A stretch of 64,000 nucleotides of DNA, taken from positions 12,648,001-12,712,000 of the forward strand of contig CM022679.1 in NCBI GenBank assembly GCA_012295275.1, in the 5' to 3' direction. Made by a program: the position numbers and the translations under genes. A model generated the notes under the pieces. The model had not been told where the DNA came from, searched no databases, and worked only from the letters and a program-made list of their open reading frames with translations. Of the stretch, positions 1 to 64,000 are shown in pieces. The stretch comes from Chrysomallon squamiferum (lineage: Eukaryota > Animalia > Mollusca). Position 1 is the stretch's first letter. Each line of letters opens with the position of its first letter.

Positions 1-606
1 CTATCTATCCATCTATCTATATGTCTGTCTGTCTGCCTGTCTGTCTGCCTGCCTGTCTGTCTGTCTATCTATCTCTCTATCTATCTACATATCTATCTAT
101 TTATTTCCCGTCATAATCACCATCATCATCATCATTATAATCTTTTTCATCATTACGTTTATCTATTTGCTATTTCTTAGAATGAACAACTAGAATTTAA
201 AGAAAATAAAAACAGAAAACATTTTTATTAAATGTTTGTAACTAACCAGTCGATTATTTTTCAAATTTACATTCACTGAAAGTATCATTTAAAAAAAATT
301 GTTTGTCTGTTTTCAGAATAAAAACAATGGTCAGCTAATATTTTGCCTTATGTCTTAATGTCGCCGTCCATTTTTATCTTCTATATCATGTAACAATTAT
401 TGATGTCTAATTTGTTTTGTGTAAAAACGAAGATGTACGAGAACTAATGTCGACAAAAACGAAGTCAAATCGTTGATTGTCGCTAATTTCCGTCTTTTAT
501 TTCTTACATCTTAAGGCATACATGCACTTGCAAATAACAGATTACGAAAGAAACATACAAGCATAAAAGAAATAACCAAAAAATGAAATCAAATATTTTG
601 ATTGTG

Positions 607-637
<31 letters not shown>

Positions 638-711
638 GTGTATGCATGTATGCATGTACGTATGTATATATATCCCTCTAGTAACATAAACCTATTGTTT
701 TACTATTTTAG

Positions 712-1588
712 GCGCTTTCAGATACGTCTACGAAAATTACTACGACGATGCTGATTGGTTCATGAAGGCTGACGACGATACTTACGTCATAGTCGAAAAC
801 CTGCGATACTTCCTATCCAGTCAGGACACGAATCTGCCGATCTATTTTGGACACAAATTCAAGAAAATGGTCCCCCAGGGGTACTTCAGCGGAGGTGCTG
901 GATATGTTCTAAGCAGGGAGGCTTTAAAAGTGTTTATAGAGAAAGGATCCAATCAGACGATCTGCAAACAAGATGGCGGCGCTGAAGATGCAGAGATAGG
1001 GAAGTGTATGGCCAAACTGGGCGTCATTGCGGGAAACTCAACTGACACGTTAGGCAGGAGCAGATTCCATTGCTTCGATGCAGAGACTCATCTGTTTGGT
1101 GGATATCCTAAATGGTATTACAACTACGACGCCTCCGGAGCTAAGCAGGTAAATAACCTAGATAATACGATGTGGGATAAATTTGTAACATATCGTTTTG
1201 GGGCTGAAGAGCTGTCACGTGTTAATCAGGTAATCGTTACGTCACTATTTATGTCGATTCAAACATGTCCGAAGATTACCGAGTCTGTGATTTTCTGATA
1301 GGGGTCTTGGGTTTCTTCGTGTATGTACGACAGAAGGCCACAATTATTGTTAAATGAGTATATTAGCCAATGAGTATCGTTGCCAAAGATTAGCCAAAAA
1401 AAAACGATATAGACCTATCTCTGGCGGAGAACCAGCGATATCCAGTCAGATGTTCGTCTGAGCTGTTCTACGCCAGAGAATACTCGGCTACTCAGCTAAT
1501 TTGTCATTTACAAAAATCATTGAAAATATTAAAACTGTTAAAATTAAATATTTATATATTTTCGTTATATATTTAGGTGAATGGATAT

Positions 1589-1619
<31 letters not shown>

Positions 1620-1840
1620 TCTATCTATCTATCTGTTTGTTTCTTTCTTTCTTCGTTTATTTATTTATTTATTTATTTATTTTATTTTATTTGTTATTTC
1701 AGGGACAAGAAAACATTAGTGATTATGCAGTTTCATTCCATTACGTTGGACCAATGAAAATGTACTCTATGGAACTCTTTGTGTATCATTTACGTCCCTA
1801 TGGCATTATATCTCGAGCGCAGGATCTTAATTTGCTATAA
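712..1840 (+). CDS. C1GALT1: Core 1 beta-1,3-galactosyltransferase (T-synthase, GT31) family; last two coding exons (712-1148, 1703-1840), 5' part outside the window
   Basis: Translation gives AFRYVYENYYDDADWFMKADDDTYVIVENLRYFL...YFGHKFK...GYFSGGAGYVLSREALK...AEDAEIGKC...DTLGRSRFH and, after splicing, SDYAVSFHYV...LFVYHLRPYG. These include the DDD and AED motifs. Boundaries: ttttag|712, CAG|gtaaat at 1148, tttcag|1703, TAA at 1838-1840. The family is often expanded, so this may be a paralog. Confidence 0.9.
1300..1500 (-). mobile_element. Decayed tRNA-head SINE-like fragment in the C1GALT1 intron
   Basis: GC-richer island in an AT-rich intron. The minus strand starts GTAGCCGAGT (A-box-like) and has TCGCTGGTTCTCCGCC (B-box-like) downstream. 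Recognised by resemblance only. Confidence 0.3.
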
Positions 1841-3494
1841 GAAGTTAAGAAGAGAAATAAATTATATACTTTTGTTGGCGTTTTATCCATGATTAATTAA
1901 TTAGTATTTCTTTTAGCTGTGTAAACTTTATACAAGATATATTAAACCCTGTTTAGAAATATTAGAAATAAAACATTAACAACGACCATTATGATGATGA
2001 TGATGACCTCCAAATAAATACTAAAATTAAAGACACCACAGAACAAATAATGTTTATTTAACTTTTACATAAATTAATAACAGTACACATGAATGAAAGG
2101 CTTTTGTTAACATTTATTAACAGATGCAGATGAATTACTTATGTTAAGACAGATATGAAATACAAAACAGTATCTAGATATCTGTTGTTTCTATTTTAAC
2201 TGAACCTTTTACTAAAAGCCATAAATATATTTCACATTCGTGCCATATCATTCAGTAGCAAACATAAGATTATATAAAAAAAATCTGGAATCTCTTGCTC
2301 TCTCCCTCTCCTCTGTCCTCCTCTCTCGTCTCTCTCTCTCTCTGTCTTTGATTATCACTGCATCTCTCTTTACCTCTCATTCTCTCTCTTTCTCTGTATT
2401 TTTATCTACCTATATGTATCAGTTTGTTTATATAGACAAACAAATACTTAGTGAAACAGACAGACAAAGAAAGATGTATACTCATATACTGAAATAAAAC
2501 ATTACGAACTATAAAACACCAACAGTTTCCCTTTTCCTTATAAACTTTTGTTCTTTTGTCTATGCAACAATACATAAAGAAGCTCTGTATTAAATAATTA
2601 TTCATTTATAAATTATAAATTTTTTATATAAACTCTCTGATAATTTCACATTAAGTTTATAACAATATCATATATCACCAACTTCTTACTGCAGACTATT
2701 GTGAACAAAGAGCGTAATTCCAAAAACGATGTTACAAAAATGACGAACATTTCACGCATTGAATTTGTAAGTATAGAGTTAACTTTTACGGTATGGAAAC
2801 TTAATTATTAAAAATGTTACGATGCAAATAATTATTATTCAGTTTTTTCAAATGCAAGTTGCCAAAAATGTCATTTGGATATCTGTTTGTATAGTTACAC
2901 ACGTATAAGCATAACACCTGAACACAATACCAATCTAGATAAAAATCGTTAGTAAAACATAAAGCAGTGAGGTTGCACCTACAGTATAAAAACATAAAAT
3001 GTGTACAGAAATTTGTGACTAATTTACTATTGTTCATTTGTCCGTCCAGTCATCTATTCACCTACCTGTAAACATATAATTATGCACAAACATGTATAAA
3101 AAAAACAAAATATCCATCTACCTATAACATTAATACAGATACACATTGATACATGCATACTAATAAATCCAGCGGCTATTAATGATCTGTAAATGAGTAC
3201 AACTCATTCAGAAAAGCCTTTGCATGCTCGACAATGAATCGCTAGTGAAGATGGTAAATAAATGTTACAGTTATCTTAATTAAGTCGTCAGTCTTTTCAT
3301 TTCACAGGCTCACAGGCTTGTTATGTAATTACCATGACATTACAGCTTACAGAAACAAAACAAAAAGAAGAAACAAAAAATATCGTGGCATTCTGTTATT
3401 CAGGCATAATTAAACGAAAGAAGCCAAAGACATGTTTTGTCCTATACATTATTCGGTTAGTGTAATAAACATATTTCTAAAAACGTTAAATCAT

Positions 3495-3540
<46 letters not shown>

Positions 3541-3606
3541 ATTTGCAACAGTTTGGATATAGTCTTTTAAAAAGTCAGGTTCATTTATTTGTCTTTTCCC
3601 TTCTTC

Positions 3607-3608
<2 letters not shown>

Positions 3609-3690
<82 letters not shown>
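3609..3690. repeat. (CT)n microsatellite just 3' of the 332-aa gene stop codon
   Basis: Uninterrupted CT run. It produces the spurious SLSLSL ORFs. Confidence 0.95.
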
Positions 3691-3694
<4 letters not shown>

Positions 3695-3702
3695 TTTTCT
3701 CC

Positions 3703-4701
3703 TTAGAACACAATTCCCCGTTCCTTCATGAACTCCATAGCTTTCAGTTCAATTTTCGGTTTCGCTTCTTTTGGCGTTCTGGGCGGCAGATGCAAAGATT
3801 CCAAATTTCCCACAACTGACTTGAGATCTAGCGGCGCGGAATTTGACTTGATAGGGCAGAGAGCATGCTCCAGATGAGAGTACCTTGGATCCTTTATCGT
3901 ACTTCCGAGCTGAAAACTATATTCTTTTTCTGGCTTCTTTTTCCCAAGCGAACTAGCCGATGAAACGTCACTGCCACCATCTCTAAGTACAGAACTGAAC
4001 GCTCGGGAAACTTCCGACATTACCGCCACAGATTTCACGGCTCTCGCTAACTTGGTCGCCGCCTGCGAAGGCTGGATGCTGCTGTCACTCGTTAATGTCT
4101 GCTGGCGAGGAAACAGTCCTGACTCAGAACGAGGCGCGCTGCTTCTCATTTCCGTAACTAACTCGGGTCTGAACGTAACGACTCGTGGTTTCTCGGTGGA
4201 CGAAACATTTCTTAGTTCCTTCGCTCGCTTTCGTCCGGTTTTCGGGGCCATTCTCTCCAAAAGTGCAAAACGGGCGTTTGTACGCGCTCTCGTCTGCGGT
4301 GCGGATTTGACACTGATGCTGCTACACACGTCGCTGCGACTGTCGCTGAAGCTGGGCGTTTCGAAAGAATGTCTTCGCGTGGCGTTCTCGGCCGCGGCCG
4401 AATAGTGCCGAACTTTGCCCGCTCGTTTCAGCATTTTGTCTATAAACATCTTTTTCTCGTATGCGTTCTGTAACAGAAATTTGTGCCTCTCTTTGGAGAG
4501 TTCCCACAACTTTGACCTCAGCATCCGCTCCTCCGTCACGTTGTCCGACAACCTTCCCGACATCCGCGACGGTTCGTGACTCGGGCCATGGACGTCCGAG
4601 TCTCTTTTAGCCCACGCCTCCATTTCTTTTGTCGCATTCGACTTGGTCGTTGTAAATTTGGATTTCATCCTTGCTGGTGCGCTTTTCGGTTTTGGACGCA
4701 T
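3703..4701 (-). CDS. Uncharacterised 332-aa basic, Ser/Arg/Lys-rich protein with one coding exon
   Basis: 1-kb stop-free ORF, much richer in GC and CpG than its flanks. A splice acceptor (tttgtacag|) lies directly before the ATG. It has a short coiled-coil-like segment (EERMLRSKLWELSKERHKFLLQNAYEKK) and a C-terminal KDPRYSHLEHAL motif. Candidate 5'-UTR exon donors on the minus strand near 5190, 6900 and 8280. Confidence 0.8.
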   Translation of the reverse strand: MRPKPKSAPARMKSKFTTTKSNATKEMEAWAKRDSDVHGPSHEPSRMSGRLSDNVTEERMLRSKLWELSKERHKFLLQNAYEKKMFIDKMLKRAGKVRHYSAAAENATRRHSFETPSFSDSRSDVCSSISVKSAPQTRARTNARFALLERMAPKTGRKRAKELRNVSSTEKPRVVTFRPELVTEMRSSAPRSESGLFPRQQTLTSDSSIQPSQAATKLARAVKSVAVMSEVSRAFSSVLRDGGSDVSSASSLGKKKPEKEYSFQLGSTIKDPRYSHLEHALCPIKSNSAPLDLKSVVGNLESLHLPPRTPKEAKPKIELKAMEFMKERGIVF

Positions 4702-6685
4702 CTGTACAAATGACGATTTAAATGAAACCAGCTTTTATCTTCTTGGTCAGATGAATAAATTTATTCTTCTGGTTTTTTTTTTTTGTTTTGTTGGGTTTTT
4801 TTATATCACTTTGATTTTTGTTTTCTATTCTTTTCTGTTATATTTTAATCTAGAAACTCTCTGTTTTATATTATTCTCTTTTTCGTTTTATTAATCCTAT
4901 TCTATTCACATTTTTTTTTTTTTTTTAAAAAAAAAATATTAATAAACGCTAACCTTCCAATCCTTGTCATAAAAATAGTAAAATTTTTCAGAACATCTAG
5001 CCTTGAGATGAATCACTAATTCTCAAAAAAAAAAAAAAAAAAAAAAACCCAGTCCCGCGTTAGAATAGCTAGTTTTATTTGAAAATTGTCTTCCAGAAGA
5101 ACGATAGTTTCCTGTAACAAATGGTACCGGATGAAGTATTTATTCAACACAAACTTTTTAAAAACCTTGTAAAAAAAAAAAACCACACACCTAGACCTTC
5201 TGTAAATGTGATACCGGGGATGAATAAATACCCTTCTGTTGTATAACCACTGACAGACTGGACGTGTGTCCTTGTTAACTGTCTACACCGCTGTTCGGCT
5301 GTCTGCCCCCTCTCCTGCCACCTCCTCCGAGTATTCTTAACACTGTCCGTTCGTTCAACGACTTGCACAAACCGAAGAAAGGCGGTTTTCCCCCCGATAG
5401 CTGCAACGCAGATAGGAAAGTAATCCCGTCGACGGATGGTTGACTAAGTTTTTGGTGACCAACAGCAAAACATCCAGCTCTGAAAAATAAACTCAGATCG
5501 TAAGTGGATTTATTTATTCCGCACAGATAATCTGTATCGTGCATGTAATAATGAGCTAATCGGATTAACCAACGCAATGCAACACCAGTGAGTTATTATT
5601 AATTCCACGTGTGCAGGTTACCGTGTGAACTTCAAAAGAAATTCAGATGGAAAACATTCTAAATGTCATAACGCACCTATGCTACGACGGCAGTGTTGTT
5701 ACGAGCAAAGGAAGTTTACATAAAAACAATACTTAATGAAAAAATATTCTGAGGTAACTCTTGGTTACTATAATCACTAAATTTCCATAGATAGATAGAT
5801 ACAGATTTACAGTAGTTGAGTATATAGGTACTGTTTGGGACATATTTATTTATATGAAAAAATCTTTTATTTCATTATAATATATTATCAGGAAAATTAT
5901 AATTAATCTACAGAAATATAAAGACATATTATTACATATTATTTTTCAGTATTTTCAGATTTAACTAAGAGAGTAATTACCATGAATGATTATACTGCAT
6001 CACCATTCATTTCTTTTCACTGGGTGTTTGTCAAGCACCAACCTGCATCCACATCGGGCGTGCTTAATCGAGTGTAATTAATCAAGCTTATTTTTCTTCA
6101 CTGATGTTAAAAAAGGTTAAACAAATAAGGAATTTGAAACAATCACGTAATTTGACAATATAGCATAACGACTTCGGCTTTTTAATGTCGCACTTGTTTT
6201 TCATAATCTGTATTACTCACTAGGGAGATTTAAACGTTTAAACATCCACCGAAGACCAGGAAAAAAACTGAATACGCGCATAAACATTATTTAGTTTTTA
6301 CATTATTTTGTATTTCAGCCTTTATAATGGTTAAATAAATACACACACACGCACGCACGCATATACACACACACATATATTTTTAAACCATTATAAATGA
6401 TTGATAAAGGCTAAAATAAATGTTATATATATATACATACACGACCGAAAAAACCAAGTTGGAAGAGACACATAAATTACTTTTATATACCACTACATCA
6501 TCTTAAACGTTGTTATTTAAATGTTGTCTTCTTTAATCCATAGAAAATTTAAATATTAAAACACTTTTCAAAGACCAGAAGAACCTTAATAAAAACTGAC
6601 AGATCAGTTATCTTTTTCCATGACTCAGCTATAACCTACTAATAATATATTATTTATTATAGTCTTTATATCTAAAAAGAAGTAA

Positions 6686-6718
<33 letters not shown>

Positions 6719-6814
6719 CTTTTTCCGTAAAACAAGAATACGATTGTAGCTTATGCATAATGTTCTGCATACTATTTTCTTATTAAAATATATATACAAT
6801 GTAGATAGATAGAC

Positions 6815-6845
<31 letters not shown>

Positions 6846-8492
6846 CAGATAGACAGACAGACAGACAGATAGATAGATTTTAATAAGAGAATACTTTACC
6901 TTCTTTATTTCACAGACTTTAACCCCAAGATCATTAAAATATTTCTAAGATCCTAAAACAAATCTGAACCACACAAATAAAGTATCCTTTCCTTACATCA
7001 AATGGACTCTGTTAATATCCTACGTTATTTATTCCCTAGAACATCACAATTTTCAAAAAGCCAATAACAAACCTGCGACGTATTTATAAGTTATCTTGTC
7101 CACGTATCAACTAGAGCCTATCAATATGATACATTCTTTATCACAGTATTATTACATACTGACAGAAAAATTTAAAATTTATCAAAGACCAAAATAACCT
7201 GGGCGATATTGTGCACATGCTATCTGTCCTGTTTATCACCTAACACTCATTAATATATCATCTCACCTTGTATATCACTAGTTTTAATCCACAGAGCTTG
7301 AAACACCTGTGGTATCTTATTTCCCAAACACAAGGGGACAAAAACAATGACTGACTGTTGACGCACGAAGTTTAGTTTTAACCTCGTATTAATTTCCTCT
7401 GTGTTGAAATCACATATATATGCATAGCCGTGTAAACGGTTCAATGGCTTGCAAAACCTCTCACACTGTGAACTTAAATACATACACACACACACACATA
7501 TATATATATATACTGTTTGTGTAATATGTGTGCACGTGTGTGAGTGGGCGTGTGGGTGTGCGCGTGTGTGCGTGTGTTGTCCATTCTGTCAGGTTTAGAT
7601 TTATTTTTAGCTGCTGATCTACATGTGATTAAGAACGCAAACAAAATCGTGTGTTTGTCAAAACAATGATAGTCTGTAGTGACAAATATTAGCAAATACG
7701 AATGCATGCTTATAAGTCCAATGCATGTGTGTGTGTGTATTGCTGTGTGTGTATGAGTACGTGTGTATTTATATGTATATCCAGTCTGTGTCAGCGTTTA
7801 ATTTTATAATTAGCTGTTATTCTGTGTGATCAAATATATATATATATATATATATATAAAATCTTGTTTATCAGAATGACAATAGCAATCTGCATTGACA
7901 AATAATAACAAATACGAATACAAACTTGTAAGTTAGATGTGTATGAGTCTGTACAATGCATGGGTGGATGTGTATGTGTCTCTCTGTGTGTGCGGGGGGG
8001 TGACACTAAAATCACTGAATCGTGTATGATATTGAAAAAAAAATGGTTATTGTGTTTAGGCTGTTTTTAATGTTTTTTAAATAAATATGATATAAGCCAT
8101 AATAGCAATTGATAATTATTAGTTTGTTAGTATATACTATATAGTATATCAATATATAAGGAACGTCAATGTGTGCTTCTATCTTCATTTATATTCTTTT
8201 AAATTTTAAACATATTAATTCAATAAATTATTATTACTATTATTATTTATTCATAATTATTGACTAAATTTATTCTTACCTTTTGCTGTTTTCACATGAA
8301 AACACCAGTTTATATATTTAAATTCGGTAGAGAAATTTGACGTCATAAATAATAAAGGATCGTTTTCACTGTGTGACTGTTACAATCGAATCGTAGTGCA
8401 AAAATTCAGAACCAAAACAACATTATTCTAAATTCAACCAATCAAATTGCAGTTAACGATAAGTCACGAGTTACGTCCCTTAATTTTTAATT

Positions 8493-8523
<31 letters not shown>

Positions 8524-9100
8524 TTTTTTTTTTTATTTGTTTTTTTTTATTTAATTTTTTTTTATTATTTTATTATTAATATTAATATTCTTAATTTTTT
8601 TGTTGCTACAACAAGTTGTACAAATCGACACGACAAGCAAAATAACAAATGACTCTAATAATACTATCAATAAAAAAAAAAAAAAAAAAATAAAAAGATA
8701 ATTAAAAAATAAAAGAAAATCTTGTATGTATTGTGATAAATGTTTAGATCAGGATTCGGTAGACCAGGATATCTCACGACCTGTCATGTCTGTGTCATTA
8801 ACTTACAACCGAAGCCCGCATTATTTTTATACCACTAAAATATATTATTTTTGTTTTTAAAGTCTTACGTTAGATACACGTCCATATATGCATACGTCTG
8901 AATATCATTACCTTGGTCGATTGTTTTTGAAAATGTGCAGCACATATGATCATCATAATGCTGGTTTGCAAGAACTTGGCTAAATAACTATATGTCATTT
9001 TTTTTCTTCTATTATTTCAAACGGTTGTCAGTTTAAAAGAATTAGAGATTAATCGTAAGCAAAATAATAATAATATCAACAACAACAACACCAACAAAAA

Positions 9101-9183
<83 letters not shown>

Positions 9184-10222
9184 AAATAAATAAATAAAAA
9201 TAAACAAAAAACAATAATCTGGTAAAATATGGCGTGTTAATTTAGACCTTTTGTTCGAAACATAAAAGGTATTCTTTAAGCTCTAAATTGCAAGCACATG
9301 TACACGGAACAAACCTCTTAAAGCCGCTTTAATGACTGTATTATTTCCTAATTCTGTCTTTTATGACATAGCAATATAAACATGTCGAACTATTCGGCAT
9401 GCCAGCGAGATAGGAAACTGTTTACGTAGAATGTGTTTTAATACCACATGGTGATAAAACTAATGCCTTTATGTATGTGTTTACTTTTGTGAGTGTGTAT
9501 ATGTGTGCGTGTGCATATGTGTGTTTGTGTGCATGTTGATTTCACAGTGAATGAATATTATTATTCTTAATAGTAGTAGTAGTAGTATCATGCTTTAAAC
9601 CTTATGCTTAAGAAAATATATTTATTCAGATCATTTATTATTATCATTCTTTTTTATTTTATATTTTCCTTTATTATTATTACAATTTTTATTTATTTAT
9701 TTTTTTATTTTTATTTTTATTTTTATTTTTATTTTCATTTTTATTTTTATGGTATTCTAAAATCAAGTAAAGAGTACAGATCAATTTGTGTCATCAGTAA
9801 TTTTAAGGATATCGGAGATATGTCACACACGGATTCTGGTCAGTATCATTCCCTGATGTCCCTGTAACCTACGTTATTTACGATTATTATCATTATTTTT
9901 AAATATATTTTCTTTCTTCATATATTTTAACATTTCTACCATGATCTGGTGTTTGTTATATGTATTCAGAGGATTATGTAACTGCAGAGGTGACAAGCAT
10001 GAATTAAAACATTATTTATGTACTTCTAAGTCAGACTAACCTTTGGTGAACTCGCCGATTAGTATGGACGGTTTATCTAACGTGAATCTTTTAAGAGAAC
10101 TACATCACAATAAATAAATAATATCGACTTTAAGTTATGTATATATATATATATATATGTATATGTATGTGTGTGTTTGTGTGTGTGTTTGTGTGTGTGT
10201 GTTTATATATATAAATACACAC

Positions 10223-10323
<101 letters not shown>

Positions 10324-12184
10324 AGAAACTGATACAGAAATTTTAGTCTTTTCAAAACTTAGCTTCTGTATAAAAGAATGTGATGAAAATAGATTATTCA
10401 TTGCAAAGCAATAAAACCAACAGAAATGAAAGATAGACTGATAAACAGATAGATAGCAAATGATTTAAGAGACAATAGCAATATGCGATCGTCTGAATGA
10501 TCAAGACACTATTTAATGAAATAATATTCAAACTGAGATTATTAAATTAAGCCAATATAATATAAATGAAGATCTTCCTTATTTGTTTAATTTTTTTACG
10601 ACTTCATTACACAGTATCAAAACACTACGGATGTTAGTGCAGGCAGCTTTTAATAAAATTATATTTTATGAAGAAACATAAAAAAAAAAAAAACCAACAT
10701 ACCAGCCCAAGATCTCTTTCACAGAAGTCATATACCACAATATTGACAAATGTTTAGCTCAACTATTTCTGAGTAATCACAGAACCAGAATAGCGTATGA
10801 TGCACCCAGACACGTTGGAGGTATATCATCCACATGAACAGACTGCGCTGTTAGTCCGTCAGCCAAAATATCCCTCACTCCAGTTGGATCGCCTTGTCAA
10901 TCAAAATCAGTTTTGCAAGAAATTTGATCAGCCTTAACACTTGGGCAGTTTGTGAATATTTTACTTCTTTTAAATCCACAAGTTATAATTATTTCGTTGT
11001 CACTTGTCGAAGAAGCCTGGTTTTATATTTCGTTTGTTAACAAAGTCCGGATCAGCAAAGTTACCCTTAGTTATGAATGTAGCGATTAACTGTAACCCCG
11101 CGCCAAAATTGGCTACCTTATCGTCTGCCATCCATGACGAAATCTTAAAGTGGGTTTAAACGCCGCTTTTGTTCGTGCCTAATTCAGATGAAATGATATT
11201 CGACTGTAACTGTTTTGAGCGTGTTTTTAACATTGTATTTTGATTGTTCTTTTATTCTGTTAAAGACAGACCAAAAGAAAATTAAGTTTATGTTTTGACA
11301 TGCAGCGATTTTATGTCTCAGTCTAAATTTAAAAAAAACTTCCATTAAAAAGTTTCTTTCTGTTGAAAATATTATTTTATTCCTTCTGTTTTTATGTCCT
11401 CTGTCAGTCTCTCTTGTTGCTGTGTGAATAAGTAGGTTGACAATGTAATTAAAATACACCTTGAAATAATGAAATTTGTTCAGTATTTCTGAAAAATGAC
11501 AATCATAAACGTTTTTACTTTCATATGGTGACATATACTGACCTGACGGAAACATTTTTATTTAGGTTGTCAGAAAAGGATTCGAACATGATACTTCTGA
11601 TGGGGTATACAATTTCAAACATAATAAATGAATTAAATAAAATTTTGAAATTTAAAAAATCATAATAAACTAAAATCTGTCTTTGAAAAGACGGTTATGA
11701 CAGTTAGATTTGAATAAATTAATGACATATATTTTTGATGTGTTAGTGTTTATATATATATATATATATATAAATAAACACAGACACATCAAAAATATAT
11801 GTTATGTGGTATTTGTATATGCTTGTCATGTGTATATCTATATGTTGTATGGTGTGTGTATATCACATTCTTTGTCATGTGTATCTATGCAGTGTGTGTA
11901 TATGTATATCACTGTGTATGTGTACGTTTAGTGTATGTGTATGCTGTGTGGTATATGTGTATGTGTCTGTCAGTGTGTATCTGAACGCTGTGTTTGATTG
12001 AGTTGTGTGTGTATGCGGATTAAAATAATCAACTAATCTTCACAAAATCTATTAATTAAATAAAAGAAAATTTATTATGAATTGCCAGAGAAATAAAATT
12101 AGAAATGTTTAATTAAATAACACTCTAAGCATATTTGAAAGTCTACGGTTATTTAGTATCACACATATTACTAATAATCATGCA

Positions 12185-12385
12185 CGTAATAAGAGAGGAA
12201 ACCCGTCACGGGATAGGTTACTCTTTTTTACAGTTAGCTGCAAGTGACCCGTTTATGCACCTACCACGACTTTTGATAAATTAATCACGTGACACTAGTT
12301 ACAGTTCCCCGTGGAGAACTGATCCTGTGTTGTACCATAGCCAAGCACTGGCTGCTCACAGATCTAACTGATAAGATCTCCCTTG
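12185..12385 (-). mobile_element. Decayed tRNA-derived SINE of a gastropod-type family
   Basis: Ordered motifs GAGAGGAAACCCG...TACTCTTT...TTAGCTGCAAG...TTATGCACC..TACCACGACTTTTGATA...GATCC... match from memory the reverse strand of an abundant gastropod SINE. Not checked against a library. Confidence 0.45.
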
Positions 12386-12797
12386 AAATAATTACTAACC
12401 TTAAATCTTTAACATCTATTATGGCCTTTTCTTATAAGTTTTGAAAATAAGAAATTTCAGCCTTTGATCAAACTTTGCGTTGAAGCGGTAATCATAATTA
12501 TCTCTAGAATTTATCATTAAAGTTAAATTTTGTTTCACAAACATGCAGTTACAACTGTTACTATATTAACGAGAAAAATATGTTATTAAATTTGTTGAAT
12601 AGTATGAGTAGCAGTGAACAAAAAAAGTTAGAATTAAAATATTCACGCTTGAAGACAATCTGAATGTCTGTTAATGAACGTGCAGAATTAATCTTGTTCG
12701 TTTGTTCAGTCTGCTTGGTTGATAAAAAAACACAACAAAAAACAATCAGATCGCCATTGTTATTTTGGGCTTCACTCCAACAAGCTAAGAAGAAGGG

Positions 12798-12845
<48 letters not shown>

Positions 12846-13694
12846 GCCTACATGACCAAAAGAGGTAGTTACAACGTAATCGTAATCGCAAATGCCCTTG
12901 GCGGATATAAAGCTTCATGCTGTAATGTACACTTTACAAGAATAAATAAATTATTAATAATAATCGCCAAGTGAATATGTAACTACATAACAACCAGAAA
13001 AGGTCAGACAGACTTTTGTTCATTAACCCGTAACTGCAGACTTTACCAGTTTCGTTTGGTTGTGTTTCTGCTCACAACTCGGCTACTTCTGCGCTTTGTC
13101 AGTGTGACGTAGATTGTCGTCTGCTCAGCAGTGGTCTGGCCAGGAAGAAATCTCCGCTTGTAAGTGTTACAAATCTATTTTATTGTGTGTGGCAGTTTTC
13201 AAAAGAAGCCTTTTTGTATTTTGTATTTTTCTTATTTATTTATATTTTTTTCTTTTCTTTTTTTAAACTTCGACTTAAATTTTCTTCAGCTGGATTATAA
13301 AAGGAAAATTGATCACTGTGTTAAAGTAGCTATACACATTTTTTTATGCAACAGATTGTTGTAACTCCTTGAAACATTGACGGTAGTATTAGAATGAATA
13401 GGCAATTACGCTGTTTTGTTAATGTCAAATGAGAATTACAATGTAATGCACACTAGTACGATCATAAATGAATAAATAAAATTGGTGTCAGTTGCTCCAA
13501 GTATTTGTTTATGCAATACGCCCTAAAGTTTGAAGCTTGAACTGAGAGTTAATTATAATTTTCCAAGTGAGATTTTGTGCCTTGTAAAACAAAAACTGAA
13601 ACAACAACGTCAAGTATAATAAATAAGCTAAATTAAATTCCTGATTATAGAGTTTGTTTTACTGAGCTGTATTATTTGCAGACGAACAGAAACA

Positions 13695-14800
13695 ATGACC
13701 ACAAGACCATCAAGTGTTGGACCTGAGTCTTCTAGTGAGAGTGGTATAGGTCTGCCCACTCTTAATGTTAACAGACAACAAGGACATCCGGACGAATGGA
13801 CGCTACCACACGAATGGAATATTGAAAAAAGGGAAATGTATGAGGTAAATTATGTCTGTGAAATTTCCACCTGAATTTTGTTCTTTACAAATTTATTAAT
13901 AATTGCACTTTTAATACTTAAGTTAAATTATATAATTAAGGTTCAAATTCTTTAAAACAACCTCTTTATGAAATGCAGTAAGTTAAAACTGAAATACGAG
14001 ACAGAAATTATTCGTCTGTTTTTCGTTATTTCATTTGCCTAATTTCGAGTTCAAGCCAGTTCTTTGCGACCGTTTTATGAAAAAACAAAAAAAAAAAAAA
14101 AAAAATGTATTACCTGTTTTCCATCCAGGAAATATCTTATAAAAGATTTTTTTATTCAGCTGACAAGTAGTCCTAATATATATATTTTATTGTCAGTAAT
14201 TTGTATAATTATTACTTGCAGAACTGGAAGATGGATGTACAAAACCAAATTGTGAATATAGCAGAAATTTTGGTGAGTTATGAGAAGTATTAAATATAAT
14301 AAAATAAAAATAATATTTACTGTCTTTTTCTGATATTTTGTTAAATAAATTTCCAGATATTAATTGTTTTATATATTTAATGATTTGTGTTCAGGCCTTA
14401 TTAATAATTCTGTATTATTATTATTATTATTATTATTTTATTTTACTCATTTTATTATTATTCATAGTTATTATATCCGTAGGATAATGTTATATAAAAT
14501 CAATTAATAATAATAAAAAAAAATATTACTACTAGTACTACTACTACTACAACAACAATAATATTGATATTAATGTTGGCAAACAAACAAACAAACACCA
14601 TACAACTTAATAAGTAATTATTTTCGTTCCAGGAATCGTCATTGCAAAGTTATCCTCATCCAGAATTAGGCTCTACACTGAACTACAGAGAACAAATAGC
14701 AAAAATGCAGGAGGAAGCTGAAAGGTTAAAACGAGAAAGATTAGCAGGAACAAAACTTGTTTACGGACTTGCCAGAGAGCCAATGAAAAGCCAGTTCTGA
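13695..14800 (+). CDS. Uncharacterised 122-aa protein; coding exons 13695-13844, 14222-14272, 14633-14800, with a non-coding exon ending at 13159
   Basis: Three phase-0 exons with canonical sites (ttgcag|13682, GAG|gtaaat, ttgcag|14222, TTG|gtgagt, ttccag|14633). They join in frame to MTTRPSSVGPESSSESGIGLPTLNVNRQQGHPDEWTLPHEWNIEKREMYENWKMDVQNQIVNIAEILESSLQSYPHPELGSTLNYREQIAKMQEEAERLKRERLAGTKLVYGLAREPMKSQF*. AATAAA at 14887-14892. Confidence 0.8.
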
Positions 14801-14969
14801 ACAGTGCGAAAACAGTTTAAAACGATCTCAAGGAGCAGAATATGTTCAGTTTTCTTATTACTACTAAATACAGTTTCTAAAATTACAATAAATAATATTC
14901 TGCATATTATACCATTGAAAAATTATATTTCAGATAAAAATTATGCTTTTTTCCTAACAGAATATTTAA

Positions 14970-15017
<48 letters not shown>

Positions 15018-16075
15018 GATTTATGCATGAAAAAAAAAAGACGACAATTAAACTAATTGATATAATTTTGAATTAAATTGTGTGGAATAAAGAAAAAGCT
15101 TAAAATACATTTCCTTTCCTTCCAAATGAATTTTTTTCATTTCTTAAATTACTGTTAAAACATGATGATAATAATATAACAAGCCAGTGTAAAGCATAAA
15201 GATAAAATGCTTCTTTTTAACATGACATCATTTTGAAGAGAGACTCGAAAACCCAACATTACCAGTGTAAAATATTTCAAAGCTGCCATGTTCTTATACT
15301 CTATCATGTGTTGATTTTACATTTTTGTATAAAATGGTGATGAAATAAAATGGAATTCATAAATGTTCGTTATTATATTATAATACCTTATTATTAACAA
15401 AGATTGGTTGTTAGTACAAATAAAATAACATGTCGAATTATTATATGCTGTTGTATTGTTATAATTACATTAATACTATCAAAGGTGCGTTTTTAAATAA
15501 GCACGAATCTGCAAGTTAATAATCTATTTTAAAATAATTTTCTTAGCATGCTATTGTTATAACACGCTTAATCAGATATATTAAAAACACTGTATGACAT
15601 ATTAAAAGATTAATCTGATATATGAAAAGATTAACATTGATACATTAAACAAAAGCATAAACCTTTACATTCTGGCTCAGTGCCATGTGATTCATAAAGC
15701 TTCAGCAAATCTTAATGTTTAAAATGCTTCTGCGAGATGATCGGAAATAACTGCTTGATTATTATACCTGTCATGCACGCACCTCTGACTTTGTTGGAGG
15801 GTTCTGGCTGTAAAATCTGTATTGCTTTAACCTGTTGTCAAACATCTGTGTGAAATCATTTATTTTGCAATGCCAGTCAAACCTTATCTTACGGATACGC
15901 AAGTGTAACTGTGAATATATAGCAACACAAACGTAATTCAGTACAGATCATGGATTAATAAAGAACTACAGACGCGAGTTACAGAAGATAATAGTGGGTT
16001 GGTTTCTTAATTTTTTTTTTTAAATTTTTTTTTTTTAATTTAAAACTGTTTTATTTTTTAATTTTATATATATAT

Positions 16076-16106
<31 letters not shown>

Positions 16107-18143
16107 GTACTTGTCTCTGTGGGTGTATATATATATATATACATACCTTTTGTATGTTTGAAGATGCCTGTTGTTTGTCAGTACATGCAATATACCTGCG
16201 TGCGTGTGTGTGTATTTTGTGTATGGGCGTATGTGTGTGTGTACATACATCCGTGCATGCGCGTGTGATAGCTTTTGTGTTGTATATTGTTCGTACTTGA
16301 ATATATACACGTCCTTCAATAACGAATATAATTCAACAAAATGAGCGACATTCTGTAACATTAGACATATTTTACAGAGATTTAGGTGAGGTTTTATTGC
16401 AGTCTACTTCAGCAAGGTTTATTTTATGAAATGTTTCTTAGTTTGGTACACACTCTGTATCTCAGCTCCGTAGGTCAGATTTAAACCAAATGGTCCACCT
16501 GATCAAATGTAGTCTTTGCTGGCCCTCACTTACTCAGAGACACATAGTCTATGTCTGTCTTTCACAGAATGCTCAAGTGATGGCGAGGTTGTCCACACGG
16601 AGATGGTTTCTGAAACATTTGCTAACCAAAGTTGTTCGACTTACCGTGTCTTTGTTGTACTGTACAGTGTACATTCTGTGTGAGGGGTTTTGTACGTGCA
16701 TGCATATGTTTGTATATATTCGGGTATATTTATTTGTACGTGCGTATATAGCTTTGCGAGTGTGTGTGATTGCGCGCGTATGGTTGTACTTACGTAAGTG
16801 TTTTTTGAATTGTTGTTGTAGTTTTTTTCATTTATTTTTTGTAGGCTTATTATGTACCTGTATGTGACGGCGTTTGTGTGTGCCGGTGTTTTATTTGTGT
16901 ACAGGTATATGTTCTTATTTCCATGTTAAGTGTTTCTACATGTGTGTGAGGATGTTGTCGTGTACGTCGCTAGATATATATAATATATTTGGGCTACGTG
17001 TGTTTCTAGATGGGTTTGTGGATGTACATTCATTCTTATGTACAAACACACACACACACACATATAGTTATATGTATGTTTTAATATATATATTTGTATG
17101 CATTACATATATTTCTTTATAGATATATAAATAATATGTTTCTACGTTAATGTGCATACGAACAAGTTTGTAATGTTTAACCTCATCTTAATTTTTTTTT
17201 CGGTTTCTATAACGATTTACGCAAGTTAAGGAATTACTACAATTGTGCAAAAGTTCCATTCTTGAAGAAGTTAAATATTGTTTTCTTGAAAAGTTAAGTG
17301 TCCATAGTAATCGTTTGTTAATCTTTAACACTATGGAAATAATGTTAACATTTTTAACTGCAGTCGTTGGTGATAAACATCTTTACACCTCGGAGTCTGG
17401 AATTGAAATGATCGTTGTTTCTGTCGTCAAGCCATTTATTCCAAATATATTACATCACACAATGGATTAAAAAGTGTTACCGTTTACTTTTTGGAACGTC
17501 ACTGATTTATATAAACTTGTAAATTTGGGATTGGAGTTAATACTTTTATTTTCATAAATAACAGCATCTATAATTTAATATAAAACTGAACACAATATTA
17601 ATTTTTTTTATATTACATTACAAAATCTCCTAAATTTCAGTGATGCAATTATTATTATTATTAATTAGATACTAATTCGAGTACTTTCGTTTACAATTAT
17701 AAACCCATCGTGATAACTGTGTGCATCCAGAATGATATGTAGATGTATGTGTGATAAACATTCTTTACAGTCTAAATAGAAAGAACAGAGTAAAACAGTT
17801 TAAGATTCATGTTTTTATTCATACTATTGATAAAATCATTCGTTAACAATACTATAAATATTAATATTAAACATATTACAATAATTGATAAAAATCAGTG
17901 TAAAAATTATACAAAAAATGAACAAACTAGACTTTGTTTTATATATAACAAAAATTTCATCCATATATTTATATATTCAAATCTTTAATCACATTGAAAA
18001 CAAACAAAAATAAGTACTATTGAGGATTTACCATGGCATGTTACTTGAATACTCTGGCAATTATTTTTATAATTAGACAGAGCTGATTTTCCTAAACATA
18101 AGTCCAGTAATCAAAATACTCATCTTTTAACAATTAACTGTCT

Positions 18144-20450
18144 TCAGAGTTTAGATGGAGCTAATTTCCCAAACGGAACCCCTGATTTAATTGCTTCGTG
18201 TATTTTATAGTAGTTATTGCTGTCAGTAAGATGAATTCCACCATCTGCAATTACTGTGGTTCCAGTGAGAAGTTCCGCAGCACCAGATACAAGATACAGA
18301 CAGACGTGGCCAATATCAGCTCTTGTTCCCACTCGCTGTACAGGAATTGACTTTATGTAGTCATCAGTTATTAAACCTCCACCTGCAATTTTGATATTGT
18401 TAAGTTTGTATGAAAGGCTGAGAACCACTGTGTCAATAAGTCAACATCAGTAATTTTGATGTCTTGAAGTTTATGGCGATGCTAGGAACAAGGGTGAGAC
18501 AATAAGAGAGTATGAGAGAGAGAGAGAGAGAGACAGTGAGTGAAAAATTAACATGTTGATCAAATTAAACTGTTATTTTCTCCAACTGACTGACAGAGGA
18601 TATTACAGCCACAGAATCCAAGGTAATGTAAATGAAAATATATTGTATAAACAAAAGATAACTATTTAAATAAGACATCAGTTTTAAAAATACTAACCTA
18701 GTTTTCTGTAACCTTCAGTATCCTCAATTGGACCTGGTGCAACACACATAACTCGAACCTTATTTGGGCCCCATTCTACAGCCATATGTTTTGATAAAGC
18801 TTCTGCAGACAGCAAATGAAATTCGTTAATACAACTATTTATACACTGTAGAACTTGCACATATTTAAAAACAGTAGCTAATATTACAATAACTTCAAGT
18901 ACAATAAAAATGATTACTCTAATAATTTTATGTTTGAACTGCCAAAACATATTTTGTTGATTTCCAAGAAATAGTTTTTACTGACCAAACATTGCCAAAA
19001 ATAAAGCAAAAAAAAAAAAAAAAAACAAAAAAAAACAAAGCAAATATAGACTGATATTTTTTCTTCTTTCATGACATTATAGAGACTAAAAAACTTATTT
19101 TGGATTATAAAAAATATTCTAAGTACAAAAGGATGTCAGTCTCAATGGCATGCAGAGGTCTGGTGATGCCCTGGGCCAATTCCTTGACTGTATGCTCCAA
19201 AGACTCAATTACAAGGCTTAGCACTGAGAAATATTATGAGAAAGGAAGATATTTTGAATATGCAAACATAGATGAAAAATAAAATAAACACTTTAATCAA
19301 TTTAAATATAAATCAACCAAATTTATTAAGTTCTTTTCTCTATTTGGATGCCCAAGGTCACCCCCCCTTCTGCACACCACTGGTCAGCCTTTATACTTCA
19401 TCATGAACTTGTAAGTCAGAGTGGAAAACACACTGACAGCTGACACTGTTACAAAATTTATTTTCTGTCATAGCCTACAGAAATCATTGTTACAAATAAA
19501 ATATCTTAATTAACCAATAGCTATCAGTGTTACAAAAACAAATATCTAAGCTAACCAATGGCTGCCTTGGCTGGTCCTGCATGTCCTTGGAAACCTGAAC
19601 CTCTTAGATGAAGTGTTGCTGTGATGTTAATTATTACTCCACCATGTGTCTGACAGAACAAGAAAAACAACAACTGGATATAGTACAGTATTTTAAGATG
19701 ACAATTTAAGAAAATAAATTTTAATAATTTTTCTGATGAAATTATCAATAAATAATAATAATAATAATAACAATAACAAACTGGATGATAATAGAACAAC
19801 AAATAGGATGATGATGATGATGATGATGATAAAAAATAACACCAATAATAGTAATAATAACAATATCTTTAAAAAAATATATTACTGTTGAAATTATCAG
19901 TAATTGATATCTTTTAAAAAGTTATTGATGTAATTATTAATAACATTACATACTAAAATACATTATTATTTTAGTTTTAAATACTTTGTTTCAGTTTAAA
20001 CAAATGGTTAGCCCCCTATAGACTTCTGAACTTCTGTTCCAATTCACATTAGTTACCAATATGAAACAAACAAAAAACATTTATATTTCTCAACTAGTAA
20101 TCAGTAATAGATGATTGTGACAAATATTTTTCATTAATTTAATCTCTTGAGGAATTTATGGATATTAAGCCATCATATAACTGTCAACTTCTTTGATTCC
20201 TTTTTTGGACTAGAGAATTTTTAGGCAGAAAGACAAAATGATTGATAATTTAAAATAATCAAAAGGTCTGTAGAAACAGAAAACCCTCAAATATCATTCA
20301 TATTGTGAACTCAGTGAAGTATTTTTTCTTTAAACTACAAAACTTTCCATCAGTATAAAAACATTATTTGAAAAATGCAACAACTGCCAACAAAAACAGA
20401 AGAAAAAAAACACCAATGAATTTTTTTAATTGATTAAATAATTTTCTTTG

Positions 20451-20483
<33 letters not shown>

Positions 20484-20684
20484 TAATTTGTTCATTCAAA
20501 AAAATTAAAAAATAATTAATTATAATTTATGTAGGTAATATAAGACTTTCTCACTTTGAACCATTTATCAAAGACTGTTTTGCTGACATTGAATGTTCCC
20601 AGTGCATCGATTTCCATCACTGTACGAAATGCATTGAATGACATGTTCTCCAGCGGACACAGAAAGTTACCTGCTGCTCCTGAC

Positions 20685-20718
<34 letters not shown>

Positions 20719-20722
20719 GAAG

Positions 20723-20754
<32 letters not shown>

Positions 20755-22058
20755 ATAAGAATAATAAATAAAGATCATAATACTATTAGCAGTACTATTA
20801 ATAAATATAACAGTAAGAATAATAAATAAAAATAAAAACAACAACAATAGTAACAATAATGACACCATAATATTAGTGCCAAAATAAAAGTAGTGAATGA
20901 CAGTTTCCTGTAGGCAAAAAACCACCACAAGAAAAAATAAAAGATGACAATAAGAAGAAAAATTAAGTAAAATTGTTTTTAATACTAATTAACTTAACTG
21001 AACCATTTGTATATAAAAACAATATATATATATATATAAAATAAAAAAAAATAACTAATGAACATTTAATTTCATAGTGTGATTATTTATAAGAAAACAA
21101 ATGTTTACTAAACTGATTAAAATAAATACAAAAATTTTATATATATATATATATATCAACTATTTTACCAGGGAAACAAATTCATTACTAAATATTTCTG
21201 ATAAACATTCCCTATGTATTTTTTCTACTGAAAATTGGTTTTTTAAATGAAATAAAATGCTTGCAATATATTGTATTTAATGGACTAAATCTTACAAAAA
21301 CAATTATTGGTCAAATAAAACGTTATTGTATGACAAACTTTTATTATTAAAATTAAAAACTAAAAAATCTTCTGTTAAAGATATATTAGTTGATATAATT
21401 TTTTGTTGTTGTTGTTGTAATAATACCATTTATAAACATGAAAAACATCTAGCTAAAATATGTGTTCATATAAAACACACAGTGAATGATAAAAACTGGA
21501 TATATTAAAAACAAATTAACTGATGTAAAATCTTTTTGCAACATACCATTTATGAGAAAATCAATTCTTCCCAGCTGATTCAGTGTTTCTGTCACTGCCT
21601 GCAGTATCTGATCAGGCTGGAATTAAAAAGATCAATCTTTACTAATGATAAAGTATGACATTTAAAATATTAAGTTCATGAAAATGTATTCATGTCAATG
21701 TGAACACATGCACTCACAGACATGCATGTATATTCATATAAACACACATACAATGAAGTGTGGAAAAATACATGACAGATGTAACTAGATGGCAAATGAG
21801 GTACTCAGTCTTTTCAGGTCATTTCTATATTTCTTTGTTCAAAATATCATCACAATAAATGGGAAAATTCATGAATGAATGTTTAACAACACCCCTGCAT
21901 GAAGGAAAAATTCATTTTCCATGCATTATCATGAAGCTTGTTAATCTTAAGAGGTAGTAAAAATTACGTTAATAAATCAAAAACTCAAAATTTTAAAAAG
22001 TCTACTGATTTCATATTTCTATATCTATGTATTATGTATGTATGTATGGATGTAGATT

Positions 22059-22096
<38 letters not shown>

Positions 22097-22902
22097 TGTG
22101 TGTGTGGCATTTGAATTTTATGAGAAAAAATATATTTTTGTTTTCTAATAATGAGCTATTTATAAAATGAATGAACAAAAGCTATTAGTAAGAGCAATGG
22201 GAATGATTTCAGTTAGGTATGGATAGGAGCAGAATTTTGAACTGAGTTCTAGTAATTACAATATTCCTAAGACTTCATTCTAATCTCTGTAGAGGAAGGA
22301 AAACTGGTAATATTCCATAATTATTATCTATGTAAAAGTCTTTTTTTTTTCTATTTTTTAAATATTTGTGTGTGTGTGTGTGTGTGTGTTATTGTCAACA
22401 AAAGGTATATAAAACACACACACACATCTACTATATTCAATATAAAAACTTGGGATTCAACTTCTACTTGGAGCTAGGAACATGAAGCATATTTTGCCAA
22501 CAGTAATAAAAACTTCTGCAGACTTCTGGTTTTAACTACTCAGCTATCAAAATATTACCAATATGAAGTATAGTTAATGTAAAAAATGAAATGTAAAAAC
22601 TACCTTCCTGACATCCATGCTGATTGCAATACATTTTCGTCCTGTGGTATTGGCAAGTGTGACTGATGCTTTTTGTACTCGCTCAATGCTTCGACTCACA
22701 ATAACTGTGTCACAGCCATGTCTTTGAAAAAAAATTTATCAAAAAGTTAATAATTATATACTTAAAACAGTGGAGTTTTATATTACTGAGTATAAAACTG
22801 TCATAAATTTATATTAAAATATGCAAAATAATTTTTTTTAAAATTCACATTTTATCCAAAAATAGAGATTAAAAAGAAAATAAAGAAAAGCCCAACTCAA
22901 TG

Positions 22903-22936
<34 letters not shown>

Positions 22937-23906
22937 ATACAAATAAAGTTATAATGAAAGGAAAGTAACAAAAATAAAATAAAATCCAGTTTATAAATAA
23001 ATGCAGTTGATATAGTCTTTAAATTCTATTTACCAATCATCACTGAATTCCATTTTGTTTTACATATTGAATATTCCATGCAGCCTCCATCTAGTTACAC
23101 ACTTTCAAAAGCCCAGGTTTATAATGATCATTTGAGATTAAAGTGTTCCATACCTCATAAATATTTCTGCAATAGTAAAGCATATCCCTGAACCACCTCC
23201 TGTTATGAAAGCAACCTTTCCTCTGAAAAAACAATAATAATAATAATGATAATAATTTAAAAATAATAATAATAATAATAATAAAAAATAAAATAAAAAT
23301 TATATATAAAAATAATAATAATAATAAAAAATAATAATAATAATAAAAAAATAAAATAAAAATTATATATAAAAATAATAATAAAACAGAAAAATAAATA
23401 AAGAATTATATATATATTGTACATTATTTAACTGAAATACAAATATAAAATACCTAAATTCTGTTGTGGTTAAATACTTATCTTTAACAATGAATAAGTT
23501 TATTATTTATTTTGAATAATTAATAATAATAATAATTAAAATGTGACTTCATTTAGAATATTAACAATTTATAATTATTAATGCTATTAAATTGACTATT
23601 TGCGAATATAAAATGAAAAAAAAAAAAAAAGAAAAAAAAAAATGAAATAAAAAAAAAAATCTAGTTTATGCATATATTCTAAATAGAAAATTTAAATTTA
23701 AAAAGGCGGAAGAAATAAAGGGTCAATGTTATGAATATAATGAGTAATGTCACAATGTAAAAGTACAAACGAAAGAAACGAATGAACATTTTTAACTAAC
23801 TATACCAGTCTAATTACATAATATACCTAAGAATGTCATCTTTAAAAATCGATTTATAATTTGATATGCAGTTTTCTTTTTGAATAGGTTCTGAAGCACG
23901 GGACAT
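18144..23906 (-). CDS. DECR2: Peroxisomal 2,4-dienoyl-CoA reductase, 299 aa, 8 exons (23906-23827, 23222-23154, 22721-22604, 21616-21547, 20679-20555, 19649-19556, 18802-18698, 18382-18144)
   Basis: SDR motifs [113 protein letters not shown]-terminal PTS1 signal SKL. All introns are GT-AG with matching phases; exons total 900 nt. Confidence 0.96.
19143..19382. mobile_element. 240-bp hAT-type MITE in DECR2 intron 6
   Basis: Imperfect 14-bp TIRs CAATGGCATGCAGA / TCTGCACACCACTG (11/14), flanked by an 8-bp target-site duplication GTCAGTCT (19135-19142) / GTCAGCCT (19383-19390). Confidence 0.75.
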
Positions 23907-24425
23907 CGTTCAAAACACTAGGCAGATAATGGAACTGAACTTAACCACTGCTGCAATCTTGTACTGTCGTTGTTACTGATTTATATTAAAATTAGATCCA
24001 TTTATAATGTGGAAAAAGATTATTCTGTTCTTTTATAAATTAATTTTTTTATTTATTTATTTATTTTATGATTTAGTTATTTAGTTATTTATTCATTTAT
24101 TTAATTGTTTGCTATGCAATATGATTTTAAACGAAATAATATAAATGCATTATTTTCCCTTTTCATATCTTTAGAAATTGCATCGCGAAAGGTTAAAATA
24201 ATAATAACTAATAGTATACATTTTTATCCTAATTGATTTCCTTCCTAGAATTTTCAGAATAATTCACATATTATTTTTAAAAGCAAATATAAAACAATGA
24301 GTCTGTCAAAATCAAAAGAGATATTTACTGATGGGTAAATAAATAAATTCGGTTCCTAAACCGTATTAAAATTAGGAATACAACATGTATCATGTGATTA
24401 GCTCGTGACAGCAAGAAAAATAAAA
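23907..24425. promoter_or_regulatory. Bidirectional promoter between DECR2 and HGSNAT, with an M-box/CLEAR-like TCATGTGA at 24390-24397
   Basis: The divergent start codons are only 519 bp apart. TCATGTGA lies about 30 bp upstream of the HGSNAT ATG, and a YY1-like AAAATGGC overlaps that ATG. Confidence 0.65.
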
Positions 24426-24861
24426 ATGGCAGCTTCATACCGAAACAAGACTTTAATTATGTTTTGTATAAGTAAGATATATTTATTTATAATCACTGTA
24501 TATATAGTCGAATACATACATAAAATATTTTCCAAAAAGTTGATTTATATAACTAATTCGTGCATGTATAATTTATTTTACTGTTATGTCTGTAAGTCAC
24601 TAAGTGTTGACATTTCTAATACCCGAACCGAAAGTAACAAATAATGATATGGAAAACATCGATTTCATCTTACTGAAGATTAACTTAACATTGTTTCTGT
24701 GAAAAATTGTTCCTGCCTAAACTACTGTCTCATGTTTTATCAAAGATGTACTTTCATGTTTATGTAAGGCTGTTTATTATTAAAGGTCCCTTGTAAGTTG
24801 TACTTTAGTACTAACAGCAACAATCATTTATTTATTTATTTATTTATTTGTCGTTGTTGTA

Positions 24862-24909
<48 letters not shown>

Positions 24910-27900
24910 GTTAGTCATATGAATCTAGATATAAATATGTAAGTGAATCATTAAATGAAATGTTTCTCTTTAAATAACTGTATTATCACAAAGCCTATAT
25001 TTTATATTACATTCAGTAAAAAAAAAAAAAAAAAAAACATAAAAACAAACAACAAACAAACAACAAGAAAACAAACTTTTAGAATGTTGCTGAACTTGAT
25101 CACAATAACAAAAGTTTGATTGATTTATTGATTGACATAATTATTTATAAATTACTGTTAATTTTTATTTCATGTATTTATTTTATAGTGATGATTTCAC
25201 ACTGCTCAGAAGAAGTGCAGACAGATAGAGCAGAACTGCCTAAGATCTGTAAAAGTGGCAAAACCCCAGCAATAAAGATCAACACAGGACGACTGAGCAT
25301 CATTAACCATCATAATAAAGACATTGTGTTGTACACACAATCAGAAAACTGTTACAAGGTATAATTATGTATAAATTACTATTCCAGATTAAATAACAGT
25401 GTTTAATTACAGTACATGTAACAACTGTGTGGATTATTTAGTTCATCTTTAATCTGTAAAAAGTAATAGTTGTACATGATAGTAGACCAGAATACTTTCT
25501 TAAATTTAGTTTTCTTAAAACATATTTTTTATATAATTAAATAAAATAAAGCAGTGTTTCTTTGGATGAGATCTAGTGTAAAAGAAAATAATATTTAGAC
25601 TTTTGGTGGTTTATAATAGACAAACATATACATATGCAAAACACAAAAACACCCACATACAGAGAGAGAGAGTATTACATAAAACAGTAATAAAATATAG
25701 ATAATTTCCTTGCGTAATATAATAAGTTGCTTAACAATGTATTGTAGTAAAAGTGAAGATGCTGGTTTGCAAAATTATTTCTGGTTTTAATTCTTCATTT
25801 GTAACTTCAGTGCAACCTCATTGCAACAAATGTGATAAAGGAATTGGAAAACTGCACCTTGCTTGTAGATTCTCGCTGGCCAACACGAATTGATATTCAG
25901 TTTGATAATAATACCAGTTTACAAAATTCAGATAGCTCTTGCAGGTTAGTACATGATTTAAAAAGACACCAATTAAATCCAAAATTTTGTTCTAATAATT
26001 TGATATTTAATCTCTCTAATGATATTTTCTACTTTAATAACACAGCAGAAATGAATCACATAATTGTGTTATTTGGGACTGTTTGACTTGAGTGGTAAAA
26101 GTGAAGTACAGGATTAACTAAAATGAAGGAAGATTTTGAAATTTAATTACCAGTAAATAATGATTGGTTTCCTCCTCCAATCTCCAAATTTTATTATGAC
26201 AACCAATCCTCTGTTGATAGACATGTAATGATTTATGTCAAATGTTAAAAATACTTTAAATTACTATTAAAATTTAAAATATAAACCATGCATGTAAATC
26301 AGTGATTCTCTCATACAGTTTGCTTTCAAACTTTTAAACATTGTTGAGACGCCTCAAAAGCTTTTGTTTATATAATTAGTGAAAACATCTTAATAATATT
26401 ATGAAAATTGTTTTTACTCAGGGCTAACCATTAATGGTATGAGGTCTGTACTTTTGAGACTAGCTGATACTCAGCAATAATGACATACAATGCTTTCTTT
26501 CATTTCTGTTTGTATTTTTCAGTTTTACAAAGTTATTCCTTGAACAAGGACAGTATGTTCTGCATGTTAACTTAGATAATGATGATGCAAATTTGATTTG
26601 TAATGGACCCATTCTTGAAAATGATCCAATGGATAGCAATATTCGTATGTTATCAGTTTAATAATAGTTTAACAGTTTAATAAATAAAAACTAAAATTAA
26701 GACAGCTCTGTTCTTGTGGAAGAGCTTATGTGAATATTTATCAGTTGAATAAAACCTCAGACCTTTTAAGTTAAAATTTCACCTTGTAATTATTAAATGA
26801 ACAATCAGATGAATAAATGTTTATTTATATGATAAAACAGAGCTTTTTGCTCTCAACTGTTCAAATGAAATTAATAAACAACTAAATAAATGTTTTACAT
26901 ACCTGATGACACCTTAGTTAATTTTGATTTCTAACCTGTAGTTTAATAAGCATGTGAGTGAATGTTTATTTATTTCAATTTTAATTTTAACAGTTCAGTT
27001 TGGAATAAATAAATTAATTAATTAATTAATGAAAAAATATGAATTCTTATGTTTAATCTGTAGATTAATGAATAAAAATAAATGTTACCTCCTTATTACA
27101 GACAACTCAGAGCATTTTAATTTTGACACTTCTGCTAAAATGAATTAATATGTCTTTTTTAATTTTTATATTTATTTATTTATTTATTTATTTATTATAA
27201 TGGTATTATCATTTTAAACAAGACACTAACAAGGGTCTTCAGTGGATTTTAATTTTAACAAATTTTGTGTATTTATTACGTGGTATTATTTTACAGTGTC
27301 TTTTATTAGGCTAATTTCAGTAGCAATATAATTATATCTTTAAAAGATTGTTTATGAATTTATTTATTTATGTTTATTTATTTTATTTTTTTTCAGCAAT
27401 CTATGTTGCCTTAGCAATAGGCTTAGTTGTATCACTTATCTGGATTTTGTTGAAATTTTTATACAGGTTTGTATATAGAGGAAATAAAGTTTTCTGAATT
27501 CATATCTTTAAGCTAATATATATATCATTAATGATTAAGCAGTATTATTAACTTAGTATTAGATTAATAAATTTTTAAAATTTAACCTGACATTTTTCTA
27601 AATTAAATTCATAAACTGTTTTGACTAATTTGTTTTGTGGTCATTTGATGTACATGGAAGAAAAATGTCTTGTTCTATTAACAGTAGTCAAGATATTGAT
27701 TTATATTATTACTGTATTTAATAAAGTTGTACTGTATCATTATGTTTATCGAATCATTGTCATCATCATCATCATCATCATCATCTCTGTTATTGTTGTT
27801 ATTATTTATTATTGTTACTATCACTGAAAATGATTCTTGATCTCACATTATTTCAGTTAGCTGTAATAATTTGAAAAAACAAAATCACATTTCTCTTTCA

Positions 27901-30900
27901 GAAAAGGTATATTGCATCGTGTATTTTTCTTCTGGAGTACTGAAGGAATTATGGTGGTAAGGATTAAAAAAATATAATTTTTTGTTGTTGTTAGAGCTAT
28001 TTATTTTTAATGTAACATTTTAGATTTTATGTATATTATTTATTTTAGGTTTTATGTATATTATTTATTTTAAGTTTCATGTATATTATTTATTTTGGTT
28101 ATCCGTGTTATATTTTTTAAAACTTTATTTTTGTTGTTTTCTTTCCTGTTCTGATGTTCATTAATTAGGATTTACCTGATAAAAAATAAATAATTTTACT
28201 TTATAAACTGGCATTACTTACTGTTATTGTTACCTAATGATACAAATATTTACTAAATAATAATCTAGTGTTGTATATAAAATAATTATCCTAAAACCAG
28301 CTTTTTGCTTAGTTGACACAACATAAGATTATAAAGCAGATTATCCTCATTCAAATCTTAACATGAAATTAAGCAAACTCTCACATCTCATAACACTTTA
28401 TTCACATTAATTCACTATTATAAAGTGATGCAGTGTGCAGAAGCATTTGCAATACATTTCAGGAAATATTTTATAATCTTTTTCGATTGTGTAGATTATG
28501 AACAAAGATGTTTGAAAGTATCTAACAATACAAGAATCAAATATATGTACAGATAAAAAAATAATAATAAATGAAATAAAAATAAAGAAAAGAGAGAGAA
28601 AGACAAACCTTTAGAAATCACATAGTGTAATCTAGAATATTATTTCTTCAAAATGTCTTCAAAATGTCTTCAAACTAAAAAAAGTATATTTTTGGTATTT
28701 TAATTTAAAAAAAAAAAAAAATAATAAAAGTAATTATAAAATAAAAAAAAATAAAAAAAAAACCAACCAGAAATAATTATAAAAATACACATAGTTATAC
28801 AGTTATATATATATATATCTATATTGATAGTGTAATCTATGATATTATGTCTTCAAACTTAAAACAAAGGTATATTTTTGGTATTTTAATTAAAAAACAA
28901 AAAAAACAACAACAATAAAAGTAATTATAAAATAAATAAAAAATATTAATAATAATAAAAATACACATAGTTACACACACACACACACACACACATATAC
29001 ATATTGATAAACTTGTGTTAGTTTCTAAAAGGTTGCATTCTCTTCCTCAACTGTCACCAAATTATTTAATCACCAAAGTATCATCAAAATTTTGTTACAA
29101 ATTTTCTTCCATAATTTTCAGAATATTATAAACACGGTACTGTATATTATTCTTTCAAACATATTTTACTCTGCTGTTTAGATTTTAACCAAAAATATTT
29201 TACTTTTCATTACTTTTATATAGTCTTCTTTGCATGTCACATTGATTGTATTGCATGATCTATTTGTATTATATCCAAATATATCATCTTCAGTTAAGAA
29301 GTTGGTCTTAACTGAATTATAAAACTGGTCTCAGACCTGAAGGGTCACAAGGTCAATCCTCCTTACTGGACCAGAATAATATTTGTATTTATACATGCCA
29401 TTTTTTTCCCCATTCCAACCATTATCTCAGAAAAGGTTTTTCAAATACTGTAGAAAATGCAATCCTGTCAGAACATATATATATATATATATAAAAAATT
29501 CACTAATGATAATTTGTAAAAGTAACTATGGAGTGGAAACAGTAGGTTTCTTTGCTCTTATCACAGTATTAACACAATTTATGTGTCTTATCCACCAATG
29601 GTTCTTAACATTGAAATGTTTTTACACTGTTATATAAAACTCAGGTATTAATTTTTTGACGTTGTTAAGTTATGATCCATTTTTTCGGTCTGTTTCATTT
29701 CCTTAAAGGTAACACAACATTAAAGTATAAATATAAAGTATAACACAACATTAAAGTATAAATATAAAGCATTGAGTTTATCACTAAGAGTATGTAAATC
29801 TTATTTTCCTCTAATTAACAAATTCAGAATTTATTTTATTTAACTAATGCATATGTTTAATGACTATTTTAGCACTTGCGCTACACATTGAATAATAACA
29901 GAATGTATGGTACTGCGTAATGTCATCTACCTCTACCATAGCTCAATGTTATTACTCATGTTAGTTGTGATAAGGTGCAGTATAACTCTTTACACATGAC
30001 AGGACACCTGTTACATTTTTAAAATGATTAATTAGGTATTGAGTCATTCCATGTCAAATCACCCCCCCCCCCAAAAAAAAACCCGTTAGCATCTGATTAA
30101 CTAAAACCTGAATGATCAATTCTGGATGCTAGATATCACCATCTCTCTTGATCACTGAGTAAGACATTGTATACCTACATGTATGCATAAAGTTCACATA
30201 AATTTGAGAGAACTAGGTGTTTCTGATGCTTAACCTTCTCACCATATTTGTTTCGAATGCTCACTGTATCTTTCATTCCCGGACACATTCTACTGTTCTC
30301 GTCACTTTCATAAAATTGGACTATTTCCTCCTTCAATTCATTTGAGAGAACTTTCCCTTGTTTCTTATCACAGAGGGATAGAATCCCTTTCTCTTTCTTC
30401 GCAGCATGGCATTTTTTCCACAAGGTAATTCATTGTTTCAAATTCATTTGTTGTCCTTTCAGTGGTAAAGGGTGACAAAGTCAAGATTTGCACATGCTCT
30501 GGGTAGGATTTGGACTTCTTGAATTTCTCTATTAACTCCTCCAACATGTTCCTGAATAATTGAAGATCAGATTTTTCTGATGAGTCAAGGTCACTTTCAA
30601 GAGAATAAAGCAGAATATCATAGAATGTTTCAAGATGTTGTTTTAATGTTACTGTAGCTGATGCTAGTTTTTTCTGTCCTTTCATTCTTTTACTGGAACA
30701 TGCTAGTGAATGGAGTTTAACAGGAGTTTCATCTGAACTCGACAGGATGGAATTCAAATCAAAGTCCTTTTCTGGGGAAACAACAACCGGCAGTTTATCT
30801 GGCAAGTTATCATCAAATTCTCCCATAGTAATACCACCCATACTAAAGCCATCCTCTGCAGGGGTTTGGACCTTTGATTTCTGAAGGTTAATCAGACAGT

Positions 30901-33900
30901 CACAGCACAACTTGTCTCCTGGCACTAGTGTCTTTGGATTTACTAAGCATTTGTAAGTGCCCATGCTAACAATTCCTAAAGATCTAGTGATTGCTTGCAA
31001 TGTTGAAAACTTGATTAAAAGTTCTTGTTCATGATGTGAACAGATACTCTTGATGTCCCTGTGTTTTGATGCCACTTCGAAGAGTGAGGAGTTTGACTTC
31101 CTCCGTTTTCCATACACTTTGCAACAACTCCTTTTTGGTATGATGGTTGATAAAACACATTTTCAGGAGAGTTAAAGCTGCAGTTAGCCCTTGGAAGAAA
31201 TAAGTATTGGCCTGCACCTTTAATTCAATAGAACAAAGTCAGTGCTTTCCTAAATATCAAATCAGATCCTGAAACCCTTTCAATAAAGTTAAGCAGGTCA
31301 TAAACTGGCTGCAGAGTACATGTGTTATTGCCAAAGGCCCACAAGTCTTGGGCATTTAGGTCCAACTTTTCAGGAATAAATCACAGCTTATCAAGGTGAA
31401 GGTAGACCTTGTTCATACTCTGTGCCGAAGACTGGGTGTACAAATACATTATGCAGTAGATCACTTGATGAAGTCTGATTTCAGACTGGGTTGTACTATA
31501 GTTGACTGAAACCTTGTTCAAAACCAATGGCAAGGCCACATGACATGATAAAATGACTTAATAGGTTTTATGAAGAAAACATAATGCTTACATATCAACA
31601 TCTGACATTGTGTCCAACTTGAAAGCTTCAGATTGTCAAAGAAATGCAGATGAAGAAACTTCTTTGTCTTAAACTTCTAAAAGCCATGTGCTCAATGGGG
31701 ATTGCACCAGGGGATCTAAAGGAGTTCCTGACCTGCCTGAAGCATCACTTCCTGTTAACCCTTTGAGCCTGATTGTGTAGAACATGTCATGCCATTTGGC
31801 ATCTTTTCATATCATTCAGGCATTCCTTCAGACATGTCAGGTGGGTTTTAACTCCAAAGATGAGTTTTTGGTCTCTGAGAAGTGTATACATGTAAAAAAT
31901 GTACATTGTAATGCATTTTGTCAATCATCCATACAGGTATGCATTTTTTAAATCTATATTATGGCTAAACAAAAAATATTACACCCAGGAAACTTTTATA
32001 TGTTTTAGTTAACATGTGGGAGATTAAATTTCAATAAAGGTCATCTCAAGGTCACATGATCCACACAGTCAATTTCAAGGTCATAACAAAGGTCAAAAGG
32101 TCAGTGACCCCAAATTTTCCAAACTGAACAATAATGGCAGATTTGGAATCCTTGTCATATTGCCCTTTCAACAATACCAATTTTATGAAGATTGGCCCAG
32201 TAGTTCCTGAGATATGAGGGCTAAAATGTTGCTGGTCATACCCATTTTCGCCCAAAATCTCAAAATTTGGTGGGCCTTATCTCCCACACCACTGATCCAA
32301 TTGGGCTAATATTTCAGATTTGGTGCTGTGGGATCCCAGTCAACAAGTATACCAAGTTTTATAAAAATCGGAGACAGTCGGGTTTAACTCATTGGGTGAT
32401 TTGACACGGAATGACCCTATTCATTTCCAAAGTAAGGACAACACATATCAAGTATTGTCTGAGATCACTCTTGTTTGCTAGGTATGAAGGACAATAAAGC
32501 ATGAACTATAATATGTACTTAGACTGTCCAATCTAACCAAACTGTATACAAGAAGTTTGGTTGTTAATTCTGAGTTATGTATTTGACACTAGGTAATTAC
32601 TGTAAACAGATTAAATCCTATTCTGTCTGTATCAGTGTATTCCTGTCCCAGCCAGTGCTGTGCAGTGGTTTGTCAAAGGTCATGGTGTACGCTTTTACTA
32701 GATGAATAAGAGTTGCAGTGGGATTTTTTTCTCATAATTTCTGTGATTCTGACCTCTGTGTTTGATGCTATATAACCATACACTGTTATTCATTTTCTGT
32801 TACTGTTCAAAAAGAAAAAAAAAGAAAAAAATGAAGCATTTTTGACTTTAAGATTTATCTGTGATTTTGTCTACGTACTAATTTGTAATTATTTTTTTTT
32901 TATAAATCTTATTTACATATATATATATAGAGAGAGAGAAAGTTCTGTTGAAAAGATAAACAAGTAATGATAAAAATACATCCGACCTTGAAATTTTGAA
33001 TATTACAACTTATTTGATGAGTTTTGTCTCCAATTTTTTTTTTTTTTTTTTTTTTTTTATCCAGTGTCATCTTATATTGGAGACTATTATAGAAAATATC
33101 TTCAAATTATTTAGTAACATTGTGATGGTAAAAATATTTTACTCTATCTTAACTGTTTTAATATTTTAGTTATGATGGATGCTTCTACTCAGAGTGTAGC
33201 TTTTTCTAGCAGAAACAACTAAAAGAATATTAATCAAACTTTATTAATGTGTATGTTTTTGGACTGGGGAGGCATTTCTTTTCAAGATTAATAACTAAAA
33301 CAAAATCTTTTTTAACCTGTTTATTATGCAATACTAACAAACATTACATGCGAAATGGAAAAGATTGAAGTTTATTTTATGGTGTACTTTTTTTTTAAAT
33401 TTTGTTAGTGATAATGTCTGAAGTAATTTTTTGGTAGTCAAACTTAGACAGAGTTTTAGTGAACTGTTAAATTCAAGTCTTGTTGAACATCATCAGTTAA
33501 TAATTTAATTTCAGCTTGTATTTAAAGGAGGCCATGTTCAGGTAAGTTATTAAAATCTGTGTTTGTGGTGAAGAGATAATATATATATGTAAGATTTTGT
33601 TTTTAATGTTATTTTGTTATTGTTTTATTATTGTTTCATTTTAAGAATAAATTATAATAACAGGGTCTTTCATTTTATATATATATAGATGAGTTTTAAA
33701 ATGTACATATATAATTATATAAGATCTTGTTTGTTTAATTTATTTTGTCATTGCTTTATTGTTGTTATTGTTATTTCTTTTAAGAACAAGAGTACTGATG
33801 CAAAAGTTATAATACTAGGGTATTTCAGTTCTTAACATCTTTTTTCTTTTTTGACTTTTGAAATGTATTATTATTTTCATTAGTCCTTGTGAATAAACTG

Positions 33901-33985
33901 TTACAAGTAACAGAAGCATCCTTACACATCTTCAGTATTAGAACACATGTATAAATTATAACCCTGTTTTATATAATTATATACA

Positions 33986-34047
<62 letters not shown>

Positions 34048-37000
34048 CATTATGATAATATAATACTTCTGATGTCATTATTTTCTATTGAAATAAAATT
34101 TAATAACATTGACTGAAATCTGAAATATTTTCAGCATTCAGTAGTTTGAATAATCTAGTAGACTTCCTTTTTTATAACTGAACTCATTTCATCTTGAAAT
34201 ATCAACTGCATCAAGAATGTCTCATCTGTTCTGAAACCTTGAATATGCCTCTGATGAAGATGCTTCATAAGAGATAATGATTAATTCTGTATAATTCTTT
34301 TTCTTTTCTTACAAATAAATTTTATATCATCTTATGCTATGCTTTTTTTTTATATTCATTACTGAATATATTAAGAACAAAATAATTGTATTTCAAATAC
34401 TGTTCCACATCATTAGCATTTCTACTGTTTTTACTGACTTTAAATTATCTTGTTAGTATTTATTTATTAAATTATCATTATTATTATTATCATTATTATT
34501 TACTTTTGTCAAGAGACTGTTACTTACATATTATTATCACTATTTTTAGTGTTGTATAGAAAACAGGTTTTTTCTTCTTGTTTAATGTTATTCTTCTCTT
34601 TGTATACAGGATCTTGGCACCCCCACAAATATCAATGCAAGTGAGGTGCCTGTTGGTGAATCACCTTCTAGGAAGGAAAGATTGCGATCTTTAGATACTT
34701 TCAGAGGGTGAGCATCTCAGTATTTTATTACATGTTGTATATCATTATTATAATAGATATATTCACATTTACCATATGACTATTAGGTTTGTAATGATAT
34801 TGTTATAACAAATGATATATAAGCATATCCTGTTGTTTATTAGGTTTATAAGATATCATTATGACAAATGATATATTAATGTTTCCACTGATTATTAGGT
34901 TTGTAATGATATCATTGTAACAAATGATATATTAATTTATCCCGTTGATTATTAGGTTTGTAATGATATAGTTTGAGCACACAAATTTCCAGATACTGGG
35001 TGAGTGTAATATAGTAACAAGTTAAGACAAAAAATATGTTTTAACAAGGACACAGTCCGTAGAAAGTTAGTAATAACCACTAATGTATTCATTACTGGTA
35101 TCACCATAAAATGGCCAAAAATTTAACTATATGGCAAAAATAGATGATTCCCACATATTTTACTGGACTGGTGTGTGGACTAAAGAACAGTCAAAATCTT
35201 GGGCCACTGTAATAGTTATTAAAGATTCTCAAGATGTTAATTTGATCAAAAATTTGGATTAAGAAATTCCATTATTAACATTATTATGATGTCATAAAAT
35301 ATACTAAAAACTTCAAATCTTTAGTTTCGAGTTTACAATTTTATCCAGAGAGGAGCAGTTTGACAAAGACAAATACATTTGTTTATTTTAGGATTTCCAT
35401 CTTGGTAATGATATTTGTAAATTTACGAGGAGGGGAATATTGGTTTTTTAAACACTCCAAATGGAATGGTCTTCATCTGGCAGATCTAGTATTTCCATGG
35501 TGAGTTGCTACTAGCAACAAGCATGATGCTGTTAGAGATGGCTTCAGCATGGATGTGGCTAGATTATTGCTATATTTTGTGCATGACCATAGACTATGCA
35601 TGTTGCTGTATTGAAAACTGTTGGGCTTTCACTAATACATCTTCTTCTGCATGTTTTTCTTACAGCTAGAACTAATTTATTTTTCCTTCCTTTCTGTTTT
35701 TCTGTATTATTTTTGGCAATTTATTTATTTAGTAATTTTTAATTGTCACATTTTATAGCAGCTACATGTGTGCAGTAATATCAAAATGTGCATCATTGTT
35801 ATCTTATTTTCAGCTGTCTGCCTTTGCCTTTTTATACACATACACATGTTTTTTGTTTTTTAACTTACCATAGAACATACATGATATATATTGAAGCAAC
35901 ATGGTATGGTGTAAAGTTAAAACAAATATACATTCATTGTACATTAAATAATTAAATAAAATACTACTATAAATGAAAGAAGAGTTTATTAAATTACTGG
36001 ATTTTTTTCAAAGCAGATTTTTTTAGAGTAATTCTGTCAGGTCTGAAAGATGTGACAGGCCATTAGTAATGAAAAATTATCTGGTGTACATTTGTGTTTC
36101 ATTGACAGATTTGTTTCAGTTTGTAGTAGATTATTTGCATGTCCATTTGTTAGTTCATTTCTAAAATTTATGTTTCAGTCTCAAGATACTGGTTGAAAAT
36201 TCATTAACCAAAATCCAAAATATCTTTTAGAAAAACTAAAACAATTTTAATTCCTAATAGCATAAAAAGCATTATTTGTATGATTAATTATATTAAAAAA
36301 TATTTAGATTAATTTGTGTGTATCATTATAGATACATAAACACACTGGCATCAAACCATTTATCATGCAAAATTACGACCATAGGTGACCAGGACTTCCA
36401 AAACTCTGGTTTTCTGAACCAAGGCTTTAATAAATACTTAAAGTATAAAATAAACAACAAAAAGTAAAGAACAAAACAGTTTATAACAGATACAAATTAA
36501 CAAACTTCTAAAGCCAGTTTTCTGGTTATTCTGGTTTTCGTGTTAAGCCAAATAAATGGTTCAAAACCTCCATTATCCTTTAGATTGTTTAAAATCTATT
36601 CCCAAACCACAAAATTTTGGATAATGAATAATAAACCTGTATCTTAATTTACATCTTTGTTTCTTTGTTTGCCAATCTGTCCATACTTCTGTTTATCTGT
36701 TGTTTGATTAATATGCATGCTTCCTTCTCTCTGCATAGACTGAGTTTAGTGGTTATGAATTTTGTTAACTATGGTGGTGGTCGTTATTGGTTCTTTGCTC
36801 ACTCTAAATGGAATGGAATCACTGTGGCTGACCTTGTGTTTCCCTGGTATGTAGACATTGACACTTCTAACTAAAACTGTTTGTAGAGTATTTCTTTTAA
36901 ATTATGAAATTTTTTGTTTATTTATTATGTCTTAAAAGTAATAAACTGGTACAGGGTATCTGAAAAATAATGAAATAAAATACATTTTAAAATTTTAGAA

Positions 37001-38821
37001 ATTAAAATGTAAAATATTATCGTTTATTATGTCATAAGTTTATTTATTACATTTAGAATGTGTATAACAAAGAGTGGATTTGTATTATTTGTTTCTTCTT
37101 CATAATAACTGGTAGATTAGAATTATGTAATACAATAAAAAGTGTTATTATTATCTTAATAATTATTATTTTTATATTATAGCTTGTAATAAAAAATTAA
37201 GTAGTCTTATTTGTGACTATTCTTAGAATATCTTGTGAAATAAAAAGTATTATTGTTATTTATTACTTTTTAACTCTAAATATACTTCTTGTTAAAATAC
37301 ATAATCATAATATTATTATTATTTTTTTTTTAACTGTAATTATTATGACAGTATATGTAATAAAACACAAAGTAGTATTATTTATTAATGAATAATTGGT
37401 GGAGTATCTTTTCTAAAATAAGTATTGTTATTTATGTGTTAACTGTAATTGTTTTTGAGTATATCAAATCAGTAACATTTTTAAAGATATTTTATTTGTT
37501 ACATCATTAGATTTAACACAGGTGATCTACATGTTTCAAATAATAACTATAAATCAGGAATTACATATTTGTAATTTAAATGATACTGATTTTATAATCA
37601 GGTTTGTCTTCATAATGGGAACATCCATGGTCTTCAGCTTCAACTCACAACTAAAGAGAAACATGACCAAAAAGAGAATGTTTTTAAAAATCTTAAAACG
37701 TTCAATCATCCTCTTTCTCCTTGGTCTTATGCTGAACTCTGGTGGAGGTATGTTCAAATGACAAAAAAAATTCAGTTGATTTTGGATTCAATTTTCTTTC
37801 ATTTCTTTTCTTTGTTTTTGTTTTAAAATATGGCTACTGTGTATTGTTGCTTTAAAGATATATATTGTTGCTTTGAATAACAAAAACGCAGCTAAATAAA
37901 AGCATCCACAAATAACAACCACTAGATAACAATAAAAATAATAATAATAACGAAAATCAGTTATAGGAAAGTTTTATACAGCTATAATCTAATTTTATGT
38001 TTTTGTATTAATAAATTTTTCCTTATTTTTGTATTTTATTTCAGGAGTTGAATTAACAAAATTACGAATACCTGGAGTGCTACAGCGTTTTGGTGTGACG
38101 TACCTGATAGTTGCAACAATCCACTTATTCTTTGCACGGACAGCAGATGAACATCAGGTAAATCTTCCATTGTTTTTATTAAAACCTTCTTTACAGTCCC
38201 ATTTGTGTGTGTGTGTATGTATGTGTAATTGTATTACTGATCACTGATTTTCAACATTGTTTTGTTTTGTTTTTAATTACAGTTTTAGTGTTGGTAGTAT
38301 TGCTAAGGAAATGTTTTTCAGTGATCATGGTTATTGTTAGTAATTGCATTATTTTGTATCTATTTTTATTTTAATATAATATAACATAATATAATATAAT
38401 ATATTTTTTTAAATCTTTTAAATTTTGTTTTCAGTATCGTTGGTGGTCTCCAGTGAGAGATATACTGGACTACTGGTTGGAATGGGTTATTCACATTATT
38501 CTGCTGATTGTTTGGTTTGGGTTGACGTTTGGTCTCGAAGTACCTGACTGTCCCAAGTACTGAAATATTCACTTCAGAAATTAATTCACACATACTTCAT
38601 ACAAAAGCAAAACTACAGCAGTTATTTCATTTGATGGTGTTAAGAATTTTCAACTTGTGAACTTATATAGACCCTCATACAAAGATTCTTTTATTAAGAA
38701 ACACGTCATATAAAGAAACACGTCATTTAATTACTGTATATTTATTCAGCTGTCTATCCGTCAATCCACCTATCAAGACAAACACATGAAGCACAAACAC
38801 AAAAACATACACATGTATATG

Positions 38822-38855
<34 letters not shown>

Positions 38856-39219
38856 CACACAGATAGACAAATATGCACTCACACATAATTTAATTAGTGT
38901 TATGAATTTATACTCAGAGGCTATCTTGGTCCAGGAGGCTTAGCTGATGAAGGAAAATATCCTAACTGTACTGGTGGAGCAGCTGGTTACATTGACCGTC
39001 TGGTCTTTGGTATTGAACACATTTACCAACACAGCACTCCCCAGGTGAGGCCACTGCGTATACACGTACACAATACTGCCTCAAATAAAATAAAATAATT
39101 TAAAAAATAGACAATAACAAATAATGTTTTTTTTGACATGTAATGTTTTTTTTATATATATATAACACTATGGTGAGAGTAAAGTAAAACAAAAAAAAAT
39201 ATCTTTGTATTTCTAAACC

Positions 39220-39279
<60 letters not shown>

Positions 39280-40450
39280 ATATTAAAAAGAAAAGATGAT
39301 AACTATAACAATACTACTATTATTTATCAAAGATTATTATTATTAGTTATCTATCATTATTCAGAATTGTCAGACTCCATGACATTAAAGAAACAATTGT
39401 CTTTATATTTCTACAGATTGAGATAGAGTAGAATATTAAAGAAATAAACTGGTAGTAATATGATTAATACAGTATCATTTCCAACTAATATAAATATTGT
39501 CTTTATTTTTACTTTCTTATTTATTTATTTTTTTATTTTTTATTTTTTTTTTTTTTTATTTAATTTGATTATATTTTAAAAAAAATTGTTATTTGATTTT
39601 ATTTAACTTTTATTTATTTTCATTTAATTTTATTATTACTGGGTTTTTTTTAATCAGTTTATCAGATTAATTTCTGCTGGCTGTGCAAAAAATAATATAT
39701 GAAGCATCAGTATTTAATATTGTTTTTGTAGGAAATTTATCACAACATTTTGCCAAATGAGCCTGAAGGTCTGTTAGGAACATTGACCTCCTGCTTTATG
39801 TGTTTCCTTGGTGTTCAGGTCTGTGTTTAACTTAATTTAAAAATTAACTATCATTTATTTTAAAAGATACGTTTGTTTAATTAAAGATTAAGTGATTTTC
39901 ATCCTGAACAGTTATGTCCCCTTACAACATTATGAGAACACAGGGCAAGGGTAAAAGATATATATATATATATATATATGTAATATATAAATATTTATAA
40001 CTACATTACATAACTAACCATATTTCTGTAATAGTAGAACATTTAATCTATGGGTTCCACCATAAAAATGATTTGAAAAGGGATGGTGAAAGTTATTTTT
40101 TTAAGAACTGCTGATTTTGTTATCTGAAATCCTAAGCTATGACACATTTAAATTACTTTGATAGATACAGGTTAATAGTTAAATGTCCTTTATCAGAAAA
40201 TCCAAGTAACCTGAATTTTTAATTTTGTTTGGTACAAATATTGTGTTATAATTTAAATAATTTTTATCCTTTTATTTCCAGGCTGGTAAAATTTTATTTG
40301 TGTACAAAGATTGGGTTCTCCGAGTTAGACGTTTTATTGCCTGGGCTGTTGTCCTGGTATGTTTTGTGTTTATCTTACATGAATGATGAATTATGAAGTT
40401 AAAACAAAATTGTATTAATTACTGAATTAGCAGGATAGTTATATAACATA

Positions 40451-40486
<36 letters not shown>

Positions 40487-41158
40487 AAGTACTGTCACAT
40501 TTATGAGTAATATTAAAACCAGTGCATTTCGTGGATTTTTAAATCTTGTGTCCATGCATAATGTTGTTGTTATTTTTTAATTATTGTCCTTGTTATTGTT
40601 ATTACTAGTTGCTACAACTACTGTTTCTGCTGTTACCACTATTACTAATATGCAGGTCCATCTTAACAGCATTATAGGCCATCTAGGCAAAGCAAAACAC
40701 TAGTATCTTTTTGTACACATGAAAAATGTATTTACAGCAATCCACAGCATGCATGGCCTGCCTGCACATTCCTCTACCAGACTGCCCATGCCTTAAGACT
40801 ATCAAATGTACTACTACTACTGCTGCTGCTGCTACTACTACCACCACTACTGTTGCTTACATACCATGGCTTTTGTTACATCAGTTAGAACATATAATAA
40901 TAATTCAAGAATGACACATTCATTGCTGTTCAATCTCTCTGAGACATGCATGTTATTATTTACATACATTTTTAATCTTCAAACAGGGAATTATTGGTGC
41001 AATATTGACAAAAGGAAGTAAGAATGAAGGTTGGATTCCAGCATGCAAGAATTTGTGGTGAGTTCTGAATTAATGTATCAGCAAAAAAATATTTTTCCTA
41101 CTTCCATTCATCCATCCATCCATCCATCCATCTATCCACCCAGACATACATACATACA

Positions 41159-41189
<31 letters not shown>

Positions 41190-42399
41190 TTGGCCTTACA
41201 CAAAAAAAAAAAACACAGACAATGAAATGTGTTTTAAGAGCATACACATTGAAAAGAAATACCTGTCATCACATATAAAAAGGAATGTATTACAACTGTT
41301 TCAGGTCAATGTCATTTGTTATCATCTTGTCATCGTTTTGCCTTCATTCTTCTGATGATGTGTTATCTTCTGGTAGATGTGTGGAAAATCTGGAGTGGAG
41401 CCCCTTTTTATTATCCAGGTAAATGTTTAACATTTTATTTTATTTTATTTCTTCTTCTATAGAACATTTCTTAATTTGTTTTGATGCTTGGTTGGGACAT
41501 GCTTATGTATAGATGCATGGAGGCTTATGGTTATGGTCATAGTAACACTAACAACACAATCATTTAAAATCTGACTGCAAAAATAATAATATTCAGTTGG
41601 TACTAAATAAATGGGAAGCATTTAAAGATGAAAAAATATATAATGATAGTGACTGAAATTGTATATATTATAGACATTAATTAACGTTATAATATGTAAT
41701 GAAAGTGACTGAAATTGTATATATTATAGACATTAATTAACGTTATAACTATGTCAGAAAATGAATAAGTAAGCTCTACATCTTAAAAATTATTTTATTT
41801 CATATCGCCTTTCTTTCTAAATTTTCTAAATTTTCTTATTTTATCTGTTTATTAGCCTATGAATTTATATATTGTCTTCGTAAATTTTAAATCTAAATTT
41901 TTCACACATGCTTTATAAATTTTTATTTGCATGAATTTAGCTCCTAACTCTTATTTGTGTTGTCTCTGTAAATTTTGTTACTTCTAGTTGCATGAATTTA
42001 ACTGGAAGCTTTGCATGAATTTAACTACAAATTCTTGTGTATATTTTTACTTCACGTATTGTGTTCTTTTTTCTCTCTGCATGCTCTCATCTTTTTTTTG
42101 TTTTACTTGTCACACTGTTCACTTTCTGCCAGGCATGAACTCTATCTTTATGTACGTGTGTCACGAAGTGTTTAGTTCCTTCTTTCCTGTGTCGGTGTAT
42201 GTGAAAGATGAACACAGTTTAAAGCTGCTGATGGCTGTCTGGGGTCCGGTGTTCTGGTGTCTCATCACATACAGAATGCACCTCATGAAAATGTACATCA
42301 GTGTCTAACCACATGCTTCCTTCTTCTCTGTCAGCTGGTGTGTATTTCTCTTCTCTAATACTTCTGTTTGAACCTTCTAGCTGCTTTCTAGAATATATT

Positions 42400-42441
<42 letters not shown>

Positions 42442-42763
42442 CTACATACATAAATACATTACATACATTATATACAGACAATAAACAAAATAAATATGTA
42501 ATACATTCATTCAGTACACACAATAAATATTTGCCTACATATATACATACATACATGGATATATTACATATGTCACATACTCAATACATGCTCCCATGCA
42601 ATATCTACATAGATATATGTATGTATGTATGTTGTGGTATTATTTTTGGTAATGGTTTATATTGGTATAACATATTTATATAAATTTATGCATAAAACAA
42701 ATAACATATTTAGTTTTACTGTTATTCTGAATATAATTGGTATATTTACTTTAATGAATTAAT

Positions 42764-42818
<55 letters not shown>

Positions 42819-43212
42819 CACATACATATACATAAATACGTAGATTACATTATAATATTCTGAAAAGATTCCATTTTTATGCAATATGATTAAATTATAT
42901 ATTAAAAAAAAAAATCATGTTAAAATTAGACAGTGATATTCCAAAGAAAAAATACTGAATAATTTTTGCTTGTTTTTTTTGTCTTATTCATTCATAAAGC
43001 TTTCAGTGTTTATTACTTATTTGTTTTTCTTTACAGGTATGAATCCTATAGTGCTTTACGTTGGACATGAACTTCTTATTAAGACTTTCCCTTTTTACAT
43101 CCATGTAAATAAAACACACACAGAGCAGCTGGTTCTTAGCATCTGGGGAACATTTCTCTGGTTCTTGGTGGCTTTGTATATGGATTACAAATATATGTAC
43201 GTCACTGTTTGA
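24426..43212 (+). CDS. HGSNAT: Heparan-alpha-glucosaminide N-acetyltransferase, about 610 aa. Exons: 24426-24471, 25189-25358, 25811-25944, 26523-26644, 27397-27466, 27902-27956, 34610-34707, [8a 35392-35499 or 8b 36739-36846], 37602-37747, 38045-38157, 38435-38556, 38918-39044, 39732-39818, 40282-40356, 40987-41057, 41305-41418, [17a 42133-42308 or 17b 43037-43212]
   Basis: Motifs [113 protein letters not shown]. All junctions are GT-AG with consistent phases, apart from one extra T in exon 16 (41336-41339). Confidence 0.96.
28620..28975. repeat. Imperfect tandem duplication of about 200 bp in HGSNAT intron 6
   Basis: ATAGTGTAATCTA...TCTTCAAACT...GTATATTTTTGGTATTTTAATT...TAAAAGTAATTATAAAATAAA...AAAATACACATAGTTA occurs twice, starting near 28622 and 28827. 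Confidence 0.75.
30041..32417 (-). mobile_element. Sola2-type DNA transposon, internally deleted and non-autonomous (2377 bp), in HGSNAT intron 6
   Basis: 24-bp TIRs GAGTCATTCCATGTCAAATCACCC (30041-30064) and GGGTGATTTGACACGGAATGACCC (32394-32417), 22/24 identical. 4-bp TSD TATT on both sides (30037-30040, 32418-32421). GRG...CYC termini with a 4-bp TSD fit Sola2. Contains a broken transposase-like frame. Confidence 0.85.
30175..31160 (-). pseudogene. Frameshifted N-terminal part of the Sola2-like transposase; the catalytic region is deleted
   Basis: Overlapping ORFs 30368-31117 and 30175-30423 give ICSHHE, KLCCDC, QILTLSP and [23 protein letters not shown]...[13 protein letters not shown]. 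The last block is recalled from this transposase family. The frame breaks off about 110 bp before the TIR. Confidence 0.75.
32615..32790 (+). mobile_element. Decayed tRNA-derived SINE, same family as 12185-12385
   Basis: TTCCTGTCCCAGCCAGTGCTGTGCAGTGGTTTGTCAAAGGTCATGGTGT...AAGAGT...GTGGGATTT...TGACC...GTTTGATGCTATATAACC follows the recalled motif order of a gastropod SINE core. Confidence 0.45.
33515..33541 (+). CDS. HGSNAT: Candidate 27-nt cassette microexon of HGSNAT (LVFKGGHVQ)
   Basis: tttaatttcag|CTTGTATTTAAAGGAGGCCATGTTCAG|gtaagt. Consensus acceptor, perfect donor, multiple of 3, stop-free in phase 0, which is the phase of intron 6. Confidence 0.5.
34770..34970. repeat. Minisatellite of about 56-57 bp, roughly 3.5 copies, in HGSNAT intron 7
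   Basis: TATTAGGTTT recurs at 34781, 34838, 34893 and 34950, each followed by GATAT and, in the first three copies, CAAATGATATAT. Confidence 0.85.
35392..35499 (+). CDS. HGSNAT: HGSNAT exon 8a (alternative, divergent copy of the catalytic-His exon): [36 protein letters not shown]
   Basis: ttttag| acceptor and TG|gtgagt donor. 108 nt, phase 2-2, stop-free, homologous to exon 8b. Confidence 0.9.
35521..35676 (+). promoter_or_regulatory. Intronic splicing-regulatory cluster downstream of exon 8a: five (T)GCATG Rbfox motifs and two ACTAAT STAR/QKI-type motifs
   Basis: GCATG at 35521 and 35547; TGCATG at 35580, 35597 and 35648; ACTAAT at 35631 and 35671. Confidence 0.7.
36739..36846 (+). CDS. 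HGSNAT: HGSNAT exon 8b (canonical-like catalytic-His exon): [36 protein letters not shown]
   Basis: ctgcatag| acceptor and TG|gtatgt donor. 108 nt, phase 2-2. TGCATG at 36714-36719, next to its polypyrimidine tract. Confidence 0.92.
40653..40808. mobile_element. Possible decayed hAT-type MITE in HGSNAT intron 14
   Basis: Starts CAGGTCCATCTTAA and ends ...GCCTTAAGACT, resembling CAGGGCCGTCTTAA...TTAAGACGGCCCTG ends. The right end is degenerate and no TSD was found. Confidence 0.3.
41649..41748. repeat. Direct duplication of about 44 bp in HGSNAT intron 16
   Basis: GTGACTGAAATTGTATATATTATAGACATTAATTAACGTTATAA occurs twice, about 56 bp apart. Confidence 0.85.
41928..42083 (+). promoter_or_regulatory. 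Rbfox TGCATG cluster upstream of the exon 17a acceptor
   Basis: TGCATG at 41928, 41989, 42012 and 42078. The first three share the longer context TTGCATGAATTTA. Confidence 0.65.
42133..42308 (+). CDS. HGSNAT: HGSNAT alternative terminal exon 17a: [58 protein letters not shown]
   Basis: ctgccag| acceptor, phase 1, 176 nt to TAA. It has its own AATAAA signals at 42480, 42489 and 42522, upstream of exon 17b. Confidence 0.9.
43037..43212 (+). CDS. HGSNAT: HGSNAT alternative terminal exon 17b: [58 protein letters not shown]
   Basis: ctttacag| acceptor, phase 1, 176 nt to TGA. Aligns to 17a without gaps. Confidence 0.9.
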
Positions 43213-43607
43213 TCCACATAACACTAATTATATATATATACATATATACAAATTTTGTTTTGCAATATAGGATAAAATTAAATTCTGCGGTAAATTTGTA
43301 TTTGCAACCTTTTATAAATATTGTTTATAGTTTGTGGGTTTTCTGTTGTGTTATGGCTGATTTTAAAATTTGGTATATTTTGCCTGTTTGATACACAGGG
43401 GTGAAAAATTGCATGAAATTATTAAAATATAATTTAAAATTGATAATAATAAAAAAATTTAAAAAATACAAATACAGGTTTAAATGTTATAAAATAAACT
43501 TCAGATTATTCTGTAAGTGGTAATTTTCTTTTTTTAAATTTTCTCTACCATTTATTTATTTATTTGGTATAATTTTTTTTATTATTGTTGTTGCAGCTGG
43601 TAATTTT

Positions 43608-43608
43608 A

Positions 43609-43664
<56 letters not shown>

Positions 43665-43688
43665 GTGATTATTATTATTATTATTATG

Positions 43689-43727
<39 letters not shown>
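43608..43727. repeat. (ATT)n microsatellite
   Basis: Directly visible. Source of the poly-Ile ORF. Confidence 0.9.
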
Positions 43728-43730
<3 letters not shown>

Positions 43731-45350
43731 AAGCAGCACAATTATGAAACAGATTTACAAAATGCTTTTTTGGTTTGGTGCTAATATATTTGTCACAATG
43801 TGTGGAAATTCCTAAATGCGTATGTTTGTGCTAAATTAAGTATTACTGAATAATGCAAGTTAAATTAGAAATGAAATTTTTATGTTATTTAAAATATTGT
43901 GGAAACCCAGTATAATACAATAACTGTTTTAAAAAAAAAAGAAAATGAAGTTGACATTAAAGAAAACATTGAAAGAAATGAAGAAAAGTAAAAAATCATG
44001 TGGTTGTCACATTTTTTGAATTGAAGTCATTTTAGTGGTGGAATATAACAAGTTTACTATATTCAAGAAATAATTGTTTAAATATACATAATTACCATAA
44101 TTAACAGTAATATATGAAAACCATAGACATTTTTTAATTTCCATATGCATGTTTAAAACTTAGAAATTTGGTCAGTAAAAAAAGAAATGTGTATGTGAAT
44201 ATTTATGTGTATGTGTGTGTGTGTGTGTGTTTGTGTGTGTAATTTGATCAAATTTACAGTATTCTTCATATATAAGCATTTTATAGAATTTTAAAACTAT
44301 TTTTCTAAGAATTTTGTTATAATGTTCAATTAGCCTACATCAGTGAAGCATTATCCTTCAATCTTTTTTCATATATTCTGTTATATTATGATTCATAGCC
44401 AATTTTCTAACATTTAAAAGAAGTTATATTAAAAAAAAAATAATAAATAAATAAAATGAAATAAAATAAAAAGATCTATAAAAACTTAAATAATAAAGTA
44501 GGTTTCTGTTAAACTTTTTAAAGTATTACTGCCTAAATTTACATTTCTTTTACTTTTGCCCGATTGTTTCAGTTGTTATTTTGTGAGAAACTGCTGTATC
44601 CATCTATCAGTTGACATTTATTTACTATTACTCTGTAGATCATGACATCACAAGTAAATATAACATAAAATGCCAGCCTCCATGGTCTAGTCATACTTTA
44701 TTATTAGAAAACATTGGTGTCAGTAATTTGTGCAATCATTTAGCAGCAAATAACTTTTATTCTGACAATACATATTTAGCCCTAAAAATGTTGTTTCATA
44801 AAATAATAACTGTAGTATGGTATTTTGATAAATATTGTAAATCTGTTTTCTTAATTAAACATGGCATCTCTTAAATCTTATAGTTTTGATGTATATTCAG
44901 TGTTAGAAACTTCTCTTTTTATAAATGTAATTTTTATTAAATGACTGAAACAGTTGACATTATTGACATTGTTAAACACCATGATTCCCTGGACCAGATC
45001 CAGAATTTAAAAAAGTGGAATGCCATCATTCTGTTATATAATTTTCAAGATGGAATGATTTTCATTATTTATAATAAAATATTGTTTGTGTATAGCCGTT
45101 ATGTGTATAGCTTATTTTCATTCTCGCCATTTCTTGAACAATAAAACATAATTTGACAAAACATTAATAAATAAAACATAAATAAATTTACTGTTATTAA
45201 TTGTGGTCTGGAATTGAAACCGGTGATTTTGTAAAATAAATAAATAAAATTATTCAAAAGATGTTTTTTTGTACATTTTACTTTTTAAAATATTTTTATT
45301 TGTAATATGAAGGCTGGTTTAACAGATTTTAAAACAATGGATTTATTTTG

Positions 45351-45398
<48 letters not shown>

Positions 45399-47306
45399 GT
45401 TGTTATTGTTGTCGTTTTTGTTATAATGATATAACCCAGTAAACATGTTTCGTCTGCTTCATTACTAAATTAGCAGCAAGGTGTACATTGTTATGTACCT
45501 TCCTATGAACAGAAAGTCATATTTACAACATTTGAAAAGCATATCATGGATCACTTGCAGGAAAAAAAGATAGCTGAGAAAACAATTCTAAGACGAGTAA
45601 GAATGGAGCATTCATCCTGCAACCTATCACAGCATCTAAAACTTCTGTTTTCTTTTACATTTTTACTTTTGTTTTGATTTTTTGTTATCGAGATTTATTT
45701 GTTTATGACAAAGATTTTGTAATATTATATAATTAACTGTTTCTAATATTGTACTAGAATTAGGAATAAACTTTGCATTTTTCTGTTTTGTTTTCATTAA
45801 TCTTTTAAATCATTTGTGGGGGTCAGATTTGTTTTTTTTTTCTTTTTACAAAGCAAGGTACTGAATTTTTCAGTATATACTCTGCATTTAATTTGCTGTG
45901 GTTGGTTCATGGTGTTTTAAAAGGAGGTTGCAATCTATTGTCAGACCTTAATGTGAAGAAACAGATTTTACTGAATGTTTTAAATAATCTATTATTTAAT
46001 ATAGTGATGTTCTATCACAGAAACAAGAAGAACAGATCAATATTTCTAGGATCTTTCAGCAAAGGTGACTGTTTGAGGCTGAACTCACATTAAACATTTC
46101 AGTATATTTTGGAGTTTAGACAAAACAGTGCTGCAAGGAAAATGAAATAGAGAATTTCAAAAAACAGATTCTTTTTTCTTCTTTTTTTAATGGGTGTTTA
46201 TCAGCTTTCCTGAAATTTAAGAATATTTGATTACTTAAATTTGACGTTTGAAATGGTAGAGTTTTGCGGGTTTTTAAGGACATGTGGGAGCCACATCAAG
46301 AACTAGAAATAAATACTGAGGAAGAACAAAAAAATAATAATAATATTTCAAAATGGCCTCCCTTAAATTGTAGTATGGTAGTCATGGTCTGTAAGATCCA
46401 TATTATATCTAAAACACTTCTAGTAAACTTAAAATGAAAAATATTTTCAAATACTCAACCCACTTTTTTTTACCTGGGAATCTTTTAACATAATCATATT
46501 AGTTGTAAGTGTTCTTTTTAAATGAATTTGGACTACAGTAAATCCCATAAATTGACAACACTGAATTTATACACAAAACAGTTTTCAACATGTAATAGCT
46601 GTTTATTTAAAAAATAAGCTGAATTCATTTAAAATAAAGATAATTTTCTTTCCAAAGCACAGTTCTGCTTTTTATTACACAATAAAGAGAAACATGAATG
46701 TCTGAGATCATTTTATGTTCCAAAAGACATTTTCTGACTTTTGTCAATAAAAAAAAGAAGAAAAAAGAGGATTTTCAAGAACAAGAAAAACACCTTAATC
46801 CAACTTTTTATTTCCTCATAAACATTACCCCACATGATTTTTTTTCCTCTCAATCTAACAAAAGCATAAAACTATTTAAAAAATATACATTTTTTTTTTT
46901 TTTTTTTTTAAATATCCTTCCCATTGTAAACAATTTCTTACAATGAGATGGTGGTAACAAAAAAACAACAACATTTAATACTGGCTATATTACAGAGAGC
47001 AGTGATATAACCCAGCTTCAGCTGATGAACAATAACGTGGCCTTAAAAAATGCAATGTGAACAAAACCTGTTACCACAGCTGTCACATGAGAAATGATCT
47101 GTTACTTAATTCCATTTAAATGTTTCACGTTTGTGTTGCGAAATGACTAGCACTGACCTGGTCAAATTGAATCAGCAAATATTTATATTTACAGAATATT
47201 TCATCTTGATGATGATGTTAGCATAAATATTATATCATTTTTTTGAAACAATGTCAGATAGATTAAAAGCATATATCTCTCTATATATATGCATATAAAA
47301 TTATTA

Positions 47307-47345
<39 letters not shown>

Positions 47346-48711
47346 ACCAGGGCATATTGATTCTGTCACCTGGACATAGAGGACACAATATAATAAAACA
47401 TTTGATGTAAACAATGTTTATTATTATTTTTATTAATATTATTATTATTATTATTTTTTTTTTTTTATTAAACTCTTCTGTCATAACTTTTCCCTGGTTA
47501 ATGAATATAGCAAAAGTGTTTTTCAAAAACAGCGTGAAACATCTGAATGGAATCGTTTGGGTTTTTTGAACGGAATGTGGTGAGTATGAATAGCAGTTAT
47601 CAAAATAACTGATCATTTTTCAGATCTTTTTTTTTTAGTATTTTATTTTTGAAGTATGTGCATATGTATATATATATACACACACACCATGAGAAATTGG
47701 CACCCTTCTTTTCCATGTTGTTTCTGGTTTAAAAAATTAAAAAACAATGCCTTCAATGCACATATATTACATATCAGTAACATGTCATATTTTTCTATAT
47801 ATTTAAAAAAATAAGTTAATAATTTGATGGGCACAGTATCAAGTATTTATTCTAATAATAATAATAATAATTAAATATCTCTATGTAATTTACTTTACCA
47901 ATATTATGGACCAGTCCAAAGGCCAATGTAAGTGTGAAGACTTCAGTCTTTAAATAACATTAACTGCAGCACATTTAAACATTAAAATTAAATAAATATT
48001 ATCTTGTGGAAGAATATTGTTATTTAATTAATTTGTGCAGTCCAGTTCAAATTTTTAGGTCAAAAATAATGTCTGGTGAGTGTTAAAATTAATTCTGAAG
48101 TTTGGTTATATAACAGATTGTCATAATTAATGAAGTGTTTTGGTTGTGAATGACTAAATATTCACATAAAATTTATTTCTTCTAAACTGTATGCCCACAG
48201 TTCACACCTATTATAACCACATGACCCATGGCCTTGTCAATAAATAAAAATCTATTTACAATGTTAATGTGAAAAAGAAAAATCAACGACATCACTATAG
48301 ACTGGATTGAGTATATGTGCAAAATTGTTAAAGCAACAAACCCCAAAAATGTGCAAAGCAAATAAACCAAAATTAACAAAAAAGCTCAAAAAGTTAATAA
48401 AAAACAACAACAAAAAAACTAAAAAACAATCACATTATGATACATTTGCATAGTCACAAGTGCAGCTTTTCACATGAAAGCAAAAACATTTTTTTTTTTT
48501 TTTTAAATAAATTAAAACTTCTGAATTCCCTAATGAGCACTTATATTAATTGTTCTTCACTGCTCAGTACAACAGCTATCACATCAAGCTCTATTGTCAT
48601 ATCAACAGATACAATTTTATCAAATGTACACTAATAAAATAAAATCCACCTTCAGATTTGATCAGTAATTTACCCATCATTGATTATATATATAATCTGT
48701 ATCATGTATGC

Positions 48712-48750
<39 letters not shown>

Positions 48751-50225
48751 CATGTGCGTGCAATCATAATGCTTGTAGCTTTTTCTAATTACTAGAGAAA
48801 AACATCTGAACATTTTAGTATTTCAGTGTATCTGCTCACTTCTGTTGTTACAAACAATGGAATGATTTGGAAATACTATGGCTAACATACTGTCTGTTAC
48901 AAACAAAAAAGTATACATAGAAAGAAAACCCACAATACATTACAGACATGTAATTCTAACCAAAAATAACTTTGAAAAAAAGAAAAAATGGAATTCTTCA
49001 CGGATTATAAAATATAGTAGCAAACATAAGGTTTTGAGGATCAGGGAGAAAAACAACATTATCTTTCATATGATACAAGCATATACTGAACATCACAGGT
49101 TTCACTTCAGTAACATACTAATCTTTTAAACTGTAACCATAAATTTAACATGAAATAACAACAAATTATTTTGATGTAATTAAAGAATGCTTGAGAATCT
49201 GCTTACTGCAAAGACAGATCTTTGGTCTCAGGAAGAATATACTTCGAATTATCATGATTATGGCTTTAATTAATATAGCATAATATCCTGCTCACTGAAA
49301 CTATTAAAAAAATATAATAATAATAATAATAATAAATTATAAAAGAAAAACAAATATTTAAGATTTAAATTTCAACAAATTCATGATTCAAGATTAAAAT
49401 GAATAATGTCTTTTAGTGTAAAAGAATAAAGTTCTACTCGGATTACATTGTGTGTACAAGACAATATTTTATTTTTTAAGAATTTATTAAATGAAAGTTA
49501 ATCGTACTGCTATAATTACTCTGTTGATCTGGCAAAATGTGTTAATTAAGAATGCTTTACATTAATACAATACAGGAAAGGTGAAAAGGAACAGATATAA
49601 TATGGAGTAGCTCTATCATGTATTTCTACTGTTGTTATTAAAAGCAAAAATAATATACTGATTTTAAGGTAATGAATATTCTTGCTAACAAACAATAACT
49701 TAATTATATTGATTATCAGTATAACAAAGACATGAAGATAGAAAAAAAGAGTAAATATTTAAATTCTCATGAAGGTATAGAGAAATAATAAAACAATAAA
49801 AAAAAAAGAGAGAAATTTTATATATATATATATATATAAAAATGATGAAAAATAAGTAACAGTGGTTTTTGTTATTATGAACAATGATATATAGATATAT
49901 TAATAAACCATGATCAACAACCTACACAAAAAGAATTCCATGTTAAAGTGCTTTTTGTTTGAAGTGCCTGCATGTACTTGCTCCTACAATATTTTTTTTT
50001 TTTTTAATTTAAATAATATGCTGCAATTAACATTATTAAAGTAAAAAAAAAAAAAAAAATTTTTTTTAAAATCTATCTGTTCAAAAACTTAAAGCAAACT
50101 TGACAGATGTGATTCAAAAACATAAAATGTCCAATAAAAAACAACTGAAAGAAGAGGTTTTTCTGTTTTTTAAATGCAAAGCTATTTTAAAAGAAAAAAT
50201 ACCAAACATTGACTGAAAACCACAT

Positions 50226-53200
50226 TCAGTAAATAAAATTCTTTGATGATGTTGTTTTATCCAGGGAGGGGACAACTTCCTCGATGTCACTCTGCAACTT
50301 CTTGTACTCACCACCTCGTGATGTACGTCTACGCTGTCGACTTGACCTGCCTTCCACAATGAAGGCAACTATCTGTAAAGAAAAAAAATATATATATATA
50401 TATAAAATAAAAATTTGTGAAGGTGTAACCTAAAATAATGTGAAAGAATGAAATGCAGTTATATGACATCATAATCTTTGTTAAACTGTAGTCAAAATTA
50501 AAAAGAATACAGCAGTTAGAAGAAAAATCTGTAACAAATTTATAAGATGCTCTGCAATCAAAAGTAATAAGATGTCAAATGAGAATAAAAACTAAAATAT
50601 ACATTCATTATTTATTTGTAATCCCCATGGAACCCCCAAAAAAAAAAAAAAAAAAAACCAAACAATATCAGACATCATGCAGAAATTAAATACCGGAATT
50701 TTATTTAACTTTTAACAAAATAAACAATATTAAGAATAGTTTAACATTCAAAAGGGCTGGAATAGGAAATAATGCATTGGATCTTCAAACACATAAAACT
50801 ACTGATTAACAGTATGCTAATAAAGACAGGACAGAGGACAGATTACATTTTTCAGTAAAAAAACAAAATGTATCCTAACTTGTAAAAAATGTCTCCAGAA
50901 AAGAATTTAATAACAAAACAAACTGAAATAAACAATAAAGTAAATACAAAAGACAACTAATTCACCTTCTGTTTGTTGTGAAAAACTACATAACCCGCTA
51001 TACAAAAGACAACAGCAGTCAGAAAGTAAGCCATGAAGTGCCCGGAACCTGGAGAGTCATCTTCGTAGTTGTAGCCAGATATTTTGTTTGAGTCGCTGTT
51101 CGAGAGATGTACTGACTTATCATCATTCTTGCCAAAGTTAAAATCTTTTGTCCTTTATTCACATGGGGAGGCCTGTTTGGCTTTGTATCTGTTGTAGTGT
51201 GAAAAGAAGAAAGCCAGGAAGACTTTGTCTTTTCTATCTTGTCAGTGGATGCAGAAGGCTTTGTCGCTAACACCTCTGTCTTGTTTTCTGGTGCTGATGC
51301 CTGTGTCTTGTTTTCTGGTGCTGATGCCTGTGTCTTGTTTACCAATGCATTAGTCGTGGAATTAACATACGGATCTTCTTTAGTGATGAGCTGATCTTTG
51401 TTTACTGCTTGTCCTGACTTGTTACTGCTCACAACTGATCCCAGCGTGTTGCTAGCACTATCAAGCGTTTTGTTCATTCCGTCATCAATGGGTCTTCCAG
51501 TAAAGTAGCGTCGTATGTTTGTTTCTCTGTTACCATAATCAGAATTTTTAGGACCTGTCAATGTTTTGAATCCATTTGTGCCTTTGTCAACAGGGAATCC
51601 AGCTGTACCTTTATCAGTAGGGGATCCACTTCTGCCTTTGTCAGTACGGAAGACACCTATACCATTGTCAGCTGGGGATCCACCTGTACCTTTGTCAGCT
51701 GGGTATCCACTTGTGCCTTTGTCAGCTGGGGATCCACCTGTAGCTTTGTCAGCTGGGTATCCACTTGTGCCTTTGTCAGTAGGGGATCCACCTGTACCTT
51801 TGTCAGCTGGGGATCCACCTGTAGCTTTGTCAGCTGGGTATCCACTTGTGCCTTTGTCAGTAGGGGATCCACCTGTACCTTTGTCAGTTGGGGATCCACC
51901 TGTACCTTTGTCAGTAGGGGATCCACCTGTACCTTTGTCAGTAGGGGATACACCCATGCCCGTTTGTCTTGGAAATCCACCTGTACCTTTGTCAGTAGGG
52001 GATCCACCTGTACCTTTGTCAGTAGGGGATCCACCTGTACCTTTGTCAGTAGGGGATCCACCTGTACCTTTGTCAGTAGGGGATCCACCCATGCCCGTGT
52101 GTGTTGGAAATCCACCTGTGTCTGCTGGTAATCTACCTGTGCCACTACCATCTATAGACTGACTGCCATTCAGTGTTTCACCTGTTGCTCCTGCAATAGT
52201 GTATGTTGTTCTATTAATGTGAACCTGTCTATGACCTGTTAATTCTGGCAAACTATCTTTTGTTGTTGTCCTTGTTTTGTTAACATTAACTGAAGTGCTG
52301 TTGTTAGTTTTGTTGCCCATACTCTGTTCAGTGTTGTTTCTCTTTTCATCAACAGATCCATGTTGATGATTATTATTATTCTTATCTGAAATATCAGAAG
52401 TGGTAGGAACAGCTTTGTTATTTCCTTCTAATGTATCTAAAGGCAAATTTCAAACAAAAAGAATAAAACAAGAATAGAATCTCTTCGAAAATAAAACTGG
52501 AGTCTCATATTGCAATCTAACTAGATTTTTGGTTACTATTATTATTATTATTAATTTAATTTATTTTTTGTTTGTTAAATATTTCCTTTCCTTTTATTCC
52601 ATAAATACGCTGTTATAATTGTGTAATTAAAGTTTTAATAACTTTTTTATATTCATAACATTGGTTGAACTGGGTTCAGTTTATTCTTTACCTGAAAGAA
52701 ATCATTTATGATCACTGCTTGTTATTATAAATAATAAAGAGTTAAAGCATTGAAAATGTACACAACCATATTACATCCATTAAAATATTTCTTTTCCATT
52801 TCATCAAGCGCGTGTGTCTATGTTATGTACTACACATTTTAACTTCTCAGGATCAGACCACTGATAAAGTTACAATTAATCAATAAAAGACAATATTATA
52901 CAGTTACACTTACTTTTATCAGAATGACTAAAAAGAATTTCAGTTGTTCCAACCAGTAACGCAGATACGATTGCCAAGTCTTTGTTTTTTGTACGTAACT
53001 CCGTACATTCATTTGCTCTGACAAATTTAACAAACTCAAAAAGTGAACTTTTTGTTCGATTGAATTTCTTTTTCTGACTTTCAAATATTTCACAAACATC
53101 CATCTTCTTTTCTACTAAAGCTAAAAATGTTGTCTGGTTTAAATATTTTTTAGTAAACGAAATGTATTTTTCTTGACATAAAGTTTGTGTCAAGAATGCA

Positions 53201-53442
53201 ATGCTTCTACAAAGACCGTCAACGAATGGTTTACCACTTCCGTTAAAATCCGACATACACGGAGTCAGAGGTGGTTCGCTTCCCAGTAACATAAATGTCG
53301 GTGGATATCCACAGCCTATGGTTTGTGAAAATTTAATACTTTTACTAAATAATTCACTAACATTTTGTGTATCGCTAGATTCACAGAAAGAAAATACTAA
53401 TGTTACAAAAAACACAATTACAATTCGCTTATTGAACGCCAT
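50226..53442 (-). CDS. TGOLN2 (TGN38/46) / C5orf15 (KCT2)-family type I membrane glycoprotein, about 715 aa; exons 53442-52914, 52436-50966 (contains a 1-nt frameshift), 50372-50226
   Basis: Signal peptide MAFNKRIVIVFFVTLVFSFCES, a Cys-containing N-terminal domain and a long Thr/Ser/Asn/Gly-rich stalk. After a frame change it reads YEDDSPGSGHFMAYFLTAVVFCIAGYVVFHNKQK|IVAFIVEGRSSRQRRRTSRGGEYKKLQSDIEEVVPSLDKTTSSKNFIY*. This matches the family signature HF.AY..T......YI..HNK.KI.A...EG.....Y.+L. Splice sites are canonical and phase-compatible. Confidence 0.88.
51577..52116 (-). repeat. Coding 27-bp minisatellite, 20 units, consensus peptide GGSPTDKGT
   Basis: Plus-strand unit GGATCCACCTGTACCTTTGTCAGTAGG. 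Variants include GGFPxxTGM, SGYPADKAT and GGSPADKGT. Confidence 0.95.
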
Positions 53443-54469
53443 GTTGTTGAATTGTTCGTTCCGTTTAATTTCCTCCTATATTGAAACTGAAAGAACCGAT
53501 TCTATTATTCTTTGTATAAATTCCTCCATACGGTTAAAGGAAGCGATAAAACTTAAAATACTTTTTCTAAATGTAATTTTATTGGCTATTAGTGTAATTT
53601 ATCAGTAATGCTTATATTTGAAATGCTTGGATTTTGTTCGAATAATATATATATATATATCACACCTTTATGGTACAAGACTATATTTGCAGAAAGGCCT
53701 ACATAAAGTAAAACATGTTCAGAGTACTTAAAAAATAATTATTATTATAAAGAATACTTACACAAATAATTTACAGAATCTTGTATCAAAGTGAAAATAT
53801 TGTACACTGGTACATACGATGATACATTTAACAAAGAAAAATTGTAATTTTAATGTTAATAAAAGAAGAAGAACAACAAAACAAACCAAAACAAAACAAA
53901 AAATAAATAGATAAAAATACAATAAAATATTTTTAGTTCAGCAGACATTTTGTGTCCTTTTGCTAGATTCTTAACTCAATAAGGTTCTTTTCCTCAAACT
54001 TATATTTGATGTCTTTTGTGAGGTTCTGCTGATTCAAGCCTTGTTGGAACATAAAAATATAGTCTTCATAAAAAGAACTGAAATCATAATTTAAAAAGAT
54101 AACAAAATTCAAAATGTCTCAAATTCAAAATGTCTTTAAAAGCAATATTAATATAACTTTTTATTTTCTTTTTTTTTCAGGAGATATTGCCCTTTAGGTT
54201 TTCTTACAGTGACCCATTATATGCTAACTAGACAGCTGGGTTTTTTGTTTTGTTTGTTTGGTTGTTTTGTTATACAGTGAATAGACAATGTCTGTTTTTT
54301 TATTATTATTATTATTATTAAATATTCTGATATTCTGGTTTATATTAAACTGTAATTTGCCATTAATAGAAATCCCAATGTTTGTCCACATATTTCCTTT
54401 AACTGTTGTAATGACATTTTTCTATCCTGCACTTTTTTTTATTTTTATTTTTATTTATTTTTTGCTTTC

Positions 54470-55169
54470 AGTTGCAAGCCAAGATCTGGCTTATGAGCGA
54501 CCTTCAGATATACTGCTGCTAGTTGGCGCAACAAACAACACAACATCCACCCAGCATCCTGTGTCTCATTCGTTTGCTTTACGTTGTTACCTCACCATGA
54601 AAGCATATCTTTTTATGCAGTATTTTGCAGTATTGGATCCTAAGAAAGTGAGTGCAAAGGACAGTGCAGAGAAGAAGATGTGGATGATGTCCATTGAATT
54701 AAAGATGAAATCATAGAAAAACGTGAGCGAGATGTGCATGCAGTCAACATGACGAGGCAGCACAAGCGAGGTATTTTTAAGATATGTACCATTACTGAAG
54801 CAGAAGGAGTTGATAAAGGCTGTAACTCCAGCCAAAGGGGTTAAAATAATATCTATGCTGTGGACCTCTGTCCATGAAAAGATGGAGAAACCCTAACCCT
54901 GTACACTTTACAAAACCAATTTATTTCTTTATGTTCTCTTTTATTCTGTTTTTTTTTAACAATAATTGTCATTTATACATACATTTTTCTTATTTAAGCA
55001 TTCTATATACACAGTACAAAAAATTGGGTTGGTTGTTGGAGGGTTGGTTGTTGGAGGGGAGGCTGGAATGGATTAATGGTATTCCAGTTAATTTCATTTG
55101 GGAAAATTGATTTGATATATGAGAGCTTGATCACAGAATGAATTAAATTCATAAGTCAAGGCACCTCTG
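54470..55169 (+). mobile_element. Tigger/pogo-family DNA transposon remnant (left end missing, transposase truncated)
   Basis: Broken frame from about 54633 reads DPKKVSAKDSAEKK..MMSIELK/EIIEKRERDVHAVNMTRQHKR...ICT/LKQKELIKAVTPAKGVKIIS, a CENP-B/psq-type HTH N-terminus. Typical right end ...GAATTAAATTCATAAGTCAAGGCACCTCTG followed by TA. Confidence 0.8.
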
Positions 55170-55917
55170 TAGTTTGTTTAAATTAGAAATAGCAACCGCA
55201 GGAAATTGCATTAAAAATGCTGTTTTTGATCTGAAGTTTTCTCAGTCTTAAACATATACATGGGTGTGTCATGTGTGCAGAGAGAGAGACAGAGAGAGTG
55301 GGGGTAGAGGGGGGAGAGAGAGAGAGTGGGGGAGGTTGAATGTATCACTACAATCTGTTTCTTGTGCATATCATATGATGAATGATAGTTATTAATGTTT
55401 GAAGGAAATAAGTAGAACAAGCATACAAAACAAACACATTAAAATTTGATTCTGAATTTATTCAGTAACTGATGGATAGTGTACCATGTAAGTTTGGACA
55501 ATAATACTCTGATGATTATGAAAACAAAAATAATTATGAAAAAAAACAATAAAGCACAATAGAAAGAAAATGTTGTGTATCGTTTTTATATACAAAATAA
55601 TCAGCTTGTAAATCACAATGAAAATACTTTTAAAAAAAATGTATTAATTACAAATCTATATTTCTGTTTTCCATGCTACATAATATGACAAGCATTAATT
55701 TTTATTTATTTATCTTTTTAATTTACTTTGATTACAGTCTCAGCATAATTGTCTGTTTAAAATATTCCAATAATAGAAATATACAATGGTGTTTAAAACA
55801 CAAAGTAACATTAAAGTTACATAAAAGTGAAATAAAATATCTTTTTTGGTAAATAATTGTACTTGCTGAAAATAAAACTAAAAATTCATTTGGTTAATAT
55901 CTATAATTTGTTTCCTG

Positions 55918-55956
<39 letters not shown>

Positions 55957-56239
55957 AATTATTTATGGAATGAAAACAGGACAAAATCTTCTACAACATG
56001 TAAATCATACTATTTTCTGTAGAATAAATAACTGTGAGAATAAAATTCATAAAAATTAAAATGTTCACACATAGCTAAATATTTTATCTTTTAAAAAAAA
56101 ATACAAATGTTAACTAATAGCTTGTTTTCTTAAAAATAAATTTTGTACCATTATCACGTCAGATAAAATATTTTGATCATAATTATGCTCATACTTTTAA
56201 CAAAATGATCTTTACAGGTAACTGCATAAAACTCATATT

Positions 56240-56288
<49 letters not shown>

Positions 56289-57834
56289 CAAGTTTGATCT
56301 TGTTTTCTCTTTATCCCTCATGAAAAAACCCCACTGAAGTGCTGTATTTGTCGTTGCTTTTAAAGGCATGTACATATATCATAAATATTTTAACTTTTAA
56401 AGATTACATGTAGTTATCTAGCTCATAAATGTTAACAAGTTAACAAGTAGATTAATCACACAAAATCAAAAAAAGAAAAAGGAGAGAAAAACCCACAGGT
56501 AGTTATAATACACAAGTCGCATAAAGAACAAAAGAAAAAAAAATAAACATTCTATATACATGGTATAGTATAAGTGTTTATATATTTTATTAAATATGAA
56601 TTGAGCATCTATGATTTTGCACAGATATGTTTAGTGCAGATACAGTTGTGGTATACATAAAATAGAAAACCAAACAATAACAAAAAATGAAAGAATAGAT
56701 GTTTAATATTTTTTTACATATATAATATAAATGTTATATATGTATGTGGTTAAGTTAATAAAATTTCAAAAATTTATGTAGTTTATACAGTTCTGGTTAT
56801 AAAATTCTAAACAAGTTGGAATACCCAATTTAAAAAAAACAAAACAAACATTAATAATAATAATAATAATAGATGTTTATATACACTTTTAAAACTGAAT
56901 GTATCTACAATGTTTTGTATAATTAAGATAATTATTTCTACTTTCTTCCACTTTTTCTACACTATTTTAATTTGACTAATTTTCTAAATTAAATATTTTT
57001 TCATAACTATGAGAAAATATTTGTTTCAAAAACTGATTTCTTTTAAGATTTCAAAATTTTTATTCATAAAACAGAAATTTTTTATAAGATTTTACTGTTT
57101 GTAAAAGTAAATTATTAATAAATTACAATACAAAAATTGTTTTAATTTGTGGTTAACATGTGGTTTTCTGCTCTAAGGAATGTACTGCTTTTTCATTTTC
57201 AAACATTTCTTTTGCTTTTTCTTATTATTAATGTGGTTTTAATATCATCATCATCATCATCAAAATTATTATTATGGTAAAATAACAAGATCAGAAAATT
57301 TTAAAAATAAAATAACAAAATAATACTAATATTATATCTGAGCACATGTGAAAAAATAGAAATACTGAGAATATTTAAAGTTATATCATTTTCCTGTTTT
57401 AAAAACTTTTAGTATAGTTTTCTCATCAAGTTAAAAAAAAAAAAAAAAACATGAGAAATATAACAACTGAGCACTAAAATACAAGATATATTTTGTAAAA
57501 TATTATTAATAGCAAAGTTCATTCAATCTGGAACCTAAGTTAGATCACTTTCAACATTTAATTAGGGAATATGAAAAACACTGATTTTATTTTATGTGAG
57601 AGCATTCATTTTGACTGGTTTGATTTGATTAATCTCTGCAGTAGAATGGGGATTAGTAAAACTTTGACCAAGAAAAAAATAAAATTAGAAATGTGAGCAT
57701 ATGTTAATGTTATCTGTATTTTTTGTTTTTTTATATTGATGGTAAAAGCCACGCAAACATGGCACAATTAAAATGCATATAACTATTATACGGATTTTTA
57801 TATTTAGACAGCAGTTTCTGTACAAATGCTTTGG

Positions 57835-58408
<574 letters not shown>

Positions 58409-60643
58409 GAATACTTTCTGAGAGTTGTTAGTTAATGTAAAACTCACAACAATAAAATATATGGAAAATATTAATTTTGTTCATTTTAACAAGATTTAAA
58501 TAAAATTATAAACTGTGTATAATGAAATAAAGGCCTGTCAAAACCCGAGTGAGTGAACTATCATAAAGATCTGACAGTTACAAATCAGTATCAAGTTGCT
58601 GTATTATTGCAAAGTAAAATGGTGTATTATTATGCACTGTTAAATACAAAAGGAAAACAAAACATTGAGAGATCTTTATGCATCTTGACCCACTAATAAT
58701 CTATCTATCCAATCCACATTTCCTGTAGCTAAATGAATGATTATTTGATAACAGCGTAGCACAGGGAAATAAAAAATAGAAACAATTATAAAGAAGAAAA
58801 TACTTCAGTGAATGGGTGTGTTTTATAAACAATCACAGAACTATTTAATAACAAAACAATTAAGCATAATCATTTAACAGTTTCAAGTTGGTTTGCACAA
58901 ATAACTTTGCATTAAATTATTACAATAGCTGTATGGTAAATATATGATTTTATTCTGAAAGTGTAAAATGCATTATAGACCTATATTTGTATTTCCATAC
59001 CATTATAAACCCTGATTATATTAATAAATATGTACATCTTACAAAATGAAAATATAATCTCTTTCTCAATTTTGATAACAATAAAATCTCAAAAATAAGA
59101 TGTTTATAAATTATATATATATATATATATTTTTAAATAAATTAACTATTTAGAAACTAATATATATATAGATATGAATAAAATTTTAAAAAGTTAGAAT
59201 GAGTTATACATTAAGTATTTTATCCAGTAGATTAATTAATTATTCTTTCTCGAAGGAGTAAAACAGATCTATAGAAATGGAGTCAATTAATACTTCCGTC
59301 TGGTGAAATATATAATACTAAAATTCAGGCAACGTTCTCAGAACACACAAACTACTGTACACTTTCCAACTGTACTAAGGTAACTCTTAATTTCAGAGAC
59401 AAAATAATCAAAACATCTCGTCTTTCTCTTGACAAATCAGCAGAAACAACAAGCTAATAAAATTGTGTGTTAGACAAAAGGGTTGTGTTTCTGGCAACCT
59501 GACAAAGCATTTAATTTTATTCATTATGCTAAAAATATATGCATGCTAAACTTCAGACTGTTTTGATTATCAGTATCTGTATTAAAATAATCAGCACATG
59601 ACAAAAATCATGTTAGATTCAGCTTAAAATTCAGATTGTACTAAACTCCAAATTTTCATTTTTTCATAGATATCATTTGTACAAAATTGGTATTTGACCG
59701 AAAAAAGTAATCTTGAATAGGTCATGTTTTTTTTCAGTATATTAAAGAAAAATTTACAAACTAATCCAGTTTTTAAATTATTATTACTTTTTATTTATTT
59801 ATTTATTTTTTTTTTGAATATACAATATTATGCAAGAAACCAAATTGAAAAATCTCATTTAAGAGGTTATGAAATGCACCAAACCTTTTATTTAAAGGAT
59901 TAAAATTTTAAACAAAACAAAACAAAACAAGTTATTTTTAAATAATTTTTCAGCTGTATCAGCCAAGATAACTATATTCTGATTCTAAAGCCATTTGCTA
60001 AAATACAAAAATGCAGGATTAGAAATTAAATCTGGAAATTATTTTCATTTCATATATCACTTTTACTGACATGAAATATTTTATGTCATTTAAAATCTAT
60101 AACTATACATTAATAAAAAACAAAAACAAAACAACAACAAACAGTCATCATCTAATTTATGCTGGTAGTTAAGATTATGTGGTTTTAGAAAATAATTCCA
60201 GCTAATTTAATGGTTTTGATTTACTAATCTTTGAAAGTCAAAAAATATTTCTACATGATATAAAACTGGTTAAAACCTATGACATAATAAAAGAGAGAGA
60301 GTGAGAGTAAACAAGCATGGGTACATCACTATACAATATAGAAAACTTTCAACAAACAGTAAAATGTAAACCTTTAAGTTTACATTCTTCTCATTCAACA
60401 ATTAATAATGAACAAAAAAAAAAGGAATTAAAACTTGAAAAAAAAAAAAAAAAAATGAAGTGGGCACACAAGGAGTATTACATCACAGATATAAAGCACC
60501 ATGTTAACATTATGGTATAGCAATGGCTACACTTTTGAAATTAGTAAAAGACCCTTTCCATGTGATGGTTTCTCATCACCAGTGTTTTAAAACTAATAAA
60601 TAAATATGTTACTATTTGTATACCAATTTCAGAATTAAAAAAG

Positions 60644-60679
<36 letters not shown>

Positions 60680-61058
60680 CTGGGAGGTATGCTTCAAAGA
60701 ATTTCAACAATAATAATACTTAAGTTACATTATATGTTGTAAAATTTATTAAATTAAAGACTGATCTCTTCCATTCATAATTTTTATGAAAAATCTATGA
60801 GATGTTAATTTACTTAGTTGTTCATCTGATGTTTGTGTCTGTCTAGTAAAATACTGAAACATAATATTTATGAATACCCTGTCTACAGGGTATGTTAGTT
60901 GAAATAACAATCAGTTATTTGATTTCAAACATGCATTCCTTTTCAATGTTATTTCCCATTTTCATTTTGACTAATTTAATACTTAACCCTCTGGTTACTT
61001 TCTTTTAAATTTTATTCATTTATTTCTTATTTTCTTCTTATTATTATTATCATTCTAT

Positions 61059-61089
<31 letters not shown>

Positions 61090-63079
61090 TTATTTATTTT
61101 ATTATTACTGGTATTGTTATTTCATAGTAATAATATCATCATAACAGTATAAAGATATCTTAATGGAAATTAGATAGCTGTATTTTCCAAACAAATATAT
61201 CACCATCACCAAATCAGATATATACACATGACAAAGTTTACACACAAATAAAGTATATGCTGTAGTTATTCCTATTACATATGTCTTAAAAAGTAAATAG
61301 AAATTAAAAGGAGCAAAAACAATATAATTAGACAAAATGGAATAATAAGTAGTAAATGTTTAACAATAATGTAAAAATGAGTAAATAACAAGATATGATT
61401 AAAAATCATCATGAAAAGGGTCTGGTGAATGTAAGTGACAATAATTACAGAATATTCAGTAAACTATAAAACATCTGACTATGTATATATTACACTGCAC
61501 TACATGCATTTGTTAATAACTATGTAGATAAATATAAAAAGAAAACAAAAATCCAGATAATGTACACAATGATTAAAAAGTAAAATAGTTTATATATATA
61601 TATAAATTTAAAAGAGATTCATATTCTTGGTTTGAGTTCAAAACATTGCAAAAAAACTTTTTATGCTAATATGTGTCATTTGTGTATGTGTACATGTGTA
61701 TTTCAATCTTTATAAAATTACTGTAATATAAAACTGGAAGAAAATGTCTGACATGCTTTTAACTAGCCAATTAGCATCATTTCCATTGTCTGAAAAAAAA
61801 AAAAAAAAAAAAATCTTTTGCTGGATTAAATCTGGATTAAATTGTTATAATAAAAAAAAAAGAAGAAAAAAAAAAAATTTCTACAAAATACTGTCTTCAG
61901 ATGATGATATTCATTGTTAATTGTTGGAAAACAGTGGTGTTTGGATCATTGTTGTTTCTAATAACAAAAAAAACAAACAAACAAACAAAGCTAGTCTATT
62001 TAGCAGCCTCAGATCAACAATCTTTTTAACACACGCTATGTACACTAAAATATGATGAGAGCATTTGCTAACCACTTTAACAGTGAATTTTAAATACAGA
62101 TATGTAGCATCTTATATACTAGTACCATATGTATATAAATACAAAATAGTGCTCAAACACAGCAGAATAATATACGACATTCTTGATCTTTTAGAATTAA
62201 CACAGTATTTTAGATCTTCATAAATATTTCTGAACTTTTATGTTTAACAATAGTGGACAATTGTTTTGAACGAAAATAAAATGTTACTATTATTATTATC
62301 ATCATCATTATCATTATTATATTATATGTGTTATGTCCAGTAGTGATTAAATCTTACACAAACATGTATCATCGTTTCTGCTCAATGGTGGATATATGTA
62401 TATAGCACTGTAAAATATTTGTCATCTTTCATGACCATTATATACATAATATGGTTTTATACCTATCTTTAATAATATACAAAAAACAAGAATTACTTTT
62501 CTTACTGGTCTGTATTCTCAGTAAGCTGTAACTATATTTCTTCAAACAGTTGTAGGCTTTTTTCTTGAAAAATCTAAATATTTCTCTGTACTGCATTATT
62601 TAATTTTGATGTTACTTGTAAAGATAATGTGATATATAATTAAATAGAAAAGGTCCCATATGATAAACTATAATCTGCTAGACACTGCACCAAATAATTT
62701 TCAGAGGAAAAAAATGATCTGACAAAGAATATGCTTGTGAGAGTCCAATTCAAATATAAAAACATATATTGTTTAAAGATGAGTTAGAAATATGAGTTGA
62801 TTTCTGACATTTTAAAAATAGTATTAAAAATGTAATAAAGGTTTCAGATTCAGCATTAAACCTATTTGTGCTTGTTATTTTAATTCTCATTAACAAATTT
62901 AATTCCACTTCATGCAGAGATTTAACTTTCTAAAACCAATCTAATCAATTTTTCACTGTTGAAACCTTTTAAAATTATAATGAGATTCTATTTATTCTTG
63001 TATGATAAAAGAACTATCATCAAATTTGAAACTGAGGAATTCTGCAATATTTACCATTAATTTTTTTTTTTTTTTTTAC

Positions 63080-63660
63080 AATTTTCATGTCAAAATAAAT
63101 TGTTAAAAACAATGTATCACTTTAAAGTTATAAATGTTTTTCATGTCAAAATCTGTTTGGTTAATAAAAATATCATTTTTTAAGTTAAAGTTATAATTCT
63201 TTTCAAGTCAAACTCTGTTGGGTTAATAACAATGTATCATTTTTAAGTTAAAGTTATATATTTTTCAAGTCAAAATTTGTTGGGTTAATGTTAGACATTT
63301 TCCAGGCAAAAATACATTTTATACATTTTTCAGAACAAAATCCATTATGGTAGTAAATAAATTTCATTTTTAGGTTAATGTTTACATACTTTTTGGGAAC
63401 AAAATCCATAGTGGTTAATAAAATACAAAGGATAAAGTGTATAATTTTGAAATAACACAATTCATTCAACAAATATGTATAAATGTTTTGGTTAAGGTTT
63501 ATACACTTTTAAGCACAAAATCCTCTTTGTTAGTAAGTGTTTTTTTTCATTTCATTTTCAGGTTAAAATTAAAATACTTTTTAAGAACAAAATCAACTTT
63601 GTTATTAAATAAATATAATTTTTAGGTTAAAATTCATACATTTTTCAGAATTAAATCCGC
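63080..63660. repeat. Degenerate tandem repeat of about 55-60 bp in the PKC 3' region
   Basis: TTTTCA(T/A)GTCAAA...GTTAA...TATCA.TTT...AAGTTATA recurs between about 63080 and 63290. Related, more diverged units (TTTAGGTTAA...ATAC.TTTT...GAACAAAATC) continue to about 63660. Confidence 0.6.
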
Positions 63661-63862
63661 TTTAACAAATATGTAAAGTTTGGCCTTTTTAAATTCTTCT
63701 TTTTTTTTTAGGCCAATATTTATATATTTTCCACTCCATATGTTAACAAATATTTTGTTATCATCTTAAAACAGCTCCAACAGAGGCTGGAGACGTTGTC
63801 TGGTATGCTGTTGGCAAGTGATGCCGATGTTGCTAAAGGGTTGATGGGTGTATGAGGCAGCA

Positions 63863-64000
63863 CTACACAGTGACAACAAACTCGGGGTTTACATAACTGA
63901 AACCAGAGAATTCTGTCTGGTCTAAGTTCATGATAAACAGTTTGTCAGTGGGGGTAAGTTTCGGTGGTTCAGACGTGAACTCCCGGTCAAAGTTGCTAAC
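63863..64000 (-). CDS. Classical (Ca2+-dependent) protein kinase C, end of the last coding exon; the rest of the gene is beyond the window
   Basis: Minus strand reads VSNFDREFTSEPPKLTPTDKLFIMNLDQTEFSGFSYVNPEFVVTV*. This is an AGC C-tail with NFD, turn motif LTP, hydrophobic motif FSGFSY and a terminal VTV. From recall it is close to Aplysia PKC Apl I. Confidence 0.93.
   Translation of the reverse strand, partial: VSNFDREFTSEPPKLTPTDKLFIMNLDQTEFSGFSYVNPEFVVTV

Follow-up and report, generated by a model that had tools for sequence, protein, structure and literature searches.

HGSNAT (heparan-alpha-glucosaminide N-acetyltransferase), the Sanfilippo C enzyme, uses acetyl-CoA to acetylate terminal glucosamine in the lysosome and is regarded as a catalyst with one purpose and one form. 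In a 64,000-nucleotide stretch of Chrysomallon squamiferum DNA (contig CM022679.1; the whole stretch is called the window below) the HGSNAT gene carries two copies of exon 8 and two copies of the last exon, which raises the question whether the copies replace each other, whether the two exchanges go together and what they do to the enzyme. The reading we prefer, which as a whole has in our judgement an even chance of being right, is that mollusc HGSNAT underwent two old tandem exon duplications, that exon choice is steered in an Rbfox-type manner with a lean to 8a+17b or 8b+17a, and that the resulting active-site variants are predicted to prefer different sugar substrates or pH values.

Structure of the gene and its duplicated exons

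The predicted protein shares 65-67% whole-protein identity with the HGSNAT isoforms of Gigantopelta aegis, which identifies the gene. The features of the locus are collected in Table 1.

Table 1. Exons and motif clusters of the HGSNAT gene, in window positions
Feature	Position	Strand	Basis or detail
HGSNAT exons 1-6 (signal peptide, luminal domain, TM1)	24426..27956	+	AG/GT exon model, in-frame translation
Candidate 15-nt microexon (5 aa), intron 6	29122..29136	+	followed by two TGCATG, roughly 96 and 117 nt away; inclusion only predicted
Exon 7, shared upstream exon	34610..34707	+	in RNA contigs, spliced to 8a as well as 8b
Exon 8a: TM2, luminal loop with catalytic Asn/His/Asp, TM3 start	35392..35499	+	human 277-311, 47.5 bits; 7-8a joint in X2, X3
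Five GCATG downstream of 8a, predicted Rbfox enhancer	35521..35653	+	positions +22, +48, +82, +99, +150; three are TGCATG
TGCATG within 8b pyrimidine tract	36714..36719	+	-25 from 8b; 154-nt AG-free zone, longest in gene
Exon 8b, homologous alternative to 8a	36739..36846	+	human 278-311, 53.5 bits; 7-8b and 8b-9 joints in 3/3 RNA runs
Constitutive exons 9-16	37602..41418	+	joints 9-10 (1 run), 10-11 and 11-12 (3 runs)
Four TGCATG upstream of 17a	41928..42083	+	GCATG at -204, -143, -120, -54; 123-nt AG-free zone
Last exon 17a: TM10b (CHE), TM11, stop; AATAAA at 42480, 42489, 42522	42133..42308	+	human 605-660, 27.2 bits; in mollusc 17a clade
Last exon 17b: TM10b (GHE), TM11, stop; AATAAA at 43448, 43493	43037..43212	+	human 605-655, 25.9 bits

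The initial annotation of this DNA stated that exactly exon 8 and the terminal exon are duplicated and that all four copies are intact, and this was borne out. When the peptides of the 17 exons together with those of 8a and 17b were searched against the window by tblastn, second copies were found of exons 8 and 17 only. Exons 8a and 8b, of 108 nt each and the same phase, have AG/GT ends, are identical at 69/108 nucleotides and 24/35 amino acids, and are both spliced from exon 7. Exons 17a and 17b, of 176 nt each, share 95/176 nucleotides and 21/58 codon positions; both copies end in a stop of their own and are followed by poly(A) hexamers. Since 8a and 8b were also found in tandem on one contig of a DNA-like run from another study, the tandem arrangement is not an assembly artefact.

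Exon 16 (41305-41418) contains an extra T in the T run at 41336-41339 of the window, causing a 1-nt frameshift absent from the initial annotation; without it the exon (113 nt) fits the length of an RNA contig, judged by length alone from a hand count, and the frameshift is probably an assembly error. The candidate microexon lies where the Gigantopelta isoforms have an optional 5-aa insert; the exon 6-7 contigs of all three RNA runs lack it, and no inclusion was seen. A second candidate exon, of 27 nt (33515-33541), was unsupported, being skipped in RNA and having no homologue. No clear case of docking/selector pairing was found, the sole candidate being a 32-nt inverted repeat (84%) at 36183-36214 and 36614-36645.

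Exon use and the GCATG motifs

Exon use was followed in contigs from three RNA runs (X1, X2 and X3), aligned over exons 7-12. The initial annotation had named a lack of 8a junctions among the results that would refute it, and 8a joints were found: the exon 7-8a joint was present in two of the three runs and the 7-8b joint in all of them, in amounts that differed between the samples (depths of 0, 14.8 and 34.4 for 7-8a and of 57.8, 23.3 and 28.1 for 7-8b in X1, X2 and X3, respectively). The joint of 8b with exon 9 was also seen in every run, while neither an 8a-exon 9 nor an 8a-8b joint was among the RNA joints listed. This last result, together with the 8a contig of X2, which continues into the intron, would agree with 8a being a decaying or dead-end copy and the motifs being incidental. 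However, the copy is intact, with both of its listed variants synonymous, shows 91% identity to its Gigantopelta counterpart and represents the main form annotated in molluscs. Furthermore, the 8b-exon 9 contig of X3 is interrupted 30 nt inside exon 9, and no intron cover precedes the break, as is expected if a second exon joins exon 9. A dead-end 8a is thus extremely improbable, and 8a/8b and 17a/17b are almost certainly real alternative exons.

In X1, the run with no 8a joint, a 964-nt contig starts from 8b and, by a hand count of its length, reaches one base beyond exon 16. Since this is the point where 17a (GC) departs from 17b or the intron (GT), the break is an indirect sign that 17a is spliced there. 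The introns flanking 8a and 8b were covered by RNA contigs and introns 8b-9, 10-11 and 11-12 were nearly bare; such cover suggests splicing that is slow or held back.

The three sites of Rbfox motifs named in the initial annotation (after 8a, before 8b and before 17a) were confirmed by a motif count. With both strands of the window considered, clusters of at least three GCATG copies were confined to the regions downstream of 8a and upstream of 17a; none of 40,000 simulations under Markov models of order 2 and order 3 reached them, and the other 59 permutations of the pentamer never exceeded two copies in any exon flank. Three of the four motifs before 17a belong to repeats of a single 16-nt unit, which also contains a branch-point-like TTAAC, and are therefore not independent; the first bases of 17a are themselves GCATG. 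The longest AG-free zones among the 20 acceptors are those of 8b and 17a, the two exons predicted to be repressed. The claim that this layout follows the position rules of Rbfox also stood, the layout being in line with the published rules (PMC2777236). A metagenome scan yielded 39 genomic exon-8 loci, none of them with a tandem 8a/8b pair; a single clam-like locus among them resembled the mollusc 8a of the duplicated gene, and conservation of the motif rests on this one other locus, where TGCATG stands at +16. The literature search found no data on Rbfox expression in molluscs.

Control of the Rbfox type is probable in our view. According to this model, the factor bound downstream of 8a would promote 8a, in the pyrimidine tract of 8b it would block 8b, and next to the branch points of 17a it would block 17a, so that splicing would continue to 17b by the logic of calcitonin/CGRP. 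Where the factor is absent, 8b would be chosen, and 17a would be spliced and polyadenylated first. The link between the two swaps would be the common regulator, which means a bias and not a lock, and mixed isoforms are likely to be made.

The two swaps in other molluscs

The initial annotation had suggested a search for the same duplications in other molluscs. Both exon pairs were present among the annotated isoforms of 12 of the 18 mollusc species checked, gastropods and bivalves alike, among them abalones, limpets, oysters, mussels, clams and scallops. Both last-exon types were annotated or assembled in 15/18. Among the retrieved isoforms, Babylonia, Littorina and Biomphalaria had the exon-8 pair with the 17b-type end only, and three further species of the 18 had the last-exon pair with a single exon-8 type; Haliotis has three exon-8 variants and two ends. 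No mollusc protein was retrieved that contains both exon-8 copies together. One spider gene model does, and it was the only other duplicated-exon case in a search of protein representatives. A search that used just 17b matched one beetle protein. The amphioxus and sea-urchin isoforms retrieved had no duplicated exon 8 or last exon.

In the trees, 11 gastropod and bivalve rows formed a 17a clade (support 100/97 and 99/99) and the 17b of the window was sister to the end of Gigantopelta isoform X4 (100/99); a window-specific clade of 17a and 17b was not rejected by the AU test (p = 0.129). The exon-8 tree was mostly without resolution (5/53 branches starred) and included an acidic 8b clade of eight rows (96/85). 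Since both pairs occur in 12 of the 18 species and the 17a exons of gastropods and bivalves fall in one clade, both duplications are, on sequence evidence, old.

The claim that the two exons are exchanged as a matched pair held in part. Among the assembled unnamed transcripts spanning both sites, 12 were 8a+17b, one was 8b+17a and none of the 13 was mixed (p = 0.077), a tally which comes mostly from one oyster group and, being of assembled transcripts, is not molecular phasing. On the other hand, mixed forms are annotated and some lineages have one swap only. The proposal that 8a+17b is a special form of neurons or muscle found no support, this being the commonest form (12/13) among the assembled oyster and clam transcripts.

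It could be supposed that only 8a+17b and 8b+17a fold or work, the touching halves being exchanged strictly to give two distinct enzymes. The agreement of all 13 spanning transcripts and the position of TM2 and TM10b as parallel neighbours in the catalytic core speak for this. However, the three genera in which both exon-8 types go with a 17b-type end make an obligatory pair doubtful, and so do the three exon-8 variants of Haliotis with its two ends; we regard the strict exchange as improbable.

Alternatively, both pairs may be real and conserved and yet be chosen by two independent switches, giving four enzymes without preferred pairing. All four combinations are annotated in Patella vulgata and Magallana gigas, RefSeq models with 8a+17a exist in 14 species, and six of the 18 species show a single swap among their retrieved isoforms. 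Four oyster 17a proteins (12 contigs) start just past exon 8, a break that may reflect mixed exon-8 use with 17a. Against these stand the absence of mixed forms among the spanning transcripts, the presence of one motif at both sites with a polarity that predicts 8a+17b, and the fact that annotated combinations derive from short reads and are unphased. Independent switches are thus somewhat unlikely, and the balance tips slightly to a positive co-variation of the two swaps.

Position of the variants in the active site

The human structures place both exon 8 and the last exon in one catalytic core, in agreement with what the initial annotation had supposed. The exon-8 part contributes M282, N286, H297, D307 and F310 and the last-exon part I608, Y611, H614 and E615 (long numbering; PMC11199644, PMC11357348); TM10b runs parallel to TM2, and the pore is gated by M282 and F310 with I608 and Y611 (PMC11357348, PMC11199644). 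The fold comparison was made with the Patella orthologue in place of the window protein, and the model of its isoform X1 matched the human HGSNAT fold, a luminal domain and an 11-helix membrane domain, with a Foldseek E of about 1e-42, TM values of 0.79 and 0.88-0.92 and 38% identity.

The catalytic N286, H297 and D307 are retained in both 8a and 8b, and the luminal H614 in both 17a and 17b. Thus the histidine of the conserved GHE motif is kept in the two terminal exons, but the motif itself is not, since 17a of the window reads CHE. GHE was found in 17b of all 12 species compared and in 17a of none; the 17a copies have G613 altered in 12/12 and E615 lost in 6/12. The description of 8b+17a as the more vertebrate-like pair is not supported by these counts or by the scores against the human protein (27.2 bits for 17a vs 25.9 for 17b). 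In 11 of 12 species pairs the loop of 8a is basic and that of 8b neutral or acidic; the exception is the species studied here, in which both loops are +2 and 8b has no acidic loop.

The alternative exons might all serve the same chemistry, the variants differing in stability, dimer contact or lysosomal sorting, or serving to regulate the amount of enzyme. The retention of the catalytic residues would agree with this, and so would the fact that TM11 and the cytosolic tail, too, are encoded by the last exon; the RNA cover around 8a and 8b, unlike the nearly bare introns further on, would suit a regulation of amount. The differences between the a and b forms at the luminal mouth (loop charge, G613, E615) are, however, consistent across species, and this alternative appears quite unlikely. 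That the variants differ in kinetics or substrate is put forward tentatively, at somewhat less than even chances. At the luminal mouth 17b keeps the canonical GHE and 17a changes G613 and often E615. According to this proposal, the loop that surrounds the catalytic His, being basic in the 8a of most molluscs, would suit strongly sulfated glycosaminoglycan ends, and its neutral or acidic 8b counterpart less anionic or cationic glucosamine ends. A bolder and unlikely extension is that for more than 500 million years one splicing factor in molluscs has exchanged both pore walls of HGSNAT together, making a heparan-sulfate recycling enzyme into another lysosomal N-acetyltransferase that acts on a further amino sugar, e.g. 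deacetylated chitin ends, and that a basic/acidic pair of exon 8 is maintained in parallel in horseshoe crabs and spiders.

Active-site variants kept in gastropods and bivalves show which residues near the catalytic His and the luminal GHE tolerate change, and they hint that invertebrate lysosomes use a further acceptor substrate or another pH setting. The gene also offers a compact test of whether one factor can coordinate a choice between internal exons with a choice between last exons.

Human HGSNAT (TMEM76; PDB 8VKJ, 8VLG, 8JKV, 8TU9) shares its fold with the Patella model and its catalytic residues with all four alternative exons; its two described isoforms differ in the start codon only (PMC11357348), whereas the mollusc gene swaps exons. 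The literature search found no description of a double exon swap in HGSNAT, and an internal pair and a last-exon pair meeting in one pore were not found among the listed reports on multi-set tandem-exon genes. The literature offers several relatives. Exon 4 of calcitonin/CGRP is likewise a proximal last exon, repressed by Fox-1/Fox-2, with UGCAUG upstream near the branch point and an exonic motif (PMC2777236), compared with four motifs upstream of 17a and one at its first bases. Its ends are unrelated peptides, while those of HGSNAT are homologous copies of a core helix of a membrane enzyme, and Fox binding is demonstrated there and only predicted here. In FGFR2 IIIb/IIIc and C. elegans egl-15 5A/5B, tandem exons set ligand specificity and UGCAUG, through the Fox-1 family, represses one and favours the other; HGSNAT differs in that an enzyme active site is concerned and a second duplicated exon with the same motif lies 5 kb off. 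Homologous exon substitution also tunes one protein in unc-32, insect myosin heavy chain and the duplicated exon of oyster alternative oxidase, none of which is a lysosomal glycan enzyme.

Duplicated exons of HGSNAT and their position in the enzyme

The closest protein to the HGSNAT of the window was that of Gigantopelta aegis (65-67% identity), followed by Haliotis (about 61%), which points to a gastropod and probably to a relative of Gigantopelta. When the exon peptides were searched against the window by tblastn, exons 8 and 17 were the only HGSNAT exons with a second copy, as the initial annotation had claimed. Copies 8a and 8b are both in frame and share 24 of 35 residues, while 17a and 17b agree at 21 of 58 codon positions. 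Among the variants listed, all six exonic ones that were translated are synonymous, two of them lying in 8a. Exon 16, read from its true AG acceptor, carries an extra T at 41336-41339, which causes a frameshift relative to all homologues. Since the length of one contig of the RNA run X1 matches a 113-nt exon 16, the extra T is likely an assembly error. The dehydrogenase-like gene and HGSNAT are arranged head to head and separated by about 0.5 kb.

Features of the window
Feature	Position	Strand	Remarks
Open frame	690-1295	+	two TGCATG just upstream, at 643 and 651; presumably resembles a core-1 beta-1,3-galactosyltransferase exon
Short-chain dehydrogenase-like exons	about 21570-23940	-	glycine-rich motif by eye
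HGSNAT gene, complete	24426-43212	+	exon model in window
Candidate microexon	29122-29136	+	15 nt; matches optional 5-aa insert of Gigantopelta isoforms
Open frame in intron 6	31162-30371	-	264 codons; GC-richer block; possibly a transposon remnant
Exon 8a	35392-35499	+	108 nt, AG/GT ends
Exon 8b	36739-36846	+	108 nt, AG/GT ends
Last exon 17a	42133-42308	+	176 nt, own stop, poly(A) hexamers behind
Last exon 17b	43037-43212	+	176 nt, own stop, poly(A) hexamers behind
Open frame	52449-51022	-	476 codons; 10-residue tandem repeats, mucin-like

According to PMC11199644, the H297-D307 dyad and N286 are catalytic in human HGSNAT (long numbering), the pore gate is formed by M282, F310 and F313 (TM2/TM3) with I608 and Y611 (TM10b), and the enzyme binds a beta-glucosaminide analogue. 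PMC11357348 describes a catalytic core of TM2-5 and TM10, with TM10b parallel to TM2, and luminal salt bridges including H269, D279, H586 and E587 (H297, D307, H614 and E615 in the long numbering). In the alignment to human HGSNAT exon 8 corresponds to residues 277-311 and the last exon to 605-663. Since these positions contain the published core and gate residues, both duplicated exons build the same pore, the arrangement that the initial annotation had set as a condition for a matched exchange. The catalytic residues are kept in 8a, 8b, 17a and 17b, and the model of the Patella protein isoform X1 (pLDDT 78) matches the human HGSNAT structures.

GHE is present in 17b of 12 of 12 species; in 17a G613 is replaced in all 12 and E615 in 6, the Gigantopelta 17a, which reads GHD, being excluded from this count since its model is out of frame. 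The initial annotation had also taken 17a for the vertebrate-like end. Since 17a and 17b score alike against human (27.2 vs 25.9 bits), this could not be maintained. With the 8a and 8b types set by sequence and not by position, the N286-A306 loop carries a net charge of +2 or +3 in exons of the 8a type and of 0 to -2 in those of the 8b type. This holds for 11 of 12 mollusc species pairs; the exception is the species of the window (+2 and +2).

GCATG motifs and RNA evidence

GCATG was found at +22, +48, +82, +99 and +150 from the 8a donor, at -24 from the 8b acceptor and at -204, -143, -120 and -54 from the 17a acceptor, at the three places noted before; the first bases of 17a are also GCATG. 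Clusters of at least three copies occur nowhere else on either strand of the 64 kb. Poisson estimates for the clusters are 3e-7 and 4e-6 (for a single counting interval each), none of 40,000 Markov simulations (order 2 or 3) matched them, and none of the 40 exon flanks holds more than 2 copies of any of the 59 other pentamer permutations. Three of the four motifs upstream of 17a are copies of one 16-nt repeat and are therefore less independent; each of the three stands three bases 5' of a branch-point-like TTAAC. The AG-free zones of 8b (154 nt) and 17a (123 nt) are the longest among the 20 acceptors measured. TGCATG was also found 16 nt past the donor of a clam-like genomic 8a-type exon (L001), and 3 of 39 genomic exon-8 loci have GCATG within 200 nt downstream.

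About 165 nt past the 8a donor a branch-point-like site, a pyrimidine tract and CAG were noticed (35630-35720); a second long pyrimidine tract follows the CAG, and no exon was seen behind it. Two TGCATG lie about 96 and 117 nt 3' of the candidate microexon. At the position of this microexon, in the cytosolic loop after TM1, optional inserts of 5-6 aa (also 36-46 aa) were observed in Gigantopelta, Haliotis, clams and scallops.

Four of the five runs with the stretch were examined over 34560-39070, three RNA runs of one study (X1, X2, X3) and a DNA-like run of another. Since all run data are contigs, the depths are rough. The joint of exon 7 with 8b had depths of 57.8 (X1), 23.3 (X2) and 28.1 (X3), that with 8a 14.8 (X2) and 34.4 (X3), and none of the latter was present in X1. 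The 8b-exon 9 joint occurred in all three RNA runs. No 8a-exon 9 joint was among the joints listed for X1-X3, where the constitutive joint 9-10 was absent in two of the three runs as well. In X3 the 8b-exon 9 contig ends 30 nt inside exon 9 with no intron cover ahead, and exon 9 has a depth of about 97 vs about 40 for this contig (hand count), as expected if 8a joins exon 9 too. However, the 8a contig of X2 continues into the intron, which counts against such joining. A 964-nt contig of X1, starting from 8b, ends by its length one base past exon 16, where 17a reads GC and 17b or the intron reads GT. Since it ends where 17a parts from the other two, the use of 17a is implied in this 8b-only sample; a retained intron gives the same kind of break in X3, so the X1 break does not show that 17b is used. 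In the DNA-like run 8a and 8b stand together on one 3154-nt contig. RNA contigs cover the introns flanking 8a (34708-36738), and introns 8b-9, 10-11 and 11-12 are nearly bare, which suggests that splicing of the alternative region is slow or held back.

Possible coupling of the two choices

In the Fox-1 review PMC2777236 the rule is that the position of the motif decides between inclusion and repression. Applied to the window, this rule would give 8a+17b when Rbfox is present and 8b+17a when it is absent. Thirteen unnamed assembled transcripts extend over both sites, 12 with 8a+17b (10 oyster-like, 2 clam-like), one with 8b+17a and none mixed (Fisher one-sided p = 0.077), these being non-independent, taken from the clusters read (part of those possibly holding mixed forms) and representing the dominant form of a sample. 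Four further oyster proteins (12 contigs) have 17a and start just past exon 8. RefSeq models, which are generally not phased, include the combination 8a+17a in 14 species; in two species they show all four forms. Most likely a shared putative Rbfox-type regulator biases both exon choices, with leakage; 8a+17b would be the main form in many tissues and 8b+17a the form made where the factor is low.

Other animals, age and known systems

The isoform survey comprised protein searches and the content of 30 clusters out of those retrieved, and 18 mollusc species were tallied; an isoform missing from the tally does not mean loss from the genome. Both swaps were annotated in 12 of the 18 (two Haliotis, Patella, Mercenaria, Ruditapes, two Magallana, three Mytilus, Argopecten and Pecten), so the same duplications do exist in other molluscs. 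Among the retrieved isoforms, the exon-8 swap appeared without the last-exon swap in Babylonia, Littorina and Biomphalaria, and the reverse was found in Gigantopelta, Saccostrea echinata and the chiton Liolophura. Three variants of exon 8 occur in Haliotis, the third (P0262, P0268, P0273, P0275) with an 8b-like start and a basic loop. In spiders and Tachypleus exon 8 comes in two variants and the end in one; in the chelicerate pairs (P0227/P0350, Tachypleus; P0140/P0132, Argiope; P0119, Caerostris) one loop is more basic. Mollusc HGSNAT paralogues were also seen (P0244, P0253, P0202, P0064, P0167, P0189-P0219), including a clam-specific group, and the swaps were observed in just one HGSNAT gene per mollusc species.

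In the last-exon trees the 17a of the window falls into one clade with gastropod and bivalve 17a (11 rows, 100/97; 99/99 in the second tree). Since this clade is shared, the duplication predates the gastropod-bivalve split, which occurred over 500 million years ago. Chiton and annelid ends stand near 17a, weakly (84/85), and forcing the 17a and 17b of the window together was not rejected by the AU test (p = 0.129, 58 columns). The exon-8 tree is mostly unresolved; a group of eight acidic rows of the 8b type has support of 96/85, and the 8b of the window stands beside the third Haliotis variant, unstarred.

No description of the HGSNAT double exon swap was found among search listings of the open-access literature; genome-wide catalogues of exon duplication could hold the event in a supplement, and isoform sequences of both swaps are present in automated annotations. 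According to PMC2777236, calcitonin exon 4 is repressed via an exonic motif and a further one at -34, through which SF1 is blocked, and the Fox-1 family controls the exon pairs of FGFR2 and egl-15. The types of splicing are known; what is new, as far as searched, is that they are paired on one enzyme pore, and how old this pairing is.

Follow-up and report, generated by a model that had tools for sequence, protein, structure and literature searches.

Our analysis of a 64,000-nt stretch of the Chrysomallon squamiferum genome (hereafter the window) shows that the gene for HGSNAT, the lysosomal enzyme whose failure leads to Sanfilippo C disease, carries two intact copies, here called A and B, of an exon that encodes part of its active site. 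We consider it probable that the two copies are used singly, that a transcript containing both, which gains a stop codon, is degraded, that the choice between them is made by Rbfox-type regulation, and that their exchange tunes the entrance to the active site.

At least 17 HGSNAT exons were placed in order by tblastn of mollusc HGSNAT proteins against the window (Table 1), and the true first exon lies further upstream, outside the mapped span. Over the core exons, Gigantopelta aegis (72%) and Haliotis (67-69%) supply the best matches in the protein collection searched. The exon peptide aligns with HGSNAT chains of human origin in the PDB (E 3.8e-14), exon B corresponding to residues 278-311 of the 663-residue chain, which are residues 250-283 of the 635-residue isoform; residue positions follow this alignment and the papers cited. 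Both exons retain the equivalents of N258, H269 and D279, a sequence match that places them in HGSNAT and its TNAT fold. A Pfam scan of the A and B peptides and of the intronic open reading frames returned nothing above cut-off.

Table 1. Features of the HGSNAT locus, in window coordinates
Feature	Position	Strand	Remarks
HGSNAT gene body	25236..43212	+	From the first aligned exon to the stop of the distal last exon
Upstream constitutive exon 7	34610..34707	+	Phase 2 end, with the first two bases (GG) of a Gly codon; joined to both A and B in RNA contigs
Exon A	35392..35499	+	End of TM2, luminal loop 1, start of TM3; N258/H269/D279 equivalents; starts with G, ends with TG
GCATG cluster after exon A	35521..35653	+	Five GCATG, three TGCATG; putative Rbfox enhancer
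Single TGCATG	36714..36719	+	25 nt before exon B; putative Rbfox silencer
Exon B	36739..36846	+	Second version of the exon A segment; first base A
Downstream constitutive exon 9	37602..37747	+	First base G completes a Trp codon
TGCATG cluster before proximal last exon	41928..42083	+	Four TGCATG; putative Rbfox silencer
Putative alternative last exon a (proximal), coding portion including stop	42133..42308	+	TM10b, luminal loop 5, TM11; 57 codons; AG-bounded
Putative alternative last exon b (distal), coding portion including stop	43037..43212	+	Same length as a

Some other features of the region deserve mention. Between exons 6 and 7, a candidate 27-nt phase-0 micro-exon with good splice sites (33515-33541, +) would fall in cytosolic loop 1; RNA contigs splice exon 6 straight to exon 7, bypassing it, and the Gigantopelta and Haliotis models have optional inserts of 5-6 residues at this joint. 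A GC-richer patch of the long intron 6 holds, on the opposite strand, open frames of 84 and 264 codons (30175-31162, -), for which Pfam gave no match above cut-off and which are possibly a transposon remnant. Elsewhere in the window lie an exon (690-1298, +) that we take to resemble a core-1 beta-1,3-galactosyltransferase and, on the minus strand, a long exon with a 9-residue Gly/Ser/Pro/Thr repeat (51019-52449), preceded by a frame with a signal-peptide-like start (52876-53475); together the last two are predicted to encode a mucin-like secreted protein.

Exons A and B are adjacent, homologous and part of one gene, each 108 nt long in phase 2-2, with AG before and GT after (GTGAGT for A, GTATGT for B) and 1239 nt between them, which makes them tandem duplicated exons and agrees with the description in the initial annotation. 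They have 24 of 35 residues in common and are identical at 69 of 108 bases. Codons match at first, second and third positions in 25, 29 and 13 of 35 cases, and different codons are used at 14 of the 24 common residues, so that the divergence of third positions beside conserved residues, which the same annotation had pointed out, is confirmed. Synonymous sites between A and B are saturated (pS 0.77, pN 0.24); exon A compared with a bivalve-like locus (L001) gives pN 0.14 and pS 0.68, the overall ranges being 0.14-0.24 for pN and 0.68-0.79 for pS. In line with this, exon A is 91% identical to the Gigantopelta exon, and among 40 of the 59 recorded differences there are two SNPs in exon A and three in exons 7 and 10, all five of them synonymous. 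The proposed dN/dS-type comparison thus finds pN below pS in both contrasts, and the data support an old duplication of which both copies are constrained.

As an explanation of the pair, an assembly artefact, or a decayed or paralogous gene copy, has practically no standing. Whole-gene tandem copies do exist in other animals, as on an arthropod-like contig with two complete HGSNAT-like genes in tandem (L003), a locus that was rejected as an exon pair on that account. Here the repeat is limited to one exon, its synonymous sites are saturated and its flanks are unrelated, the window self-comparison detecting no duplication in them. RNA contigs, moreover, link A and B to one upstream exon. The single-exon repeat and these joints refute the artefact or paralogue, as the initial annotation had argued with regard to the assembly. 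Neither a tblastn search of the whole window nor a low-threshold HMM applied to 33-40 kb turned up a third copy, and the exon-end pattern occurs at exactly two sites in the window, those of A and B, against 0.00 expected (100 shuffles). Two insect-like exon types, considered as a further pair, belong to different paralogous genes; in four insect-like loci, L047 (about 1084-1120), L016, L019 and L040, the true exon is directly preceded by a short, incomplete repeat of its own start.

Transcripts of Chrysomallon were represented by four RNA runs from one study, as contigs over 34580-38170, which can show the presence of a joint and not its absence. Among the junctions that had been put forward for counting, both those of exon B are found in all four runs (34707>36739, from 7 to B, at depths of 23-58; 36846>37602, from B to 9, at 37-73), the joint from 7 to A (34707>35392) in two (X1 and X4, depths 14.8 and 10.3) and the joint from A to B (35499>36739) in one (X4, depth 6.1). 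The joint from A to 9 (35499>37602) appears in none of the four contig sets, and neither does a joint from 7 to 9. B and exon 9 share a single uninterrupted contig in every run, and B is the version spliced through in all four samples; A runs into its own intron or, in X4, to B. The missing A-to-9 joint is the main result against a productive either-or reading, and our expectation that A is used productively in this species through that joint therefore rests on its relatives. The intron from 7 to B is covered at a contig depth of about 2-15 and that from B to 9 is uncovered, which might mean slow splicing of the cassette; owing to DNA carry-over, AT bias and record filtering, we count this coverage as no evidence.

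The relatives were studied as 30 protein clusters and further cluster representatives, all of them automatic gene models. In these models, isoform pairs that are identical except for this segment occur in 17 mollusc species, 8 gastropods (Haliotis rubra, Haliotis rufescens, Patella, Littorina, Babylonia, Pomacea, Biomphalaria and Physella) and 9 bivalves (Mercenaria, Ruditapes, Magallana, three species of Mytilus, Mizuhopecten, Argopecten and Pecten); both Haliotis species have three versions of the segment. As far as gene models go, the proposal that the exons are used in an either-or manner is thus upheld in gastropods and bivalves, and in Chrysomallon the B form is present in RNA and the A form would be its alternative. 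All four Gigantopelta models have the A-type exon joined to exon 9, and no stored protein longer than 300 aa contains two copies of the exon motif. The swap is also modelled in the horseshoe crab Tachypleus (P0111/P0197) and in Lytechinus variegatus (P0136/P0208). One version only is found in Gigantopelta (4 models), Liolophura (4), three Octopus species, Tubulanus, Centruroides, a Logan cluster (9) and the second Dreissena paralogue.

The age of the duplication was approached with a tree of 49 rows and 35 columns, from which Mytilus edulis and Mytilus trossulus were omitted as near copies. The A and B labels require a single change in 98% of bootstrap trees, a value as low being reached in 0 of 500 shuffles; the columns are few, and the A/B split itself is weak and not starred (59/88). 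Thirteen B-type exons, from gastropods and bivalves alike, form a starred set (95/83), and the duplication is therefore likely to predate the gastropod-bivalve split. Within this tree the exon A of the window pairs with Gigantopelta (98/93) and exon B falls in the B set, where its neighbour is the third version of Haliotis (99/76). The two sea-urchin exons cluster with each other (97/91), pointing to a duplication of their own and to convergence, and the horseshoe-crab pair has no clear placement.

How inclusion of both exons is prevented depends on the codons split at the joints. The productive joints read as Gly (GGG at 7|A, GGA at 7|B) or Trp (TGG at A|9 and B|9); at the A|B joint, the TG of exon A and the first A of exon B form the stop codon TGA. 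At least nine junctions lie downstream of this stop, and decay is expected by the usual metazoan rule when a stop precedes downstream junctions. The initial annotation had reasoned that including both exons would keep the frame, and that exclusion had to be enforced by splicing rather than by nonsense-mediated decay. The triplet count is indeed kept, but the frame is unreadable because the joint is itself a stop. Since many exon junctions separate the TGA from the 3' end of the coding region, decay can serve as a backstop to exclusion, and transcripts with both exons are likely to be degraded by this route; and since the A-to-B joint occurs in X4, splicing alone does not forbid double inclusion. 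The second part of that reasoning is thereby overturned.

The junction stop refers to Chrysomallon squamiferum only. Metagenome contigs were scanned for the exon end, giving 52 loci, with the same 108-nt bounds in 44 of the 52 matches; no locus among the 52 carried both exons of a pair. In 21 distinct homologous exons from these contigs the first base is A in 2, G in 12, C in 5 and T in 2. Given these two cases of A, the first base of exon B, and with it the TGA joint, may also have arisen by chance. Models in which both exons are absent exist in Mercenaria and Tachypleus, and exclusion is in this sense leaky.

The same stop raises the question of whether exon A might mainly be a poison exon in this species, spliced in before B so that the resulting TGA and decay lower the output of HGSNAT. 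The RNA joints recovered would suit such a role, with 7 joined to A in two runs, A to B in one and A to 9 in none, and A followed by its retained intron reads TGG TGA, an immediate stop. A poison exon, however, requires no constraint at the protein level, whereas exon A keeps every catalytic residue, is 91% identical to its Gigantopelta counterpart, has a pN far below its pS and shows only synonymous SNPs. In addition, A-type isoforms are full proteins in the models of the 17 molluscs and of Gigantopelta. We judge this role to be quite unlikely, and prefer the reading in which A and B are alternative protein-coding versions.

U2/U12 incompatibility, steric hindrance and frame shift are the routes to exclusion that are counted in the sections of PMC5740500 drawn on here. 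The first was rejected for A and B, as there is no U12 donor at a splice site; so was the second, which would require a branch point less than 50 nt from the donor, the nearest CTRAY being 132 nt after the donor of A. The A-to-B joint speaks against both. Another possibility is that either-or use is real and is enforced by competing RNA pairing between a docking site and selectors, the stop and the GCATG words being incidental. RNA pairing is a known route in other exon clusters (PMC5740500), and the A-B intron does contain one inverted repeat of 32 nt at 84%. Nevertheless, among 25 of the 199 inverted repeats, all are AT-rich and none offers two competing partners per site. The region of the A 5' splice site folds no better than shuffled sequence (z -0.83), intronic similarity to L001 is limited to AT-rich words, and the A-to-B joint does occur. 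The search for docking-site and selector pairing that had been suggested, carried out on the introns of one species by means of the listed inverted repeats and the fold at the A donor, thus found nothing convincing, and we regard this mechanism as very unlikely. In our preferred reading the junction stop backs up the exclusion.

The pair can also be set against a strict standard for mutually exclusive exons, for which the text of PMC5740500 available to us asks for a joint bridging each exon and rejects pairs with joining reads unless a frame shift follows. A joint bridging A, from 7 to B, is found in all four runs. One bridging B, from A to 9, is found in none of the four contig sets and is present in the models of relatives. 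The A-to-B joint in X4 joins the two exons without a frame shift, and, unlike the joining reads accepted in that work, it keeps the frame and is itself the stop, so that a pair such as A and B would fall through the rule. We do not file A and B as strict mutually exclusive exons; at the protein level the pair works like one.

What the exchange may do to the enzyme can be approached from the human structures. In the parts of PMC11357348 used here, N258 is at the luminal end of TM2 and hydrogen-bonded to acetyl-CoA, H269 sits in luminal loop 1, and the lining of the luminal entrance includes H269, D279 and H586/E587. PMC11199644, likewise consulted in part, describes in HGSNAT an H297-D307 dyad (equivalent to H269-D279), N286 (equivalent to N258) as stabilizing the intermediate, and M282 and F310 as gates; the dyad and these three residues all lie within the duplicated exon. 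In the window, M254, N258, H269, D279 and P283 are identical in A and B. Across the 16 species tabulated, neither type shows any change at the N, H, D or M, and F282 is replaced by M in three B-types.

The differences adjoin these residues, as had been noted from the window alone, at positions 255, 260, 263, 268, 271 and 275-277. Position 260 is R or K in 12 of 16 A-types and G in all 16 B-types; position 268 is K, R or H in every A-type (16/16) and mostly D, A or N in B-types; position 271 is K or R in 14 of 16 A-types and D in 10 of 16 B-types; and position 255 is I in all A-types and N or C in 10 of 16 B-types. The labels were chosen by eye, and a loop-free re-assignment to the A and B of the window agreed with them in 14 of 16 pairs, disagreeing for Babylonia and Tachypleus. 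The loop carries a charge of +2 or +3 in A, against -2 to +1 in its partner, in 15 of 15 other mollusc pairs, and of +2 in both exons here. Two features of exon A are common to Gigantopelta, namely a Leu in place of the nearly invariant Tyr after N258 (35424-35426) and His-Leu at 276-277 (35474-35479).

With the catalytic residues the same and their neighbours different, exchanging one exon for the other probably tunes the luminal entrance in its charge and its shape, and thereby acceptor preference or pH optimum, without altering the reaction. The two versions could instead be enzymatically equivalent, each being kept as the spliceable version of some tissue. That the known catalytic and gating residues in the exon are all identical, that several lineages have one version only and that this species lacks the contrast in loop charge would fit such equivalence. 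Type-specific residues at 260, 268 and 271, on the other hand, persist across classes. We see equivalence as unlikely, a tentative alternative to tuning of the entrance.

As regards the choice between A and B, the window contains clusters of Rbfox-type words at suggestive places. Within 200 nt after exon A there are five GCATG against 0.58 expected (0/2000 shuffles), the densest 200-nt window in the 64 kb. The TGCATG before exon B stands between branch-point-like words and the pyrimidine tract and does not reach significance by itself (p 0.08). Ahead of the proximal last exon there are four TGCATG against 0.15 expected (0/2000 shuffles). Windows of 200 nt with at least three GCATG number 16 of 2552 over the 64 kb, and all of them lie at the two alternative cassettes. 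The arrangement of an Rbfox switch, (U)GCAUG downstream of A and upstream of B, is weakly common to L001, where a TGCATG lies 16 nt after the A-type exon and three such words are found downstream and none upstream (p about 0.02). In 17 of 21 distinct homologous exons of other animals, no GCATG-type word is found in the next 200 nt.

According to the position rule given in the portion of PMC11874969 used here, a downstream word enhances and an upstream word represses. From this rule and the C. elegans precedents (PMC3585155, used in part), we infer that Rbfox would promote A at the expense of B, and the distal last exon at the expense of the proximal one. A would be switched on where Rbfox is present, through the words downstream of A and upstream of B, and by the same logic the proximal last exon, which encodes another wall of the luminal entrance, would be repressed. 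In the nematode unc-32 (7a/7b) and egl-15 (5A/5B), UGCAUG flanks a tandem exon pair as it does here, and the downstream exon of egl-15 is repressed from its upstream intron, as predicted for exon B. In unc-32, by contrast, the word follows the second exon and double inclusion was not detected, whereas here the cluster follows the first exon and the A-to-B joint is seen (PMC3585155). For A and B, unlike these two genes, both Rbfox binding and Rbfox control are presumed from the words.

The duplicated last exon, which like the (U)GCAUG clusters is absent from the initial annotation, is predicted to form a pair of alternative last exons in this species. Versions a and b have 20 of 57 residues in common and each ends in its own stop, followed by AATAAA/ATTAAA, the signal after a being AATAAA. 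Counterparts of a occur in models from Haliotis, Patella, scallops, oysters, Mytilus and Mercenaria. Of the species compared, 11 have models of two versions, and in 9 of these one version clearly scores highest against the a of the window (166-226 vs 84-124), as does the other against b. Two cases depart from this pattern, the a model of Gigantopelta, with a frame change part-way, and a chiton pair, two versions that show no such sorting. The frame change is seen in the Gigantopelta models P0039, P0149 and P0150 and would be either a genome error or decay. In the structure, as described in the sections of PMC11357348 consulted, the luminal entrance is framed by luminal loops 1-3 and 5, of which loop 5 also makes up the dimer interface, and TM11 at its start is in contact with loop 1. 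Since the last exon encodes TM10b, loop 5 and TM11, and A and B encode loop 1, both cassettes line the same luminal entrance.

Tandem duplicated exon substitution is a known kind of variation (PMC9741552), to which A and B belong. Like the homologous mutually exclusive exons treated in the consulted parts of PMC9741552 and PMC5740500, they are ancient tandem exons of the same length and phase in a folded membrane protein, and their swaps are conservative and near functional residues. HGSNAT is not named in the main texts of these two papers, nor in the supplements examined of both and of PMC8373072, and no description of the exon pair was found by title or opening abstract in the accessible literature. 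The A/B swap is already contained, without description, in the RefSeq models X1-X8 of mollusc HGSNAT-like genes, and the X1/X2 models of Tachypleus and Lytechinus variegatus show the same either-or exchange of the segment as those of molluscs. Human HGSNAT (PDB 8jkv, 8vkj, 8tu9; PMC11357348 and PMC11199644, both in part) has the same segment with N258, H269, D279 and P283. Its two isoforms differ, as far as PMC11357348 describes them, by alternative start codons only, whereas the mollusc gene has two exchangeable cassettes.

A bolder proposal, which we put forward as speculation and consider unlikely in its full form, is that molluscs assemble the acceptor entrance from the A/B and a/b cassettes, each duplicated independently, and that these are switched jointly by Rbfox, giving tissue-specific enzymes with either a basic rim, suited to the polyanionic ends of heparan or heparin, or a neutral to acidic one, suited to other glucosamine acceptors, for instance chitosan-like fragments, or another pH, under the policing of a conserved TG|A stop. 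If true, TG|A would represent a decay-based safeguard for frame-preserving exon pairs, which surveys based on frame shifts reject.

Taken together, our findings illustrate how a stop codon can guard a frame-preserving exon pair, one that the validation rule in the consulted text of PMC5740500 would discard. They also point to natural, long-conserved active-site variants of a disease enzyme, which in molluscs may combine two or three versions of the loop with two C-terminal versions.
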